Shown piece by piece: positions 1-64,000 of a stretch of DNA of 64,000 nt. The stretch is from Gammaproteobacteria bacterium (lineage in GTDB: Bacteria > Pseudomonadota > Gammaproteobacteria > UBA4575), in contig CBDCUI010000007.1 of assembly GCA_965222615.1 (NCBI GenBank), positions 224,001 to 288,000 on the forward strand, in the 5' to 3' direction. Below the pieces are notes generated by a model. That model was not told where the DNA came from and made no database searches. It saw nothing but the letters and a program-made list of their open reading frames with translations. Numbering within the stretch: the stretch's first letter is position 1; each line of letters begins with the position of its first letter. Position numbers and translations under genes: made by a program.

Positions 1-1
1 G

Positions 2-826
2 TTCTTATCCGACAACAAAATCATGGGCAGAACCACTTCAGTTTCTGTTCAAGACGACCAAACTTGCTGGTACGAACTGAACAATTCGGTACAAAAAGAA
101 TTATGTGAGCTTGATGTAGTACTGATGCGCAAGGACCCACCGGTGGATATGGAATTTATCTACACCACCTATTTATTAGATCGGCTGCAACAAACGGGAA
201 CCATCGTTGTCAACCATCCTACTAGTCTTCGCAGTGCCAATGAGAAGTTATTGGCAACTCGCTTTCCAGAGTGCACACCTCCTTATGTAGTGAGCAGTGA
301 TAAACAAATTCTTGATGGCTTCATTGATGAATACAAGGAAATCGTAGTTAAACCACTAGATGGAATGGCAGGGGATTCAATCTTCCGTATCCATTACGAT
401 GATCCAAACCGTAATGTAATCGTAGAAACTATTACTCAATTAGGAAGTCGAAAAATAATTGCACAGCAATTTATTGCTGAGTACAAAAAAGGTGATAAAC
501 GCATTTTAATTATTGATGGTAAACCAATTCCTTACGCATTACTTCGCGTTCCTGCTAAAGGCGAATTACGCGCTAACTTAGCTAAAGGTGGTACCGCAAA
601 AGGAATTGAGCTTTCAACAAGGGATTATTGGATTTGCGATCAAATCAAACCGACACTGGAATCATTGCACCTTAGCTTTGTCGGCATAGATATAATTGGA
701 GACTATTTAACCGAAATTAATATCACCAGCCCTACAGGGGTACGCGAATTAGATAAAATATATGAGTTAAATATATGCGGTAAATTATTTGACTATATTG
801 AGACCCAACTTAACAATAGTCGATGA
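2..826 (+). CDS. gshB: Glutathione synthetase (5'-partial, begins before the window)
   Basis: Motifs MRKDPP, NEKL, KPLDGMAG, KGDKRI, RANLAKGG, EINITSPTG; frame open back to position 2; gshB-tonB-yqgE-yqgF synteny. Confidence 0.95.
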   Translation, partial: FLSDNKIMGRTTSVSVQDDQTCWYELNNSVQKELCELDVVLMRKDPPVDMEFIYTTYLLDRLQQTGTIVVNHPTSLRSANEKLLATRFPECTPPYVVSSDKQILDGFIDEYKEIVVKPLDGMAGDSIFRIHYDDPNRNVIVETITQLGSRKIIAQQFIAEYKKGDKRILIIDGKPIPYALLRVPAKGELRANLAKGGTAKGIELSTRDYWICDQIKPTLESLHLSFVGIDIIGDYLTEINITSPTGVRELDKIYELNICGKLFDYIETQLNNSR

Positions 827-982
827 CTTGTCCTATTACGCTTAAAGCCTACTACAAGTATTATATTTTGTTGTCTTAGTGGCAGTAGTTAGCTGATAGA
901 TATAGTTAAATATTAGGTGGTTTTCAATCTTTGGAACAGTACAATTAAACGAAATGAAAGCGCAAACAGATAGCTCTATTTC

Positions 983-1873
983 ATGGCAGCGGTAGCGAAT
1001 ACAGTACAAGTAACTGCCTCTGATCGCTTAGGCTTCAGTTTATTTTTTGCAGCTATTTTACACGCCATGTTGATTCTAGGCATTGGTTTCGGTATCCATT
1101 TCAGTACAGACCCAAATCGAGGTAGCATACTTGAAGTTACAATGGTATTAACCAAAACTCATCAAGAACCTTTAGAAGCAGAACACATTGCCAGTGAAAA
1201 TCAATTAGCCAGTGGTAGTACTGACATCCGCAATCAACCCTCCGCGCCTATAATCGGTTCTAGCCTATTGGATACAGAAGGCATTGCACCAATACAAACA
1301 AACCCAAATCAGCAATCATCTTCTGAGAGTACGTCACAACAAGAAATAATATTGACTCAAGAATCTGTGCAGATGATGCAAGAACAAAAGGAGTCTCGAG
1401 AAAAAGCAGAACAAGAGCAACACCACAGACAAGAGTTACTTACTTCACAACAGCTAGAATTAGCTAAATTGGTTGCCGAAGTGAACCAAGAACAACAAGA
1501 CTACGCCAAAAGGCCTAGAATAAATTATATTGATACGCTGAGCGCTAAAACCGCTACTGAAGCGAGCTATGTAAAAGAATGGGTAGATAAGGTCGAACGC
1601 ATTGGTAATTTGAATTATCCCGATGAGGCTAGACACAAACACCTAACCGGGACATTGATCCTTAGTGTGCTTTTAAATCATGATGGAAAAGTTGTAGATA
1701 TGGAGATAAAGACTTCAGCTGGAAAATCTATACTTGACGAAGCCGCAAAGAAAATTGTTCGAATTGCTGCACCCTTTAAACCGTTTCCACAAGAAATGCG
1801 TGACAGTTATGACCAGTTGATGGTAACTCGAACATGGCTATTTGGCAAAGACAACACCTTACTTACAAAATAA
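983..1873 (+). CDS. TonB family energy transducer
   Basis: N-terminal TM with H (AILHAMLILG), Q/E-rich linker, C-terminal TonB domain (ERIGNLNYP...SILDEAA...AAPFKPFP...TRTW). Confidence 0.85.
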   Translation: MAAVANTVQVTASDRLGFSLFFAAILHAMLILGIGFGIHFSTDPNRGSILEVTMVLTKTHQEPLEAEHIASENQLASGSTDIRNQPSAPIIGSSLLDTEGIAPIQTNPNQQSSSESTSQQEIILTQESVQMMQEQKESREKAEQEQHHRQELLTSQQLELAKLVAEVNQEQQDYAKRPRINYIDTLSAKTATEASYVKEWVDKVERIGNLNYPDEARHKHLTGTLILSVLLNHDGKVVDMEIKTSAGKSILDEAAKKIVRIAAPFKPFPQEMRDSYDQLMVTRTWLFGKDNTLLTK

Positions 1874-1877
1874 TGGT

Positions 1878-2438
1878 ATGTCAGAAACACTAACAAAACA
1901 CCTATTAATCGCCATGCCATCCTTGCAAGATCCTAATTTCTCGCGAACCGTTACTTTAATTTGTGAACATAGCGAAAACGGAGCGATGGGAATCATCATT
2001 AATCAACCTACTTCCTTATCGGTAGAAGAATTGATTAACAATCTAAATACTGAAAATAAAACTGACAGTGTTCCAAACAATAATCCAGTACTTGCAGGCG
2101 GTCCTGTTCTAATGAATCATGGATTTATTTTGCATGACTCTGATCGGGAATGGGAATCCACACATATTATTGATAACGATTTAAAGCTAACTACTTCTGA
2201 AGACATATTAATTGATATCGGTAAAGGCAATGGCCCAGAAAACTCTATTGTGGCTTTAGGCTATGCCGGTTGGGGGGCTGGTCAATTAGAGCAAGAGCTA
2301 GGTGACAACTCTTGGTTAACAGTCCCATATGAGGCTGAAATTGTATTTAATACCCCAATTGAAAAGCGTTGGCAAACTGCCGCAGAAAAACTTGGAATAG
2401 ATTTACATTTAATTTCTAATCAAACAGGACATGCATAA
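1878..2438 (+). CDS. algH: YqgE/AlgH family protein
   Basis: HLLIAMP, DPNFSRTV, GAMGIIINQP, GGPV, LGYAGWGAGQLE; start moved to ATG 1878 just after the tonB stop. Confidence 0.92.
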   Translation: MSETLTKHLLIAMPSLQDPNFSRTVTLICEHSENGAMGIIINQPTSLSVEELINNLNTENKTDSVPNNNPVLAGGPVLMNHGFILHDSDREWESTHIIDNDLKLTTSEDILIDIGKGNGPENSIVALGYAGWGAGQLEQELGDNSWLTVPYEAEIVFNTPIEKRWQTAAEKLGIDLHLISNQTGHA

Positions 2439-2495
2439 GTCGGTTTATTTTTATTTAAACGTGTTCACTAAAAACTTAGCTTCATACATTTTCCG

Positions 2496-2948
2496 ATGGG
2501 CAGCGTAATTGGATTTGATTATGGTGAACGACGAATTGGTGTAGCAGTTGGTTTATTAGAAATAGGTACAGCCAATCCACTCACAACGATTGAGACTACA
2601 TCAGCACAAACTTTGTGGGATGAAATTGACCAAATCATTAAAGAATGGAAACCCGACACACTAATTGTGGGGTGCGTAGAACATCGTACACAAAATAATA
2701 ACCATATAAAAAATAAAATTCTTATCTTTTGCAATAATTTGAAATCACGCTACTATTTGCCCGTAGAAACTATAGATGAATCATATTCATCTGTTACTGC
2801 CTATGAAACACTCAAGGATATGCGTAGTAAAGGTCAACGCAAAAAAATAAGTAAAGCAGACATAGATAAGGCCTCTGCTACAATAATTTTAAACTCTTGG
2901 CTATCATCTAATACAACCCAGGATAAAAATAATCTAAAACATGACTGA
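2496..2948 (+). CDS. ruvX: Holliday-junction-resolvase-like / pre-16S rRNA nuclease YqgF
   Basis: GFDYGERRIGVAVG, IDESYSS, IDKASATIIL; follows yqgE. Confidence 0.92.
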   Translation: MGSVIGFDYGERRIGVAVGLLEIGTANPLTTIETTSAQTLWDEIDQIIKEWKPDTLIVGCVEHRTQNNNHIKNKILIFCNNLKSRYYLPVETIDESYSSVTAYETLKDMRSKGQRKKISKADIDKASATIILNSWLSSNTTQDKNNLKHD

Positions 2949-3438
2949 TTTAGACGCTAAACAGTTAATGCAAAAACTAGCCCAAGATTTACAAAACTAT
3001 ATGGGCGAAAAAAATATAGAAAAGCCAATATTTATTGGCATTCTCACTGGTGGCGTATGGGTAGCCAAGCATCTACAATCATTATTAAGTGACAATAGCG
3101 AACTTGGAATACTAGACATCACTTTTTACCGTGATGATTTCAGCCGTGTAGGGATACAACCGACGGTAAAGCCTTCTAAATTACCCTTAAACCTGAACGA
3201 CCGACATATTATCTTAGTTGATGATGTCCTGCATACGGGCCGAACCGTGCGTGCTGCTTTAAATGAAATATTTGATTATGGTCGTCCTGCTTCAGTAAGT
3301 TTGGTTACATTAGTACAACGAAATGGAAGAGAATTGCCCATACAGGCTGATGTGGTGGGAGAAACGTTACGGCTGAAGGCTAAACAACATGTGAAACTAA
3401 GTGGCCCTGAGCCATTAACATTAGCGGTTGTCGATTAA
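2941..3438 (+). CDS. pyrR: Pyrimidine regulatory protein / uracil phosphoribosyltransferase
   Basis: LDITFYRDD, ILVDDVLHTGRTVRAAL, RELPIQAD. Confidence 0.95.
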   Translation: MTDLDAKQLMQKLAQDLQNYMGEKNIEKPIFIGILTGGVWVAKHLQSLLSDNSELGILDITFYRDDFSRVGIQPTVKPSKLPLNLNDRHIILVDDVLHTGRTVRAALNEIFDYGRPASVSLVTLVQRNGRELPIQADVVGETLRLKAKQHVKLSGPEPLTLAVVD

Positions 3439-3444
3439 ACTCTT

Positions 3445-4386
3445 ATGCGACATTTTTTAAACATCGGAGCATTCAACAACGAAGAACTCACTCAAATTCT
3501 TGATACAGCCGAGTCATTTATCAGCGTAGACAATCGATCAATAAAGAAAGTGCCCCTGCTACGTGGCAAAACCATTGTAAATCTATTTTTTGAACCCAGC
3601 ACTAGAACCCGCACTACTTTTGAACTCGCAGCTAAACGACTTTCAGCCGATGTGTTAAACATTAATGTTGCAACCTCAGCAACAACAAAGGGCGAGAGCT
3701 TACTAGACACACTTTTCAATCTAGAAGCCATGAATACTGATGTATTTATCGTTAGACATTCTGAAAGTGGTGCTGCCGATTTCATTGCTAAATACGTCGC
3801 GCCTCATGTCAGCATTATTAATGCTGGAGATGGCAGCCACTCTCATCCTACACAAGCCATGTTGGATATGTTTACCATTAGAAAACACCTTAATGATTTT
3901 TCCAAACTAAACGTAGCAATCGTTGGTGATATTTTGCATTCACGTGTCGCACGTTCACAAATAGAAGCATTAAATATTTTAGGTGCTAGAGATGTCCGTG
4001 TGATCGCACCGCGTACCTTACTCCCAGCCAATGTTGAACAGCTAGGAGTAAGTGTTTTTCAAAACTGTAAAGAAGGATTAAGTAATGCAGATGTCATCAT
4101 TATGCTGCGTTTACAAAAGGAACGCATGCAGGGAGCATTCATCCCTAGCGAACATGAATATTTTCAATTGTATGGATTAACTCCTGAACGTCTGGCACTC
4201 GCCAAACCAAATGCCATTGTAATGCATCCAGGACCAATTAATCGTGGTGTGGAAATCAGCTCTGAAGTAGCCGATGGTCCACAATCTGTTATTTTGCAAC
4301 AAGTAGAGTATGGAATAGCTGTACGCATGGCCATTTTATCAATTGTCATTAGTTCAGATCAAAATGGAGTAACGAGTGAAAATTGA
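3445..4386 (+). CDS. pyrB: Aspartate carbamoyltransferase catalytic subunit
   Basis: [42 protein letters not shown]. Confidence 0.97.
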
Positions 4387-5656
4387 AATTCTAAATGGCC
4401 ACCTCGTTGATCCTAAAAATAAAATAGACCAACAAGCTGACGTTTTTATTGCCACTGGCAAAGTAGTTGCTATCGCGAAACCACCTAGTGATTGGCAAGC
4501 CGAACTCAGTATTGATGCAAAGAATAAACTCATACTACCTGGTTTAGTTGAGCTTTCAGCAAGCTTGCGAGAACCGGGACATGAGCATAAAGCAACCATT
4601 CAATCAGAAACACAAGCCGCCGCCGCGGCTGGAGTTACTAGCCTTGCTTGTCTACCAAATACCGATCCAGTAGTAGACACACCAGCACAAGTAGAATTAA
4701 TCGAACAGCTTTCTCACAACAGTGGGCTGTGTAATGTATACATCATTGGGGCCCTAACAGCTGGGTTAAAAGGTGAAAACTTAAGTGAAATGGCAGCATT
4801 GAAAGCTGCAGGTTGTGTAGGCGTTACAAATGTCTTTCACCCCATCAAAAATTCATTAGTATTACGCCGCGCAATGGAGTATGCATCGAGTCAAAACTTA
4901 ACCGTCTTCTCTCATCCCTTAGATCACAAACTTGCTAATCACGGTTGTATACATGAAGGCCTGACTTCATCACGTTTAGGTTTGCCTGGCATCCCCGCAG
5001 CTGCAGAAACAGCTGCTGTAGCTTTTCAATTAGCACTAATAGAAGAACTGAATGTATGTACACATTTTTGCAGGCTCTCTACAAAACGTGCTGTTAATAT
5101 GATTGGGCGTGCACGTTATGAAAAATTACCCGTGACAGCGGATACTAGTATTCTACACTTGTATTTAACAGATCAAGACATCCAAAGTTTCGATGCTCTG
5201 TGTCATAACCTACCACCGTATCGTACACGCGAAGATCGCGAAGCACTACGTGCAGGAGTTAAGGATGGAGTACTATCAGCGATTTGTGCAGACCATCAGC
5301 CACATGAAATTGAGGCCAAACTTGCTCCTTTTCAATCTACCGAACCAGGTAGTTCAGCGATTGAAACTTTACTGCCCTTAGTGCTCGAATTAGTAGAAGA
5401 AGATATTTTGAGTATGAGTGAAGCTGTGCACTTGGTCACACAAGGCCCAGCAGAAATACTTGGAATTGAAGCAGGAAGTTTGCGTGTTGGCAACTGTGCC
5501 GATGTGTGTATTGTGAATCCAAATTTAAGTTGGACATTGAACAGTGAAACATTATGCAGTAGTGGTAAAAATACTCCTCTTTTAGGTGATCAGCTGCATG
5601 GACGTGTCAGCCACACTATTCTTGGTGGAAAACTAATCTACGAAAGTCAACCTTAG
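4376..5656 (+). CDS. pyrC: Dihydroorotase-like protein, probably inactive PyrC'
   Basis: LREPG, AAAGVT, PNTDP, DHQPH, SSGKNTP; the metal-binding HxH is replaced by SAS ([11 protein letters not shown]). Confidence 0.88.
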
Positions 5657-5706
5657 CTTAGTGTTGTTTACTTATAACAGAGGCTGTCTGAAATGGAGAA
5701 TGTAGT

Positions 5707-6588
5707 CTGAATATACACCGCAATACGATCTTCGAAGAAAGTGCAGAAGTTATTAACCATGAATCTTTAGCTGCACAACAGTATGTGATAACTCTCAAAG
5801 TCCCAAAATGTGCAAAACATGCACGGCCAGGGAATTTTGTTCATCTGCAATGTGATCAAAAATTAGCTATGCGACGGCCATTCTCTATCATGCGCAGTGA
5901 TCCAACTGCTGGACACATAGATATCCTTTATAAAATAGTAGGACATGGAAGCGCATATCTTGCAACACGTAAAAAAGGCGATGTTATTCAATGTTTAGGA
6001 CCAATTGGCAACTCTTTTCAACTTAAACAAACTACAACTCATCCTTTACTACTGGGTGGTGGCGTAGGTATTCCTCCTATGGTGTTCTTTGCCGATGAGT
6101 TACGTAAAAATATTTACCAGAAAAAAAATATCACACCATTTGTAGTCATGGGTTCTGAGGTTCCTTTTCCATTTACTTCTAAACCATCAAAAATTCTGAT
6201 ACCAAACATCCCCAATGACGTGATTGCGTCCATGCCATTACTAGATGACTGGGGTATAGCCTCTCGTCTTACCAGTCAACAAGACTATCAAGGCTGTTTT
6301 AAAGGTTATGTACACGAACTCGCTGAGCATTGGTTTAAAAACTTAGATAAAAAAATTCAACGTGGTGTTGAAATATTTGCTTGTGGCCCAACTTTGATGC
6401 TGCAGTCTATTGCCAAATTTGCTAAGCGCTATCGAATTCCTTGCCAGCTTTCTTTGGAAGAATATATGGCCTGTGCGGTAGGTGGTTGTGCTGGCTGTGT
6501 AGTCCCTTACAAAGAAAATAATACAGTTACTGCAATGAAACGGGTTTGTGTCGATGGCCCAATTTTTAATGCTGAAAATATTTTTTAA
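5707..6588 (+). CDS. pyrK: Dihydroorotate dehydrogenase electron-transfer subunit (PyrK-like FAD/[2Fe-2S] protein)
   Basis: RRPFS, GGGVGIPP, ACGP, MACAVGGCAGC...RVCVDGPIF; the frame extends upstream of GTG 5785 to a CTG at 5707 preceded by GGAG (start uncertain). Confidence 0.82.
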   Translation: MNIHRNTIFEESAEVINHESLAAQQYVITLKVPKCAKHARPGNFVHLQCDQKLAMRRPFSIMRSDPTAGHIDILYKIVGHGSAYLATRKKGDVIQCLGPIGNSFQLKQTTTHPLLLGGGVGIPPMVFFADELRKNIYQKKNITPFVVMGSEVPFPFTSKPSKILIPNIPNDVIASMPLLDDWGIASRLTSQQDYQGCFKGYVHELAEHWFKNLDKKIQRGVEIFACGPTLMLQSIAKFAKRYRIPCQLSLEEYMACAVGGCAGCVVPYKENNTVTAMKRVCVDGPIFNAENIF

Positions 6589-6612
6589 ATTCACACAAAT
6601 TTACATTTCGTG

Positions 6613-6630
6613 TCGTCAAAATTTTGACGA
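6613..6630. repeat. Perfect 18-bp palindrome between convergent genes (terminator-like or operator)
   Basis: TCGTCAAAATTTTGACGA equals its own reverse complement. Confidence 0.6.
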
Positions 6631-6672
6631 TAAAAACTTCTATAAAAATTTCTGGCCCATCTCTAGGTTTAT

Positions 6673-7017
6673 TTACAAGTTGGAAATACATTTTTCCATC
6701 TTGTCCACTACGATATCAAGGATTTGTTGTCCCCTCTCGCTTATATGCAAATGTTTAACTCGAGAATCTCCATCACTAGATGATTCAGATATATACTGGT
6801 ATTCGTTAACCAAATCCTTTACATATCTCTTAAGAGTTGTCGAAGAAATCGCAGAAATTTTGCCGTTTAAATCATTGCGGGTTATCCCATCATTCAAATA
6901 AACGGTAATCAGTATATCTAGGTGGCTCAAACAAAACCCTAGCGTAGAGCTTGACCTGATTGTTTGAACTGTATCTCCCCAACAGGAAAGAATGATTTTT
7001 TCTTTTTTATCGAACAC
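6673..7017 (-). CDS. MarR-like winged-helix DNA-binding protein
   Basis: HTH (ITRNDL...ISSTTLKRYVKDL) and wing motif DGDSRVKHLHISERG. Confidence 0.65.
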   Translation of the reverse strand: MFDKKEKIILSCWGDTVQTIRSSSTLGFCLSHLDILITVYLNDGITRNDLNGKISAISSTTLKRYVKDLVNEYQYISESSSDGDSRVKHLHISERGQQILDIVVDKMEKCISNL

Positions 7018-7094
7018 AAGGCGTAATTTATTGCTTATATCTATGCAATAGCTACATTATTGTTGAATATTGTAATCCCTTTGCAATACAAATA

Positions 7095-7175
7095 AATGAT
7101 AGGAACAAAATCGGACCTAATTAAGGTTTGAAGTATCCAATAACAAATATTAGGACCGATAACGTCCCTATCATT
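7095..7175. promoter_or_regulatory. 27-bp imperfect inverted repeat pair with 27-bp spacer (candidate operator)
   Basis: 7095-7121 AATGATAGGAACAAAATCGGACCTAAT versus reverse complement of 7149-7175 AATGATAGGGACGTTATCGGTCCTAAT (22/27 identical). Confidence 0.6.
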
Positions 7176-7247
7176 GTAAAAAGAATTCTCCTCATTACTA
7201 TATTTGTAAGTCTTAAAATATCTAAGCAAATAAGTCGGACATTTTTA

Positions 7248-7478
7248 ATGAGGGACGATGATAAAATTGTATCGCTGGAAGATATGGATACAGCGATTTT
7301 AAGCCTTGAGGGTTGGGAACTTAAAAAAGTTTTTGAAGGCGCCCCTAAGCATACTGTAGAAATCTTTGAAACGGCGATGGAATATGCTGAAAAGCTTGCC
7401 GAGTGTTACACAGTTGGCTATCGGCCTGTGAAAAGCAATAAAAGTGTTTTTGTAGATATCTATGTAAATAAAAAATAA
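7248..7478 (+). CDS. Small hypothetical protein (about 76 aa, MRDDDKIVSLED...)
   Basis: Protein-like composition from the internal ATG; the 7128 start lies inside the inverted repeat. Confidence 0.45.
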   Translation: MRDDDKIVSLEDMDTAILSLEGWELKKVFEGAPKHTVEIFETAMEYAEKLAECYTVGYRPVKSNKSVFVDIYVNKK

Positions 7479-7902
7479 AGCACTTCTAAATTTCCCTCCA
7501 ATTTATTACTTAACAAACTAGAAAAACATCTAGCTTGCATAGTAAAAGTTGTGTTGCGCATATTAAAGAAAATAACTAAGTTACTGCGATAAAATGCACT
7601 TTTGTAGACAGTCCCATATTAAGACAGGAAATAATAATTAATGCTTAAAATAGTTAAGTTATGTGAAGAAAATTATTATAAAGGCATCATAGCGAAATAT
7701 GTCTGCATCAATGATCCAACCAATCTCCACACAATTAAGTGATTACCTACCTCCACTTAAAAGCATTTACCAAAATTTGTTGAGTAACTGACCTAGAACA
7801 ATAAACTTCTAAGCATAGGTGTATACACTTTAATGTAAGTGGCTTATGGAGTTATGCCGTTAATCGAAAACAATGGTCATGAATTTAACGAAGGAAAATG
7901 CT

Positions 7903-8019
7903 ATGAAAGATCATAACGTAAGTGACAATAGCAAAAGCCCCATAATAACAGTGGTTTGGGTATTACTAACTATTACTGTTTTTGTAGTGTTATTTGGAAC
8001 TCTACTAACCTTTTTATGA
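7903..8019 (+). CDS. Small single-TM protein (38 aa), below the ORF-track cut-off
   Basis: AAGGA then ATG; MKDHNVSDNSKSPIITVVWVLLTITVFVVLFGTLLTFL*. Confidence 0.4.
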   Translation: MKDHNVSDNSKSPIITVVWVLLTITVFVVLFGTLLTFL

Positions 8020-8284
8020 GCACTTAGTAATAAGTCTACTAACACCGCAGCAAATTTTTTAAACTCATAAAAATTGGATCGACTTGTTGGATTAATAGTA
8101 CTTGCAACTAAAAATCTGATGTTAAGCATCTGAAAATTACTTATTAAAAAACGTATTTATGTGCCACACATGTTTAGCTATAAACATTTTACGTAATATT
8201 TAGCCTAACATTGAGCTTTATACTCTCTATTAAATTCAACTCCTGCCTAAATTACATTTTCATATTTAAAAACGAAGCTTGGTC

Positions 8285-8573
8285 TTAGCCCTGTTTTCTC
8301 AAGCTTAATATCATAGTAGTCGGCAAATGTTCAGCATCTGATCGCACTTTAAACGCGTAAGCGAGTATTCCAGCTACTTTGTTTGATGTGATATTTCCTC
8401 TTTTTATATCATCGATAATTGCTTTAAATGCTGCAATATCCTTCTTCTCAATCTTTACTTTAGAGTTATTTTTACACTCAATTAAAACTAACGTTTCTTC
8501 CTCGTTGACCATATCAATAAAGGAAACCTCAATCTGAATGCCTACAACTACTTTTACCTTCTTTCTAGCACAT
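8285..8573 (-). pseudogene. Relic of a Mrr-like PD-(D/E)xK restriction endonuclease
   Basis: QIEVSF...VLIECKN...KIEKKDIAAFKAIIDDI...GIL matches the Mrr catalytic domain; no proper N-terminus, which is replaced by a repeat. Confidence 0.55.
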
Positions 8574-8685
8574 AACATCACACTGAAAAACGCAAAAGCT
8601 TTTCGGATGAAAAGTGAGTAGTGTTTGAGCGTAGTGAGTTTGCGAGCCGCCGAAAAGATCGAACATCGCAAGACTCAGTGATGTT
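8574..8685. repeat. MITE/REP-like nested palindromic element (about 110 bp)
   Basis: Termini AACATCACACTGA / TCAGTGATGTT; internal CTTTTCGG (8599-8606) pairs with CCGAAAAG (8650-8657); core TGTTTGAGCGTAGTGAGTT. Confidence 0.5.
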
Positions 8686-8783
8686 CAACGCTAATGCTTT
8701 TGGATGAAACAGCTATTTTTAAAATGACTAAATATACTGCATCTTCCTTGATGGAAACCTTATTCGCATCTCCATGTGCTCAC

Positions 8784-10133
8784 TCATTGGTCCCCAAACA
8801 CTGATTTCAAGCGATCTAGATAGCCCGCATCTTTTCCATCTTCCTCGTCAAGAATGGGTTGGTTGGGTTCCGCGGGCTCTGCGTCATCTTCAGAGTTGAA
8901 ATCCAAGATCTCATGATCATCAAATCCAACATGGCTATCCAAGATTTCACCATCGACAACAGAATCTGACAACGAGTGAGATACAGAAGGTTGACCTTTT
9001 TTATCTGTGTCATTTGATTTTTGGGTTTCGGACGGAAACTGTAAATTATCACTGGTATCATTAACGCTTTTAACCCCACCACCAAAATTAATCTGCCATT
9101 CAAGGTTGCCTCGAGAATCTGCATGGGAAAGCGCATCATCCAGCGATATCTTTTCACTTTTATATAAATCATATAAAGATTGGTCAAAGGTTTGCATCCC
9201 TGATGCAGCACCTTTTTCCATGATCGGTTTAATCTCACCAACCTCACCACGTTTAATAAGGTCAGAGATATAAGGAGTGTTAATCATTATCTCTACTGCA
9301 GGCACACGACCGCCTTCGACATTAGGAATTAAACGCTGCGAAACAATCCCGCGTAAGTTTAATGCCAAATCCATTAAGATTTGTGCTTTTCCATCTGATG
9401 GGAAAAAGTTTACAATACGGTCCAATGCTTGGTTAGCATTTACGGCGTGCAAGGTCGTTAAACAAAGGTGACCTGTATCGGCATAGGTGATAGCAGCTTC
9501 CATGGTTTCTTTATCACGCACCTCACCAATCATGATCAGATCCGGTGCTTCACGCATAGCTTCGCGCAAAGCATTTTCATAAGAAAGCGTATCCAGGCCT
9601 ACTTCACGTTGGCCAATAATGGATTTTTTATGACTGAATGCATATTCGATAGGATCTTCAATAGTAAGAATATGTCCCGTTTGATTTTTATTGCGGTGCT
9701 CAATCATCGATGCCAATGAGGTCGATTTACCAGAACCGGTAGAACCCACTACGATAACCAAACCATTTTTCTGCGCGACTAGCTTTTTAAGGATCGGGGG
9801 CAAACCTAAATCTTCTAATTCTGGAATATCGCCTTTGATGAATCGAATCACCATAGATACTTCACCACGTTGGTAATAGACATTGACACGAAAACGACCA
9901 GCACCTGCTACTGAAATACCAAGATTCATCTCCTTGGTCATTTCAAACTCGTTAACTTGTTGTTCATCCATGATGCTATATGCAATTTTCTGCACCACAC
10001 CAGGCTCTAGCACATTACGACTTACACGGCGCGTAACACCTTCTACTTTTGTGCATACTGGAGCACCTGTTGTAAAAAATAGGTCCGAGGCATTTTGCTC
10101 GACCATTAATTTTAGATATGGATCTATATTCAT
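8784..10133 (-). CDS. Second PilU-like type IV pilus retraction ATPase with acidic C-terminal tail
   Basis: ASDLFFTTGAP, GSTGSGKST, TIEDPIE, IMIGEVRD, TGHLCLTTLHA, GMQTFDQ; about 95-aa D/E-rich tail. Confidence 0.9.
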   Translation of the reverse strand: MNIDPYLKLMVEQNASDLFFTTGAPVCTKVEGVTRRVSRNVLEPGVVQKIAYSIMDEQQVNEFEMTKEMNLGISVAGAGRFRVNVYYQRGEVSMVIRFIKGDIPELEDLGLPPILKKLVAQKNGLVIVVGSTGSGKSTSLASMIEHRNKNQTGHILTIEDPIEYAFSHKKSIIGQREVGLDTLSYENALREAMREAPDLIMIGEVRDKETMEAAITYADTGHLCLTTLHAVNANQALDRIVNFFPSDGKAQILMDLALNLRGIVSQRLIPNVEGGRVPAVEIMINTPYISDLIKRGEVGEIKPIMEKGAASGMQTFDQSLYDLYKSEKISLDDALSHADSRGNLEWQINFGGGVKSVNDTSDNLQFPSETQKSNDTDKKGQPSVSHSLSDSVVDGEILDSHVGFDDHEILDFNSEDDAEPAEPNQPILDEEDGKDAGYLDRLKSVFGDQ

Positions 10134-11320
10134 CCAGTGTTAGCTCTTTTAACTGGGGCGATCAAGCCATCGTCTTTAGATGTTTCTTCCACCATTAAAT
10201 CATCGGTACCTTCGAGTAGATCTTGATCCGCAGAAGATTTGCTCTCCAATTTCAGGCGTAAGCGTAGATCGTTAACGGAATCTGCATTGCGCAAACCGTC
10301 TTCCATGGTAATTTGCCCTGCTTCGATAAGCTGGAACAAGTGCTGGTCAAAGGTTTGCATACCTTGCTCATTAGATTTGGCGATAAGCTCCTTCATTTGG
10401 TGTACATGTCCTTTAAATATGAGATCTGCCATCAGTGGGGAATTGAGCATCACTTCAACGGCTGGAATTCGACCATCACTATCTTTAATTGGCAATAGCC
10501 GTTGCGATACAACCGCCTTTAAGTTCAATGAAAGGTCCATCAACAGCTGATCACGACGATCATCTGGGAAAAAGTTAATAATACGATCTAGCGCTTGGTT
10601 AGTACTGTTTGCGTGTAATGTGGATAAACATAAGTGACCTGTTTCTGCAAATGCGATCGCGTATTCCATGGTTTCACGATCGCGTATCTCACCAATCAAT
10701 ATTACATCAGGGGCCTGTCGCAATGTGTTCTTCAGAGCAATATCATAGTCTTCTGTATCCACACCAACTTCACGTTGCGTGATAATACAATTCTTATGTT
10801 TATGTACAAATTCAATCGGGTCTTCAATTGTAACAATATGTCCAAAACTATTTTCGTTGCGGTAACCTACCATCGCAGCTAGAGAAGTTGACTTACCACT
10901 ACCGGTACCCCCCACGAAAATAACCATGCCGCGCTTGGTCATGGAGATGTCACGTAGTATGGGTGGCAACTTGAGTGATTCAAATTTAGGAATCTCTGAA
11001 TTGATGACACGCAATACCATGCCAGGGCTGCCACGTTGCGCAAAGGCATTAACACGAAAACGAGAAACATTAGGCAAACTAATTGCAAAGTTGCATTCTT
11101 GAGTCGCCTCAAATTCTCGTGATTGTTTATCGTTCATTATGGATCGAACTAAAACCTGTACATGGCTACTGGTAAGCGGTTGATTAGTCACCGGTACCAT
11201 CTTGCCGTCGATTTTCATTGAAGGTGGCGCACCAACCGTAACAAACAAGTCTGAACCACCTTTAGTTAATAGGTTACGCAACAAGTCATGCATGAAACTA
11301 ATCGCTTTATCTCTATCCAT
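10130..11320 (-). CDS. pilU: Type IV pilus retraction ATPase PilU
   Basis: GSDLFVTVGAPP, GGTGSGKST, LKNTLRQAPDVILIGEIRD, ALDRIINFFP. Confidence 0.95.
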   Translation of the reverse strand: MDRDKAISFMHDLLRNLLTKGGSDLFVTVGAPPSMKIDGKMVPVTNQPLTSSHVQVLVRSIMNDKQSREFEATQECNFAISLPNVSRFRVNAFAQRGSPGMVLRVINSEIPKFESLKLPPILRDISMTKRGMVIFVGGTGSGKSTSLAAMVGYRNENSFGHIVTIEDPIEFVHKHKNCIITQREVGVDTEDYDIALKNTLRQAPDVILIGEIRDRETMEYAIAFAETGHLCLSTLHANSTNQALDRIINFFPDDRRDQLLMDLSLNLKAVVSQRLLPIKDSDGRIPAVEVMLNSPLMADLIFKGHVHQMKELIAKSNEQGMQTFDQHLFQLIEAGQITMEDGLRNADSVNDLRLRLKLESKSSADQDLLEGTDDLMVEETSKDDGLIAPVKRANTG

Positions 11321-11358
11321 AACTATTTTCCCTGTGGTTTGCCCTTAAATTATTTAGT

Positions 11359-12393
11359 TTAAAATTCATCTTTATTAGCGGCCTTGCGACGCGCCTCTTC
11401 ACGCGAAATAAGCCCTTTTGCCGCGATTTCTTTTAAATTTTGATCTAGTGTCTGCATGCCAACAGAGTTACCGGTTTGAATAGCAGAATACATCTGAGCC
11501 ACTTTATCTTCGCGAATCAGATTTCGAATCGCCGGTGTGCCAATCATGATTTCGTGTGCGGCGACACGACCTCCACCAATTTTTCTACACAAGGTTTGTG
11601 AAATAACCGAACGTAGTGATTCCGAAAGCATGGAACGCACCATATCTTTCTCCGCACCTGGAAATACATCCACGATACGATCTATAGTCTTTGCTGCCGA
11701 ACTTGTATGCAAAGTACCAAACACCAAGTGTCCGGTTTCTGCTGCGGTGAGCGCCAAACGAATGGTTTCTAAATCTCGTAACTCACCGACAAGAATGGTG
11801 TCAGGATCCTCACGTAGAGCAGATCGTAATGCCTCATTAAACCCTAATGTATCTCGATGAACTTCACGTTGGTTAATAAGACTTTTTTTACTTTCATGGA
11901 CAAATTCAATTGGGTCTTCAATTGTCAAAATATGACTGTATTCATTTTCGTTTTTGTGATCCATCATCGCAGCAAGCGTAGTCGACTTACCTGAACCTGT
12001 GGGCCCGGTAACTAATACAATGCCTCGTGGATAACTTGCGATCTCAGCAAAAATTTTTGGGCAATTAAGTTCTTCAAGTGTGAGAATTTTACTAGGGATT
12101 GTTCGGAATACTGCACCTGCACCACGATTTTGTATAAATGCATTCACACGGAAACGTGCAAGGCCTGGGATTTCAAATGAAAAATCCGTCTCTAAAAATT
12201 CTTCATAATCCTTGCGCTGTTTGTCGTTCATGATGTCATAAACCATTTCATGAACTTGGCGATGCTCCATTATCGGTACATTAATGCGTCTTACATCACC
12301 ATCCACTCGAATCATGGGTGGGACACCTGCGGAAAGATGTAAATCGGATGCGCCATTTTTGACACTAAAGGCAAGTAGCTGAGATATATCCAC
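11359..12393 (-). CDS. pilT: Twitching motility ATPase PilT
   Basis: ASDLHLSAG, GPTGSGKST, LRSALREDPD, AIRNLIRE; divergent from yggS. Confidence 0.97.
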   Translation of the reverse strand: MDISQLLAFSVKNGASDLHLSAGVPPMIRVDGDVRRINVPIMEHRQVHEMVYDIMNDKQRKDYEEFLETDFSFEIPGLARFRVNAFIQNRGAGAVFRTIPSKILTLEELNCPKIFAEIASYPRGIVLVTGPTGSGKSTTLAAMMDHKNENEYSHILTIEDPIEFVHESKKSLINQREVHRDTLGFNEALRSALREDPDTILVGELRDLETIRLALTAAETGHLVFGTLHTSSAAKTIDRIVDVFPGAEKDMVRSMLSESLRSVISQTLCRKIGGGRVAAHEIMIGTPAIRNLIREDKVAQMYSAIQTGNSVGMQTLDQNLKEIAAKGLISREEARRKAANKDEF

Positions 12394-12688
12394 GAATACT
12401 CCTTAAATCTAGCTCTGTTGAACAAGCGTGGTGTTAATACACTCCCTGTGTAACCCATCCCACCTCAGTTAGTTAGAGGCATATACTTCTGGGCTAAAAA
12501 GGATAATATCGATAGTGTTATGCGGTTGATATGGTGCTGCTGAACTATTCTCGACGAGCCGAATCATTCATACGACTAGCTGCTAGCTGATAAGATTAGA
12601 TCGAGATTTTCCAGGCCAAATATCGCCATATAGCTTTGTTTGAGAATAGGCCCTTTAGTACCAACATTAGTAAATAATAATCGATTGC

Positions 12689-13375
12689 ATGAACGCATCT
12701 ATAGACACTCGGCTTACTGAACTCAAGGCACGTATTCAACAAATAGAGTCAAAATACCAACGCAAAGCTGGCAGCACTCATTTATTGGCCGTCAGTAAAA
12801 CTAAATCAGTAGCGCAAATAAACAAAGCCATCGCATGTGAACAACAAGATTTTGGTGAAAATTATACACAAGAAGCAATTGAAAAAATTTCTGCTTTATC
12901 AAATAAAGATCTTCGCTGGCACTTTATAGGACCTATTCAAAAAAATAAAACCAAACAAATCGCAGAACATTTTGATTGGGTACATAGTATCGATCGATTA
13001 ATTATTGCAGAACGATTGAATGTTCAACGACCAAAATCATTACCTCCCTTGCAAGTATGCATCCAGGTAAATATCGATAATGAACGATCAAAATCTGGTG
13101 TACCTATAGAGGAGGTGCAAAATCTGGCAGAGTCAATAAACAAGCTTACACGAGTTAAGCTACGTGGTTTGATGACAATTCCGCGAACAAGAAGTGACTT
13201 AAACGAGCAACGACAACCTTTCAAACAATTGCGGATACTGCTTGTGAAATTAAATGAGATCGGGCTTAATCTGGATACCTTATCAATGGGAATGAGTGGA
13301 GACCTAGAGGCAGCAATAGCTGAAGGTGCGACAATCGTTCGTATCGGTACAGCAATTTTTGGTAAACGAACATGA
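12689..13375 (+). CDS. yggS: PLP homeostasis protein YggS
   Basis: LLAVSKT, FGENY, WHFIGPIQKNK, LSMGMSGD, RIGTAIFG. Confidence 0.96.
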   Translation: MNASIDTRLTELKARIQQIESKYQRKAGSTHLLAVSKTKSVAQINKAIACEQQDFGENYTQEAIEKISALSNKDLRWHFIGPIQKNKTKQIAEHFDWVHSIDRLIIAERLNVQRPKSLPPLQVCIQVNIDNERSKSGVPIEEVQNLAESINKLTRVKLRGLMTIPRTRSDLNEQRQPFKQLRILLVKLNEIGLNLDTLSMGMSGDLEAAIAEGATIVRIGTAIFGKRT

Positions 13376-14220
13376 AATCAGAACTAGAAACCTTAAACAT
13401 TGCTTTTATAGGTGGTGGCAATATGGGGCAAGCCTTAGTTCAAGGTTTGCTGGAAAGTGGTTATGCCGCTGAGAACATCACTATTATAGATACGGACCAG
13501 GAAACCTGCGCAAAACTGAAAAAACAATTTCCACAGTGTCATGTGTTATCACAGACGGAAGCCGCCTTGCATATCGCCGACTTGGTCGTATTAGCCGTCA
13601 AACCTCAATCGATGCAACAGGCATGTGAACAAATTGCAGAACAGTGTCAATCCACTCGTCCCTTGATCATATCCATTGCGGCAGGTATACCCACTGCAGA
13701 TATCGATCATTGGCTAGGCGGGGGCTTGGCCATCGTCCGCTGCATGCCAAATACACCTGCCTTAGTACAATCTGGCACTACTGGATTATATGCAAATGCC
13801 GAAGTAGTGGCATACCAACGTGAGATAACAAATGGCATTCTTGGCAGTGTAGGTTCAATTTTATGGTTAAACGACGAGGAAATGTTGAATGCGGTCACTG
13901 CAGTATCAGGTAGCGGACCCGCCTATTTCTTTTACCTGATCGAGGCCATGCTTGAAGCCGGCTTAGCACTCGGTTTAAATGAGACGCAAGCACGTCAACT
14001 TACCATTGATACCGCAGCAGGAGCAGCAAAGCTGATTGAAAAAACTGCTAAAACACCACAAGAATTACGGCGTGCAGTAACCTCCAAAGGAGGAACAACT
14101 GAGGCAGCTATTTCGACTTTAGATCAGAATAATATGAAGCGTATTATCCAATCTGCTATTACAAATGCAGCAACAAGAGCAAAAGAATTATCCTCAAGCA
14201 CCACAATAAATAAAGGTTAA
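13372..14220 (+). CDS. proC: Pyrroline-5-carboxylate reductase
   Basis: FIGGGNMG, LAVKPQ, RCMPNTP, TAVSGSGPAY, VTSKGGTT. Confidence 0.96.
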   Translation: MKSELETLNIAFIGGGNMGQALVQGLLESGYAAENITIIDTDQETCAKLKKQFPQCHVLSQTEAALHIADLVVLAVKPQSMQQACEQIAEQCQSTRPLIISIAAGIPTADIDHWLGGGLAIVRCMPNTPALVQSGTTGLYANAEVVAYQREITNGILGSVGSILWLNDEEMLNAVTAVSGSGPAYFFYLIEAMLEAGLALGLNETQARQLTIDTAAGAAKLIEKTAKTPQELRRAVTSKGGTTEAAISTLDQNNMKRIIQSAITNAATRAKELSSSTTINKG

Positions 14221-14226
14221 GTAAAT

Positions 14227-14778
14227 ATGGATCCGCTAGTTAATGTGCTTGTTTTTCTGATACACATTTTTGTTACTCTATATATATACATTGTCCTCAT
14301 TCGAATGATTTTGGGTTATACCAAAGCAGATTTTTATAATCCCTTTTCACAATTTATTGTAACGGCAACCAGTCCAGTTCTCCGACCACTAAGAAAATTT
14401 ATCCCTAGCATAGGCCAAGTAGATACTGCTGCACTAGTTTTGGTTTTTGTACTTAAGTTTGCGGAACTGTTTCTTACTAATTTTCTTGTTGGGAAAAATA
14501 TAGTACTAAGTTCACTTATCATGCCAACAATCTTTGGCTTGATTAACTTAGTGTTAAACTTGTTTATATTTGCAATCATCGTATTAGTAGTCATTAGCTG
14601 GATTGCTCCACACCTACACGCTCAAAACAATCCATTGGCATCTGTATTGCGCTCTATCACTGAACCACTGATACGCCCTGCAAGAAAATTAATCCCTCCG
14701 ATCGGTATATTTGACCTATCAACTTTTGTGGTTTTAATTGCCTTGTATTCTGTAAAAATATTCATAAACTCATTTTAG
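14227..14778 (+). CDS. yggT: YggT family membrane protein
   Basis: ADFYNPFSQFIVTATSP, duplicated YGGT motif, position after proC. Confidence 0.92.
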   Translation: MDPLVNVLVFLIHIFVTLYIYIVLIRMILGYTKADFYNPFSQFIVTATSPVLRPLRKFIPSIGQVDTAALVLVFVLKFAELFLTNFLVGKNIVLSSLIMPTIFGLINLVLNLFIFAIIVLVVISWIAPHLHAQNNPLASVLRSITEPLIRPARKLIPPIGIFDLSTFVVLIALYSVKIFINSF

Positions 14779-14880
14779 TTTCTAAATGAATCTTTGATTT
14801 AATGCTATACAAGCATTAAATCATTGCGTGCAACTAATGCACTCATTACACTGCATAGCAAACTAACTAATAGTATTCGC

Positions 14881-16017
14881 ATGCCTGACACAATACCGGC
14901 TGACTCTGTTGGTCTCGTAGAGACAAAAACTATCACCATCAAAAAACCTTTGGCTCTTGATTGTGGTCGCACGTTACCTGAATTTACACTGGCTTATGAA
15001 ACCTATGGCGAACTAAACTCGGACCGAAGTAACGCCATTTTAATTTGCCATGCCTTGTCAGGAGATCAACACGCAGCAGGTTATTACGCTATGCAAGACC
15101 GCAAACCTGGTTGGTGGGATAATTGTATCGGTCCTGGAAAACCCTTTGATAGTAACGATTTTTTTATCGTCTGCCCAAATAATTTAGGTGGCTGTAAAGG
15201 CAGTAGTGGACCAACGACAACTAACCCTAAAACCGGAAAACCCTACGGACCTGGCTTCCCTTTAGTGACTGTACGCGATTGGGTATTAAGTCAAAGCCAT
15301 CTCGCCGATGAACTCGGCATTCAACAGTGGGCCGCTGTAATTGGTGGCAGTTTAGGTGGCATGCAAGTCATGCAATGGGCAATCGATTTTCCGAAGCGTA
15401 TACGTCATGCATTAGTCATCGCTGCAGCTCCTAAACTTACCGCACAAAATATTGCTTTTAACGAAGTTGCGCGCCAGGCAATTTTTTCTGATCCCAACTT
15501 TCATCAAGGACGCTATTACGAACATAATACTGTGCCCAGACAAGGCTTGATGCTGGCACGCATGTTAGGACATATCACTTATTTATCTGATGACGCAATG
15601 CGTGAAAAATTTGGTCGTGATTTGCGTGAAGGTAAACTTAATTTTGGTTTTGACGTTGAATTTCAGGTAGAGAGTTATTTGCGCTATCAAGGCAAGTCTT
15701 TTGTAGACCGATTTGATGCAAATACATATCTTATTATGACCAAAGTGTTGGATTACTTTGATCCGGCATTAAACTTTAATCATAATTTAGCTCAAGCATT
15801 TAATGAAACCGATGCAAGTTTTTTAGTTGTGTCATTTACAGGTGACTGGAGATTCTCTCCTGCACGTTCCAGGGAAATTGTGCGTGCCTTAATTGCTGCA
15901 AACAAAAAAGTCAGCTATGTAGAAATTGAGGCCGAGCTTGGGCACGATGCTTTTTTAACCACAATTCCTGAATATCATGCAGCTTTGCATGCTTACATAA
16001 ACACCATTCAAGCATGA
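14881..16017 (+). CDS. metX: Homoserine O-acyltransferase
   Basis: [29 protein letters not shown]; start set at ATG 14881 (MPDTIP). Confidence 0.95.
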
Positions 16018-16625
16018 CAGATCGATTACGACCAGATTTAGAAATTATCAGCGAGTGGATAAAGCCCAATACGAGAATATTGGATTTAGGCTGTGGTGAC
16101 GGCACATTGCTTACTCACCTTCTACGCACACGCAATGTAACTGGTTATGGTCTTGAGATCGATGGGGAAAACATACTTCAATGTATAGTAAAAGGGGTCC
16201 AAGTTATCCAAACCAACCTGGATGAAGGCATCACAGAATTTTTTGATGAAAACACATTTGATTATGTAGTGATGACTCAAACTCTCCAAGCGATCCAAAA
16301 CCCTGAAAAGCTACTGGATGAGATGTTACGCATTGGCAAAGAAGGCATTGTCACCTTTCCTAATATGGCATATTGGAAAAACCGAATTCAGCTTGGCTTA
16401 GGTGGGCATATGCCAATGACACGAACTTTGCCAAATGACTGGTTTGACACACCCAACATTCACCTCTGTTCAATCAACGATTTCGAAAGCTTATGCAAAC
16501 AACGGAGTATAAAAATTATCCAAATGACGGCGGTAGACTACGCACATCGGCATAGCTTGGGAATAAAATTATTCCCAAATCTGCTTGGTGAAATTGCTTT
16601 ATACCGCTTTTGTAAAAGTTCCTGA
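16014..16625 (+). CDS. metW: Methionine biosynthesis protein MetW
   Basis: [34 protein letters not shown]; overlaps the metX stop. Confidence 0.95.
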
Positions 16626-16821
16626 CTAGGGCTTTATCCCCATAAATACAGAAAAAGGATGACAGCCGAGATAAATTAGATACAATAATAAAGACTGAAG
16701 AATTTGCAAAATTGCCTATTTCTTCGCACTTTTTTGATAGTTACTATTGTATTTTTTTACTTTGTGCTTAATCATACGCCCCACTTAAATATGTTAATTT
16801 TAATGACTAGAGGACTATTGC

Positions 16822-17145
16822 ATGGCCGCTACTAATTCAGCTAAGAAACCACCCACTAAATCAGAAATCTTAAATCATATTGCTGCAGAAACTGATCTTT
16901 CTCGTAAACAAGTAGCAGCAGTATTTCAATCTCTCGAAGGTTTGATCGCTAAAGAATTAAAACCTCGTGGCTCAGGTCTTTTTAATTTGCCAGGCTTATT
17001 AAAAATTAAAGTAATCAAAAAACCTGCTAGAAAAGCACGCAAAGGCATCAATCCTTTCACGGGTGAAGAAATGATGTTTAAAGCAAAACCGGCTAGCAAA
17101 GGTGTTAAAGTTTTACCGCTTAAAGGCTTAAAAACTATGGTCTAA
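16822..17145 (+). CDS. HU family histone-like DNA-binding protein
   Basis: TKSEIL...LSRKQV, FNLPGLLKI, ARKGINPFTGE...KPAS; GAGGA RBS. Confidence 0.9.
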   Translation: MAATNSAKKPPTKSEILNHIAAETDLSRKQVAAVFQSLEGLIAKELKPRGSGLFNLPGLLKIKVIKKPARKARKGINPFTGEEMMFKAKPASKGVKVLPLKGLKTMV

Positions 17146-17319
17146 AGCCGCAGGCACCTCTGATCCATTCGGGGCTTGTATTTTGTGTCTGAAAGTAACT
17201 AGCTTTTTCGTTGCCGAACTTCGTAAAGGCTAGTTATCGTGTGCGGCTCACGTTTGGGGTTTGAACACATTTTAGTTCACTGTTTACTTCGCCCAGAATA
17301 AATCTGCGGATCTTATACC

Positions 17320-17346
17320 AAGGTGCTTTTCGCACCTTTTCATTTT
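17320..17346 (+). terminator. Rho-independent terminator after the HU-like gene
   Basis: AAGGTGC-TTTTC-GCACCTT followed by a T-rich run. Confidence 0.65.
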
Positions 17347-17350
17347 TAGC

Positions 17351-17800
17351 TCAGTTCTCCATTACCTGAAGTTTAGTCTGAATAAACATACTGTGTGGCA
17401 CATATAGCAAGTCCGCAATTTTTCTAATTTGATATTCTTCATATTTATCCAGCTTGCTGTCTGCAAACGCGATACGCCACAAGTCTAGCATTAATGCTTT
17501 TTTCTCTTCTGCACTACAACCTTCGTTTATTATTTTCACAAATGGATAGATGGATACATGGTTTTCCTGCTCTGTAAGTGCAAGATGAATTAAGTTTTGT
17601 GTCTCTGCATCACTAAAATTAAATCTTTCCTTGAACACTTTTGCAATGGCTTCTAGCTCTTCTTTCTGAATATCAAAATCTGCACGGCTCACTTCCAACA
17701 ATAAAGTCGCCGAAGCCAAATGCATCAGATGTTCGTCATCAATAACTTCTCGCTCTGGAGAAACCTTATCTTGAATATATGCCGCTAAAGATTTAAACAT
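17351..17800 (-). CDS. TerB family protein
   Basis: LASATLLLEVSRAD, LWRIAFAD..LDKYEE..IRKIADLLYVPHS. Confidence 0.85.
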   Translation of the reverse strand: MFKSLAAYIQDKVSPEREVIDDEHLMHLASATLLLEVSRADFDIQKEELEAIAKVFKERFNFSDAETQNLIHLALTEQENHVSIYPFVKIINEGCSAEEKKALMLDLWRIAFADSKLDKYEEYQIRKIADLLYVPHSMFIQTKLQVMEN

Positions 17801-17871
17801 ACAGAGTAAACTCTAATCTATTCATGTGATCATACCCGTACTTTAAATATCCAGAATATATTAGAAGTTAT

Positions 17872-18183
17872 TTAATTTTGTATTCGATAATTTCGGTAGA
17901 CTCCACCTTCAAAGCAGTCAAAATAATCTTCAGTAAGAGGATGAGTGATCGGCTTCTGGCTAGTATCTGGGGCAATATGTCTTTCCGCCACATAGGTTGT
18001 CATAAGTTGCCCGTCAACAAGCACATGGTACCAAGGCTTATCTTTTGGAGGCTTGGATTTTGCTACACGCTCATACCACTCATTTGTACCACTATAATTT
18101 GCGTCCACATCAAAAATGACTCCACGGTAATTAAATTTTTTATGCACGATGATTTGACCAATTGAATATAAGGCTTTGTTCAT
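17872..18183 (-). CDS. hspQ: Heat shock protein HspQ (YccV-like)
   Basis: IGQIIVHKKFNYRGVIFDVD, PWYHVLV, TYVAE. Confidence 0.88.
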   Translation of the reverse strand: MNKALYSIGQIIVHKKFNYRGVIFDVDANYSGTNEWYERVAKSKPPKDKPWYHVLVDGQLMTTYVAERHIAPDTSQKPITHPLTEDYFDCFEGGVYRNYRIQN

Positions 18184-18391
18184 CGAAAACTCCTGGGTTT
18201 TATAACAAACTTGCTAATTACTTGAATAATATAACGCAAATTTTCGGCATTTCTAAATAGACATTAACTGGAGTGTATACGTTCAATATTGATAAATGGT
18301 ATAAATGCTAGAATCTGCTAGGCTATATAAGATCAGAATTTTAATAATAAAATAATAAACTGGTCTGTTTGTATAAAAATAGAGGCCCTAT

Positions 18392-18676
18392 ATGGCAACA
18401 AGAAGTAAAGAACAGCGCATATTAGTCGTGATGCGAAAATTGCTGGCGCAAATTGTAAAAGACACCACACCTGGGCCAGGCATGCGCCACCCCCTTAGCG
18501 AACAAACTATCAAGGATATCCGAGACTGCTTTAGTTTAATTGCAGCCCGTGAGCGGGAATTGACAGAACAAGCTGGAATTGAAAATAAGGATAGGCCCCA
18601 TTTTATAGATGAGCCAAAGACTTCGACAATCTTAAAATTTAAACCTCCAGGCAATAAACCAGAAAACGATAAGTAA
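18392..18676 (+). CDS. Conserved hypothetical protein
   Basis: KEQRIL..MRK.LA.IVKDTTP.PGMRHPLS..TI.DIR.CF.LIAAREREL pattern recalled from gammaproteobacterial hypotheticals; GAGG RBS. Confidence 0.75.
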   Translation: MATRSKEQRILVVMRKLLAQIVKDTTPGPGMRHPLSEQTIKDIRDCFSLIAARERELTEQAGIENKDRPHFIDEPKTSTILKFKPPGNKPENDK

Positions 18677-18719
18677 TTTTCTGTACTTTCTATATCAGAT
18701 GTTGTGTCTGATCAGTTTT

Positions 18720-19118
18720 ATGCCTTCTGATTCACAACAAAATCTCATCCAAATAACAAGACATACCATGCGCATATTGGACGAATGGGGGCTATCTGGT
18801 AAGGATATTATTAGTATTTTGGCACTACCCAATAAAACTCGTAGCCGCCATCTCGAGCGATTTCGTGATGATACTGCATTTCCAGAAAGTGAAAAAACCA
18901 TGCAACGAATAGAGCATATTGCTGGAATTGCTGATGCATTACGCACTAGTTATCCACGCAATGCTCAAATGGGCATTATTTGGATGCGCACACCGCATAA
19001 GCGATTTGCAAATCGATCGCCCTTACAAGTTTTGTCAGAACGCGGTTTAAGTGGCCTGTGAACTGTACGAGCTGAGTTAGATTGTGCTTTTGCATGGGAT
19101 GAATCTAGTACAGATTAA
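18720..19118 (+). CDS. DUF2384 / Xre-MbcA-ParS-like antitoxin-domain protein with an internal in-frame TGA at 19059-19061
   Basis: IAGIADALRTSYPRN...WMRTPHKRF..RSPL; the frame continues after TGA as TVRAELDCAFAW to TAA 19118. Confidence 0.6.
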
Positions 19119-19205
19119 AAATACATAAACTACCCTACAGTTTGTTTCATCAACTTAAATCCATGCTTATAATGTATCTCTTCTATTAACAGTATCTATT
19201 TATAG

Positions 19206-19622
19206 ATGGAACGATTAGCAGATATTAAAGTAAAGCTGGAACCTGATGTTGAAATTACTGCAGAAAATAAATGCGGTTATTGCACGAACTCCTATTGTTG
19301 CACTTATGTAACAGAAGAACTGACTGCACCTAAGAGTAAAGAAGACTACGAGCATATGCTGTGGCAAGTATCACACGAGGGTGTAGAGGTATATAAAGAT
19401 GACGAGGGCTGGTGGATGATGGTATCCGGCCGCTGTACTCATTTACAAAAAGATGGTGGGTGTGGAATTTATGAAGTTCGGCCGCAAATCTGCCGAGATC
19501 ATACAAATGACTATTGCGAATTCGACTCGCCGGCAGAAGATGACTACGACTTGTATTTCCCCGATTACGAAACTTTGTTGAAATATTGCAAAAAACGATT
19601 TAAACGCTGGAAACGTGGGTAA
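19206..19622 (+). CDS. YkgJ family cysteine-cluster (putative Zn/Fe chelating) protein
   Basis: CxxCxxxxCC, CTHL....CGIYEVRPQICR. Confidence 0.88.
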   Translation: MERLADIKVKLEPDVEITAENKCGYCTNSYCCTYVTEELTAPKSKEDYEHMLWQVSHEGVEVYKDDEGWWMMVSGRCTHLQKDGGCGIYEVRPQICRDHTNDYCEFDSPAEDDYDLYFPDYETLLKYCKKRFKRWKRG

Positions 19623-19673
19623 CTTTAGTTCACATATTGACCCTAAGGCTAAATTTTTGAGTAAGAGATTACT

Positions 19674-20336
19674 TCACTTCGGCATAATCTGAGCAAAATC
19701 GGTTATTGCGCGATAATGCAAAGTATCTTGCTCAGGCTTTGAGCTATCAGGTTTTTTAACAGTAATCAAATATTCAATACCAAACTTTTCTGCAGCAGCA
19801 AGCACTTCAAGATTATCATCTATAAATAACGTAGTAGTTGGATCAAAAGGTTCAGTTTGCATCAGTTTATCCCAAAATAATGGCTCTTCTTTAGAATATC
19901 CAAAATCATGTGAAGAAATAACATTATCGAAGTACCCCTCCAGCTGTACAGTATCCATTTTGATGACAACGCTATCGCGGTGTGCATTGGTAGCCAATAC
20001 TATGCGTTTATTACAATCCAACAACCGTGCAAGGAATTTCTCAACATTTGGAAAAATTTGGATACGATGTGAAATCTCATGCTTTAAAGCCAAGATATCT
20101 AACTTGAGGGCATTGGTCCAATAGTCAGTACAATACCAATCTAATGTGCCAGATTTGCTTTGGTAATGCGCTTTGAGTTGTTGTTTAGCAGATTCAAAAT
20201 CAATATTATGTTTTTGACTGTATCGTAATGGAACATGTTCGTGCCAAAAGTAATTATCAAAATATAGATCAAGTAACGTACCATCCATATCTAAAAAGAC
20301 AGTTGTTACTTTTTTCCAGTCCATTGGTATTTGCAT
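19674..20336 (-). CDS. yrfG: GMP/IMP nucleotidase (HAD family)
   Basis: FLDMDGTLLDLYFDNYFW, TLDWYC.DYW, TNAH, LFIDD. Confidence 0.9.
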   Translation of the reverse strand: MQIPMDWKKVTTVFLDMDGTLLDLYFDNYFWHEHVPLRYSQKHNIDFESAKQQLKAHYQSKSGTLDWYCTDYWTNALKLDILALKHEISHRIQIFPNVEKFLARLLDCNKRIVLATNAHRDSVVIKMDTVQLEGYFDNVISSHDFGYSKEEPLFWDKLMQTEPFDPTTTLFIDDNLEVLAAAEKFGIEYLITVKKPDSSKPEQDTLHYRAITDFAQIMPK

Positions 20337-20368
20337 ATTTCTACTAATACACCATAATTGTTTAGATT

Positions 20369-21184
20369 ATGGAAATTAATAATATACTGCTAGAAAAACT
20401 CGTCAATCCAGTTTGTGAAATAGCCAAACAAGCTGGCACAGAAATCCTAAAAATCTATCAAGAAGGTTTTGAGATTGAAGAAAAAAAAGATAATTCCCCG
20501 CTAACTTCTGCCGACCTTGCATCGCACACGCTAATCATTGAGCGCTTGAAACAACTAACTCCTGAAATTCCCATTCTTTCGGAAGAATCAAGTTCAATAC
20601 CTTATGCAGAACGCGCGAGTTGGAACTGTTATTGGCTTATTGATCCACTTGATGGGACGCGTGAATTTATTAAAAGAAATGGTGAATTTACCGTAAATAT
20701 TGCCTTAATAACGAATCAAACGGCTGTACTAGGTGTGGTCTATATACCTGTGCAAGACATTACGTATTATGCATCCAGTGGTAATGGTGCCTATAAACAA
20801 ATCAATAATCAGGCAGCCATGAAAATTAGCACTCGACAATCTACACCTGGCAGCAAACCAACCATATGTGGTAGTCGTTCCCACGCTGGTGAATCATTAA
20901 AAGAACTGCTTGCACAAATTGGTGAGTACGAACTGATCAGCATGGGCAGTTCTATAAAAATGTGTCTGGTCGCGGAAGGCAAAGCGGATATCTACCCACG
21001 TTTTGGGCCCACTTCTGAATGGGATACGGCCGCTGCACATTGTGTCGTTGGTGAAGCTGGCGGTATGCTAGTAGATACTAAATTAGAAACTTTAAAATAT
21101 AACACTAAAGACTCGTTACTAAATCCATCTTTTATGGCCATTGGCGATATGAATACACAATGGCGTGAATTACTGTTGCGTTAA
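20369..21184 (+). CDS. cysQ: 3'(2'),5'-bisphosphate nucleotidase
   Basis: SPLTSAD, LSEE, WLIDPLDGTREF, GSSIK, PTSEWDTAAAH. Confidence 0.95.
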   Translation: MEINNILLEKLVNPVCEIAKQAGTEILKIYQEGFEIEEKKDNSPLTSADLASHTLIIERLKQLTPEIPILSEESSSIPYAERASWNCYWLIDPLDGTREFIKRNGEFTVNIALITNQTAVLGVVYIPVQDITYYASSGNGAYKQINNQAAMKISTRQSTPGSKPTICGSRSHAGESLKELLAQIGEYELISMGSSIKMCLVAEGKADIYPRFGPTSEWDTAAAHCVVGEAGGMLVDTKLETLKYNTKDSLLNPSFMAIGDMNTQWRELLLR

Positions 21185-21336
21185 TTACATTTACGAGAAT
21201 AGGTGCTTACAAACATAACTAGATTACTAGTTAAACACAAAGTTCGTGAAGACTTGGCACACAACCAACTATCCTAGTTGCCACTTAGAAATTGAGAAAA
21301 GGTAATTACAAAGCCAACCCTGTATCTCTTTTAACC

Positions 21337-21756
21337 TTAGAAGGATGGAAAACTTCCATCTAAAAACCAATTTTCAGCTTCTTCAAAATACCACCAATCT
21401 TGACTATCACGAATGGTCTTAACTTGATTTTGGGTTTCATAGTAATAAGAGATCTCCGCGTCAATCTTAGCCGTTTTATAATCTTCGTTAATCTGAGCAT
21501 GTTTAATTTTATAATCAACGATGCGTAGCTCTTTGTAATCATCAAGATTCACAGTAACGGGTGATTCATCTTTATGTCGTATCATATTTGCCGCCGCTTC
21601 ATATTCTTTCCAACGTAGTAATCTTCCATATAAGCGGGTTCTCTCGTCAAATGTATTTAATGTTTTCTGATTTTTCTGAGATGCACAACCACTTTGCAAT
21701 ACACAGGCTATACTTATGCATAGAATATTAATAATAATAGATTGATAGTTAAACAT
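21337..21756 (-). CDS. Hypothetical lipoprotein
   Basis: Signal peptide ending LQSGC (lipobox); Y...LRW and W..W pattern. Confidence 0.7.
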   Translation of the reverse strand: MFNYQSIIINILCISIACVLQSGCASQKNQKTLNTFDERTRLYGRLLRWKEYEAAANMIRHKDESPVTVNLDDYKELRIVDYKIKHAQINEDYKTAKIDAEISYYYETQNQVKTIRDSQDWWYFEEAENWFLDGSFPSF

Positions 21757-21808
21757 TATTTATCTTTATGAAACAGTTCTAACTATAGAAAAACCAAGTG
21801 GCTTAACT

Positions 21809-22825
21809 TTACCAACCGTGCAGTACAATTTTGCCTATTGCATGCTTGCCTTCAATTACCGCATGTGCAGCCTTCAGATTTTTAGCATTAATAGGTTCTA
21901 GTATCTCATTAATGGTTGTGTTCACTTTACCTTCATCAGCTAAAGCAGATACTCGATTCAATATATGATGCTGTTCAATCATATCATCGGTTTTATACAT
22001 AGAGCGGGTAAACATGAATTCCCAAGCAAAGGTTGCGCTTTTACTTTTAAGTGCACCTAAATCTACTTCCGCAGCAGTTTCAACGATAGAACAAATTTTT
22101 CCTTGCGGCGCAATGACACTTGCCATAGATTGCCAATGCCCATCTGTATCGTTGAGACACAAAATGTAGTCGTAGTTTTCTATACCCAGTTCATGCGCTT
22201 GCTCTGTAATGTCGAGATAGTGATTAATAATGTGGTCAACACTCAGTTCTTTACACCATTTTCGTGACTCTGGTCTTGAGGCAGTGGAGGTGACCGTGAG
22301 CTTAGCCACTTGTTTAGCAAATTGTGCCGCGATGGAACCAACTCCTCCAGCTCCACCTATAATTAATAACTGTTTATTACTATCGGCTCCAGAACTATCG
22401 ATTCCCAAACGATCAAATAATGCTTCCCAAGCGGTGATACTGGTAAGCGGTAAAGCAGCCGCTTCAGCAAAATTTAACTTTTGTGGTTTGTTCCCTACAA
22501 TACGCTCATCCACTGTATGCAGTTCACTATTACAGCCTGGCTGGACAAAACTTCCAGCATAAAACACTTCATCACCCGGACTAAATAATTCAACATTCGG
22601 GCCAACCGCTTCCACTATGCCTGCGGCATCCCAACCAAGAATTCTAGGACTTTCTTCCACTTTGTCTTGTGGTGCACGCATTTTCGTATCGACTGGGTTA
22701 ACCCCTACTGCATGTACCCTAACCAGTAATTCCCTATCCTTTGGACTAGGAGTTTCAATCTCAACATCTAACAATGATTCGGCATGACCAATAGGTAAAT
22801 ATTTATACAACCCGACTGCTTTCAA
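21809..22825 (-). CDS. Zinc-binding ADH family / quinone oxidoreductase-like protein
   Basis: VNPVDTK, LGWDAAG, AALPLTSITAWEALFDRL, IIGGAGGVGS, WEFMFTRSM. Confidence 0.9.
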   Translation of the reverse strand: MKAVGLYKYLPIGHAESLLDVEIETPSPKDRELLVRVHAVGVNPVDTKMRAPQDKVEESPRILGWDAAGIVEAVGPNVELFSPGDEVFYAGSFVQPGCNSELHTVDERIVGNKPQKLNFAEAAALPLTSITAWEALFDRLGIDSSGADSNKQLLIIGGAGGVGSIAAQFAKQVAKLTVTSTASRPESRKWCKELSVDHIINHYLDITEQAHELGIENYDYILCLNDTDGHWQSMASVIAPQGKICSIVETAAEVDLGALKSKSATFAWEFMFTRSMYKTDDMIEQHHILNRVSALADEGKVNTTINEILEPINAKNLKAAHAVIEGKHAIGKIVLHGW

Positions 22826-22968
22826 AGCTCTTCTCCATTTAATGTTAATGATATTAATTTTTTAGCATACAGTATTTCGTATGATATAAGCAGACACTCG
22901 CTACAATATTATTTCATATTATGAATCACCTCTAGCAGACGATAGAATATACACTTATCAAAAACCCA

Positions 22969-23586
22969 ATGGCCAATACGATGACTCAAATTGCATGTCA
23001 TGGATGTGACCTGCTTTTAAAGCTTCCACCAATTAAGGAAGGAGAGCGTGCATATTGCCCAAGATGTAACCATTTGCTTTGCTCTAATCCCACCAACGGT
23101 CTAGAACGCGCACTGGCCTTTGCTTCAGCAGGGATTGCCTTCTTGTACCTGGCAAATATTTTTCCATTTCTTGCATTTCATGCTAAAGGACGTCAGCAAG
23201 TAATGACGCTTTTACAAAGCTCCATAGAGTTATATCGCAATGGCAGTGAATTTCTAGCAGCTTTTGTATTGGTATTCATTATTATTGCACCCGCTTTATT
23301 ACTTTGCTGCATCATTTGGACACTTACACCATTAGTGTTCAAAGGCAAGCGCGCACCTTGGGCCTATTGGCTAGGTCGTCTTATCTTTCAAGCCTCGCCT
23401 TGGAGCATGGCTGAGATTTTTCTGATCGGTATTTTGGTAAGCTTAACAAAAATTGCTTCTTTAGCGACTGTGGTACTTGGGATTTCTTTCTGGGGATATA
23501 TCGGTTTTACACTCTGTTTTACCCTGGCTATGGCAAGTCTTGATAAACATCATTTTTGGAATGCATTAGATAAAGCTCGTACATGA
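22969..23586 (+). CDS. pqiA: Paraquat-inducible protein A (first of split pair)
   Basis: CHGCD...CPRC, ANIFPF, PWSMAEIF. Confidence 0.88.
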   Translation: MANTMTQIACHGCDLLLKLPPIKEGERAYCPRCNHLLCSNPTNGLERALAFASAGIAFLYLANIFPFLAFHAKGRQQVMTLLQSSIELYRNGSEFLAAFVLVFIIIAPALLLCCIIWTLTPLVFKGKRAPWAYWLGRLIFQASPWSMAEIFLIGILVSLTKIASLATVVLGISFWGYIGFTLCFTLAMASLDKHHFWNALDKART

Positions 23587-24191
23587 ATACTGCAGCAGCA
23601 ACCGGTCTCGCAAACTGTCAAGTATGTGGCAAACTTTCGGATACTAAACTAATACATTGCCCTCGTTGTAATTCTAGCTTATATCTAAGAAAGCCAAATA
23701 GTATTCAGCATGTAATAGCACTGTTGATTACCGCATGTATTTTATATGTGCCCGCTAATATATTGCCGATAACGACTACTACTCAATTAGGCCGTGAAAT
23801 TCAAAGTACTATTATCGGAGGAGTTATCCATTTATGGGAACTAGGTTCCCATCCAGTAGCTATAATTATATTCATTGCTAGCATTTTAGTACCAATTGCA
23901 AAAATTATTGCTTTATTTTGGCTATGTTGGAGTGTTGCTTATAAACATATACACAGACGCAAGGAGCGTACACTACTTTATCGCGTCACTGAGTTTGTTG
24001 GTCGTTGGTCTATGATAGATGTGTTTGTAGTTGCCATTCTAGTTGCCTTAATTCAGCTTGGAGGAATTTTAACAATACAACCTGGCGGTGCAGCTTTGGC
24101 ATTTGCTGCAGTGGTAATCATTACGATGTTTGCGGCATTCGCATTTGATCCAAGATTAATTTGGGATGCCGCAGAGCCTGGAAAAGTCTAG
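23583..24191 (+). CDS. pqiA: Paraquat-inducible protein A (second of split pair)
   Basis: CQVC...CPRC, PANILP, GRWSMIDVFVV, FDPRLIWD. Confidence 0.9.
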   Translation: MNTAAATGLANCQVCGKLSDTKLIHCPRCNSSLYLRKPNSIQHVIALLITACILYVPANILPITTTTQLGREIQSTIIGGVIHLWELGSHPVAIIIFIASILVPIAKIIALFWLCWSVAYKHIHRRKERTLLYRVTEFVGRWSMIDVFVVAILVALIQLGGILTIQPGGAALAFAAVVIITMFAAFAFDPRLIWDAAEPGKV

Positions 24192-24194
24192 CGA

Positions 24195-25835
24195 ATGTCC
24201 GAACATCCCGAAGCTGTAATAACTGCTCGACACAAGCTACCTGCAATATGGATTGTTCCAATTATTGCATTGCTTCTGGGAGCTTGGATGGTACTCAATC
24301 ATTACCTTACTCGAGGACCTGAAGTTTCGATTACTTTCTCAACCGCAGAAGGAATAGAGGCAGAAAAAACTAAAATCAAAGCCTTAAATGTTGATGTAGG
24401 TTTGGTGGAAAGCGTGCAATTAAATTCAAACCTTGAAGGCGTCACGGTAATTGCCCGTATTGAACGTGAAGCTGCCTCGTTATTGCGGGAAGACTCCAGC
24501 TTTTGGGTGGTACGCCCACGCATTGGCGCATCAGGTATCACTGGATTAAATACCCTATTATCAGGCGCATACATTGAACTAGCGCCGGGCAAAGGCAAAG
24601 AAGGTAAACGATATTTTCTAGGTCTAGAAGAAGCCCCGGTGACACCGATGACGACTCCAGGTCTGCATCTAACTTTAATAAGCGATGACGCAGGTTCCGT
24701 AAATACGGGAGATCCAGTCTTATATCGTGGCTATCGCGTTGGCCGTATAGAAAATACAAAATTTGATACCGTGTCGCAAAAACTACACGCAAATATTTTT
24801 ATTGAATCGCCTTATGACAACCTTGTTAACAGCAATACAAGATTTTGGAATAGCAGCGGGATTTCATTCAATGCTACTGCCAGCGGTGTCTCTCTACAAA
24901 CCAGTTCGATTGAATCTTTATTACTGGGGGGAGTAGCTTTTGATTTACCAAAAGGAGCAAACCCAGGCAATTCAGTTGATAATTACGAGCAATTTAAACT
25001 TTATCCAGATGCAAATAGTATTAATGAGCATCCTTTTCGACATTACATCGAGTATCTACTTTTGTTCGATAGCTCGGTTCGTGGATTAGTCGCAGGTGCT
25101 CCGGTTTTATATCGAGGTCTACAAATTGGTGCCGTCGTAGATGCCTCATTTAATTATTTACATATAGACATGGCTAGAACAGAAGGTCGTGCCGTGGATA
25201 TACCCGTGCTCATTCGCTTGGAACCTGGTAGGTGGCTAGGTGAAGATACTACACAAGCAAAAGCCAAAGCCATTGCTGATATACAGAAAAGTGTTATATC
25301 TGGAATGCGCGCAACATTAAAAACTGGCAGTCTGCTCACCGGCGCTTTATTAGTTTCATTAGATTTTTATGAAGATGTTGAACCAGCAAGCATAGGCAAA
25401 GCTGGCAAATACAATACCATTCCAACTATCTCTACAGGTTTAGAAGAGATACAAGTCAAAGTTACTGATTTGTTGGATAAATTAAATGAGTTACCATTGA
25501 CTACAGTTTTAAATGATATGGATGTGACCCTACAGCAAGTTGGACATACACTTACTGCAGCAAATAAAACTGTAAAAGATTTAAATAGTTTAATTGAAAG
25601 CAATGACACGCAGGATTTGCCTAAAACAATTAATACAACGCTGGATGAATTGAAATTAACCTTAAAGGGTTTGTCGCCTGATTCAGATCTTTATCAAGAC
25701 CTAAGCGATAGCGTAATTCAACTCAATGCTACTTTACGTAATATTGAACAACTCACTTATACAATTGACACAAGACCAAATTCGTTGTTTTTTTCTAAGC
25801 CTAAGCAAGAAGATTTGCAACCAAAGAATGAATAA
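24195..25835 (+). CDS. pqiB: Intermembrane transport protein PqiB (three MCE domains)
   Basis: IWIVP, FWVVRPR, TLLSGAYI, TRFWNSSG, SVRGL..GAPV.YRG. Confidence 0.93.
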   Translation: MSEHPEAVITARHKLPAIWIVPIIALLLGAWMVLNHYLTRGPEVSITFSTAEGIEAEKTKIKALNVDVGLVESVQLNSNLEGVTVIARIEREAASLLREDSSFWVVRPRIGASGITGLNTLLSGAYIELAPGKGKEGKRYFLGLEEAPVTPMTTPGLHLTLISDDAGSVNTGDPVLYRGYRVGRIENTKFDTVSQKLHANIFIESPYDNLVNSNTRFWNSSGISFNATASGVSLQTSSIESLLLGGVAFDLPKGANPGNSVDNYEQFKLYPDANSINEHPFRHYIEYLLLFDSSVRGLVAGAPVLYRGLQIGAVVDASFNYLHIDMARTEGRAVDIPVLIRLEPGRWLGEDTTQAKAKAIADIQKSVISGMRATLKTGSLLTGALLVSLDFYEDVEPASIGKAGKYNTIPTISTGLEEIQVKVTDLLDKLNELPLTTVLNDMDVTLQQVGHTLTAANKTVKDLNSLIESNDTQDLPKTINTTLDELKLTLKGLSPDSDLYQDLSDSVIQLNATLRNIEQLTYTIDTRPNSLFFSKPKQEDLQPKNE

Positions 25836-26430
25836 AAAAACCTTATTCTGTTTAATACTAGTAATTAATGCTTGCACTAGCGATTTGCCTAGGCAAGACA
25901 CTCAGTATTTTTTGTTAATACCCAATCTGCCAACAAACTCAAATAGCGAGTCTGTTACATTAGAAGATAATCCAGAAATAAAAATCCTCTTACAACCGAT
26001 TAAGATTGCAGAATTCTTAGATCAACCTGGCATAGTATTACAAACTGATGAGCATCAAATTGATGTCGCCCATTACCACCGCTGGGGCGAACCTCTCAAA
26101 CGTAATTTACATCGATATATATTAGAAACACTGGCTACACAGATGCCAAACTACACTTTCCGAAATAGTAGTAAATTTAATACTGCTGCTAATCTTAAGC
26201 ATTTGCAGATTACTATTAACCAGTTTAATGGAACTGCTGATGGTATAGCATTATTATCGGGCAACTGGAGATTAATAGATAGTCATTCAAAAACCAGTAC
26301 GATGCAAAAGTCATTCTCATATCGTGAAAAACTAGCATCCGAAGGATACCTTGCATTGGTTAAAGAACTTGCTGCTTTATTGGATCATCTATGTCTTGAT
26401 ATCGCTAACTTAATACAAGCAAAAAGCTAA
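25828..26430 (+). CDS. pqiC: PqiC family outer-membrane lipoprotein
   Basis: ATG 25828 overlapping the pqiB end, lipobox INAC, FLDQPGIV, HRWGEPL. Confidence 0.8.
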   Translation: MNKKTLFCLILVINACTSDLPRQDTQYFLLIPNLPTNSNSESVTLEDNPEIKILLQPIKIAEFLDQPGIVLQTDEHQIDVAHYHRWGEPLKRNLHRYILETLATQMPNYTFRNSSKFNTAANLKHLQITINQFNGTADGIALLSGNWRLIDSHSKTSTMQKSFSYREKLASEGYLALVKELAALLDHLCLDIANLIQAKS

Positions 26431-26648
26431 TATAAATTACGCATAAGAATTGAACATGCGCACTAAACCTGATTCCTGTCAGTATATTTTTCATACAACT
26501 CTTTATGAATTTTGAAATCTTGTCAAATATCAGGGATTTGTAAAGCTTGCGTAGTACAAATAAATTTATTTTATTTTTATGAAATATTTGTTACACAGTA
26601 TGATAAGCCTATTGCTCATTAACTATAACAATAATAGCGAGATTGTGA

Positions 26649-26882
26649 ATGGCTACCATCATTACTGTATTGCGCGGCCCAGCACTCAGTAGCACTTTTA
26701 AATCTAATTCTTCTTGTATCCCTGAAAACACAGTCTACGAACGCGATGCACTTATTATTTTAGAAAATGACAAAATAACTGAATTTGGGCCTGCTGAAAA
26801 TCTCAGCAAAAAAATTCCTCAAGGTACTCATATTAAAACTCACAGTAATTGCAGATTTATAAAAACGGTCATCAATTCATAA
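26649..26882 (+). pseudogene. guaD: N-terminal fragment of guanine deaminase
   Basis: LRGPAL...YERDALIILENDKITEFGPA..L...P resembles the GuaD N-terminus; stops where PGFIDxHxH should start. Confidence 0.55.
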
Positions 26883-26919
26883 AATGAGCAATTATTCCTT
26901 TTTAAATTAAACTGAGTAA

Positions 26920-28023
26920 GGCAGATTCTAGATCCAAGTGCACCACTAACTTAAGTGGCAGGACATGAATTCTTATCCAAGTAAAATGAGGTTTTCGAGA
27001 TCTTATTTTAGCAGGAGGGATTCATGTCCTACGTACATGTTAGCGCAAAAGAACGTCATACATTAATGTATTTGTTGCATCTTCGTTTCAGTTATCGAGA
27101 GATTGGACGTCGATTAGGCCGTCATCACAGCACCATCTCAAGAGAAGTCAAACGTAATGGTCGCAGGTCTGGTTGGAGTTATTGGGATGAATACGCGCAG
27201 TGCCAAGCGCAACAGCGTAAACGTCAGCCTCGTCATCGGAGAAGACGAGATCATCAAACACTCTATAACAAGGTCATCGCGTACTTACGCCAAGGCTGGT
27301 CCCCGGATGCCATCAGTGGCTGGTTGCGCAGACATTACAAGAAGCGTTCTCGCGTACAGGTCTGCACAGAAACGATTTATCAGTGGATCTATTGTGATGC
27401 CCAAACAGGCGGCACGTTATATCACTATTTAGCCTCGCAGCATAAGAAGCGCAAACGACAGCCTTTGAATAGGCTCAAAACGATCGGCATTTCACATCGA
27501 GTAGGGATTGAACATCGTCCTGATCATATTGAAAAAAGACAACGACTAGGCCATTGGGAAGGCGATACGGTGGAAGGGGCCAAAGGCTGTGGCGGTGTGG
27601 TGACCTTAGTCGAACGTAAAAGCCGGTTTCTTCTTGCAGGTTTGCTTAAAGACAAACAAGCCCTCACCTTTAGTCAAGTTTCACAACAAGCACTTAAAAA
27701 CATTCCAAGTACACTATGCAAAACATTGACCTTGGACAATGGGAAAGAAAATGTCCTGCATCAACAAATCAGCCAATCAAAAAAGATGAAGATCTATTTC
27801 ACCGATCCGTATTCACCTTGGCAACGCGGTACCAATGAACAAACCAATGGTTTATTGAGAAGAACCTTTCCTAAAGGAACTGATTTTCGTAAAGTATCTA
27901 AACAACAACTTAAAAAAGCCGTTAAACGCATTAATCAACGACCTCGTAAAATACTCAACTACTTAACACCTGAGGAAGTTTTTATGAATGCCGTGAATGG
28001 TGCACTTTGAATTGGAACTCGCC
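26920..28023 (+). mobile_element. IS30 family insertion sequence (1104 bp)
   Basis: 26-bp terminal IRs GGCAGATTCTAGATCCAAGTGCACCA (26920-26945) and reverse complement of 27998-28023 (19/26 identical); TAA on both flanks (26917-19, 28024-26). Confidence 0.9.
27024..28010 (+). CDS. IS30 family transposase
   Basis: LGRHHSTISREVKRN HTH, GHWEGDTV, TLDNGKE, PYSPWQRGTNEQTNGLLR, INQRPRKIL. Confidence 0.96.
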   Translation: MSYVHVSAKERHTLMYLLHLRFSYREIGRRLGRHHSTISREVKRNGRRSGWSYWDEYAQCQAQQRKRQPRHRRRRDHQTLYNKVIAYLRQGWSPDAISGWLRRHYKKRSRVQVCTETIYQWIYCDAQTGGTLYHYLASQHKKRKRQPLNRLKTIGISHRVGIEHRPDHIEKRQRLGHWEGDTVEGAKGCGGVVTLVERKSRFLLAGLLKDKQALTFSQVSQQALKNIPSTLCKTLTLDNGKENVLHQQISQSKKMKIYFTDPYSPWQRGTNEQTNGLLRRTFPKGTDFRKVSKQQLKKAVKRINQRPRKILNYLTPEEVFMNAVNGAL

Positions 28024-28040
28024 TAATAACATAGTATCAC

Positions 28041-29078
28041 TTAGTCAATTTCTATCTCTGCCACTGGAACTCCATGATCGGATACGATTCGATTAGATTC
28101 GTGCGCTGTTAGTGACCAATCTAATAAGTGGTCATTATAAATATGCTGATAAGTCACTTTCCCCATGCACTTTGGGTTGCGATGATAAAATTCTTGCGAA
28201 ACTAATATATGATCGAGTACATCTCTTCGGCCTCGATGAATATGGGTATAACCAAAATCTTTTAAGTCTTGTCGCGTTTGAATCGTGTTAGTGCTATACA
28301 AGAGTACATCCCAATATTTTCGTTTAATTTTTGACGTCCAACGAAAATCTGGGTGTTGTCCCGTTACAATCTGAGTACTGGTACTCTCGACAACATCATT
28401 AAGATCGCCTAATACGATTAAAGGTTGCCGAGTCTTTTTAATATCTTTTACGATCATTGCACGTAACGCAGTTGCCTCTATGCTACGTATGAGTTGTGCA
28501 CGCAGCGTACCCAGCGCTTGGTGAAACGGATTTTCAGAACTTTCATCTTCTTTATAAATCGGCCGCTTAGACTTCAAATGAGCCACATATACAACTACAA
28601 CAATATCTGTTTCAGGAAGTCGTATTTCAGCACGAATGGGAGGACGCTCAAATTGAGACAGAGGTACATCGATTAGCTGTTCTGAGCCATCTGGTAATTT
28701 ACTGGGAATTTGAAATTCCACTTTGTCTGGAAATTTTCTTATCGATTCGTAGCGCAAAATTTTAAATCTCGAGACCAGTCCCACTCTGGGTCGCACTGCC
28801 TTGCCTTCAAGTTCATTTTCTTCTGCTGTAGCCCCCGGTGATAGTACTTCTGCTGTGTTCGAAAAACTTTTAGCCTTAAAGATCGCTTGTTTTAAACTCG
28901 ATTCATGAAATACTTCTTGAAAACCAACAATATCTGGCTGAGATTGCTCTAACCTTTCGGCAATCCAGGTCAATTTTTCTTCATGCTCTTCAGCAGTAAA
29001 AGGCTTCTGTTCATAGAAACGTATTCCTGGACGAACTAAATTCAACAAATTAAAAGACGCTACGCGAAATATCATCAA
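28041..29078 (-). CDS. Endonuclease/exonuclease/phosphatase family protein
   Basis: [34 protein letters not shown]; overlaps the ppsA stop. Confidence 0.9.
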
Positions 29079-31432
29079 TGTTTAGCCAGGTATATCCATG
29101 TGCTTAATACTGAATCAGGATTCAAAGACATACTGTCGATACCCTGATCGATCAACCAACGCGCCAAATCCGGATGGTCAGAAGGACCTTGTCCACAAAT
29201 ACCAACGTACTTATTCGCTTTTTTACAAGCACGTATCGCCATACTGATTAACTCTTTAACTGCTACATTGCGCTCATCAAACTTTTCGGCAACAAGTGCT
29301 GAATCGCGATCTAAGCCAAGCGCCATCTGAGTAAGGTCATTTGAGCCTATTGAAAAACCATCAAAATATTCTAAAAATTGATCTGCTAGCAACGCATTGG
29401 AAGGAATTTCGCACATCATGATTACTTTTAGATCATTTTCTCCACGAGCAAGTCCATATTTTTGCATAAGCTCAGTAACCTGACTTGCTTCTTCCAGTGT
29501 GCGTACAAACGGCACCATGACTTGCACATTGCTTAATCCCATTTCGTCACGTACTTTGCGTAGCGCTTTACATTCCATCTCAAAACAAGGGGCAAACATC
29601 TCAGATAAATAACGTGATGCGCCCCGATAACCAATCATTGGATTTTCTTCTTTTGGTTCATATAAATTGCCACCGAGTAAATTGGCATACTCATTCGATT
29701 TAAAATCAGACAAACGCACAATCACTGGCTTATCTTCAAAAGCCACTGCAAGTGTGGCAATGCCTTCTGTCAACCTAGTGATATAAAAAGACTCTGGGTC
29801 AGAGTAAGCAACAATACGTTCCTCAATTGATGATTTAACAGTGTCAGGCATAGAATCAAAATCAATTAAGGCACGAGGATGGATACCGATCATTTTGTTA
29901 ATTACAAATTCCAATCGCGCCAACCCTATTCCTTCGTTAGGGATACTTGAAAATGAGAAAGCCCGTTCAGGGTTACCTACATTAAGCATAATCTTACAAG
30001 GTATATCCGGCATTTTATTTAACTGAATTCGATCAATATCAAACTCAAGCTGACCTTTATACACATAACCAGTATCACCATCGGCACAAGATACTGTGAC
30101 ATCTTGTTGATGTTGTATAACAGATGTTGCATCTTCACAACCTACGATGGCCGGCACACCTAATTCACGTGCGATAATTGCTGCATGGCAGGTACGTCCA
30201 CCGCGATTGGTTACAATAGCCGAAGCGCGTTGCATTACGGGCTCCCAATCGGGATCAGTCATGTCTGTAACTAACACTTCTCCAGCTTGTAATTGCTCAA
30301 TTTCTTGTAACGAGGGAACGATACGTGCTCGTCCAACACCAATTCGTTGTCCTATACTTCTTCCTGTAGTAATCACTTCTGTTTTTTCTGCTAAAGAATA
30401 TTTTTCTATGAAATTTTGATCACGACTTTGTACAGTTTCTGGACGTGCTTGAACGATATAGAGTCGTTGATCAACACCATCTTTAGCCCATTCGATGTCC
30501 ATGGGACGTTGATAGTGCTCCTCTATCAACATAGCGATCCTTGCGAGTGACTCTACCTCTGTGTCTGAAATACAAAACTTATTTCGTTGATTTGCAGCAA
30601 CATCAGCATTATCAACACCACTGCCATTCGCGTTAAAAACCATTTTATGCAGCTTACTTCCACAATTACGTCTAATAACTGCAGGTTGATTTCGCTGTAA
30701 GGCTTTTTTTGATACGTAAAATTCATCTGGATTCACCTGCCCCTGAACGATCGTTTCCCCAAGGCCATAACTAGCGGTGATAAATACCACATCGCGAAAT
30801 CCAGATTCAGTATCTAAGGTAAACAACACGCCACTAGAGGCCAAATCACTACGCACCATTTGCTGAATACCAGCCGATAGTGAAACTTCGGCATGATCAA
30901 AGCCCTTGTGCACTCGATATGCAATGGCCCTATCATTGAATAATGAGGCAAATACTTTTTGCACTGCAGCCAATACTTCCTCTATGCCACATACGTTTAG
31001 GTAACTTTCCTGCTGTCCCGCAAACGATGCTTCGGGCAGATCCTCAGCTGTAGCCGAGGAACGTACCGCAACTGCAACTCCGGGACGAATATAGTTTTCC
31101 ATCTTTTGATAGGAGGTTTTTATTGCACTTTGTAATTCGCTCGGTAATGTAGCATTTAATATCCAGCTACGAATTTTCTTACCGGTATTAACAAGCTGTG
31201 TAATGTCATCAATATCTAGATTCTCAAGCTTGTCAGCTATTTTTGTTTGTAAATCATTCTCAGTAAGAAATAACTGAAATGCATTAGACGTTGTTGCAAA
31301 TCCACCTGGCACAGATACACCAACCGAGCTAAGATGTTGAATCATTTCACCAAGAGATGCATTCTTACCGCCAACTTCGGGTAAATCTTGGGAACTAAGA
31401 TCAGCCAAGTTAATTGTGTAATGTCTCATCAT
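29075..31432 (-). CDS. ppsA: Phosphoenolpyruvate synthase
   Basis: [47 protein letters not shown]. Confidence 0.97.
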
Positions 31433-31446
31433 ACAAGAAAGTTTAT

Positions 31447-32280
31447 ATGCTAAACAAAAAAATACAAAGAGTGTTTTTTATCTCAGATGGGACGGGCATT
31501 ACTATTGAATCTCTCGGTCAATCTTTATTCACACAGTTTCCAGACACTGAGTTTGAAAAAACTGTTTTCCCTTTTGTATCTAATCAGCAAGAAGCTGAAC
31601 GAGTTATCACACACATTCGAGAAGCTACTACTAGTGATAAAACTTCACCACTTGTATTCACCAGTTTAGCAAATGAAGAATTAAAAAATTTATTCATATC
31701 AAGTGACATTGCAATATTTGATATTTTTTCAATTTTTATCCCTGCTATGGAATCACATCTTGGTACTCCATCTTCACATGCGGTTGGCGAGACACATGGT
31801 GTTAGTAACACGTCTAATTATATTCAACGAATTGAAGCACTAAATTTTGCACTAAGTCATGACGATGGCATGAAAATAAATGACTTTGAACGTGCTGATA
31901 TTATTCTAACTGGCGTGTCACGGAGTGGAAAAACACCAACTTGTCTTTATCTCGCCATGCATTATAACTTAAAAGCTGCTAATTACCCGCTAACCGACAG
32001 TGATTTTGAATCATCGAGCTTGCCATCTGCGATTGCCAATTTTCAGGATCGTTTATTTGGCTTATCGATCTCACCACCGCAACTTTGTAAAATTCGTGAA
32101 GAAAGAAGACCAAATAGCAAGTATGCTTCGTATGAGCAATGTGTCTATGAAGTTAACAAGGCAGAGTCAATGTTTAATAACTCTCGTACACCTTATATAG
32201 ATACTAGTTCAATTTCGATTGAAGAAATTGCCACCACAATTATTCAACGCTTGGGTCTAAAAACTCAGGGTAAATGGTAA
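31447..32280 (+). CDS. ppsR: PEP synthase regulatory protein (kinase/pyrophosphorylase)
   Basis: [45 protein letters not shown]; start set at ATG 31447. Confidence 0.93.
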
Positions 32281-32635
32281 TAAAGGGTCTCGCTACTCAT
32301 AACCTCAATGAGTAAGTTTTGCCTCGGCATTACGATGCAAGTAAATCGCACAAACAACAAGCAATAAAGAAACAAAGCTATTGACTTCATTATGCGTATC
32401 TAAAATTCCAACATAAAGTGCATTAATAAACTACGGCACATCCTGATCTTCACTTGGCCGCCATTTGGCCTAAAATTTCTCAAAATTCACTTTCCAATCG
32501 AATACTCGTTATACAGCCTTGTATTCATAGCGAACGACAATTACTATCGTATCGACCTTGTAGGATTCCAGAATAAATATTACACATAGCGTAGGTTTTT
32601 ATACTTAGTCTAACAACCTAAACAAGAGCATCATT

Positions 32636-33031
32636 ATGGCAAAAGTGATTCATTCTATGATACGTGTTCTTGATGTAGAACGATCAAAAGTTTTTTACGA
32701 AAAGGCTTTTAATTTAAAAGAAAAACGCTATCTAGACTTTGACGACTTCGCATTAGTTTATCTGAGCAATGATGAAAATGATTTTGAAATCGAATTAACA
32801 CTCAATAAAGGTCAAAAAGAAGTTTACACACATGGTAGTGGCTATGGACATATTGCCGTGTGCGTTGATGATTTAGATGCGGAACATGCACGAATTAAAT
32901 CCCTAGGCTATGAGCCGCAAGACATTGTCGCATTCAGCCCTGGTGGCGAACTTTTAGCAAAGTTTTTTTTCATTAAGGATCCAGACGGATATGAAATTGA
33001 AGTTATACAAAGGGACGGAGATTACCAATAA
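32636..33031 (+). CDS. VOC / glyoxalase I family protein
   Basis: IHSMIRV, EIELT.N, HGSGYGHIA, FFIKDPDGYEIE. Confidence 0.9.
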   Translation: MAKVIHSMIRVLDVERSKVFYEKAFNLKEKRYLDFDDFALVYLSNDENDFEIELTLNKGQKEVYTHGSGYGHIAVCVDDLDAEHARIKSLGYEPQDIVAFSPGGELLAKFFFIKDPDGYEIEVIQRDGDYQ

Positions 33032-33156
33032 AAAAATCCTCACCAAACTAATCAATAGAGGTAAGTGGAGAAGGTATTGTGTGTTAGACCCAGATCTAAC
33101 ACATCGCGAGTTTTTACAGACCAACGGCATTGTATTGATGGGAAAATAGTAGCTAG

Positions 33157-33183
33157 AAAAAACCTCCACAAGGAGGCTTTTTA
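33157..33183. terminator. Bidirectional intrinsic terminator
   Basis: A-run, CCTCC-ACAA-GGAGG, T-run between convergent genes. Confidence 0.65.
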
Positions 33184-33201
33184 ATGTTTACACACAAGCA
33201 A

Positions 33202-33630
33202 TCACGCTAATTGCTTTGCTAAATCCTCAAGCACTGCGGCATAAATCGGGTTACAAAAAGCCGTTGCCTCATCACTATCTGTTAAATTTTCCCAGGAAGA
33301 ACGCCATTCAACAAATGTCTTATTCTCGTTAGTAACCGGAACTAAGCGAACATCGGCTAAGTAGTTCTTTAAATCGTTTTTAGAAATAGGTGATGGTCCA
33401 TCATCGATAGAATACTGAAAGCGATATTCGTTTTCATCGAAACCCACTAATGTTTCATATATGCCCTCATTTATTATCCGTTTAGCCCCTACTTCAGTAC
33501 CAGATTTATCTCCAACTGCTTCACATTTTGTGATTACATTTGGCGCCCATGAGAAATCATGAAAGTCCTTTATTGTTTCCCAAACTTTTCCCACTGGTGC
33601 ATCGATTACAATTGAATTAAAACAAGCCAT
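33202..33630 (-). CDS. SRPBCC (polyketide cyclase / MxaD-like) family protein
   Basis: IDAPVGKVWETIKDFHD.SW, VGAKR, E.L, Y.I, TFVEW. Confidence 0.85.
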   Translation of the reverse strand: MACFNSIVIDAPVGKVWETIKDFHDFSWAPNVITKCEAVGDKSGTEVGAKRIINEGIYETLVGFDENEYRFQYSIDDGPSPISKNDLKNYLADVRLVPVTNENKTFVEWRSSWENLTDSDEATAFCNPIYAAVLEDLAKQLA

Positions 33631-33646
33631 ATAACCCTCCTTTTAT

Positions 33647-34240
33647 TTATTTTGATACTAATGAATCCAAAATTACCTCAACAGTTTCCTTTATTTGTTT
33701 TCGACTCATGCCAGCTTTCACCATTGATTTCAATCCACTCATATTACTTACAAGAAAATGTGCTAAAACCTTTGCATCCTTTGTTTTAGGAATCTCATTT
33801 TTTAATTGCGCAATCTTTATGGCGTGTAAAAAAATCTTATTGAAATTATCAACGCTATCTTTCACCAATTTAGCAATTTCAATATCTCTTTGACCAAATT
33901 CATGTGCAGTATTTATTACCAAACAACCTTTTCTAGCAATTTTGTTCTGCGTTTCATCTGCAATACTTAAAAATGTTTCTTGTATAAATGTAAAACCAGA
34001 GGAGGCATTATTTAAGTCATCCTCTAACTTCTTCAGCATTTGCTTCCGGTAATGTTTAATACACTGTTGAAATAAATTTTCTTTACTTGAAAACGTTTGA
34101 TAAAAACTACTTTTCGATAGCTGCATACAAGACAATAAATCCAACAATGAAGTCGCTGCATAACCTTTATGCCAAAACTCATGCATAGCTACATCTAAAG
34201 CAATAGTAGGATCAAACTCAATGGGCCTACCCAATGTCAT
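33647..34240 (-). CDS. TetR/AcrR family regulator
   Basis: [39 protein letters not shown]; start set at ATG 34240. Confidence 0.92.
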
Positions 34241-34270
34241 GACATGAAATTTCCTTGAAAACTCTATTAT

Positions 34271-34284
34271 GGACCGATCGGTCC
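34271..34284. promoter_or_regulatory. Probable TetR operator (perfect 14-bp palindrome)
   Basis: GGACCGATCGGTCC 30 bp upstream of the TetR start. Confidence 0.7.
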
Positions 34285-34415
34285 TAAATTTAAGCATAAA
34301 ATATTCCTAGCAACAAGGGATATTAAAAATCTGCTGAAAAAGGCTGCCTTACTTTAAAGCATAATTGGACTTTGGGACTTGATAGCAAACAAAATAGTTT
34401 TAAACTTTAAACTGT

Positions 34416-34730
34416 TTATAGCTCGCGTTTTTTGTGCTGCATTCTACGCGTACGCATTTCTTGAAACTCCTGTAGTTGCTCTGCGGTTAAAAAAGTTTCT
34501 AGTTGGCTTAAAGTTTCTTGATACTGTTCTTTATGGTATGCACGCATCTTCTCATGTTTGGTCTGCATGACTGTTCGAAATTGTGTTGCTTGTTCATCAT
34601 TTAACTCTAGCTTTTCAATCATTCGGTCGACATGCTTACCATGCTTTCCTCCCGGACATGCAAAAGCCGCTATTGAGATTAATGGGATGCATATTAGTAA
34701 TCCGTACAATAGTTTTTTCATTTCGTTCAC
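34416..34730 (-). CDS. Spy/CpxP-like periplasmic protein
   Basis: Signal peptide, LELNDEQ and LTAEQ motifs; downstream of a BaeSR-like pair. Confidence 0.75.
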   Translation of the reverse strand: MNEMKKLLYGLLICIPLISIAAFACPGGKHGKHVDRMIEKLELNDEQATQFRTVMQTKHEKMRAYHKEQYQETLSQLETFLTAEQLQEFQEMRTRRMQHKKREL

Positions 34731-34848
34731 CTAAATAGAATTAAATTCTTGACCCAAAGAAGTATAGATATCAATCGTGTAAGAAATATGCATAAAATGT
34801 GATTTGCTGTGAAAATGTGTGGCCCAGATTCTATATTTCAAGTAGCGT

Positions 34849-35517
34849 TTACATTTCAAGCTTATAACCCACTCCATATACAGAACGAATAATATCCTCC
34901 CCATTATTGATACTTGTGAGTTTTTTTCTAAGTTTTTTGATATGACTATCGATAGTTCGATCACTCACTACACGGTGATCATCATAAATCGAATCCATCA
35001 ATTTATTACGCGAATATATATGTCCTGGATCGTCCGCAAGAATTTTTAAAAGTTTAAACTCCACTGCGGTGAGCTCGGTTTGCTGTGTATGGATTCTCGC
35101 GATATGGCGTGATTCATCTAATTGCAATATGGGTTGATTTGACTTATTGATTCCATCTACACGACGTAAAATTGCTTTTATTCGCGCAATTACTTCGCGT
35201 GGGCTAAAGGGTTTGCATATGTAATCATCCGCGCCGAGTTCAAGCCCTAATAAACGATCAACCTCTTCCACTCTAGCAGTGATCATGATAATGGGGACAT
35301 TGGATCGATTGCGAATATCCCTACATATTTCCATGCCATCCTTTCCAGGCAACATTACATCTAATAAAACAATATCTGGCTTAATTTGTTTAAACTTGGT
35401 CAGCGCATTTTCTCCATCATGTTCTATCTCGTATTTAAAACCTGCTTGTCTAATATAATCTGCAAGCAGCTCTGCTACTTTTTGTTCATCCTCAATAATA
35501 AGTACGGTTTGGATCAT
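34849..35517 (-). CDS. baeR: OmpR-family response regulator, BaeR-like
   Basis: LLDVMLPGKDG, ARVEEVDRLLGLELGADDYICKPFSPRE, DRTIDSHIKKLR. Confidence 0.85.
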   Translation of the reverse strand: MIQTVLIIEDEQKVAELLADYIRQAGFKYEIEHDGENALTKFKQIKPDIVLLDVMLPGKDGMEICRDIRNRSNVPIIMITARVEEVDRLLGLELGADDYICKPFSPREVIARIKAILRRVDGINKSNQPILQLDESRHIARIHTQQTELTAVEFKLLKILADDPGHIYSRNKLMDSIYDDHRVVSDRTIDSHIKKLRKKLTSINNGEDIIRSVYGVGYKLEM

Positions 35518-35522
35518 GCGTC

Positions 35523-36947
35523 TTATTTGCTAGAATTTTTTGGTAGCGCGATATGAATGTGCAAACCACCAAGTGACGATTGCTTTGCTTCGATGATGCC
35601 TTGATGTGCTGCAACAATATTTTTGCAGATAGATAGCCCTAAACCTGCACCACCGGACTTACGATTACGCGAATTATCCACTCGATAAAGGCGCTCAAAT
35701 AATTTTGGAATGTCGGCAGCAGCTACACCAGGGCTTGAGTCATTAAAATCAATTACTACTTCATCTTTATTTTGCTTTAGCTCAATTTTTAATTTGCCCC
35801 CCTGGTTGGTATGACGTAGCGAGTTTGACAAAAGATTAGCAAACAGCTGATGCAAACGATTTGGATCTGCAAAAACAATTAAACTCGAGCTTAAATTTTC
35901 ATCATAAATTATATCGATATTATTACTTTTAAACTCATCTGCATAAAAATCAATGGCCTCATTCAACACTTCGCCGATATTGATATCCGCCTTTTTATAG
36001 CTCAATGCACCAACATCTGAAAGTGACAATTCATACAAATCATTTACTATAGTTTGAATATGCAAGATTTCAGCATGCAGTGATTCAATCACCTTTGGAG
36101 ACATCTCACGAACTCCATCTTTGATGGCTTCTATTTCCCCACGCAGTATAGTGAGTGGTGTACGTAACTCATGCGAGATATCAGCAATCCATTGTTGTCT
36201 AGATTTCTCGTTTTTTTCTAGCGTAGCTGCCAGTATATTGCATTCATTTGCCAATTGACTTAATTCGTCTTTAGTCGTTATCGAAAAGCGTGTGCCAAAA
36301 TTTCCAGCTGCAAGTGCGCGTGTGCTTGAAACTAATTCTTTTATTGGATTCACAAATCCTCTGGCTAACCAATATGCCATCAGTAGAGAGATTATAAAAA
36401 TCCCCAACGCACTATATTGAATAGTGCGAACTAACTGTTTAGTAAAACTTAAATCTAACTCGTCACGAATCTCAGTAGTCGGATTAAAGCTTAAATAACC
36501 AACAATCATATTGTCCGACATCAGTTCCAGTTCTATCGCATTATCCTTTGCAGACTCACGCCCTATCAGCAATACTCTGTTAGGATTTAATAATCGAATT
36601 CGATGCAGCATACCACCATGAAGTCTCACAGGGTTTTTTCTTTGTGGCTTTGCTTTTTGAAGTGAAGCATCTTGTTGTTTAAAATTACTATGACGCTTTC
36701 TAATCCCTTTAACAAGGAAGTCGCGCCAGGTCTTATGGTTAACTATAAGTGGGTCCCAACTTTTTTCTTTCTGATAAAATTTTTCTAAATCTATTTTGAC
36801 ATCGGCTAAAATTAAATTTTCATGTTCATTTAAATAACTTACAAACCCACGTTCTAATGCCCATTTGCTCAAAAAAACCATGCTTATCAATATAATCAAA
36901 CTTAGTGAAAATATTGCGATAAATAATTTGTGACTGAGCTTATGCAT
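35523..36947 (-). CDS. baeS: Sensor histidine kinase, BaeS-like
   Basis: Two TMs, HAMP, ADISHELRTPL, NLLSNSLR, RLYRVD.SRNR..GGAGLGLSI. Confidence 0.85.
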   Translation of the reverse strand: MHKLSHKLFIAIFSLSLIILISMVFLSKWALERGFVSYLNEHENLILADVKIDLEKFYQKEKSWDPLIVNHKTWRDFLVKGIRKRHSNFKQQDASLQKAKPQRKNPVRLHGGMLHRIRLLNPNRVLLIGRESAKDNAIELELMSDNMIVGYLSFNPTTEIRDELDLSFTKQLVRTIQYSALGIFIISLLMAYWLARGFVNPIKELVSSTRALAAGNFGTRFSITTKDELSQLANECNILAATLEKNEKSRQQWIADISHELRTPLTILRGEIEAIKDGVREMSPKVIESLHAEILHIQTIVNDLYELSLSDVGALSYKKADINIGEVLNEAIDFYADEFKSNNIDIIYDENLSSSLIVFADPNRLHQLFANLLSNSLRHTNQGGKLKIELKQNKDEVVIDFNDSSPGVAAADIPKLFERLYRVDNSRNRKSGGAGLGLSICKNIVAAHQGIIEAKQSSLGGLHIHIALPKNSSK

Positions 36948-37595
36948 AAAGGTGAGAACGTAATTAATCTAGATAAAAAACTATAGCAATCGATTACTCG
37001 ACAAAAGCAGCAAAAATATAGTTTCCTTATTGTTTGCATAAATAATGCTGCTGATTTTGAAATTGAGGTAAATAAAGGTTTGTGCCCCTATATTGATCAC
37101 ACTAAATTCAACCAATACCTGCACCAGATTTTCTATAAAATCAATTTATTTACACTATAAAGAAACTTAAGGATTATTCTCCAATAAGCAGTTCTAAAAA
37201 TTAATTTTATAGCCCTTATTAGCGTTATTGTGGATCGCACCCGGTATTTTCCTGAAACAACTAAATATTGATTATAAATCATGCATTTTCGCCAAATCTG
37301 CTTTGTACGTAGTGCTTTTGATCGTGCATAATAAGCTTTCGGCTAGTATTTATCCGTTGCTTTAGTTTTTTTTATAAGCTTGTTTAAATTTATAACTATC
37401 CGCCAAAAAGAGAATAGAACAATTAAACTTATTGCCTAATAATAAGAATATATATATAAAAATAAATAGTAATTAAGTCGAATCTCTTTTTATAAACAAA
37501 GGTATTCGAACCAAGTAAAATAATATTTATTGCATACTATGTATAGGTATGCAGTTGATTTTAAATTAGCTCATGATTTAGATGGAGGAGTTTTC

Positions 37596-38129
37596 ATGAA
37601 AGCCAATTATTATCTTTCACCGACTTTAAAAAGTACTCAAGAAATTTCAAAAGATTTGCATGGGGTTGGAATCAACGATTGGTTTATTCATGTCATCAGT
37701 AAAGATGAAGCGGGGCTCAATAAACAACACATTCACTCAAGTAACTATTTAGAAACTCTTGATTTACTACGTAATGGTGGCATCGGTGCTTTAATTGGTT
37801 TTATAGCTGGTGTTTTTGCAGCCGGCGCATTGATGTATTTCAAACCGTTTGGTCCCAACATGCCGGAATATGTATATCTTATTGTAATTGTTCTGCTGAC
37901 TTTGTTTGGGACGTGGGAAGGTGGACTTTTTGGCGTTGCGAGTGAAAATAAAAAGCTAGCGCACTTCCGTGACGAATTAGAAAATGGTCAATATTTAATT
38001 TTGATCTATACCGGGAAAAAACAAGAAGCGGCTGTAAAAAATGTAATGGCCGAAAAACATCCTGAAGCTAAATTAGTTGCCACGGATAGACAGTATTTTA
38101 ATCCATTTGGCAGTTTAAAAAGGATATAA
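37596..38129 (+). CDS. Hypothetical membrane protein (2 TM, Gly-rich hairpin)
   Basis: GGAGGAG RBS before ATG 37596; GALIGFIAG and LFGTWEGG helices. Confidence 0.7.
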   Translation: MKANYYLSPTLKSTQEISKDLHGVGINDWFIHVISKDEAGLNKQHIHSSNYLETLDLLRNGGIGALIGFIAGVFAAGALMYFKPFGPNMPEYVYLIVIVLLTLFGTWEGGLFGVASENKKLAHFRDELENGQYLILIYTGKKQEAAVKNVMAEKHPEAKLVATDRQYFNPFGSLKRI

Positions 38130-38201
38130 TCTATGCGCTACATCAGTGCGCCCATTCATAAAAAGAATATAATCTATGCACTACATGAGTGCGCCTATTC
38201 A
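38116..38201 (+). repeat. Tandem duplication, 2 x 43 bp, upstream of cyoE
   Basis: TAAAAAGGATATAATCTATGCGCTACATCAGTGCGCCCATTCA / TAAAAAGAATATAATCTATGCACTACATGAGTGCGCCTATTCA (39/43 identical). Confidence 0.9.
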
Positions 38202-38220
38202 CTAAGGAGTTAAAAAAATT

Positions 38221-39120
38221 GTGAGTGCAACTTTAGCAGCTGCTCGTAGCCAATTCTTCGATCTTTTTGAAATATGTAAACCCCGCATCGCACTATTGGT
38301 ATTGGTCACTACTTTCACAGGCATGTGGTTAGCAGGAAATGGCACAGTGGGACTAGAACTCGTAGTTTTCACATTAATTGGTACTGGCCTTGCTTCTGCG
38401 GCAAGCGGTGCATTTAATAATTATGTAGATAGAGAAGTAGACAAACGTATGGCACGGACTCGTACTCGTGCACTACCCTCTTCTCGATTACATCCTCAAC
38501 AAGCTCTATGGTTAGGAGTAATGTTGAGTATGTGGTCCTTTGCAATACTCTTTTATTTAGTTAATCCTTTAACTGCTTATTTAGCTGCCGGCACAACCTT
38601 TTTCTATATTGTAATTTACACAATTTGGTTGAAACGCTCTTCTTCTTTATGCACTGAAGTGGGTGGCATTGCAGGAGCATTACCTCCTGTAATTGGCTGG
38701 GCAGCAGTAAGTAATGAAATTGCTTGGCCCGCCTTAGTGATGTTTTTAATCATGTTTATTTGGCAACCACCCCATTTTTGGGCTTTAGCACTCCTGCGAG
38801 CCGATGAATACCGCCAAGCGAATTTACCTATGTTACCTGTGGTAAGCGGTAAGCGAGCTACAAAATTACGTATGCTGCTATACACAATTGCTTTAATTCC
38901 AGCAAGTACCTCAATGTACTGGCTAGGGCTAGTAGGTCCTGTTTACCTATTTTTGTCGTTAGCCTTAGGTGTTGTGTATTTAATATTGACCATAGACTTT
39001 GCACGTAAGCCTATTACTCACCAAAGCACGCGTAGACTGTTTGGGTTCTCCATTTTGTACTTACTGGGTTTATTTACATTAATCTTTGTAGATTGCCAGT
39101 GTGGAACTGGAATAGTTTGA
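38221..39120 (+). CDS. cyoE: Protohaem IX farnesyltransferase (haem o synthase)
   Basis: KPRI, NNYVDREVD..M.RT..R.LP, YT.WLKR, GALPP.IGW, WQPPHFWAL. Confidence 0.95.
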   Translation: MSATLAAARSQFFDLFEICKPRIALLVLVTTFTGMWLAGNGTVGLELVVFTLIGTGLASAASGAFNNYVDREVDKRMARTRTRALPSSRLHPQQALWLGVMLSMWSFAILFYLVNPLTAYLAAGTTFFYIVIYTIWLKRSSSLCTEVGGIAGALPPVIGWAAVSNEIAWPALVMFLIMFIWQPPHFWALALLRADEYRQANLPMLPVVSGKRATKLRMLLYTIALIPASTSMYWLGLVGPVYLFLSLALGVVYLILTIDFARKPITHQSTRRLFGFSILYLLGLFTLIFVDCQCGTGIV

Positions 39121-39163
39121 TGAATAACAACAAATTTCACCTCACGAATAAGGAGTCTTAGGT

Positions 39164-40516
39164 ATGGCAATTGCCATTATTATAATTTTACTCGTTATTG
39201 GGTCTCTTATTTTTCATTTTATGAGTCCGTGGTACTTCACAGAATTGGCTTCTAACTGGGGCATGATTGATGTAACCGTGTTAATTACATTTATAGTCTG
39301 TGGAATTGTCTTTGTTGCCGTCAATTTATTCTTGGCGTACTGCATTATTAAATTTAGAAATAAAAACAAAGATCAACGTGCTAAATACGAACCGGAAAAT
39401 AAAAAATTAGAAGGCTGGCTCACTATTATCACCGCTATTGGTGTAGTCGCCATGTTAGCACCAGGATTAATTGTCTGGGGCAAATTCGTATCACCACCGG
39501 ATAACGTGGCAATCGTCGAAGCAGTTGGTCAACAATGGCGATGGAGCTTTCGCCTCCCCGGTAAGGACGGAAAACTTGGTACCACCGATACCAAGAAAAT
39601 AAGTATCGATAATCCATTTGGAATGAATGCCGATGATCCGCATGGTCAAGACGACATTTTGATTGCTGGTAGTGAATTACATATACCAGTTGACCAGCCT
39701 GTTAAATTTCTTTTGCGCTCAAAAGATGTACTTCACAATTTCACCGTTCCACAATTTCGCGTGAAGATGGACTTAGTACCGGGAATGGTGACCTGGCAAT
39801 GGCTAACTCCTACCCGCACTGGAACTTTTGATGTTCTCTGTGAAGAACTATGTGGCATTGCTCATCATGCCATGCGTGGCAGAGTGGTAGTGGAAGAAGA
39901 AGAACAATATAAAATCTGGTTATCCCAACAACCAACCTATGCACAATCAGCTGCTCATCAACCAGGTGATGCCGCTGCCGGCAAAACTTTATATCAAGTC
40001 TGCGCTTCATGCCATGGGCTCGAGGGAGAAGGAAATCAAGCATTAAATGCGCCTAAAATCAGTGGCCAAGAAAATTGGTATCTAAAACGTCAACTTACTT
40101 ATTTTAAAGATGGTATTCGTGGCGCAAACCCACAAGATGCCTTTGGGCAGCAAATGGCCCCAATGGTAGCAACTCTGGCGGATGAAACCGCAATGAATGA
40201 TATCGCAGCTTATATCCAAACCTTACCCAATAAGCCTTCTACCCCAACCATAAGTGGTAATGTAGAAAACGGGCGAGACCTTTATGAAACTTGTGGCAAA
40301 TGTCATGGTAAACAGGCAGAGGGGAATTGGGCAGTGAGTGCACCACGTATTGCTGGCATGAGTGACTGGTATTTAGTGACACAACTTAAGAATTTTAAGA
40401 ACGGAATTCGTGGTGCTCATCCTAATGATACAACAGGAAAGCAAATGGGATTGATGGTCCCAGGTTTAAGTGATGAGAAAATCAACGACCTAGTCGCATA
40501 TATCAACACATTGTAA
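39164..40516 (+). CDS. coxB: Cytochrome c oxidase subunit II with two fused cytochrome c domains
   Basis: GQQWRW, DVLHNF, CuA motif CEELCGIAHHAM; CASCH and CGKCH haem motifs. Confidence 0.93.
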   Translation: MAIAIIIILLVIGSLIFHFMSPWYFTELASNWGMIDVTVLITFIVCGIVFVAVNLFLAYCIIKFRNKNKDQRAKYEPENKKLEGWLTIITAIGVVAMLAPGLIVWGKFVSPPDNVAIVEAVGQQWRWSFRLPGKDGKLGTTDTKKISIDNPFGMNADDPHGQDDILIAGSELHIPVDQPVKFLLRSKDVLHNFTVPQFRVKMDLVPGMVTWQWLTPTRTGTFDVLCEELCGIAHHAMRGRVVVEEEEQYKIWLSQQPTYAQSAAHQPGDAAAGKTLYQVCASCHGLEGEGNQALNAPKISGQENWYLKRQLTYFKDGIRGANPQDAFGQQMAPMVATLADETAMNDIAAYIQTLPNKPSTPTISGNVENGRDLYETCGKCHGKQAEGNWAVSAPRIAGMSDWYLVTQLKNFKNGIRGAHPNDTTGKQMGLMVPGLSDEKINDLVAYINTL

Positions 40517-40570
40517 AAAAGATATTAGTTTTAATAGTACAGTAGAGAATAGAGTAACGAGGAGATAGTT

Positions 40571-42319
40571 ATGGCACATGTTGCATTAGCCGACAAAGGA
40601 CAAGAACTTGCCCATCCAAAGACTTGGATTGGCATGTATGTTTGGAGCCAAGATCACAAAGTAATCGGCATTCAGTATATTATCACCGCTACACTGGTGG
40701 GGATTATCGGGGTTGTATTATCCGCTTTGATGCGTCTGCAGTTAGGTTATCCTGATGTCTTTGATTTTATACAGCCTAACGAATATTACTCTGCAGTTAC
40801 CTTGCATGGCATGATTATGGTTATCTTCATGCTTACTGCTTTTTTCCTGGGAGGATTTGGCAATCTATTAATTCCGTTGATGTGCGGAGCCAGAGATATG
40901 GCGTTTCCCTATATGAATATGCTCAGTTATTGGGTGTTTTTAGCTTCAGTCATCGTGTTATGTACAAGCTTCTTTGTACCAGGTGGCCCTACTGGTGCGG
41001 GCTGGACCTTATATCCGCCACAAGCTATTTCGGAAGGTACGGCCGGGGCTGGCTGGGGAATTTTACTGATGTTGGGTTCATTGGCATTGTTTATTGTCGC
41101 ATTCACCATGGGTGGCTTGAACTACATAACTACCGCATTTCAAGCGCGCACCCGCGGAATGACATTAATGCGTATGCCGTTATCTGTGTGGGGCATCATC
41201 ATGGCGACCATTTTAGGCTTGTTGGCCTTCCCTGCATTGCTAGTGGCCGCAGTTATGATGTTATTAGATATTCTATTGGGTACGAGTTTCTTTATGCCCG
41301 CCATGACATCACTTGGAGAACAAATGGATACTACGGGTGGTACGCCAATTTTATTCCAGCATTTGTTTTGGTTTTTTGGGCACCCTGAAGTATATATCGT
41401 AGCATTACCTATGTTTGGTATCGCATCAGATTTAATCAGCACACATGCCAGGAAAAATATCTTTGGTTATCGCATGATGGTGTGGGCATTAGTCGCCATT
41501 GGCGGATTAAGCTTCATTGTATGGGCTCATCATATGTATGTCAGCGGTATGAACCCTTACTTTGGTTTCTTTTTTGCTACGACTACATTAATCATTGCCG
41601 TACCCACTGCCATTAAAGTCTACAACTGGGTACTCACTCTTTGGCATGGCAATATTCATCTTACCATTCCAATGATGTTTGCACTTGCTTTCATCTTTAC
41701 CTTTATCCACGGTGGTTTAACGGGCCTGTTTTTAGGCAATGTAGCCGTGGATGTACCACTTTCTGATACCTATTTTGTAATTGGACATTTTCATATGGTC
41801 ATGGGCGTCTCACCCTTCTTGGTAATATTTGGAGGCATTTATCATTGGTTTCCAAAGTTCACTGGACGTATGATGAATGAAACCATGGGTAAGATTCATT
41901 TCTGGGTTACTTTCTTAGGTACGTATGCAGTTTATTTACCTATGCATTATCTTGGCATAATGGGTGTACCGCGTCGTTACTATACATATGGCACGATAGA
42001 AGCCTTTCCAGATTCTGTACAGACTGTGAATACAAGCATCACCATCGCAGCGCTGATCGTTGGGACCGTACAGCTTTTATTTATCATTAATATCGTATGG
42101 AGTTTATTTAATGGCAAAAAGGCTGACAGCAATCCATGGCGTGCAACCACACTAGAATGGCAAACTCCGGACACACCTCCTAAACATGGTAACTGGGGTC
42201 CTGAGCTTCCCGTAGTGTATCGCTGGGCCTATTCTTACAGCGTACCTGGGGCAAAAGAAGACTTCATTCCACAAAATGAAGAACCAAGCGAAAACTCTAG
42301 GCACGAAGTGGAGACTTAG
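40571..42319 (+). CDS. coxA: Cytochrome c oxidase subunit I (A1 type)
   Basis: DHKVIG, HGMIM, GWTLYPP, FWFFGHPEVY, WAHHM, HFH, PRRY. Confidence 0.96.
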   Translation: MAHVALADKGQELAHPKTWIGMYVWSQDHKVIGIQYIITATLVGIIGVVLSALMRLQLGYPDVFDFIQPNEYYSAVTLHGMIMVIFMLTAFFLGGFGNLLIPLMCGARDMAFPYMNMLSYWVFLASVIVLCTSFFVPGGPTGAGWTLYPPQAISEGTAGAGWGILLMLGSLALFIVAFTMGGLNYITTAFQARTRGMTLMRMPLSVWGIIMATILGLLAFPALLVAAVMMLLDILLGTSFFMPAMTSLGEQMDTTGGTPILFQHLFWFFGHPEVYIVALPMFGIASDLISTHARKNIFGYRMMVWALVAIGGLSFIVWAHHMYVSGMNPYFGFFFATTTLIIAVPTAIKVYNWVLTLWHGNIHLTIPMMFALAFIFTFIHGGLTGLFLGNVAVDVPLSDTYFVIGHFHMVMGVSPFLVIFGGIYHWFPKFTGRMMNETMGKIHFWVTFLGTYAVYLPMHYLGIMGVPRRYYTYGTIEAFPDSVQTVNTSITIAALIVGTVQLLFIINIVWSLFNGKKADSNPWRATTLEWQTPDTPPKHGNWGPELPVVYRWAYSYSVPGAKEDFIPQNEEPSENSRHEVET

Positions 42320-42321
42320 TC

Positions 42322-42987
42322 GTGACAGCTACACTTGTCGTTTTAGCTTTTATTTTGGGCGGAGTTGTAATTTGGCTGATTCGCCAAACCATTAATACAC
42401 AACCGTGGGCCGAAGAAGGGTTAGTAGGTCATGATCATGCTGGTGGTGCCTTTTCAATTCCCCCTGCAAAAGTTGGTTTACTAGTGTTCCTGGCAGTTGC
42501 GAGTTCCGTGTTTTCATTGTTTGTCAGCGCCTATTTCCAACGCATGGAGTTTGGTGATTGGCAACCGCTACCCGAACCGAGTGTTTTATGGTTTAACACC
42601 GGTTTATTAATTTTAGCAAGTGTCTTTTTTCAACTGGCACGCAATGCAGCCGTTCATAACAAAGCCCGTGGTGTGAAATCCAATTTGTTGATTGCAGGGC
42701 TTTTCACTCTTGCGTTCATCGCAGGGCAGTTGTGGGCTTGGCAAGGACTACAAGACGCAGGTTATTTTCTTACCAACAATCCTGCCAATGCATTCTTTTA
42801 TGTGTTAACCACGGTACATGCCTTACATATACTTGGCGGGTTATGGGTATGGAGCAAAACTACGTTTAAATTACAAAATAATGTTGAAGTACAGAAGGTT
42901 CGTATGAGTGTAGAGCTCTGCACCATTTATTGGCACTTCTTACTGTTAGTTTGGTTAGTGTTATTCGCACTACTATTGTCTACTTAA
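42322..42987 (+). CDS. Cytochrome c oxidase subunit III-like (CoxO type)
   Basis: WFNTGLL..S, FFYVLT.VHALH, YWHFL. Confidence 0.88.
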   Translation: MTATLVVLAFILGGVVIWLIRQTINTQPWAEEGLVGHDHAGGAFSIPPAKVGLLVFLAVASSVFSLFVSAYFQRMEFGDWQPLPEPSVLWFNTGLLILASVFFQLARNAAVHNKARGVKSNLLIAGLFTLAFIAGQLWAWQGLQDAGYFLTNNPANAFFYVLTTVHALHILGGLWVWSKTTFKLQNNVEVQKVRMSVELCTIYWHFLLLVWLVLFALLLST

Positions 42988-43016
42988 CTTGGTCTACATA
43001 ACGAGGATATAAACAT

Positions 43017-43694
43017 ATGGCACAAAGTTCTGGAGATGTTATAACAAACGATGCTGCAAATAGTCTAGTAACGGATTGGGCCGCAGATAAAGAAGTATTT
43101 AAGGTCCACTGGGGCAAGGCCATGATGTGGATTTTCTTACTCAGTGATACATTCATCTTTACTTCTTTTCTTACCGGCTATATGAAGGTACGTATCAGCT
43201 CTACGATACCGTGGCCGAATGCCAGTGAGATTTTTGCATTATCATTCGGCGGCGAACCCATTCCACTAATCCTCATTGCGATTATGACTATGGTGTTGAT
43301 CACTAGTAGTGGCACCATGGCGCTGGCAGTGAACTATGGCTATCGTAGAGATCGTGGCAAAACTGCTTTATTCTTACTCATTACCGCAGCATTTGGTCTT
43401 ACTTTTGTCGGTATGCAAGCCTTTGAGTGGACTAAACTCATCGTCGATGAAGGCGTACGCCCTTGGAGCAACCCATTTGGTGCCCCACAATTTGGTGCCT
43501 GCTTCTTTATGATCACAGGATTTCATGGTGGCCACGTATCTGGGGGAGTAATTTACTTAACCTATGTAGCGATTGGAGTGTTAAACGGTCGTTATGAGAA
43601 AAAAGGCTATGATATCGTCGAGATTGCCGGTCTCTACTGGCACTTTGTAGATTTGGTTTGGGTATTTATTTTTGCATTCTTTTATCTTTGGTGA
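43017..43694 (+). CDS. Cytochrome c oxidase subunit III-like (CoxP type)
   Basis: WGKAMMWIFLLSDTFIF, FFMITGFHGGHV, GLYWHFVDLVW. Confidence 0.9.
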   Translation: MAQSSGDVITNDAANSLVTDWAADKEVFKVHWGKAMMWIFLLSDTFIFTSFLTGYMKVRISSTIPWPNASEIFALSFGGEPIPLILIAIMTMVLITSSGTMALAVNYGYRRDRGKTALFLLITAAFGLTFVGMQAFEWTKLIVDEGVRPWSNPFGAPQFGACFFMITGFHGGHVSGGVIYLTYVAIGVLNGRYEKKGYDIVEIAGLYWHFVDLVWVFIFAFFYLW

Positions 43695-43703
43695 GGAATA
43701 AAA

Positions 43704-44063
43704 ATGGCAGCAGAAGGACAACAACACCCCCTTAGTATTTATATCTGGATATGGATTTTGCTATTCATACTCAGCACATTTTCTTATCTAGTGGACTATT
43801 TCCAAATTCAAGGCTATTTAAGGTGGAACCTTATTCTCACCTTTATGATGTTAAAGGCTGGTTTCATTGTAGCCATCTTTATGCACATGGCCTGGGAAAG
43901 ACTGGCACTAATTACTGCCATACTCGCCCCACCTATTGTTTTATTATTGCTTATAGGACTGATGTCTATTGAAGGCGATTACACTTATCTTTCTCGCGCC
44001 AAGTTTTTTGGTGTAGAGGAAGCACCTATTGTAGAACATCACGGCAGTAAAGCCGGGCATTAG
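43704..44063 (+). CDS. Cytochrome c oxidase subunit IV family protein
   Basis: QQHP..IY..IW..LF.LS.FSY, KAG.IVA.FMHM.WE. Confidence 0.85.
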   Translation: MAAEGQQHPLSIYIWIWILLFILSTFSYLVDYFQIQGYLRWNLILTFMMLKAGFIVAIFMHMAWERLALITAILAPPIVLLLLIGLMSIEGDYTYLSRAKFFGVEEAPIVEHHGSKAGH

Positions 44064-44086
44064 ACTTTATTTTTATCAAAAATGTT

Positions 44087-44734
44087 GTGATTCCAAAATG
44101 GCTCGTAACCCACAACTTTAGATATAACCAAGCACTAGCTAGTCTTACATTATTGTTTTTTTTTCTATTGTTGCATTGCACTAATGCACAATCGCATGGC
44201 GGTGTATTCCTGGAAGATGATTTATGCGTGATTCAAATTGGTTTTTACCAAGCGCATTTCACTATTTATCAGCCGCAACAAAGCCAGCATAAAGAATTTT
44301 GTGAAGATATACCCTATGCCAACGAAAGTATATTTGTAATGGAATATATGCATGATGGCTTAAGAGAGGCTCCAGTAGATTTCCGTATCATTAAAGATGT
44401 ACTTAATCGCGGTCGATTTTTTCAACAAAAAGATCTAGAGAAAATTGATAACATCGAAGATATATCGGTTTTTTATCAAGCACCTTCAGTTCAACAAACC
44501 GGTGTATTCTTAGCATTGCACCAATTTGAACAAAAAGGTAATTATGTTGGCATTGTAACAGCACATATCCCAAACAATACTGAACAATACGTTGCCACAT
44601 TCCCGTTTAGAGTGGGTAGTCGAGACTGGGGTTATTTACCTTTGTTGGTAGTTCTAATAATTTTTTTACAGCTAAATTACTGGTTAATGAATGGTGGCTA
44701 TAGCCGCTTAAGAAGACAGTTTCACTCTCAGTAA
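44087..44734 (+). CDS. PmoD/AmoD-like periplasmic copper protein
   Basis: Signal peptide then HGGV..EDD.C, HFT.YQP, EFCEDIP, LR..PVDFRII, FPF.VG and a C-terminal TM; matches the recalled PmoD/AmoD pattern; exact start uncertain. Confidence 0.7.
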   Translation: MIPKWLVTHNFRYNQALASLTLLFFFLLLHCTNAQSHGGVFLEDDLCVIQIGFYQAHFTIYQPQQSQHKEFCEDIPYANESIFVMEYMHDGLREAPVDFRIIKDVLNRGRFFQQKDLEKIDNIEDISVFYQAPSVQQTGVFLALHQFEQKGNYVGIVTAHIPNNTEQYVATFPFRVGSRDWGYLPLLVVLIIFLQLNYWLMNGGYSRLRRQFHSQ

Positions 44735-44752
44735 AAATAATTCTAACACAAA

Positions 44753-45187
44753 TTGAGATTTATGATTAACAACACTACAAAAATAATTTTGATATTTTTT
44801 TTGGTATTACTACCAATAATACTGCTAGCACAAGAAGATCAATCTGCTCCAGAAAATACAACAACAAAATGGACTGAGCAAAAACATTTTAAAGTAAGTA
44901 TCTCAAGCAAGCTTGACCCGATAACGATTAACACGATGCATGCATGGATTATTCATGTTGAAAATAACAAGCAACAAGATGTTTTAGAAGCGAATATAAC
45001 TGTTGATGGGGGAATGCCTGAACACGACCATGGACTACCTACTCACCCACAAATTACCAAGAATTTAGGTGATGGTTGCTACTTGCTTGAAGGTATGAAA
45101 TTTCATATGGGAGGTTGGTGGACAATCTCAATCGCTATTAACGATGGTAGCATTAGTGATCGTGTAACGTTTGACTTAAATTTGTAA
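44753..45187 (+). CDS. YtkA/FixH-like periplasmic Ig-fold protein (putative Cu chaperone)
   Basis: Signal peptide, DGGMPEHDHGLPT.P, Y..EGMKFHMGGWW. Confidence 0.78.
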   Translation: MRFMINNTTKIILIFFLVLLPIILLAQEDQSAPENTTTKWTEQKHFKVSISSKLDPITINTMHAWIIHVENNKQQDVLEANITVDGGMPEHDHGLPTHPQITKNLGDGCYLLEGMKFHMGGWWTISIAINDGSISDRVTFDLNL

Positions 45188-45195
45188 AAACCTCA

Positions 45196-46476
45196 ATGTC
45201 GAAAGTATCCCGAGGACTCTTAAGTTCAATTATTACCATTGGCATACTACTCGCTGCTATTTGGATTTATCATCAAACCAAACCTCTCAAAACATGGACC
45301 AAGCAAGAAATCAAACTTTTACAATCTCTGTGGATCGGTAACCTCCCTCCAGTCCCAGCCGATAGTAGCAATGCAGTTGCTGACGAACCACTTGCAGCAA
45401 AATTTGGCCATCAGCTATTTTTTGATTCAAGATTAAGTAAAAGCGGCAAGGTCTCATGTGCAACCTGTCATCAACCCGAACTTTTTTTCACAGATGGTTT
45501 AAAAATTGCAGAAGGCCATAAAGTAGGAACCCGCAATACTATGAGTGTTGTGGGAACAGTTTATAGTCCATGGTTTTTTTGGGACGGTCGCAGAGACAGT
45601 TTATGGTCACAAGCCTTAACACCATTAGAAACATCACATGAACACGCTGGCAACCGCATGCAATATGCAACGCTGATTTCACAAGACGCGGATTACCGCA
45701 CAACTTATCAAGCGCTATTTGGTAATTTACCTGATTTCTCTGATAGGGCCCGCTTTCCTCAAAATGCAGGACCTACGAATCAAACGCAGTGGGATAAAGC
45801 ATGGCAATCTATGCAGTCTAGCGACAGGCAAATTGTAAACACAGTCTTTGCCAATATCGGCAAATCTATTGCCGCCTATGAACGCTTACTTCTACCCAGC
45901 TCATCACGATTTGATGCCTATGTAGAAGCAATTCTAAATAGCGACTCAGCAGGAATGGAAATATTGAGTTTCAATGAGATTGCTGGATTAAAATTATTCA
46001 TCGGCAAAGCGCAGTGCATTAATTGCCACAATGGGCCACTTCTCACCAATAATGAATTTCATAATACCGGAATTCTATCTTCACCAGGACAACTACCAAG
46101 CATAGGCCGTGTTGAGGGTGCGCAGAACGTAGTTAGCGATCCATTTAATTGTTTAGGAACATTTGATGACGCTGCAGCCAAGGAATGTGATGAGTTAAGA
46201 TTTATAAGAACCGGCGATGAATTAATCGGTGCTCATAAAACGCCATCATTAAGAAATATTGCAGAAACTGCTCCCTATATGCATGCGGGACAACTAGATA
46301 GTCTTACAGAAGTGATCAAAAATTATAATCGTGCTCCAGCTGCAATGATTGGTCACAATGAAGTCAAACCATTAAATTTAAACATCATGGAGATGCAACA
46401 ATTAGAAGCTTTTCTACACAGTCTGTCTGCACCACTTGCAACTGAACCTAAATGGCTAAAACCTCCGAATAAATGA
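45196..46476 (+). CDS. Di-haem bCcP/MauG superfamily protein (MauG/MbnH-like)
   Basis: LFFD.RLS..GKVSCATCH, FWDGR, CINCH.GP, KTPSLRN...TAPYMHAG...L.EVI..Y. Confidence 0.88.
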   Translation: MSKVSRGLLSSIITIGILLAAIWIYHQTKPLKTWTKQEIKLLQSLWIGNLPPVPADSSNAVADEPLAAKFGHQLFFDSRLSKSGKVSCATCHQPELFFTDGLKIAEGHKVGTRNTMSVVGTVYSPWFFWDGRRDSLWSQALTPLETSHEHAGNRMQYATLISQDADYRTTYQALFGNLPDFSDRARFPQNAGPTNQTQWDKAWQSMQSSDRQIVNTVFANIGKSIAAYERLLLPSSSRFDAYVEAILNSDSAGMEILSFNEIAGLKLFIGKAQCINCHNGPLLTNNEFHNTGILSSPGQLPSIGRVEGAQNVVSDPFNCLGTFDDAAAKECDELRFIRTGDELIGAHKTPSLRNIAETAPYMHAGQLDSLTEVIKNYNRAPAAMIGHNEVKPLNLNIMEMQQLEAFLHSLSAPLATEPKWLKPPNK

Positions 46477-46572
46477 ATAAGATATTAGCTAGTTAACATC
46501 GCTATAGATCACTTCTTTTCCTGATACTTTAAAGGCAAACAATCAACAACTCTTAAATCTAGTTAAGTTTTT

Positions 46573-47016
46573 GTGTTTGTTGCCGATAATTCAACTACAA
46601 ACCAACCATTTAAAAGCTACTTAGCAATAGCCCCCTCAGTGACACAAATACTTAAAAGCATAGCTATTTTTACTTTTCTAAGTTTGCAAGCTGCTGAATC
46701 AGCTACAACTTTAATCATCTGTGAATACGATAAGTTTGCATCAGTTCAAAAAGTCGAACCTGTCACTGAGATTTTTCAATTAACCTTTTCAGTAAATAAA
46801 GAAACTAGTGAGGCTCAAGTAATCCGTAAAAATGGAACTACTGATGTACAACTTCTACCTACCGGCGGAGGATTCACTTTTATAGAAGTTAATGAACGTG
46901 GCAATGTTCTCACCACCACAGTTGATGTGTACGGAAAATCTGCTCACAGCCGAAATACCATTCTAGATAGTGAACTTATTCCTAGTCAGTTTTATGGTAC
47001 ATGTGACTATAAATAG
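46573..47016 (+). CDS. Hypothetical exported protein
   Basis: Hydrophobic leader, beta-rich body, terminal QFYGTC; start uncertain. Confidence 0.55.
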   Translation: MFVADNSTTNQPFKSYLAIAPSVTQILKSIAIFTFLSLQAAESATTLIICEYDKFASVQKVEPVTEIFQLTFSVNKETSEAQVIRKNGTTDVQLLPTGGGFTFIEVNERGNVLTTTVDVYGKSAHSRNTILDSELIPSQFYGTCDYK

Positions 47017-47048
47017 AATTCACACACTTATATATTAGAGTTTGATAC

Positions 47049-47801
47049 TTATCCTTGATCATGTAGTTCACAAGGACTACGCAGTTCTTCTGGAACATCA
47101 GGTGGACACACTCCACATGCTTGATTACCCGGGACAGCAAAATTAATTTTACGTGGATATGGTAAATCTAAATTATTCATAATTTCTATGAATTCTTGTT
47201 TTGACTTATTGTTCCCTAAGCGTGGATTACGAATTTTCTCTTGCGCAATCGTGCTAACGAAACGACCTTCGTAATCATGAGCTGGATACACAAGTGTATC
47301 TTCAGGTAAGCAGAACAACTTATTCTGAATGCTTTCATAAAGAGTTGCTGCATCGCCTGATTGAAAATCAGTCCGCCCACAAGCTTCTATAAGCAGCGCA
47401 TCACCTGTAAATACCATGTTCTGGACACCATTATCGATTAAATAAGCATAATGATGATCGGTATGTCCAGGGGTAAATAAGGGATATAATTCAATTTTAC
47501 CAACACGAAAAATTTTACCTTCTTCTACGCCAATATCTTGGCAAGGAAGCTCAGCTTGCTTGGGATAGACGATTTTATTTCCTGTGAGAGCTTTGAGCTT
47601 GGTTGCACTGGTGAGATGATCTGCATGAATATGGGTTTCTACCGTGTAATCAAGTTCTAGGTCTAGCTCTTTCAACACTTCCATATCACGCTCAACGGTT
47701 TCCAATACAGGGTCGATTAATGCGACTACTCCCGTATCTTGACAGGCTATTAAATATGTATAGGTAGATGAACTAGGTTCAAACAACTGGCGAAAAATCA
47801 A
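47049..47801 (-). CDS. Persulfide dioxygenase (ETHE1/Sdo-like MBL-fold protein)
   Basis: IFRQLFEP.SSTYTYL, ETHIHADH, TPGHT, FTGDALLI..CGRTDFQ, PAHDY, NPRL. Confidence 0.9.
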   Translation of the reverse strand: MIFRQLFEPSSSTYTYLIACQDTGVVALIDPVLETVERDMEVLKELDLELDYTVETHIHADHLTSATKLKALTGNKIVYPKQAELPCQDIGVEEGKIFRVGKIELYPLFTPGHTDHHYAYLIDNGVQNMVFTGDALLIEACGRTDFQSGDAATLYESIQNKLFCLPEDTLVYPAHDYEGRFVSTIAQEKIRNPRLGNNKSKQEFIEIMNNLDLPYPRKINFAVPGNQACGVCPPDVPEELRSPCELHDQG

Positions 47802-47829
47802 AATGCCTCCCTATTTAAGCGATGTGTCG

Positions 47830-48117
47830 TTACTTATGGGCGATGGGTTTATCAGTAAATAAATAGTCTTTTAGTTCTTTGTCAAATGCAGGATCTTTAC
47901 GTCTAATCCACTCTAAAACCATCGCTGCATGCTCTTTTTCTTCATCTCGATTATGTGCAAGAATAGCTTTTAAATCTGAATCACTACACGCATCGACACG
48001 CTGATTGTACCAATCAACTGCTTCAAGCTCTTCCATTAAAGAAGTAATTGCACGATGCATATCTCGTGTTGCACTGGAGAGCTCATCAATAGATTCATGG
48101 TAACCTTCATTTGCCAT
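47830..48117 (-). CDS. Encapsulin-associated-type ferritin-like protein (EncFtn), short form
   Basis: YHE...LS..TRDMHRAI.SL.EELEAVDWYNQR...HNRDEEKEHAAM.LEW.RR. Confidence 0.9.
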   Translation of the reverse strand: MANEGYHESIDELSSATRDMHRAITSLMEELEAVDWYNQRVDACSDSDLKAILAHNRDEEKEHAAMVLEWIRRKDPAFDKELKDYLFTDKPIAHK

Positions 48118-48298
48118 GTTAGACTCCTTATTGCGTAAACTTGTTTGTTATAGAAATATTGCTAGCTAGTGAAAAACATTTAACACTAACAGACTTAAAT
48201 CATACATGTATAAATTAGATATATATTTGAGATTATCGCAACACAGATTATTATTATAAAGAACTGTATTTGATTTTTACCAACAAACCTATAAACAT

Positions 48299-49675
48299 AT
48301 GAAGTACGAAGTCATCGATGCCATTGTATATCCAGATGGACAATTAGACATATTATCAAAAGTTGAAGTCAGTAGACTTTTAGACACCAGCCAAGGCGGG
48401 CTATATGATTTATTTAGAAATTGTTCACTTGCAGTTCTCAATTGTGGCACCCCACTTGATGATGGCAGAGAACTATTAGAACGGTATAAGTCCTTTGATA
48501 TCTCTATCATTCAAGAAGAAAAGGGAATTAGCCTTAAACTAACCAATGCACCTGCAAGTGCCTTTGTAGACGATCAAATCATCAAGGGCATTGGTGAGCA
48601 TCTATTTGCTGTATTGCGAGACATAATTTATGTAGATGATGAAATTTATAACAATCCTAAACTTAATTTAGAAACATCAGAAGGAATCACAGATGCTGTA
48701 TTTCATATTCTTCGCAATGCTGATGTTCTACAATCCATAACTAAACCGGATTTAGTCGTATGTTGGGGTGGACATTCCATTACCCGAGATGAGTACGATT
48801 ATTCTAAAGAAGTAGGTTATCAACTAGGTTTGCGTGGCTACAACATCTGTACTGGTTGCGGACCCGGTGCTATGAAAGGGCCTATGAAAGGGGCAGCAGT
48901 CGGTCAAGCAAAACAACGAATTCAAAACTCTCATTATCTAGGCATTACCGAGCCGGGCATAATCGCAGCGGAACCTCCGAACCCCATTGTAAATAATCTT
49001 GTCATTCTACCTGATATTGAAAAACGACTTGAAGCCTTTGTCCGTATTGGACATGCAATGATTGTGTTTCCTGGTGGAGTAGGTACTGCAGAAGAAATTT
49101 TTTATACCCTGGGTGTGCTATTACACCCCAATAACAAAAATATACCTTTCCCCTTAATCTTTACTGGCCCTGAAAGCTCAAGCAGTTATTTTGATGAAAT
49201 TGACTCTTTTATTGTCAATACACTTGGGAAATCAGTTCAAAACTTTTATAAGATTATTATTAATGATCCAATTTCGGTAGCAAAAGAAATTCAACTAGGC
49301 ATCGAGAAAGTAAGAAAATACAGAGAAGAAAAAAATGATGCCTATTATTTTAACTGGACATTAAATATAGGACCGAAATTTCAAAAACCGTTTGATCCTA
49401 CACATGAAAATATGTATTCGCTTGAATTACATAAAAATCAAGAACGCTTTTCACTGGCGGCAAATATTCGTGACGCCTTATCTGGAATTGTTTCTGGAAA
49501 TGTAAAAGAACAAGGCATTCGATCAGTTGAAGAGAACGGGCCTTTAAAACTCAAAGGAGATAAGGCTGTAATAAACCCAATGTTATCTCTGCTACATTCT
49601 TTTGAGAAAATGCAACGTATGAAAATCCCCGGTAGTAGTTATAAGCCCTGTTATGAATTAATTTCCAAAAATTAA
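48299..49675 (+). CDS. ppnN: Nucleotide 5'-monophosphate nucleosidase
   Basis: LFRNCSLAVLN.G, VCWGGHSI, CTGCGPGAMKGPMKGA, PDIEKRLEAFVR, FPGGVGTAEE. Confidence 0.93.
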   Translation: MKYEVIDAIVYPDGQLDILSKVEVSRLLDTSQGGLYDLFRNCSLAVLNCGTPLDDGRELLERYKSFDISIIQEEKGISLKLTNAPASAFVDDQIIKGIGEHLFAVLRDIIYVDDEIYNNPKLNLETSEGITDAVFHILRNADVLQSITKPDLVVCWGGHSITRDEYDYSKEVGYQLGLRGYNICTGCGPGAMKGPMKGAAVGQAKQRIQNSHYLGITEPGIIAAEPPNPIVNNLVILPDIEKRLEAFVRIGHAMIVFPGGVGTAEEIFYTLGVLLHPNNKNIPFPLIFTGPESSSSYFDEIDSFIVNTLGKSVQNFYKIIINDPISVAKEIQLGIEKVRKYREEKNDAYYFNWTLNIGPKFQKPFDPTHENMYSLELHKNQERFSLAANIRDALSGIVSGNVKEQGIRSVEENGPLKLKGDKAVINPMLSLLHSFEKMQRMKIPGSSYKPCYELISKN

Positions 49676-49698
49676 AATTAAATAATAATTAAAGTAGT

Positions 49699-49926
49699 TT
49701 ACCAATGCTCCCATATTTCCCAATAGGTAGTACCATCTTTAACAAACTTTCTGATGCCAGCTTTACGTTTATGCTCTAGTGCCTTTTTATATGCTTTACC
49801 TTCAGCCGAAGAACCTTCTGCTTCTTGGCGAGTTTGAAAGTAAGTCACAAAGTGCCAACCTTTCCTATTCAATATGCCAGTATCAAGCCCATCGAGTTTT
49901 TCCACCTGATCCGGTTCTTCACTCAT
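49699..49926 (-). CDS. Small hypothetical protein
   Basis: 75-aa ORF with protein-like composition; no family recognised. Confidence 0.55.
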   Translation of the reverse strand: MSEEPDQVEKLDGLDTGILNRKGWHFVTYFQTRQEAEGSSAEGKAYKKALEHKRKAGIRKFVKDGTTYWEIWEHW

Positions 49927-50013
49927 CTAAATTGCCCCGAAATTATTGTTTGAAATAAAGCGTCAAATATTTGACATTGCGAATTAAGCGCATTAGCAGT
50001 AATAATATACGCC

Positions 50014-50313
50014 ATGTTTCATGTTTGCCACTATAAAAACCAACGTCTTATACCTTCTGTACACAAAAATCACCCTCGTGATTACTACGCCACTTTTTGC
50101 ATTGATAATGGCAAAACAACAAGGTGCTTTACTATACGCCCCAATTTCAAAACCGAGGGACAAGCCAGAGAAGCTGCTTATAAAGTGGGTCGTGCGAAAA
50201 TAGACTCAATCCTAGAAGAAAATAAATGGGATCATCTGTCCAAAAAATTCCAACGGCTTATGCAACCCAAAAAAGGAGAAAAACGAAAAGCCGAGACAGT
50301 TTATATAGATTAA
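50014..50313 (+). CDS. Small hypothetical protein
   Basis: YK....P.V...F.T...A..AA...G..KID pattern shared with 50887..51183. Confidence 0.6.
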   Translation: MFHVCHYKNQRLIPSVHKNHPRDYYATFCIDNGKTTRCFTIRPNFKTEGQAREAAYKVGRAKIDSILEENKWDHLSKKFQRLMQPKKGEKRKAETVYID

Positions 50314-50886
50314 CAAAACCAGTTTGCTATTTATCCAGCAGTACAATACTTATCTAGCCACTGATAGAATCAACTCTAACTACTAATAATTTAAATACCA
50401 AGTGCTTTTAGTTATTTAATTAACTATTTAAGCAGTGCACTTAGTGTATGCATTAAATTAAGTAACTGTTCTTCAACAAAAGGATTATAATCCATACAGC
50501 AACTGCTAGGCGCTCCGTCTTTTTCTGTTTACACACTGACTTTGACATGACTATTGTCATTGGAATGTACGCAATATCTCTATTAAACATATAAGATTGA
50601 ATAACGACAAATAGCACTTGGGTTAAAGTGGCATTTGTTCTCATTAATGATTAGTGATAAACAAGCTAAAGCAAATTATTCCTTTATAAATTTCTAATAC
50701 GTATCTCAGAAAGTTTCATATAACTGGTAGTTTTCTATATTTATTAAACTGATTCATATCATAGTTCATAGTTAAGATCTATCATTGAAGTTATTAATTT
50801 ATACAGCTATATTATTGGCCATCAATATGTCTATTGTTGGTTACTGTTAAAAATTAAAGTTTTGTTGAATTAGGGTTGGAGTTAAA

Positions 50887-51183
50887 GTGAAAAAATATCC
50901 TGTCATGGAATACAAGGGCTTTAAATTTCAGCCTATTGTAATGGCTACAGAGACAGAGGTTGATAGTCCAGGCACTTGGTATGAATACACCATCAAGGGT
51001 TGGCGCGGCAGGAGAAGCTGCGTAATTAGAGGACAGAGCTTATTCCGAGACCCTGATAAGGCCGCTCAAGCCGCGATTGAATTTAGTGAAAGCAAAATCG
51101 ATGAACATTTATCAAAATTTTACAGTTCACTTTTTTACAGGTTTATTTGCACAATAGGCTACTGTCCGGCATCTAAATATTAA
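50887..51183 (+). CDS. Small hypothetical protein, apparent paralogue of 50014..50313
   Basis: GGAG RBS; YKGF..QP.V...F.....A..AA......KID. Confidence 0.6.
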   Translation: MKKYPVMEYKGFKFQPIVMATETEVDSPGTWYEYTIKGWRGRRSCVIRGQSLFRDPDKAAQAAIEFSESKIDEHLSKFYSSLFYRFICTIGYCPASKY

Positions 51184-51488
51184 TTATTGTTAATTTTTCC
51201 GAGAAAAAATTGGCTGCGTATTGAGCCACTACAGAATATCTTTACTATCCAACTTTGCATAAATTTAGATTTCACACATCAGACAGCACAAATAATCAGT
51301 GAGTTAATATTAACTAATCTACTTCTTTGTATTCTATTAACGGTAACTCACTAACGAAAACTTAACAAAAGCTAGATAATACCTTAACAATAATAGCGTA
51401 CTTTCAGATTTCTAGATGTGGTTCAATTTTACTAGCTCGATTTTGAGGGATAATATTAAAAAGCGACCTTTTTGCAAAAAGGAATGAG

Positions 51489-51647
51489 ATGAGGGAATTA
51501 AAAATAGCTGATTTAATTGTGGTTGGTTTATTCGTTATCGGAACCATCGTAGCATTTACTCAATCTACTAATTCAGAAACAACAGCTGAAAACAATATCG
51601 CTGAAACTCCAACACTTCAAGATGAAGTGATTGAGCCCGCAAGCTAG
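51489..51647 (+). CDS. Small membrane-anchored protein (52 aa), below the ORF-track cut-off
   Basis: AAGGA RBS; MRELKIADLIVVGLFVIGTIVAFTQSTNSETTAENNIAETPTLQDEVIEPAS*. Confidence 0.55.
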   Translation: MRELKIADLIVVGLFVIGTIVAFTQSTNSETTAENNIAETPTLQDEVIEPAS

Positions 51648-51739
51648 TAAGCACGACTCTCTTATATGAGTAATTACTAAGTTTCGTAGTACCCTACATT
51701 AATTTTTTCATAGCTTCAGACAGAGAAACTACTCTCTTT

Positions 51740-52621
51740 TTACTGCAAAAGCCAAGCAACAAGCATTCGGATTTGTGCGTCATCTAGGCGCTTTTCAAAA
51801 GCTGGCATAACACCATTGCGTCCGTCCGCAATAGTTTGGCGTAAAGCAGCATCGGAATTACCATACAACCAGACGTCATCGCTAAGTCTTGGGGCACCCA
51901 GTGCGACATTGCCCTCACCTTCCATACCATGACAAGCCACACAGTTTTGTTGGAACAGCTTACCTCCTGCAGTAGTGGCGGTAGCGGCATCACCTGAAGC
52001 AAGTGTTTTAATGAAATTGATAAGCTGCGTTACTCCTTCTTCCCCAATAATATTTTGCCAGCCAATCATCGCTGCCTTACGTCCATGCTTTATAGTCTGC
52101 ATGATTTCGGATTCACTGCCGCCCCACTGCCAATCAGCATCATGTAAATTAGGAAATGCGTCGGCCTGCCCTTCGCCATTTGGTCCATGGCAAACCGCAC
52201 AATTTTGAATAAAAATACGTTGTGCCGTATTCATAATAGTCGTATCGTTTTGCAGCTCTGTAATGGAGCGCTGTACAATGTTGCTGCGCATTTGCGCAAA
52301 CTTTTCATCATAATGTATGAGACTTTGATCAAGCCTCCCACCTTGCGACCACTTTAGCATTCCGCTGAACGACCCAAGACCTGGATATAACATCAAATAC
52401 ACAACTGAAACCACTAGTGCAATTAAAATCATCCAAAACCACCACATCGGCGCAGGGTATGACCCTTCACTGAGTGTTTCGTCCCAAATCGGTGACTTAG
52501 ACTCTTCGTACTTATTTGCTGAAAAATAAATGCTGAAAATTAACCATAACAAGCCTAACAAACTGGTGATTGTTATAGCAACAATCCATCCTCCCCAAAA
52601 ATCTGTCGGCATATCAGCCAT
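51740..52621 (-). CDS. ccoP: cbb3-type cytochrome c oxidase subunit III
   Basis: WDETL.E...P.P.WW, YPGLG, CAVCH and CVACH, PNL.D.DW.WGG, GRNGVMPA. Confidence 0.93.
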   Translation of the reverse strand: MADMPTDFWGGWIVAITITSLLGLLWLIFSIYFSANKYEESKSPIWDETLSEGSYPAPMWWFWMILIALVVSVVYLMLYPGLGSFSGMLKWSQGGRLDQSLIHYDEKFAQMRSNIVQRSITELQNDTTIMNTAQRIFIQNCAVCHGPNGEGQADAFPNLHDADWQWGGSESEIMQTIKHGRKAAMIGWQNIIGEEGVTQLINFIKTLASGDAATATTAGGKLFQQNCVACHGMEGEGNVALGAPRLSDDVWLYGNSDAALRQTIADGRNGVMPAFEKRLDDAQIRMLVAWLLQ

Positions 52622-52757
52622 CGCGATACTCGTCTTCTAACGGAATACGTTCCGCTTTTTTTAAAGAATCATTCGAAGATTTCATCGAAACCCAAATGAC
52701 AACTCCGATCATGAATGCCATTACCAACATATCGCCAGCAAAAATAAAATAAGTCAT
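52614..52757 (-). CDS. ccoQ: cbb3-type oxidase small subunit
   Basis: 47-aa ORF between ccoO and ccoP: MTYFIFAGDMLVMAFMIGVVIWVSMKSSNDSLKKAERIPLEDEYRDG. Confidence 0.8.
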   Translation of the reverse strand: MTYFIFAGDMLVMAFMIGVVIWVSMKSSNDSLKKAERIPLEDEYRDG

Positions 52758-52759
52758 CA

Positions 52760-53383
52760 CTATTCTCCCAGCGAATATGCAGTACCAAGAACTTGTAGGT
52801 AGGCAATTAGGGCATCCAATTCAGACTTTTCCTCCAGCGTTGATTCTGCGGTTTCAATGTCTGTGTCGGAATAAGGATGCCCAAGCCTTTGTAAGGCACT
52901 GAGTTTATTGACAATATCGCGATCTTCATTGGCCGGTCGTTGAGCCAGCCATGGGTAGGCCGGCATGATGGAGTTAGGGACCACATCACGAGGATTGAGC
53001 AAATGGATGCGGTGCCAATCATCTGAATACTTGCCACCAACACGATGTAAATCAGGTCCGGTACGTTTTGAACCCCATAAAAAAGGTCGGTCATAAACAA
53101 ATTCGCCGGCACGAGAAAAAGTGCCATAACGCTGTATCTCGGCCACTAGAGGACGAATTTGTTGTGAATGACAAGTGCTACAGGCTTCGCGAATGTAGAT
53201 ATCACGACCGACTAATTCTAGTGGCTTGTAAACTTGCACATTATTAGTTGGTGTAACAAGCGATTCTTGAAACAAACTTGGAAGCACTTGCACAAGTCCA
53301 CCAATCGCTGACACAAACAAAATACCAAAAATGAGTAGACCAACATTTTTTCCCAATAGTTGATGTAATCTAAAGGCGCTCAT
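52760..53383 (-). CDS. ccoO: cbb3-type cytochrome c oxidase subunit II
   Basis: [39 protein letters not shown]. Confidence 0.95.
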
Positions 53384-54822
53384 GCGACAGCCTCCGATAC
53401 TATCGGTGGTCTAACCGCAATCGTGCGACGACCTATTATTGTATTTATAAAATTATAGGCCATTAGCAAAGTGCCAAATAAAAATAGAAGTCCTGCAACA
53501 AAACGAAGTAAATAATAAGGACCCATTGCAGCCATGATTTCTGTAAAGCTATAACGAAGTTCGCCTAGTTCATCTAAACTAAGCCATAAAACCCCTTGCG
53601 AGATTCCAGCACCCCACATAGCTACTATGTAAAGCATCGTGCCTGCAAGCGCTAACCAAAAATGGAGATTTGCCAAGCGCACACTATACAGTTCAGCACC
53701 AACAAGCCTGGGCACAAGAAAATAGAAGGTTCCATAGGTTATGAGTGCATTCCAACCTAGTGCACCAGAATGCACATGCCCGATGGTCCATTCTGTGAAA
53801 TGACTAATGACATTAACGCTTTTGATTGCAAGCATCGGCCCTTCGAATGTAGCGAGTCCATAAAAAGCCAGTGCAAGTACAATGAATTTCAGTGCGGGGT
53901 CCGAACGAAGTTTTTGCCATGCTGTACTAACCGTCATGATTCCGTTAATCATCGATGCCCAGGATGGCGCAAGTAGTACCAGACTCATGACCATACCTAA
54001 ATTTTGCACCCATTCTGGAACGGCGTTGTAATGCAAGTGATGCGGTCCAGCCCAGATGTAGCTATAGGTAAACGCCCAAAATGCAACAATCGAAAGTTTA
54101 TAACTCCAAATTGGTCGTTCGGCCTGCTTGGGTAGAAAGTAATACATCATTCCAAGAAAGCCACCTGTCAATAAAAAACCTACAGCATTATGACCGTACC
54201 ACCATTGTACGATTGCATCCTGTGCACCGGCATATAAAGAATATGACTTGGTCAAGGTAACCGGTATAGCGAGGTTATTGACGATATGCAGCATCGCTAT
54301 AACGATAATTAAACCACCATAAAACCAATTCGATATGTAAATCTCTTTTATCCGCCGCTTGGCAATCGTGCCAAAGAACACAATTGCAAAACACACCCAA
54401 ACCAGCGTTATAGCAATATCAAATGGCCATTCAAGTTCCGCATATTCTTTTGAACTATTAAAACCAGCGAGTAGAGATAGTCCACCTAACAGTATGGCAA
54501 TTTGCCAAGCCCAACAGGTAAACCAGGCAAGATTCGTTGCATAAAGACGTACATGGCTAGTGCGCTGTACACTGTAATATGCCGTTCCCATGAGTGCTGA
54601 AACACCAAAGCCAAAGATCACCACATTTGTGTGAAAGGTTCGCAATCTACCAAACGATAACCACGACTGCTCAAAGCTCAACCCTGGCCAAACAAGTTCC
54701 GCAGCGACATACACTCCAGCCAACATACCAATTAATGCCCAAAAAATTGAAAACATTACTAAGATTGTAACAATGCGATCACTGTAGATTTCAACGGATA
54801 AATTTTTAGCGGGATCAGACAC
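53380..54822 (-). CDS. ccoN: cbb3-type cytochrome c oxidase subunit I
   Basis: [49 protein letters not shown]. Confidence 0.96.
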
Positions 54823-54824
54823 CG

Positions 54825-55439
54825 TTAAACCCCCATTGAAGGACCAATTCCATTGATCCAGAAAAATACGGTGATGCCTAGTAGACTAACGAGTGCAACT
54901 AGCAAATAACCAATCAATGACGAAGCCATCAACATGCCACGTTCAGGTGTAGTGTGTAAGACGATTGGCAAACCACGGTAAAGTAAGTACATACTCCAGA
55001 TAAGTGCTGGTATCAGTACAAGAATATTGATAAAAACATCTGGATATAGATGAATAATACTGCCCACTGCTAACGGGGCACCCACAACTGTGATCATGGC
55101 AAAATGAATACCAAGCGAATGTCTTGCGCCATAGGTGCTTGCCATCCATTGCGACACGATTGCGGTACTAATAAATCCAAATAATAGTGCACAAAAGTAA
55201 GCGAGGCTAATTCCGAATAATAGTTCTTTTTGTAAAAGCAGAGGCTCAACCGTACCCAAACGCCATCCAAATTTCGATGTGCCTAGAAAAGCAAATAGTG
55301 GTGGTAAAATCCCAAACCAAAGAGCGACTTTAAAAAATACCGATGTGGGTGATGGTTTTAATTCAGACAATTGTTGAAATACAACATTCGGCTGAAACAG
55401 CAACCGAATCATCAATAATGGTGAAAATGATTGTGGCAT
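54825..55439 (-). CDS. Yip1 / DUF1282 family membrane protein
   Basis: LLFQP...F, GT...GW, WMA.TYG, YLLY.GLP....T..ERG; ends 2 bp before the ccoN start. Confidence 0.8.
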
Positions 55440-55583
55440 AGTAGTTAGGATTTATAGTCAGTAATTTCGTATTTAATATTTTTACCTAAATAACTATTAA
55501 TAACCGCTATGCTTACGTTGAAAAGTCGTGTGGTTTATTTTTTATAAGAAAACATAAAATATACTAAGTATTTTTATATATTA

Positions 55584-55597
55584 TTGATCCAGGACAA
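55584..55597. promoter_or_regulatory. FNR-type binding site upstream of the yip1-ccoNOQP operon
   Basis: TTGAT-CCAG-GACAA versus consensus TTGAT-N4-ATCAA (8/10). Confidence 0.6.
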
Positions 55598-55651
55598 ATA
55601 ATGATTAATTACTATGAACATCTGGATTTACAACACGAGTTGCTATTAAGC

Positions 55652-55685
55652 AAAAAAAAAACCGCAGTTGAAATAACTGCGGTTT
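55652..55685 (-). terminator. Intrinsic terminator closing the GST-GST-monooxygenase operon
   Basis: Stem AAACCGCAGTT-GAAAT-AACTGCGGTTT with an A-tract at 55652-55660 (U-tract on the minus strand). Confidence 0.85.
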
Positions 55686-55729
55686 AATAAGTACTAGAAG
55701 AAACTTATATTATTACAAAAATGTAATAT

Positions 55730-55936
55730 TTATATTTTCCAGTGAAAGGCTTCTTCCCCGGAAATCGCAAAAAACATCCAGACATCAATAAGCAACACAA
55801 TTAAGAAAATAATTGACGTTCCCAGTGCCCAGAATGGGTTAAAGTGATGATCACCAACACCTATTGCATACAGTATAAAGCCCACCACACCTGTAAACGC
55901 GGCAATGGCTAGCAAAGCAAGTTGAACTTTAGACAT
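55730..55936 (-). CDS. Small 2-TM membrane protein (68 aa)
   Basis: GAGG RBS before ATG 55936; two hydrophobic helices joined by a GDHHFNP loop. Confidence 0.7.
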   Translation of the reverse strand: MSKVQLALLAIAAFTGVVGFILYAIGVGDHHFNPFWALGTSIIFLIVLLIDVWMFFAISGEEAFHWKI

Positions 55937-55964
55937 TACGAATACCTCGCATATTAAACAATTA

Positions 55965-57149
55965 TTAATCTGGTTTTTCGCACAATGGCATGTCATACCA
56001 CCCTGCGTTGTAATTCATACGAGCAGCGATCTTACGTTCGCCTTCGCTGGCTCTATTCTCATCCCAGTCTGCAAGACGAGGTTTAATGAATTTTTCCCAA
56101 AGCGGTGGTACCAGTAACAATGCAAGCATCGCATAGTAGCCATAGCCCGTATCAGGAGCACCACAATCTTCTAACTCCCAGAAATGAGTTTCACCGCGGT
56201 CATGGTGGTCGGCCTGACGACCGATTTCAATGAAACCCCATTGGGTAAAGGGTGACTCGCCTACATCCCAAGAATGATGGTAATCAATCGGCTGACCTTT
56301 TTCTCGAATCAAACCATAGTGCTCTAAGTAATTAAGCACTTCTAATTCAAATGCTGAAATCACCCAGCTACCTACCATGACTCCTAAACCGATCCAACCA
56401 GCTGCAAACCAAAACATGAAAATGGTTGGAAGACTCATGGCATAACCGCGTATCCAACGATTTTGCCAAGAGATAAATGGCACACCTAACCTCGCCAGGC
56501 GTTGTTTCTCCATCACATATAAAAATCTGGATTGGCCAAAGTGAGAAAGCAGATAATGCTTATAAATGCTGCGACCTCTTGGTGAAGTAGCCGGATCATC
56601 TTCACAGCCTAATTCCAAGTGATGGTTGTAGACATGGGCATAGCAAAAATGTGCAATACCGCTTAGCGCCATCATCCAGCGTGCCAGTACAAAGGTAGGC
56701 CCTTTGGTATGGGCAAGCTCGTGCCCAAACATGATACCTAGCCCCATATAGATGCCTGCGGACACCGTAGCTCCATACATTTGCCAGCCGGTGACACCAT
56801 GATGAATATCTATTCCGAGTATTTGATTAGGTCCAAAAGAATTGCCGGTGGCAAACTCATATACACGCCACACCAGCGCGAGTTGCAGCATGACAAACAC
56901 CGGATACTGTGCCCACATCATTACCTTTAATAACTTGTCGATTCCATATAGATCACCATTGGCATCTCGGCCTGCAGGCTCCGCATGAATGGACTTAGCC
57001 GCACTGGTGGCCCAGTCGACAATCACAGACAAGATTAAAAGAACCACTCCTGTCCACACCCATGGACCGCCAATTACAAGGCCTACCATGGTTAGGAAAA
57101 TTAGAGCAGGTGTTTCGAAATATCGAAGATTTACTAAAAATTTATGCAT
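55965..57149 (-). CDS. Membrane di-iron monooxygenase, AlkB/XylM family (XylM-like C-terminus)
   Basis: His boxes HELAH, HVYNHH, NYLEHYG, RQADHH; DPATSPRG; C-terminus PPLW...KPRL.DWD...A..GER..A...N..AGW as in XylM. Confidence 0.88.
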   Translation of the reverse strand: MHKFLVNLRYFETPALIFLTMVGLVIGGPWVWTGVVLLILSVIVDWATSAAKSIHAEPAGRDANGDLYGIDKLLKVMMWAQYPVFVMLQLALVWRVYEFATGNSFGPNQILGIDIHHGVTGWQMYGATVSAGIYMGLGIMFGHELAHTKGPTFVLARWMMALSGIAHFCYAHVYNHHLELGCEDDPATSPRGRSIYKHYLLSHFGQSRFLYVMEKQRLARLGVPFISWQNRWIRGYAMSLPTIFMFWFAAGWIGLGVMVGSWVISAFELEVLNYLEHYGLIREKGQPIDYHHSWDVGESPFTQWGFIEIGRQADHHDRGETHFWELEDCGAPDTGYGYYAMLALLLVPPLWEKFIKPRLADWDENRASEGERKIAARMNYNAGWYDMPLCEKPD

Positions 57150-57216
57150 CGTTAACTTCTCCCTACTACTTAAGTAAATTATAGCTTTGTTTAAACCTCA
57201 TTATTATTTATTTTAT

Positions 57217-58026
57217 TTAAAAATCACTAATTCGTATATGCTTAAGACGCCCTTGTAAGGTTTCTTCTGCACTAGGCAGCATGTCGTAAGCAACAATATC
57301 CTGGCCACACTGGCTTTTTCTGGATTTAATTCGATTAAACCAGCTTTTGATATTCTTTCTTTCATCAATTAATGCACCACAGCCGGCAACCTCGCAAAGA
57401 TGGCAATACGCCGTCCAATGAAGATCTGCCCAGGTGTACTTGTCACACACAATGTATTTATTACTTTCTAATTGCTTGTCCAAAGCATCAAAAAATACCT
57501 TAAGGTCTTCACCACAGGCATTAATCACTTCCATATCAGGTGAATAAGATGGATCGTCTATTTTCTTTTTAATGGCTTCGTCAGCAATACGGTTTACACA
57601 CGGTGCAACATTCGTGACCGCGATATCAACCCAATAATTTTGCATAGCTGCCAACGCAGCATTACGTGGTGTCAACGCATATCCCAATCCTCTCGCATCG
57701 GCAAAGGCAGTAATGGCATCACCACCACAAGTTACGAAATCTAACTCTTTTACACAAGGCGTGATAGAAAATGGAGAAATTTCTGCAATTAAATCATCCT
57801 GATTATCAACTGCATCGGTAACCATACTATAGCAATCCATTTCCATACCTTGTTCCGCCGCCGTGATAATACATTTGAGGGTATCTGCATCAGATGGACA
57901 ACCGACCAGTTCAAGCACATATTGTGTTTTTTTCAAGTCACCTGCTAGTCCATAACGTGACTCATCGGTACTTTCAGTTTTTTCACATCCAGCTTTTTCA
58001 GCCATTAATTCGAATATATCTGACAT
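57217..58026 (-). CDS. GST-fold protein B (Cys-rich, N-terminal extension)
   Basis: ISPFSITPCV (cis-Pro region), ALDKQL...YIV...TWADLHW N-cap motif, NIKSWF.RI..R. Confidence 0.8.
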   Translation of the reverse strand: MSDIFELMAEKAGCEKTESTDESRYGLAGDLKKTQYVLELVGCPSDADTLKCIITAAEQGMEMDCYSMVTDAVDNQDDLIAEISPFSITPCVKELDFVTCGGDAITAFADARGLGYALTPRNAALAAMQNYWVDIAVTNVAPCVNRIADEAIKKKIDDPSYSPDMEVINACGEDLKVFFDALDKQLESNKYIVCDKYTWADLHWTAYCHLCEVAGCGALIDERKNIKSWFNRIKSRKSQCGQDIVAYDMLPSAEETLQGRLKHIRISDF

Positions 58027-58066
58027 AACTATTTCCTGTTTTAATTTTTTATATATCTAGAAAACC

Positions 58067-58681
58067 TTATGCGGCCACTTTTTCAGCTTTGGTATCATAA
58101 CCAGGAATTTCGGTTTTCATTTTAGTCAACCATTTACTGATATTTCCATACTTACTAAGCATGTCACCGTGACCCTCTTCTTCTAAGACCTTACACACAG
58201 CAGACCAATGAATATCAGCAAGAGAAAACTCACCTACAATATAATTTTTATCCACAAGATTATTATCAAGACTTTCTAGAACGGCTGTCGCCTGATCTAC
58301 ATTACTAGCGAGATCACCCATAATTGACTCACATTTAGTTCGAAGCACTTGAGTCCAGTATTGTTGCATTGCCAATACTCTTGCTTTTCTCGGATGGATG
58401 GAGGGAGTTTGTCCTTTGATATTTAAATACGTTAATACTGCGCTAGCGCCACATACGGTAAAATCGCCATCCTCAATACAGGGATAACGTTCAAGACCCG
58501 ACATCTTCATTGACGCCGACATCTTATCCTCAAGAACAGAGGATTCGCCCCATTCAATCTCGACAGGCAGTTTTCTGTATGACGCTAAAAAGATACATTT
58601 ATAGGAGCCAGCATCACCAGATTTACAGATAAGTTTCAGTTTGTCGCCAGCTTTTTTTTGTTTTGAACCAAATAAACCCAT
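58067..58681 (-). CDS. GST-fold protein A
   Basis: YPCIEDGDFTV.G..AVLTYL, LDNNL....YIVGEFSLADIHW, NISKW; GGAG RBS supports ATG 58681. Confidence 0.8.
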   Translation of the reverse strand: MGLFGSKQKKAGDKLKLICKSGDAGSYKCIFLASYRKLPVEIEWGESSVLEDKMSASMKMSGLERYPCIEDGDFTVCGASAVLTYLNIKGQTPSIHPRKARVLAMQQYWTQVLRTKCESIMGDLASNVDQATAVLESLDNNLVDKNYIVGEFSLADIHWSAVCKVLEEEGHGDMLSKYGNISKWLTKMKTEIPGYDTKAEKVAA

Positions 58682-58860
58682 AATAGAAATCTCCAAATAT
58701 TAATTGCTATGGCATTACTTAAGTATAGACGAGGTCGAAATCTAGCCCCTACCAAAAAACAACACCCAAAATAAGGGATATAACCCCTCTATCTGTTATA
58801 AATGCTAGTCCTTTAACAAAATTATGTAAAATAGAATACTAATATCTCCCGTATAAAGTC

Positions 58861-58874
58861 CTGACTTAAGTCAG
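58861..58874. promoter_or_regulatory. CRP/FNR-type palindrome in the GST-A / fnr divergent promoter
   Basis: Perfect palindrome CTGAC-TTAA-GTCAG; weaker copy CTGAT-CTGG-GGCAG at 58925-58938. Confidence 0.5.
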
Positions 58875-59049
58875 CAAAAAATTAGGCTAATTATTTTCTG
58901 TAACAGAAGTCAGTTTCATTTATACTGATCTGGGGCAGGAAAGATTGATTTTTTGCTTGCATTAAAAATTCAAGCATCAATCCAGGTACACAAGTTACTT
59001 AAAAGATGGGCATTACCAAATATGGAAGTTAACAAATATCTATAGCGCA

Positions 59050-59796
59050 ATGACTACTCTTACCAAACAAAAAATAATCCTCAAACCATTGAAGGCTTCC
59101 TGCCAAAACTGCTCCTTGGTTGAACTATGCCTACCTAGAGGCTTAAGCAATAGCGATTTAAGCACTTTAGATGATGTTATTCAGCAACGTCGATTAGCGC
59201 ATAAGGGTGAAGTAATTTTTAGCCAAGGCGAAAAATCCGGTTGTATCTTTGCGGTAAGATCCGGTTCTGTAAAAACCTACACAACTGCAAAAAACGGTGA
59301 AGAACAAATTTTAGGCTTTCATCTTCCTGGGGAGCTACTTGGCTTGGACGGTTTAGATAATCAAATACACAGCTGTTCGGCAGTGGCTCTGGATACCGCC
59401 ACCATATGTGAAATGCCGGTAATTGATCTAAGTATTCTATGTGTAAAAATGCCTGGGTTACAACAGCGACTCCTCAGCTTGATTAGCAACGAGATTACTA
59501 AAGACCATACCATGCTATTGTTACTAGCAAGACGTAACGCCGAACAGAAACTAGCAACGTTTTTCATTGACATATCTGGCAGACTAAAGGAACGCGGTTA
59601 TTCAGCCGATGAATTTGATTTAACAATGAGCCGATACGATATTGGAAACTATTTAGGACTAGCGGATGAAACAGTAAGCAGATTGATATCAAAATTTAGA
59701 GAAAATAATATTATCAATGCGGACAGAAAAAAAATATCAATTCTTGATCACTATTCACTGTACCAAATTGCTGAGGGTGATTATAGTCTCAATTAA
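59050..59796 (+). CDS. fnr: Fumarate/nitrate reduction regulator (O2-sensing [4Fe-4S] FNR/Anr)
   Basis: CQNCSLVELC, GEEQILGFHLPGELLG, fourth Cys in TICE, MSRYDIGNYLGLADETVSR. Confidence 0.92.
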   Translation: MTTLTKQKIILKPLKASCQNCSLVELCLPRGLSNSDLSTLDDVIQQRRLAHKGEVIFSQGEKSGCIFAVRSGSVKTYTTAKNGEEQILGFHLPGELLGLDGLDNQIHSCSAVALDTATICEMPVIDLSILCVKMPGLQQRLLSLISNEITKDHTMLLLLARRNAEQKLATFFIDISGRLKERGYSADEFDLTMSRYDIGNYLGLADETVSRLISKFRENNIINADRKKISILDHYSLYQIAEGDYSLN

Positions 59797-60045
59797 TTTT
59801 TTAGTTAACCAAACCAAATGCTACTGTGAAAAATCGGGGCATGATCACAGCGCTGAAATAATTACTTTAGCGCCTTTATTTTTTACATTTTTATATTAAA
59901 AACAGACATCTAATTAAGTGCTTACAAATAAAAATTAGTTTCAATTTTTAGTATTTGCGCTTAAAATAGTATTAAGAACATACAAGTTCAAAACAAAATT
60001 TATAAACCATTTATATAATCAATAAACTCAAACTTAAGTACAATT

Positions 60046-60414
60046 ATGGATCAATCTCTATACGAAAAAATTGGTGGCGAAGAGACTGTTACAAAAGCAG
60101 CAAACTTTTTATATGTAAATATATTACATGATGATCGAATAAAAGATTTCTTTGATGATGTCGATATTGATAAACAAAAACGTAAAATGACAGCTTTTTT
60201 AACCTATATCTTTGGGGGACCATCACTTTATCTCGGTAAAGATATGCGCAGAGCACATAAAGACGCTGTTGAACACGGCTTAAGCGATGAGCATGTGGAC
60301 GCAATGATGGAATGCGTTCATACGACCTTGAATGAAATTGGCATTGAAAAAGACTTAGTAATTGAAGTTATTAATAAAATAGAACAACATCGGGATGACG
60401 TACTTAACAAGTGA
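60046..60414 (+). CDS. Group I truncated haemoglobin (2/2 globin)
   Basis: SLYEKIGG, D.RI..FF, FL....GGP..Y.GKDM..AH. Confidence 0.9.
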   Translation: MDQSLYEKIGGEETVTKAANFLYVNILHDDRIKDFFDDVDIDKQKRKMTAFLTYIFGGPSLYLGKDMRRAHKDAVEHGLSDEHVDAMMECVHTTLNEIGIEKDLVIEVINKIEQHRDDVLNK

Positions 60415-60640
60415 ACTATAGTTCATAGTAATCCGACGTACTACAAATGAGTTAGTTTTTTTGTAAATTATAATTATTCTATTTTTTACGTTTTTTAGTA
60501 AGACTTTAAACTAAATATCTCTTGCTCAACCAGTATTATAGATACCACTATTTAAGCAACTGATAGGTACATATTCATTACCTGTTAGCATTTTTTTTTG
60601 ATCACTATCGAAATTCTTCTTATAGTTTAATTTACTTCTC

Positions 60641-60654
60641 TTGATCTAAATCAA
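60641..60654. promoter_or_regulatory. Consensus FNR box upstream of the cytochrome c gene
   Basis: TTGAT-CTAA-ATCAA, 10/10 match. Confidence 0.8.
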
Positions 60655-60713
60655 ATTTTAGTACGTTAAATTTAATACTCTAAATTCAGGATTTTATTTT
60701 GATCGAGTATTTA

Positions 60714-61148
60714 ATGCGTGTACTGATTTTTATTATTACAGCTACTTTGGCGAACATATCTTATGCAAATGAGATTAACACTTTAAGCGAAATAGATGAT
60801 CTCGTAATCGAAGGCGGAAAAGAGTTTCAACAAAGATGCGCCATTTGCCATGGAGAAAATGGCAAAGGCGATGGACCATATTCTTTTGCCTTAGTGTTTA
60901 AACCAGCTGACTTAACCAAATTATTAATTGAAAATGATGGTTACTTCCCTTTTTTAGAAACCTATTTAATTATCGATGGACGGGATATGTTAAAAACTCA
61001 CGGGACCCGTTTAATGCCTATCTGGGGCGATCGATATAGTGAGGAAACCTGGTCAACTGTGAGCCCAGAGTATGGAAAAACTTTAGTCAGAGGCCGTATT
61101 TTCGAATTACTTTTGTACCTATATTCTATTCAAGAACTTTCTTTATAA
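60714..61148 (+). CDS. Monohaem cytochrome c
   Basis: Signal peptide, CAICHG..GKGDGP, PADLT, IDGR....HG...MP.WG; start ATG 60714 or TTG 60699. Confidence 0.85.
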   Translation: MRVLIFIITATLANISYANEINTLSEIDDLVIEGGKEFQQRCAICHGENGKGDGPYSFALVFKPADLTKLLIENDGYFPFLETYLIIDGRDMLKTHGTRLMPIWGDRYSEETWSTVSPEYGKTLVRGRIFELLLYLYSIQELSL

Positions 61149-61208
61149 TCTTTTTTTATCTTAATAAACACTAGTGGTTAAGATAAGCTTCTATGTATTT
61201 GGTAGAGC

Positions 61209-61598
61209 TTAATTTTCATTATCAAGTATAGTTTTTACACGCTCAATAAAGTCTCTTTCTATAATTGGGCGTTCAACAAAATCTGTGGCTCCTGCTTGAA
61301 TTGCTTTGACTGCTGTGTTCACACTATTATTTCCATCTGCTAGAACTACTACAGGTGTTGAAAGGCCATGTTCACGCATTTGTTTAATCAAAGTAATACC
61401 ATCTGAGTCATCAATTTTAATTTCTGTAATTAAACACGCAGGCGCTTCTGAAATCGGTTCGTTTATAAAGTCCTGAGCATTTTTAAAAGTCTTAACTTCT
61501 GTCGGCAATTTACTCAATATCTCTACAAGTTGCTTACGTATATCATCATTGCTAACGATTAAATGAATTGGCTTATTTTTAGTTAACTTCCAAATCAT
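61209..61598 (-). CDS. Stand-alone receiver-domain protein (FixT-like) with degenerate active site
   Basis: Receiver fold (F.NAQDF, PACLITE, DG..L, AVKAIQAGATDF..RP); phospho-Asp replaced by Glu. Confidence 0.75.
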   Translation of the reverse strand: MIWKLTKNKPIHLIVSNDDIRKQLVEILSKLPTEVKTFKNAQDFINEPISEAPACLITEIKIDDSDGITLIKQMREHGLSTPVVVLADGNNSVNTAVKAIQAGATDFVERPIIERDFIERVKTILDNEN

Positions 61599-61788
61599 TG
61601 ATTTATTAAATTACTCCTTTAGACTCGTCAAGCGATGGAGCGGCCTTTAATGATGGTGACACGGTTCGAGGCACTGAGATAATGACCTCGATCAATTTTC
61701 AGATCACCAATTGGCTGCCAACCTCAAAATCATGTGAATAATGGCGCCTAAGAGCTGAACAAAAATATGATATGAGTTGTGGAGATTT

Positions 61789-62406
61789 TCAACTGTGAGC
61801 ACCCAGCATTATTTTGACTAGTTCAGCTACAGATTTTGCACCAAGTTTTTCCATAGCATGAGAGCGATGAATTTCTACTGTGCGATTGCTAATATCAAGC
61901 TCACGAGCAATAGTCTTATTTACTTTTCCCTCTAGCACTTTATCAACAACTTCACGCTCTCGTGTAGTTAATGAATTTACACGTTCTTGTAAAGTATGTT
62001 GAGCTTTAAGTTGTTTTCGATTTGAATTATCTTGCTCAAGTGCTTTTGTTATGCAATCTAATAGTTCTTGATCTCGAAATGGTTTCTGCAAAAACTCATG
62101 GGCACCATCTTTCATTGCTTGCACAGCCATAGTTATGTCACCATGGCCAGTCATGATTATTAATGGTTGAGTTACACCTAGTTCGTTTAATCTATGTTGC
62201 AACTCTATGCCACTCATGCCTGGCATACGCACATCTGCAAGCACACAGCCTGATTGCTTAGAATCAAATTCGTCTAGGAATTTACTTGCAGACTCAAATG
62301 CTTTAGCTTGCAACCCGATAGATTCAAGCAATTCAACTAAGCTGTCACGTACGTCTGCATCATCATCGACAATATATACAGTTTGTTGTTCTTCACTCAT
62401 GTTCAT
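61789..62406 (-). CDS. fixJ: FixJ-family response regulator
   Basis: VYIVDDD, ADVRMPGMSG, TGHGD..MAV.AMK.GA, LT.RE, NK.IA.EL.IS.RTVE.HR. Confidence 0.88.
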   Translation of the reverse strand: MNMSEEQQTVYIVDDDADVRDSLVELLESIGLQAKAFESASKFLDEFDSKQSGCVLADVRMPGMSGIELQHRLNELGVTQPLIIMTGHGDITMAVQAMKDGAHEFLQKPFRDQELLDCITKALEQDNSNRKQLKAQHTLQERVNSLTTREREVVDKVLEGKVNKTIARELDISNRTVEIHRSHAMEKLGAKSVAELVKIMLGAHS

Positions 62407-64000
62407 CTAATGCGGTAGGCAAAGTAAAATGAAATGTAGTACCCTTATCTGAATTACGTGTAAACCACAAGCGTCCACCATGTGTTTGTATAATAGAGTG
62501 GCAAATGGCTAGGCCCATACCCATACCTGTTTGCTTAGTCGTATAAAAAGGATTAAACAACTGTTCTGCAGCTTCATCGCTAATACCACAGCCATAATCT
62601 CTTATCGATACTTCTATTCGATTTTCATCAGCCAATAATGCAGAACTAATCATAATTTGCTTATACTTTTCAGTTTCATTTGCCGCGGCATCCATGGCAT
62701 TACGAATTAGATTTAAGATAACTTGTTGAATCTGAATAGAGTCCGCCATAGCACTAGGTAAGTTATTATCAAGTTGTAATTTTATTGTGAATTCAACTGC
62801 CTGCGTATCTGCTTGTGACATTTTTACGGCATCCTCTATTAGGTTATTAATATTAAAATAGTTATGCGGCTTAGTTTCACGCTTTACCATAGAACGCAGT
62901 CGAGAAATGACGCCCCCAGCTCGCAATGAAGCCTTAGATATCTTCTCCAGCAATTCTTGCAACTTTTGAAAATCTACTCCATCGGCACTAATCCTACGTT
63001 GTGCGGCCTGGGCATAGGAGTCAATTGCAGTGAGCGGTTGATTGATTTCATGAGCAATACCCGCAGCCATTTCACCCATCATGACCACACGATCCATATG
63101 CGCAAGTTGTTCTTGTTGGACTTTAGCCTTTTCTTCTGCTGCAATTTGTTCAGTAATATCTAAGACATGTGAAATTAGTAGCGCAGGCCGGCCATACTCA
63201 TCATGTGCTAAAGTAATATTCTCGTGCACCATCGCAACATTCAAAATAACATTGATAACTTTTTTATCTTTACGGATATAACGCTTATCTAAGCTATAGC
63301 CCGAAAAATCCCCTTTAAGAAGCTTATTTAAATATTTGCTACTGATTTCTATATCATCAGGATGAGTAATATCTTTATAAGACAATTGCAATAACTCTGG
63401 TTTCGAATACCCTAAAATATCACATAAGGATGGATTTACATTTGTATAATTTCCATCTAGATCTAACACAGCAATTCCTGTGGGTGCATTTTCAAAAATT
63501 AACTTGAATTCTTCTTTTCGTAAACGCAATGATTCTTCGGCTTTTTTTCGCTGTGTAATATCTAAAATTATTGCTACAAAAGCAGGCTTAGATTCATAGT
63601 TCGAAAGCTCAAGATGTACTTCAACAGGATAGTTACTGCCATCTTTACGTTTATGCTTGGTTGTAAATATTATTTTATCTTGTTCGCCTGTTCGCAAAGG
63701 ATGAATGAGTTCTTGGAATTCTTCTAATGAATATTCTGGCTTAATATCTAATGGTGTAAGCTTTATAATTTCATCTCCACTATATTGCAAATTTTCCAAT
63801 GCCCCCTTATTTACACGAACAAAACGTAAAGAATTTGCATCAAAAATATAAATTTCATTAAGTAAGTTCTCTAGAATATGCTCATAACTAGAAGCTTTTT
63901 CTAAATAGTTTTTTTCTAAAGTTAGATCACGAATAAATCCAGTAAAAAATCGTTGCCCACTTTCAAAAAATTCAGCCACAGAAACCCAAATCGGAAACAC
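62393..64000 (-). CDS. fixL: FixL-like multi-PAS sensor histidine kinase (5'-partial)
   Basis: FP..VSV.E......FFTGFIRDLT (end of a FixL-like PAS), two further PAS domains, GEMAAGIAHEINQPLTAI, QIQQVILNLIRNA, PFYTTK..GMGMGLAI. Confidence 0.75.
   Translation of the reverse strand: MFPIWVSVAEFFESGQRFFTGFIRDLTLEKNYLEKASSYEHILENLLNEIYIFDANSLRFVRVNKGALENLQYSGDEIIKLTPLDIKPEYSLEEFQELIHPLRTGEQDKIIFTTKHKRKDGSNYPVEVHLELSNYESKPAFVAIILDITQRKKAEESLRLRKEEFKLIFENAPTGIAVLDLDGNYTNVNPSLCDILGYSKPELLQLSYKDITHPDDIEISSKYLNKLLKGDFSGYSLDKRYIRKDKKVINVILNVAMVHENITLAHDEYGRPALLISHVLDITEQIAAEEKAKVQQEQLAHMDRVVMMGEMAAGIAHEINQPLTAIDSYAQAAQRRISADGVDFQKLQELLEKISKASLRAGGVISRLRSMVKRETKPHNYFNINNLIEDAVKMSQADTQAVEFTIKLQLDNNLPSAMADSIQIQQVILNLIRNAMDAAANETEKYKQIMISSALLADENRIEVSIRDYGCGISDEAAEQLFNPFYTTKQTGMGMGLAICHSIIQTHGGRLWFTRNSDKGTTFHFTLPTALDEHE

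Follow-up and report, generated by a model that had tools for sequence, protein, structure and literature searches.

Background

PmoD of Methylocystis sp. Rockwell (PDB entry 6CPD) belongs to a superfamily of proteins the gene for which, according to a 2026 review, is still called unique to ammonia oxidisers and methanotrophs (PMC13058606). Members differ in the pattern of residues around two cysteines: one subclass, Cx7MxHxnC, forms a CuA site through Cys41, Met49 and His51, and changing Met49 to Ala in PmoD abolished CuA formation; a member of another class, Cx9HxnC, bound copper without CuA features (Fisher et al. 2018, PMC6189053). The supplementary tables of that study also record a few genes of the kind described here that are flagged as CuMMO-free (six related rows in four genomes with CuMMO = 0), and the main text, in the portions drawn on here, contains no discussion of them.

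Two further kinds of system invite comparison. In Bacillus, mutants of ctaK, which encodes a YtkA-type protein, lose cytochrome c oxidase activity and are rescued by added copper (PMC9145763), and the YtkA domain of YcnJ, which is fused to CopC-CopD, partly replaces CtaK (PMC13344008). In the pairs MbnP/MbnH, MopE/SACCP and CorA/CorB, a tryptophan of the copper site is converted to kynurenine (PMC11951088; PMC3912023).

Here a PmoD-like gene is described at 44087..44734 of a 64-kb window, that is, of the whole stretch of DNA that was analysed; this gene and the others of the array and its two edges lie on the + strand. The reading favored here, to which a probability of roughly one half is assigned, is that its product is a periplasm-facing, membrane-anchored copper-binding protein and part of a conserved three-gene copper-handling cassette (PmoD-like, YtkA/CtaK-like and MauG-type), which in this genome has been appended to a caa3-type (CoxMNOP-like) oxidase operon, is read with it and supplies its CuA site.

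Results

The oxidase operon

The co-directional array begins with a ctaB/cyoE gene for haem O synthase (38221..39120; TIGR01473, E 2.4e-94, with 316.3 bits, above the cut-off of 210.3; UbiA in Pfam). Next come oxidase subunit II, in which the CuA cupredoxin domain is followed by two C-terminal cytochrome c domains (39164..40516; COX2, E 2.8e-20; Cytochrom_C, E 1.3e-27, in two stretches), and subunit I of an A-family haem-copper oxidase (40571..42319; COX1, E 6.2e-139; TIGR02891 at 658.8 bits, slightly below its cut-off of 670.75). These are followed by a CoxO/CoxP-like pair, consisting of a first subunit-III-like protein (42322..42987; COX3, E 2.3e-07) and a second subunit III to which it is 25% identical (43017..43694; COX3, E 1.3e-17), and by a prokaryotic oxidase subunit IV (43704..44063; COX4_pro, PF03626, E 1.8e-11, with 44.7 bits, above the cut-off of 28.9). 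The translation of subunit II contains ...CEELCGIAHHAM, which is taken here to be the CuA ligand pattern. The COX2, COX1 and two COX3 matches thus follow one another, which is the arrangement of a CoxMNOP-type alternative aa3 oxidase, with subunit II, then subunit I and then a pair of subunit-III-like proteins.

The PmoD-like gene begins 23 nt (44064-44086) after the subunit IV ORF and stands in a tight co-directional array with the cox genes, just as an initial annotation, made from the DNA sequence alone, had it: gaps from ctaB through the MauG-like gene measure 2-54 nt, and those from subunit IV through the cassette 8-23 nt. A promoter and terminator scan, the counts of which were not above those in shuffles, revealed nothing resembling a terminator between the subunit IV gene and the cassette. 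Likewise in keeping with that annotation, Pfam scans of 69 ORFs (11 + 58) in the 64-kb window detected no pmo/amo CuMMO, Sco or Cox11 domain; the same scans detected no PCuAC domain. A two-component system upstream (34849-36947), considered as a possible copper sensor, is BaeSR-like but below the cut-offs and, by score, is not a copper sensor.

The PmoD-like protein

The ORF has a GTG start and encodes 215 residues, among which all of the motifs first noted are present: HGG (37-39), EDDLC (43-47), HFTIYQP (57-63), EFCEDIP (70-76) and LREAPVDFRII (92-102). That it is a true homologue of PmoD, as originally proposed, is established by sequence and by fold. 6CPD is its sole significant PDB sequence match (6cpd_A, E 3e-14, query residues 45-177) and is matched at E 1.9e-19 by a profile of the clade to which the window belongs. 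A Foldseek comparison of the AF2 model again returned 6CPD as the only strong match (6cpd_B, E 3.9e-13, TMt 0.85; next best, E 9.9e-05). Profile comparison of the window clade with the PmoD-type group (hhalign) gave a probability of 100 and E 9.2e-59. The two cysteines, the order of signal peptide, soluble domain and C-terminal transmembrane segment, and the fold that characterize the PmoD superfamily are all found.

A Pfam scan assigned the protein to none of its families, and the sole NCBIfam match, a TorA row at E 0.047, is taken as chance. The gene cannot be dismissed as a chance ORF: one search yielded 235 homologues at E<=1e-3, 614 cluster representatives match at the same threshold, and 211 loci of relatives were confirmed. 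In the ESM Atlas, 30 feature matches share no common Pfam family, and the three rows listed read 'hypothetical protein'; a 323-aa cluster there, 97% of whose members carry YtkA, scores 0.89 and serves as a lead only. Chains of AA10 LPMOs, which had raised the idea of a His-brace, are fold matches too weak to sustain it (E 3.5e-4 and above, TMq ~0.33).

In the AF2 model (pLDDT 87.9), a helix at residues 4-30 precedes a beta-rich domain and a second helix at residues 184-201; the first of these is predicted to belong to a signal peptide (residues 1-36, 44087-44194) and the second to be a membrane anchor (44636-44689), with the soluble, cupredoxin-like domain ending near residue 180 (44626). Among the 74 homologues with at least 12 residues ahead of His37, the residue at -1 is Ala, Ser or Gly in every case (66, 5 and 3 sequences, respectively) and that at -3 is Ala, Val, Leu, Ile, Thr or Ser (74/74); because this pattern fits throughout, the mature protein is predicted to start with the invariant His37 (44195-44197). 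In homologues, the tail beyond the anchor is basic (on average 4.2 Lys/Arg versus 0.5 Asp/Glu), and the domain is therefore placed in the periplasm.

Candidate ligands are conserved: of 79 sequences, 77 retain His37, 78 retain Cys47 (44225) and His57 (44255), and all 79 retain Cys72 (44300) and His89 (44351). The two cysteines of the CxnC core, Cys47 and Cys72, correspond to Cys41 and Cys65 of PmoD in the alignment and are kept in 78/79 and 79/79 relatives, respectively. These conserved His and Cys residues, together with conserved Glu/Asp residues, suggest that the protein binds copper.

By phylogenetic and profile analysis, the protein belongs to a separate sister subfamily rather than to PmoD proper. 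The split is supported at 99 (FastTree) and 98 (IQ-TREE), and 6CPD scores 123.9 bits with the profile of the PmoD-type group versus 73.2 bits with that of the window clade. By its motif classes and its better match to 6CPD, the PmoD-type group probably corresponds to the PmoD set of methane and ammonia oxidisers. The sister subfamily is marked by an N-terminal His, by Cys47-x9-His57, by Cys72-Glu-Asp and by the additional invariant His89.

Does the protein form a purple, CuA-like site? The initial annotation raised this possibility, which now looks unlikely: in the alignment to 6CPD, Gln55 occupies the position of Met49 and, because Gln stands for the Met ligand, a purple CuA centre is not expected. 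The protein lacks the Cx7MxHxnC set and falls instead into the Cx9HxnC class, as do 137 of 175 family rows, including all but one window-clade locus; the 123 rows of the window clade are all Cx9H or CxnC, and Cx7MxH occurs in none. These observations weigh heavily against the proposal that the protein is a redox centre, in which a homodimer would form a CuA-like site, as in PmoD, and electrons would shuttle from there to either the oxidase or the di-haem enzyme encoded nearby. That proposal draws on the PmoD fold, on the correspondence of Cys47 and His57 to the PmoD CuA ligands Cys41 and His51 (PMC6189053) and on the two redox enzymes encoded alongside; it must contend, however, with Gln55 in place of the Met ligand, with the absence of Cx7MxH from all 123 rows, and with both the effect of Met49Ala and the binding of copper without CuA by a Cx9HxnC protein (PMC6189053), which together render it very improbable.

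The YtkA/CtaK-like neighbor

Directly downstream lies a gene (44753..45187) for a His/Met protein of the periplasm that is YtkA/CtaK-like and is a putative Cu(I) chaperone (PF13115, E 4.3e-11, with 43.7 bits, above the cut-off of 25.9). Eight of its residues are invariant in 60/60 sequences: H63, W65, M88, H91, H93, H118, M119 and W123. The best fold match of its model (pLDDT 89.0) is CrdA of H. pylori (9ll2_A, E 4.5e-07), and comparison with Ag-bound CrdA (9ll4_A) gives a TMt of 0.81; as modeled, the protein thus resembles copper/silver-binding CrdA. Its first 40 residues contain no Cys and, given a signal region without Cys, it is not a lipoprotein, unlike CtaK of B. subtilis. A complex prediction for PmoD-like residues 37-180 with YtkA-like residues 40-144, run without controls, scored 0.01 against a mark of 0.32, a value that weighs neither way on binding.

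These features bear on the earlier suggestion that the PmoD-like protein delivers copper to the CuA and CuB sites of the oxidase. The protein is most reasonably read as serving copper supply. Delivery to CuA is retained, with the YtkA/CtaK-like gene as the better-founded candidate for its metallation; delivery to CuB is dropped, as nothing points there.

The MauG-type enzyme

The third gene of the cassette (45196..46476; CCP_MauG, E 3.5e-39) encodes a di-haem protein that is anchored in the membrane by its N-terminal part and contains two CxxCH motifs as well as Tyr377. It scores below the cut-offs of the MauG equivalog TIGR03791 (TTQ_mauG; 131.7 vs 443.85) and of the MbnH family TIGR04039 (131.5 vs 362.85). 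The Cys and His residues of both haem sites (C88/C91/H92 and C274/C277/H278) are kept in 56-57 of 57 sequences, and Tyr377 in all 57. Tyr377 aligns with the Met at chain position 258 of 1iqc, which is presumably the ligand of the E haem. Judging by this alignment, Tyr377 replaces that Met, which would give His-Tyr ligation of the MauG type.

The enzyme might instead be an ordinary cytochrome c peroxidase that clears respiratory H2O2, with the two small proteins as passengers or electron donors; indeed, canonical peroxidases head its list of PDB sequence matches (1zzh, E 1.2e-24; 1iqc, E 3.7e-24). Yet Tyr377 stands, in 57/57 sequences, in the column of the 1iqc Met ligand, and the three genes are found near one another in 60-61 of the 80 loci compared, these being the best 80 of 211 relatives. 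Moreover, His-Tyr ligation distinguishes the MauG type from the His-Met type, and enzymes of the former type use H2O2 as an oxidant and are poor peroxidases (PMC11892367). This alternative is accordingly considered hardly credible.

A further idea, considered unlikely, is that the MauG-type enzyme completes a copper site in one of its small partners by oxidising a residue that is invariant there, the best candidates being Trp65 (within His63-x-Trp65) or Trp123 of the YtkA-like protein. In the same view, copper enzymes that face the periplasm (CuMMO, multicopper oxidase and cytochrome oxidase) would be served in general by the PmoD superfamily as a membrane-tethered copper relay, which would then be no speciality of methane and ammonia oxidisers. 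A signature of a MauG target was sought in the PmoD-like protein by comparing 60 cassette-linked sequences with 19 others, and no residue is cassette-specific except Glu80. If the idea is correct, the copper proteins that depend on a MauG-like enzyme for a protein-derived, kynurenine-like ligand would gain a fourth family, and the first to be tied to respiratory oxidase assembly.

Gene linkage among relatives

Linkage was counted for the best 80 of 211 relatives, with neighbors taken within 8 kb; given this choice, the counts lean toward close kin of the window. A YtkA-like gene lies near the PmoD-like gene in 61/80 loci and a MauG-like gene in 60/80, and the PmoD-like and YtkA-like parts are fused as one ORF in 19/59. 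The implied linkage to cox genes holds in part: cox genes occur within 8 kb at 38/80 loci (31 of the 58 with enough flank) and are absent from 42/80 (27 of those 58). The steadiest partners of the PmoD-like gene are the YtkA-like and MauG-type genes, on which the initial annotation is silent, and not cox. Two ORFs of no known family lie at the edges of the array: one of 199 aa upstream of ctaB (37530..38129; no Pfam match) has a relative near cox in 12/80 loci, and one of 147 aa that follows the MauG-type gene after 96 nt (46573..47016; no Pfam or NCBIfam match), and is possibly the last gene of the array, has a relative downstream in 7/80.

Such counts lend some weight to a broader alternative, namely that the cassette is a general periplasmic module of copper acquisition or homeostasis, serving any periplasm-facing copper enzyme, or a copper buffer, and that its position behind cox is a lineage-specific gene order without a dedicated role in oxidase assembly. 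The cassette occurs without cox in 28/80 loci (16 of them with enough flank). At eight cox-less loci it is flanked by unrelated housekeeping genes, which argues that it is not oxidase-specific, and a TonB-dependent receptor gene lies directly downstream of it at two loci (L038 and L064) and nearby at a third (L076). The cox label requires at least 6 to 8 changes on the tree. In a sister group of the same subfamily, a multicopper oxidase gene adjoins in 8 of 13 loci examined. Both forms are represented by cultured heterotrophs in Fisher's supplementary table, the three-gene cassette by Pseudohongiella spirulinae KCTC 32221 and the multicopper-oxidase form by Woeseia oceani XK5. PmoD proper, for its part, pairs with CuMMO, copCD or PCuAC genes (PMC6189053).

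The absence of cox from 42/80 loci (27/58 with enough flank) and the multicopper oxidases of the sister group count against CuA supply as the function of the cassette. So do the finding that Glu80 is the only residue conserved solely in cassette-linked PmoD-like proteins and the view that CtaK works with Sco in Bacillus. Against the broader alternative, on the other hand, stands the window's own clade of 24 rows (support 95), in which cox linkage is kept throughout: 23 rows have both cox and the cassette, and in the 24th cox is present and the contig stops just beyond the PmoD-like gene. The 8-23 nt gaps with no terminator-like site also speak against it, as does the role of the YtkA family in CuA assembly, which has been tested (PMC9145763; PMC13344008). 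A general module is a possible but somewhat unlikely explanation, and supply of CuA by the cassette is preferred for this locus; it also counts in favor of the latter that no Sco, PCuAC or Cox11 domain was detected in the 64-kb window.

Discussion

Supply of CuA by the cassette could proceed as follows. The PmoD-like protein would capture or hold copper at the membrane surface, its Cys/Cys/His set and N-terminal His resembling what Sco or CopC offers; it would give copper to, or receive it from, the YtkA-like chaperone; the chaperone would metallate the CuA site of subunit II, as is thought for CtaK in Bacillus; and the MauG-type enzyme would mature, or redox-condition, the PmoD-like or the YtkA-like protein. 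The scheme starts from observed homology, fold and topology, from conserved residues, and from the linkage and fusion of genes; it is by inference that the protein binds copper, that transfer runs in one direction or the other, that the oxidase is the client and that the haem enzyme plays its part.

Because a relative sits in an oxidase operon with a putative copper chaperone and a MauG-type haem enzyme, the little-understood PmoD family probably extends beyond methane and ammonia oxidisers; there is a well-populated sister subfamily in other Gammaproteobacteria. Gene order and fusion connect this subfamily with a CtaK-like chaperone, with an enzyme of the MauG type and with cytochrome and multicopper oxidases, and the PmoD family can accordingly be recast as general periplasmic copper-trafficking machinery. 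The question of what PmoD proteins do is thereby opened to cultured heterotrophs, and a candidate route of CuA assembly is named for an operon with neither a sco nor a PCuAC gene in its 64-kb window.

Comparison with known systems

The likeness to PmoD of Methylocystis sp. Rockwell (6CPD) extends to the signal peptide, the cupredoxin-like domain and the C-terminal membrane helix; to two invariant Cys and a His ahead of the first of them (column H1 of Fisher's table); and to the H2-position His, the CEDIP motif and the fold (TM 0.85). Unlike PmoD, the protein has Gln in place of the Met CuA ligand; where the window clade has the invariant His89, the PmoD-type group has Asp, Glu, Ser or Gln; and in place of the pmo/amo genes that accompany PmoD, AmoD and AmoE, its gene has neighbors of the YtkA-like, MauG-type, cox or multicopper oxidase kind.

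Sco and PCuAC are similar by analogy only, in that a membrane-anchored Cys/Cys/His protein and a small periplasmic His/Met protein attend a CuA oxidase (PMC9145763); they share no homology with the present pair, Sco being thioredoxin-like and PmoD cupredoxin-like, and neither domain occurs in the window. Like MbnP/MbnH, MopE/SACCP and CorA/CorB, the cassette encodes a periplasmic or surface copper-binding protein (copper binding being predicted here) together with a MauG-type enzyme; in contrast to them, the folds are PmoD-like and YtkA-like, and the enzyme scores below the MbnH and MauG cut-offs. As in CtaK of Bacillus subtilis, the neighboring protein has a YtkA domain with conserved His and Met, but CtaK is a lipoprotein, whereas the protein of the window lacks the lipoprotein Cys. 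The literature on CtaK and YcnJ, in the portions drawn on here, offers no Bacillus counterpart to the MauG-type linkage. Fusion of the YtkA domain with an extracytoplasmic, putative copper-binding domain beginning with His is frequent and recalls YcnJ; the partner is PmoD-like here and CopC-CopD in YcnJ.

A PmoD homologue within an oxidase gene array

The gene at 44087..44734 (+), a 215-aa ORF present in single copy within the 64-kb window, is the seventh member of a tight co-directional array, which runs from ctaB through subunit II (a CuA domain plus two cytochrome c domains), subunit I, two successive subunit-III-like proteins and subunit IV of a caa3-type oxidase to the gene itself, and from there to a 144-aa YtkA-like gene (44753..45187, +), a 426-aa di-haem CCP_MauG gene (45196..46476, +) and possibly, as a tenth member, a 147-aa gene; intergenic gaps between ctaB and the 426-aa gene range from 2 to 54 nt. 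The initial annotation, which quoted several motifs from the translation, placed the gene 23 bp after cox subunit IV and reported no pmo/amo in the window and no sco or cox11 in the operon, is borne out: every quoted motif is present, the 23-nt gap follows a 119-aa ORF that Pfam names prokaryotic oxidase subunit IV, and Pfam scans of 69 window ORFs detect no pmo/amo, Sco, Cox11 or PCuAC domains. A pattern scan, whose counts were no better than those from shuffles, picked up nothing resembling a terminator between subunit IV and the genes that follow it.

No Pfam or NCBIfam model matches the 215-aa protein. Among all PDB sequences the only significant match is PmoD of Methylocystis sp. Rockwell (6cpd_A; E 3e-14, residues 45-177 against chain residues 4-128), the second best standing at E 0.18; likewise, an AF2 model built on 35 relatives (mean pLDDT 87.9) has a single strong Foldseek match, 6cpd_B (E 3.9e-13, TM 0.85 on the 6cpd_B side, 27% identity), followed by one at E 9.9e-05. 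By sequence and by modeled fold, then, what was originally called PmoD/AmoD-like is a true PmoD homologue. It shares the architecture of PmoD (signal peptide, beta-rich domain, C-terminal helix); and because the signal-peptidase rule is satisfied before the invariant His37 in 74 of 74 relatives and the tail beyond the C-terminal helix is basic among these relatives, His37 should be the mature N-terminus and the domain is predicted to face the periplasm.

Several other features of the window were observed. A cbb3-type oxidase operon (51740-54822, -; ccoN 53380-54822, ccoO 52760-53383, ccoP 51740-52621) is 5 kb away from the caa3-type operon, so that the organism has at least two haem-copper oxidases needing copper. 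Two ORFs match no known family: one of 199 aa (37530-38129, +) just upstream of ctaB, whose relatives stand beside cox genes in 12 of the 80 loci described below, and the 147-aa ORF (46573-47016, +), 96 nt past the MauG-type gene, whose relatives lie downstream of the cassette (the PmoD-like, YtkA-like and MauG-type genes) in 7 of them. A BaeS/BaeR-like two-component pair (34849-36947, -; 426.1 and 304.7 bits, both below equivalog cut-offs), encoded upstream of the cox array but on the other strand, is by score an envelope-stress sensor and not a copper sensor. An encapsulin-associated ferritin-like protein (47830-48117, -; TIGR04535, 138.2 bits against a cut-off of 125) adjoins a metallo-beta-lactamase-fold protein (47049-47801, -), and no encapsulin shell gene was recognized among the scanned ORFs neighboring it. 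Three tandem T2SSE-family ATPase genes (8784-12393, -; 449, 396 and 344 aa) look like PilT/PilU-type pilus retraction motors, and a transposase-like ORF (27024-28010, +; HTH_38 plus rve integrase core) is flanked by pqi/mla-type transport genes on one side and a gene of the endonuclease/phosphatase family on the other.

A sister subfamily with a different metal-site motif

Fisher et al. 2018 (PMC6189053) describe Cys41, Met49 and His51 as ligands of the PmoD CuA site (the Cx7MxHxnC motif), report that Met49Ala abolishes this site, and find that a Cx9HxnC-class member which they examined binds copper but shows no features of CuA. Aligned to 6CPD, Cys47, His57 and Cys72 of the window's protein correspond to Cys41, His51 and Cys65, and Gln55 corresponds to Met49. 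With Gln55 replacing the Met ligand, the protein is therefore assigned to the Cx9HxnC class, and a purple CuA-type center, whose spectrum the initial annotation had suggested looking for, is not expected. Candidate ligands are conserved: His37, Cys47, His57, Cys72-Glu-Asp and His89 are invariant in the window's clade.

When 1.84 billion representatives were searched with a profile, 614 relatives passed E<=1e-3, and 106 of them also passed E<=1e-30. For a tree, 175 rows were used: the window, 78 homologues from the loci and 96 representatives out of the 150 listed, once fragments and sequences lacking the Cys-acidic motif had been removed. This tree parts into two groups with support 99 (FastTree), a split that IQ-TREE recovers from 85 of these rows (SH-aLRT 98). 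One, a clade of 123 rows, includes the window and every locus; all of its rows have Cx9H or lack even that His, and position 89 is almost always His. The other, of 52 rows, has Cx8MH (20 rows), Cx9H (17), Cx8M (12) or Cx7MxH (2), with Asp, Glu, Ser or Gln at position 89. The two group profiles align to each other with probability 100, and 6CPD scores better with that of the 52-row group (E 4.8e-35, 123.9 bits) than with that of the window's clade (E 1.9e-19, 73.2 bits); the characterized PmoD thus belongs to the former, and the window's protein, as judged from its sequence, to a distinct sister subfamily.

The main text of Fisher et al. places all PmoD homologues in genomes with CuMMO (pmo/amo copper monooxygenase) genes and regards the family as specific to methane and ammonia oxidizers, a restriction that a 2026 review repeats (PMC13058606). 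Against this, sheet 1 of supplementary file 2 (MOESM4) of the same study contains six rows, labeled 'other', from four genomes with 'Species contains CuMMO' = 0: Pseudohongiella spirulinae KCTC 32221, Woeseia oceani XK5, Woeseiaceae bin JSS_woes1 (three genes, two annotated YtkA-like) and Gammaproteobacteria bacterium RIFCSPLOWO2_02_FULL_56_15. The last shares its name with the genome of one of our loci (L036), and its supplementary neighborhood rows give subunit IV at -1, subunit 3 at -2 and YtkA adjoining (PMC6189053). That main text does not discuss the CuMMO-free rows and contains neither 'Woeseiaceae' nor 'Pseudohongiella' (0 occurrences each); a full-text search of a limited literature set found no paper treating a link of PmoD to YtkA, MauG, cytochrome c oxidase or Woeseia.

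A conserved cassette in varied contexts

One pass over 185,579 species genomes yielded 211 confirmed relatives, and the best 80 of them were analyzed with flanks of up to 10 kb per side. Among these 80, all named carriers but one are Gammaproteobacteria (Woeseiaceae, Pseudohongiellaceae, Thiotrichales, Chromatiales and two Methylococcales). The odd one out (L020; CAXMUG010000128.1, 7722 bp) is binned as 'uncultured Mycobacterium sp.', but its cox-plus-PmoD-like locus hardly differs from the one in L021, a Thiotrichales MAG (end branches 0.022 and 0.029); the contig is probably mis-binned.

When the loci were searched with the window's own proteins, relatives of the 144-aa and 426-aa genes were found within 8 kb of the homologue in 61 and 60 of the 80, subunit IV in 38, subunits I and II in 33 each and ctaB in 30. 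Cox genes plus cassette occur in 33 loci (28 of the 58 with enough flank), the cassette only in 28 (16 of 58), neither in 14 (11 of 58) and cox only in 5 (3 of 58). Fifty-nine loci have a complete ORF for the 144-aa relative; in 19 of these it is fused with the PmoD-like gene into a single ORF. Eight cassette-only loci have unrelated flanking genes, with a TonB-dependent receptor after the cassette in two; and directly downstream of the PmoD-like gene in 8 of 13 cassette-less loci are a multicopper oxidase and a protein of ~227 aa. These counts and varied contexts mark the cassette as the conserved unit.

The variety of contexts favors one alternative, that the cassette serves copper handling in general and has no client of its own; the constancy of the window's own clade (24 rows, support 95) speaks against it: 23 rows have both cox and cassette, and the 24th has cox on a contig that ends just past the PmoD-like gene. 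We consider this alternative less likely than the reading set out below, though by no means remote. The cox linkage is genuine, and the lineage of the window keeps it stably, yet it is one context among several.

The multicopper-oxidase form constitutes a second conserved cassette (PmoD-like, multicopper oxidase of 554-601 aa, then a protein of ~223-250 aa with weak Cu-oxidase_2 similarity), seen in L028, L030, L039, L049, L051, L057, L061 and L078, ~0.6-3 kb downstream of the match at 10001 (7118 in L049). In the supplementary table of Fisher et al., the genes of Woeseia oceani XK5 follow this order too, and MCA2130 of Methylococcus capsulatus has a multicopper oxidase next to it (PMC6189053). 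TonB-dependent receptor and DUF6152 genes recur just downstream of either form (L038 12143-13165; L064 12136-14988; L076 12178-13203 and 13937-15943; L049 10165-11196), hinting at a link to outer-membrane metal uptake.

Partner proteins and proposed function

The Pfam family PF13115 (43.7 bits, cut-off 25.9) identifies the 144-aa protein as YtkA-like, with His63, Trp65, Met88, His91, His93, His118, Met119 and Trp123 invariant across 60 sequences; its model (pLDDT 89.0) is closest in fold to Helicobacter pylori CrdA, a copper-resistance protein, also in its silver-bound form (E 4.5e-07 and 1.2e-06, TM 0.77-0.81). YtkA is CtaK of Bacillus subtilis, and ctaK mutants reportedly lose cytochrome c oxidase activity and subunit II, copper addition rescuing them (PMC9145763).

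The 426-aa protein is a di-haem CCP_MauG enzyme (Pfam) with an N-terminal anchor, scoring similarly against MauG and MbnH models, in both cases below cut-off. Its Tyr377, kept in 57 of 57 sequences, aligns to Met258 of Nitrosomonas peroxidase 1iqc, which we take to be a haem ligand. His-Tyr ligation of the E haem is described as distinguishing MauG-type enzymes, which use H2O2 for protein oxidation, from canonical His-Met peroxidases (PMC11892367). We give little weight to an electron-transfer or peroxide-removal role. Three copper proteins, MbnP, MopE and CorA, are paired with MauG-like enzymes and have a Trp-derived kynurenine at the copper site (PMC11951088, PMC3912023).

The reading that we prefer, with a probability of about one in two, is that the cassette supplies the oxidase: the PmoD-like protein would hold copper at the outer face of the membrane and exchange it with the YtkA-like chaperone, which would metallate CuA of subunit II, and the haem enzyme may mature or condition one or the other of these two proteins. 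Of the initial annotation, the observation (ORF, motifs and position in a cox operon) stands, and the interpretation finds partial support. The window's gene represents a PmoD subfamily of its own and forms part of a three-gene copper cassette, which in this case has joined an oxidase operon. The terminal YtkA domain of YcnJ, a CopC-CopD-YtkA protein, partly substitutes for CtaK (PMC13344008); the PmoD-like and YtkA-like pair would resemble the CopC plus YtkA of YcnJ and, by analogy, appears similar in logic to Sco plus PCuAC, though different in ancestry.

Follow-up and report, generated by a model that had tools for sequence, protein, structure and literature searches.

The window (the whole 64,000-nucleotide stretch of DNA analysed here) carries a four-gene operon, probably for a low-oxygen isoform, activated by FNR, within a lineage-specific subfamily of XylM/AlkB-type membrane di-iron oxygenases, equipped with GST-fold and two-transmembrane (2-TM) accessory proteins. 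On the best reading of the sequences, the hydroxylase would define a new subfamily of the XylM/XylA type. The ORF list shows four co-oriented genes on the minus strand, in the order GST-A, GST-B, AlkB/XylM-like protein and small membrane protein, separated by exactly 40, 67 and 28 bp. GST-A (58067..58681, 204 aa) and GST-B (57217..58026, 269 aa) match Pfam GST_C (3.3e-5 and 4e-8, respectively). The start of GST-A was taken at the ATG with a GGAG ribosome site (58681); the listed ORF begins at TTG 58696. They are followed by the membrane di-iron oxygenase, a type-1 paralogue of 394 aa (55965..57149; FA_desaturase, PF00487, 1.8e-25), and by a 68-aa protein with two hydrophobic helices and no Pfam match (55730..55936). 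The latter is listed as an 88-aa ORF from 55996, but homologues (50 compared) are conserved only from the internal Met onwards, and we therefore regard the extra residues as an upstream extension. An intrinsic terminator with an 11-bp stem and a T-run (55659..55685, minus strand) closes the operon. Hence, the ORF coordinates and the terminator bear out the gene order, spacing and strong terminator described in an earlier note on this DNA. Rfam matches in this region all fall on the terminator itself and below the gathering score.

The operon is divergent from fnr (59050..59796, plus strand; NCBIfam FNR, 258.5 bits for a cut-off of 228), whose product is the probable activator of the cassette. 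Between them lies an FNR-type box, CTGACTTAAGTCAG, a perfect 14-bp palindrome (58861..58874). FNR class II promoters have a TTGAT-N4-ATCAA-like box centred near -41.5. Each half-site of the box in the window (CTGAC..GTCAG) agrees with the canonical FNR box at 3/5 positions, the consensus of the orthologues is CTGAT-N4-ATCAG, and the canonical form, TTGATTTATATCAA, is found in locus L019. A relaxed box pattern gives 9 sites in the window as compared to 3.4 +/- 1.65 in shuffled sequences, 9 being reached in 1/100 shuffles. Importantly, an FNR-type box is present in all 13 fnr/GST-A spacers (the window and 12 other loci), though the flanking spacer is poorly conserved. A TAnnnT hexamer stands 21-22 nt past the box in 13/13 spacers; in the window it is the -10-like TATTCT (58833..58838, minus strand), 22 nt after the box. 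With this spacing, the putative box would be centred near -41.5, in class II geometry facing the GST operon. Thus, the CRP/FNR-type palindrome noticed earlier is a conserved, putative FNR-type box in what would be activator geometry. In addition, a second, half-conserved box, CTGCCCCAGATCAG (58925..58938, minus strand), with a conserved ...AGATCAG column, is located about 60 bp nearer fnr. Full boxes occupy this place in L002, L004, L006, L009, L010 and L011, and may possibly serve fnr autoregulation. In six loci, fnr splits the cassette and boxes precede both halves. Judging by these promoter sequences, low oxygen appears to induce the cassette.

The neighbouring genes give a similar context. 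Immediately downstream are a Yip1-domain gene and ccoN, ccoO and ccoP of a cbb3 oxidase (51740..55439, minus strand), a low-oxygen respiration setting. Beyond fnr lie a group-1 truncated haemoglobin gene (60046..60414, plus strand), which is part of the full cluster in relatives, and a FixL/FixJ-like two-component system (61789..64000, minus strand). FixJ scores 243 bits for a cut-off of 255; the FixL model is the best match for the FixL-like gene, but far below its cut-off.

To follow the cassette across relatives, 80 loci were surveyed: 39 close, type-1 loci (hydroxylase 67-92% identical) and 41 more distant, lower-identity ones. All type-1 loci with enough flank keep the 2-TM gene and the GST pair. 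The 2-TM gene follows the hydroxylase gene in 38/39 type-1 loci, the exception (L034) ending at the hydroxylase stop codon, and its product has a conserved loop, GvG.HH..P.WALGt, and an FFaia motif. At least two GST genes were counted in 33/39; contigs end within 1-2043 nt in L005, L012, L020, L034 and L038, and in L025 two overlapping GST ORFs, both present, had been merged. Since the genes occur in three different orders, their linkage is more than inherited synteny. The GST-GST-oxygenase-2TM cassette posited in the earlier note is therefore conserved, and its suggestion of GST-fold partners and a small membrane subunit fits these data better than a chance neighbourhood. On the other hand, fnr is adjacent in 18 type-1 loci, and 21/39 have no fnr within 7 kb; the globin gene is within 7 kb in 13/39. 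In relatives the complete system comprises eight genes: truncated globin, small 3-Cys ferredoxin, a third GST-like protein (GST-R), XylA-type NADH:ferredoxin reductase, hydroxylase, 2-TM protein, GST-A and GST-B. Next to the cluster, FixLJ-like genes are found in L023, L027, L032, L035, L036 and L037; the pair stands directly before the full cluster in L023, L035, L036 and L037 and in the opposite-strand flank in L032. The lineage of the window divides the set between two loci, the second, paralogous (type-2) locus of sister genomes holding hydroxylase, ferredoxin, GST-R, reductase and 2-TM protein. Across the surveyed loci, the cassette has no conserved catabolic neighbours, such as genes for alcohol or aldehyde dehydrogenases. 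Therefore, these data do not establish a hydrocarbon-degradation module.

The hydroxylase is homologous, in its core and over its full length, to AlkB/XylM-type class III membrane di-iron oxygenases. It is 29% identical to pWW0 XylM over 394 aa (E 2e-34), its only PDB matches are AlkB structures (8sbb, 2.1e-27; 8f6t, 1.8e-24), and the NYxEHYG(L/M) motif of these enzymes is present as NYLEHYGL, together with HELAHT, AHVYNHH and RQADHH. In the phylogeny, which the earlier note had called for and which was run against AlkB- and XylM-type references, the 394-aa protein falls in its own clade, separate from both with 100% bootstrap. The family has 1141 matches in the protein collection and 279 loci in species-representative genomes. 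Clade members are labelled 'alkane 1-monooxygenase' or, by NCBI, 'fatty acid desaturase' in databases. With the current names, gene surveys would count the carriers as hydrocarbon degraders without evidence. The hosts are marine sulfur-oxidising bacteria (Thiotrichales-type planktonic sulfur oxidisers, sponge symbionts and Thiodiazotropha clam symbionts), which matter for ocean sulfur and carbon cycling.

The iron site is modified. Excerpts of a published study of AlkB describe nine invariant iron-binding histidines in four motifs (PMC10110569). The cassette hydroxylase keeps eight of the nine: the first His of the last motif (RHSDHH in AlkB, NHINHH in XylM) is a Gln, RQ[A/G]DHH, in 19/19 clade members, and this Gln is invariant in two alignments, of 14 and 30 sequences. 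As one iron-ligand His is replaced by an invariant Gln, the chemistry could differ from hydroxylation, and the change would be a natural experiment on iron-site chemistry.

The two partner proteins have a genuine GST fold, their profile matches spanning the thioredoxin-like N domain and the helical C domain of solved GSTs. The best matches are of Phi class for GST-B (1.3e-28) and GST-R (2.8e-19), and of Delta class for GST-A (4.8e-25). In catalytic cytosolic GSTs, a catalytic Ser (Phi, Delta and Theta classes) or a Cys sits at the start of helix 1, and a Glu-Ser pair binds the gamma-glutamyl part of glutathione. We read these positions off alignments to solved GSTs for 95 GST-like sequences. 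The catalytic-Ser position holds Asp in 68, Cys in 17, His in 5, Asn in 3, Gln in 1 and a gap in 1, and Ser in none. Asp is found in 35/38 GST-A and 26/39 GST-B proteins, and Cys in the 11 type-2 GST-R proteins. The Glu of the Glu-Ser pair is Gly in 88/95 and Glu in none, while the cis-Pro is retained in 87/95. GST-A and GST-B of the window have Asp and Gly at these two positions, and thus lack the catalytic Ser/Cys and the Glu of the Glu-Ser pair. With 26 cluster representatives out of 1.84 billion matching at E<=1e-30, the family is narrow; it consists of three orthogroups with conserved N-terminal extensions and the motif RGLG..L.PRNA...Q.YW. The extension of GST-B is conserved (F5, YG..G..KKTQY). 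GST-A begins with a MGLFGSKQKK tag resembling the N-termini of XylA-type reductases. A regular expression for the tag matched 14/21 ORFs labelled GST-A and 11/27 labelled reductase, as compared to 2/742 unrelated ORFs. By eye, the tag was recognised in 17/18 cluster-linked reductases, and a similar hydrophobic-basic N-terminus in the three reference XylA-type reductases (pWW0, pNL1, Hydrocarboniclastica).

The electron-donor genes appear to lie elsewhere in the genome. Pfam on 71 further ORFs and phmmer with reductase, ferredoxin, rubredoxin and AlkT queries found no ferredoxin, rubredoxin, XylA-type or AlkT-type reductase in the 64-kb window; five rubredoxin queries and one AlkT query had no phmmer match among the ORFs of the window and the 80 loci. 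However, a XylA-type reductase gene adjoins the hydroxylase gene in 8/39 type-1 loci and in 11/11 type-2 loci (11/41 more distant). The linked Fer2-FAD-NAD reductase of relatives is 38% identical to pWW0 XylA over 350 aa (E 2e-85). The assemblies holding L003, L004, L008 and L009, whose hydroxylases are 87-91% identical to that of the window, also hold the type-2 loci L051, L055, L046 and L063. Hence, 'reductase-less', as the operon was initially described, is true locally but not of the family, and is further undercut by the XylA-type reductase encoded at a second paralogous locus in same-lineage genomes. An adjacent XylA in close homologues, named at the outset as counting against the proposal, is thus seen in part of them. 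The five longer fused forms found are all reductase-hydroxylase fusions, a kind reported to be active in excerpts of PMC8918992. No GST-hydroxylase fusion occurs among these five, which is weak evidence against GST-fold subunits of the hydroxylase.

We propose that electrons would reach the window hydroxylase from a reductase, and a ferredoxin, encoded in trans, as suggested by the sister genomes only. GST-A and GST-B would act as non-catalytic cytoplasmic accessory subunits, in docking, gating or assembly, rather than as glutathione conjugases. Against a non-catalytic role, an Asp or Cys in place of the catalytic Ser might allow some other catalysis. GST-A may reach the hydroxylase or the membrane through its N-terminal M(F)GLF-Lys tag, the same as that of the reductase. 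The 68-aa protein would be a membrane subunit, and the globin could aid O2 delivery under scarcity. The substrate would belong to one of two classes: lipids of the cell itself, to be hydroxylated or desaturated, or small molecules from outside that are hydrophobic or methylated, such as an alkane or dimethylsulfide.

A bolder version, to which we give perhaps half the credence of this proposal, makes the GST-fold and 2-TM proteins obligate subunits of an unrecognised oxygenase class. Because GST-A carries the docking tag of the reductase, it would gate or replace reductase docking. The low-oxygen isoform would be served by the truncated haemoglobin. The family would perhaps be a dimethylsulfide-cleaving enzyme, and may perform this cleavage in Methylophaga and abundant marine sulfur oxidisers. 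If these proteins are true subunits, they constitute a new architecture for AlkB/XylM enzymes, of biocatalytic interest.

Somewhat less likely than this bolder version, the enzyme would use O2 to desaturate or hydroxylate the acyl chains of membrane lipids, as a functional counterpart of Pseudomonas DesB/DesC, and its low-oxygen isoform would be induced to offset scarce O2. Induction of O2-dependent desaturases under oxygen limitation has precedent, and a QxxHH third His box, like that of the hydroxylase, occurs in front-end desaturases; however, the NYxEHYGL signature and the full-length homology are those of XylM/AlkB, not of acyl desaturases. Genomes of 1.6-2.7 Mb retain up to three hydroxylase genes with different promoters. 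In 7/7 genomes tested, the two non-FNR copies have a DNA identity of 97.9-100% that spans exactly the ORF, which suggests a core function, and the lack of conserved catabolic neighbours points the same way. In 28/41 lower-identity loci, the hydroxylase gene is divergent from fabA and/or a CarH-like regulator, but the fabA linkage is confined to a single set of related genomes, which may simply have inherited the synteny. An OmpW/AlkL-type porin gene lies directly before the hydroxylase gene in L014-L018 and points to an external substrate instead.

This porin gene would fit a further possibility, which we regard as improbable: hydroxylation of a methyl group of dimethylsulfide (DMS) or a related methylated sulfur compound, giving methanethiol and formaldehyde. 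The enzyme would then supply sulfur or energy to sulfur oxidisers, would be the missing first DMS-degradation enzyme of Methylophaga, and the thiol or hemithioacetal formed would be dealt with by the GST-fold proteins. XylM and AlkB do attack terminal or benzylic methyl groups, and GST-B has a homologue in Methylophaga thiooxydans (P0239, 42% identity, E about 1e-57). According to excerpts of PMC6548844, DMS strongly induces MDMS009_226 ('fatty acid desaturase'), MDMS009_61 ('NAD(P)H flavin reductase') and a FadL-like porin in this organism; the study found no gene for a DMS monooxygenase, dehydrogenase or methyltransferase, and its authors state that a hydrolase or monooxygenase may exist. 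The first two of these DMS-induced genes may be counterparts of the hydroxylase and reductase, whose names run parallel: 'fatty acid desaturase' for clade members at NCBI and 'NAD(P)H-flavin reductase' for the fused reductase at JGI. However, the induction could be an indirect response to sulfide, peroxide or limiting oxygen, and activation by FNR is not what one would readily expect of a gene for DMS catabolism. In L035, a gene of the methanethiol-oxidase family (SBP56) is located 4 kb from the cluster, but this is the only such case in 80 loci and the copy is frameshifted. A link to DMS breakdown would bear on a climate-relevant flux.

The GST pair as a handler of an epoxide product of hydrocarbon or alkene oxidation, conjugating glutathione as IsoI does in isoprene degradation, is very unlikely: there is no doubt about the GST fold, glutathione is made by the organism (gshB at 2-826 of the window) and AlkB-type enzymes can epoxidise alkenes, but the proteins lack the catalytic Ser and glutathione-site Glu (0/95 each), which disfavours this option of the earlier note, no dehydrogenase or CoA-transferase genes like those after IsoI are conserved beside the cassette, and the hosts are small-genome, chemolithoautotroph-type lineages.

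Among the closest known systems is XylMA of the TOL plasmid pWW0. The hydroxylases are homologous over their full length and share box 2 (AH..xHH) and the C-terminal KP.L.DWD...GER..A...N..AGW. The partner reductase in relatives is likewise of XylA type, with a similar N-terminal tag. In contrast, the cassette hydroxylase forms a separate clade with QxxHH for HxxHH in the last His box, and the tree and neighbourhood survey place it outside the XylM clade with no conserved xylB, xylC or xylN-type catabolic genes nearby. The cassette family adds a 2-TM protein, two or three GST-fold proteins, a small ferredoxin and a truncated globin, and has an FNR or FixLJ context, with the reductase gene unlinked in the window. 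The AlkB-AlkG-AlkT system shares the fold family, the four His motifs and NYxEHYGL, but its alignment covers only the core (residues about 113-361), and no rubredoxin or AlkT homologue accompanies the cassette in the window or in the 80 related loci. The ferr_ferrR_AlkB fusions of the Polaromonas and Hydrocarboniclastica type also have a XylA-type electron donor, but show about 31% identity, fall in a separate clade and stand in classical alk-type clusters (GMC oxidoreductase, CoA ligase, aldehyde dehydrogenase, OmpW) without GST-like genes.

Isoprene monooxygenase is reportedly a soluble six-component di-iron enzyme, with IsoI a catalytically competent GST. Its cluster (IsoI/IsoJ) also has GST genes beside the oxygenase, but the cassette pairs a membrane-bound oxygenase with GST-like proteins that lack the catalytic residues. 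A literature search returned no report of any GST class linked to a membrane oxygenase. The GST-fold proteins resemble the non-catalytic SspA and FzlA in lacking the catalytic set, and have weak NCBIfam matches to both. Unlike these and the Phi and Delta GSTs, they form their own family, always linked to a membrane oxygenase.

The cassette consists of four co-oriented genes on the minus strand, extending from 58681 to 55730 by ORF calling. The first encodes a GST-like protein, GST-A (204 aa; 58067-58681), whose ATG at 58681 is preceded by a GGAG ribosome site. It is followed by a second GST-like gene, GST-B (269 aa; 58026..57217), by a gene for a 394-aa FA_desaturase-superfamily protein (PF00487; 57149..55965), hereafter named the hydroxylase, and by a gene for a 68-aa protein matching no Pfam family (55936..55730). 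The gaps are 40, 67 and 28 bp, every start has a Shine-Dalgarno-like motif ahead of it, and a minus-strand terminator with an 11-bp stem and a T-run (55685..55659) closes the unit. An Rfam scan of 55400-60100 returned only sub-threshold matches, all on this terminator. The divergent fnr gene (59050-59796) passes the NCBI FNR model. The neighbourhood is a low-oxygen respiration island, with a Yip1-domain gene and ccoNOP immediately downstream, group-1 truncated haemoglobin and cytochrome c genes among the neighbours, and a FixL/FixJ-like pair upstream.

Several other features of the window were recorded. The Yip1-domain membrane protein gene (54825-55439) ends 3 nt before ccoN and is kept there in at least nine related loci, as if part of the cbb3 oxidase operon. 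Downstream of ccoP, the stretch 49700-51700 has a GC content of 0.32-0.35, contains only short ORFs, all without Pfam match, and carries two relaxed FNR-type boxes (50547, 50749). An encapsulated-ferritin-like (EncFtn) gene lies at 47830-48117, with no neighbouring encapsulin shell gene in the Pfam scan. An IS30-like transposase gene (HTH_38 + rve; 27024-28010) has a pqiAB/MlaD-type lipid-transport cluster on one side and the PEP synthase gene on the other.

The cassette is conserved, and the finding is real. The hydroxylase has 1141 relatives in the protein collection (E ≤ 0.001), the best 120 being all at least 59% identical. A scan of species-representative genomes gave 279 hydroxylase loci; the best 80 of these were analysed, so that a missing second locus in a given genome means little. 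All ORFs of the 80 loci were queried with the proteins of the window and with those met on the way. According to database labels, the loci come from marine gammaproteobacterial MAGs and single-cell genomes, including Thiotrichales, ‘Thiothrix’, Ca. Porisulfidus, Ca. Oxydemutatoraceae, Piscirickettsiaceae, Arenicellales, Ca. Thiodiazotropha, Thiohalocapsa and Halochromatium.

Three genomic contexts were distinguished. Type 1, to which the window belongs, accounts for 39 of the 80 loci, with hydroxylases 67-92% identical to that of the window. Of the 39, 38 have the 2-TM gene next after the hydroxylase gene; in the exception, L034, the sequence stops at the hydroxylase stop codon. At least two GST-like genes were counted in 33. 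Among the others, a contig end lies 1-2043 nt from the hydroxylase gene in L005, L012, L020, L034 and L038, and two overlapping GST ORFs were merged by the counting method in L025; no full-length counter-example to the linkage with a GST pair was found among the 39 type-1 loci. Gene order varies by lineage: A-B-hydroxylase-TM beside fnr (L001-L013, L019), hydroxylase-TM followed by fnr on the opposite strand and then A-B (L014-L018, L031), or hydroxylase-TM-A-B (L021-L039; an additional A-B pair is present in L021, L022 and L033). In lineages without fnr, a conserved ORF of about 69 aa without family assignment lies directly 3' of GST-B (L021:10026-10235 and 13 other loci: L023-L026, L028-L030, L032, L035-L039).

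The remaining 41 loci comprise 11 of type 2, 28 of type 3 and two truncated ones. Type-2 loci, with hydroxylases of about 60% identity, contain the hydroxylase, (globin), a small ferredoxin, a third GST-like protein named GST-R, a reductase and the 2-TM protein. Type-3 loci have a solitary hydroxylase gene, transcribed divergently from fabA and/or the gene of a CarH-like MerR regulator. Within one genome, the hydroxylase genes of types 2 and 3 share 97.9-100% DNA identity over exactly the ORF (7/7 genomes tested), which points to recent duplication or ongoing gene conversion, with one enzyme under two promoters. In these pairs (L051/L057, L071/L077, L042/L041, L058/L080, L055/L060, L070/L069, L072/L074), the shared stretch covers about 1150 bp, at about 6990-8140 in each locus, and the flanks are unrelated. 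The MerR-family regulator is in an operon with a bona fide fabA (L040:5216-6790 and 27 other type-3 loci), and its best NCBIfam match, the B12-dependent light sensor CarH, lies far below the cut-off (1.8e-13). This context may indicate that the second isoform is under light- or lipid-linked control.

The hydroxylase is homologous to XylM over its full length (29% identity over 394 aa, E 2e-34). Its resemblance to AlkB runs through the core, and its sole PDB matches are 8sbb and 8f6t. A maximum-likelihood tree of 26 sequences groups the 19 hydroxylases of the window and related loci in a separate clade; its split from XylM, from rubredoxin-linked AlkB and from the Polaromonas/Hydrocarboniclastica group, in which hydroxylase and reductase are fused or linked, has 100% bootstrap. 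The motifs are HELAHT, AHVYNHH (XylM-like), NYLEHYGL and RQ(A/G)DHH. In AlkB, nine invariant histidines are described as ligating two irons (PMC10110569). In contrast, alignments show that the first histidine of the last motif is an invariant glutamine in the hydroxylase clade. Such a QxxHH variant is also found in front-end fatty-acid desaturases. A set of 21 positions distinguishes type-1 hydroxylases from those of types 2 and 3; two of them belong to a C-terminal tail, AGW.DMP, which types 2 and 3 have in shortened form or lack. All five longer relatives are reductase-hydroxylase fusions; no other fused kind, and in particular no GST-hydroxylase fusion, was seen among them. The reductase-hydroxylase architecture is reported to be active on alkanes (PMC8918992).

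Of all partners, the 68-aa protein is the one most consistently found with the hydroxylase in types 1 and 2; it has 50 homologues in the loci. A simple hydropathy scan, too crude for the hydroxylase, resolved two hydrophobic segments in the 68-aa protein. The homologues share fT in helix 1, a loop GvG.HH..P.WALGt, and dvwmFFaia.e....W in helix 2.

The 64-kb window contains neither a rubredoxin gene nor one for a ferredoxin-NAD reductase or an AlkT-like protein, and searches of the ORFs of the window and the 80 loci with rubredoxin and AlkT queries gave no matches. In related loci, a Fer2-FAD-NAD protein is encoded between the GST-R and 2-TM genes, and it is 38% identical to XylA of pWW0 over 350 aa (E 2e-85). 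A globin-(ferredoxin)-GST-R-reductase module lies directly upstream of the type-1 hydroxylase-TM-A-B unit in L023, L027, L035, L036 and L037, and downstream on the opposite strand in L024, L032 and L039, hence in eight of the 39 type-1 loci. The full system is therefore an eight-gene set, half of which is in the window. In addition, the assemblies of the window's nearest relatives L003, L004, L008 and L009 also hold a type-2 locus (L051, L055, L046 and L063), and the complete chromosomes OZ244982.1, OZ245760.1 and OX638335.1 carry all three locus types. We infer that the window's own genome also contains a type-2 locus. The earlier note's description of the locus was accurate at every point that could be checked, and its term ‘reductase-less’ holds for these 64 kb. 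Given the reductases adjacent to type-1 units and in the type-2 loci of sister assemblies, the term fits this locus but not the system as a whole, and the note's boldest claim, that of an oxygenase lacking a reductase, is not upheld.

Three orthogroups account for the 95 GST-like ORFs in the loci: A (38), B (39) and R (18). A C-terminal GST domain is the sole Pfam match of GST-A and of GST-B, and profile matches to solved GSTs span both domains in A, B and R. The nearest solved class is Phi for GST-B (1.3e-28), Delta for GST-A (4.8e-25) and Phi for GST-R (2.8e-19). Phi and Delta enzymes have a catalytic serine, and a Glu-Ser pair holds the gamma-glutamyl group of glutathione. None of the 95 sequences has serine at the catalytic position. 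GST-A has Asp in 35/38; GST-B has Asp in 26/39, Cys in six, His in five, Asn in one and a gap in one; GST-R has Asp in 7/7 type-1-linked sequences and Cys in 11/11 of type 2. The Glu of the pair is Gly in 88/95 and Glu in none. This is a narrow family: among 1.84 billion cluster representatives, a GST-B profile matched only 26 at E ≤ 1e-30, of which just about six are full-length B.

GST-A begins with MGLFGSKQKK. By eye, 17 of 18 cluster-linked reductases begin with M(F)GLF followed by lysines, and a comparable N-terminus, hydrophobic and basic, is seen in 3/3 reference XylA-type reductases (pWW0, pNL1, Hydrocarboniclastica); a regular expression for the tag matched 2/742 unrelated ORFs. Reductases sharing the tag with GST-A are encoded, for example, at L042:9691-10773 and L083:4263-5315. 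GST-B has its own conserved N-terminal extension. Taken together, the residue losses, the narrow family, the N-terminal tag or extension and the type-1-specific hydroxylase positions suggest that GST-A and GST-B may be non-catalytic and recruited as partners to the hydroxylase on its cytoplasmic side. The earlier proposal of GST-fold partners acting with a small membrane subunit survives, with indirect support, and its alternative, a pathway in which the GST pair handles an epoxide product, is unlikely. Separately, a 439-aa protein (P0248) considered as a GST-A-GST-B fusion was rejected as a frameshift artefact, its middle third being low-complexity read-through between normal halves.

Alignment of the fnr/GST-A spacers of the window and 12 orthologous spacers revealed an FNR-type palindrome in 13/13, though the rest of the spacer is poorly conserved. 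Its consensus is CTGAT-N4-ATCAG (TTGATTTATATCAA in L019; CTGACTTAAGTCAG in the window). A TAnnnT hexamer begins 21-22 nt past the box in all 13 (22 nt in 11, 21 nt in two), a spacing that places the box centre near -41.5 of the predicted promoter reading into GST-A, the class-II activator geometry of FNR. Six loci have fnr between the two parts of the cassette; there, a box precedes the hydroxylase gene by 80-96 nt and the fnr/GST-A spacer carries a second one, so both halves have kept the signal. Across 1.06 Mb of loci, the relaxed box pattern has 128 matches, or about one per 8 kb. Where the full cluster lacks fnr, a FixL/FixJ-like pair abuts it (L023, L027, L032, L035, L036, L037). Judged from these sequence features, the cassette is very probably switched on when oxygen is limiting.

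Elsewhere in this region, a canonical FNR box (TTGATCTAAATCAA; 60641-60654) lies 45 nt before the cytochrome c gene (60699), and a relaxed one (61682-61695) between an orphan receiver gene (61209-61598) and the fixJ-like gene. With the promoter placed as predicted, transcription would start near 58826 on the minus strand, and the GST-A leader would measure about 145 nt and include a small GC-rich hairpin (58773-58789), matching no Rfam family, then ATTTTGG.

The architecture is better settled than the chemistry, and two readings of the substrate are kept. The relationship of the hydroxylase to XylM and AlkB suggests an external hydrophobic substrate, as do OmpW/AlkL-type porin genes, which lie immediately ahead of the hydroxylase gene in L014-L018 and near fnr in six of the window's nearest relatives (L002-L004, L006, L007, L009). 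A further lead is that Methylophaga thiooxydans encodes a GST-B homologue (P0239). On dimethylsulfide, this organism is reported to strongly induce a ‘fatty acid desaturase’, an ‘NAD(P)H flavin reductase’ and a FadL-like porin, and its dimethylsulfide-cleaving enzyme is described there as not known (PMC6548844). As a lead, the induced desaturase and reductase genes are candidate members of the hydroxylase and reductase families of the system. A methanethiol-oxidase gene is a neighbour in only 1/80 loci. A Methylophaga strain is reported to grow on hexadecane, as described without gene data (PMC3936186), and was not counted as evidence. An endogenous lipid substrate is likewise suggested, by up to three hydroxylase gene copies in genomes of 1.6-2.7 Mb, by the near-identity of type-2 and type-3 copies, by the fabA/CarH-like context of type 3, by the lack of conserved catabolic neighbours and by the QxxHH box.

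As for the genes themselves, the OmpW-family porin gene is located at L014:6012-6698 (also in L015-L018) and around 3000-4200 in those six relatives; FNR-type boxes lie upstream of it in those loci, and the window has no such porin gene. The methanethiol-oxidase family (SBP56) gene (L035:14163-15161), 4 kb downstream of a full cluster, contains one frame shift, either a real frameshift or an assembly error.

No description of a GST-GST-oxygenase-2TM cassette was found in the literature searched. There, the accessory proteins of the cassette are not described for any AlkB or XylM enzyme. Overall, the system is best classed as a variant form of the XylM/XylA type.
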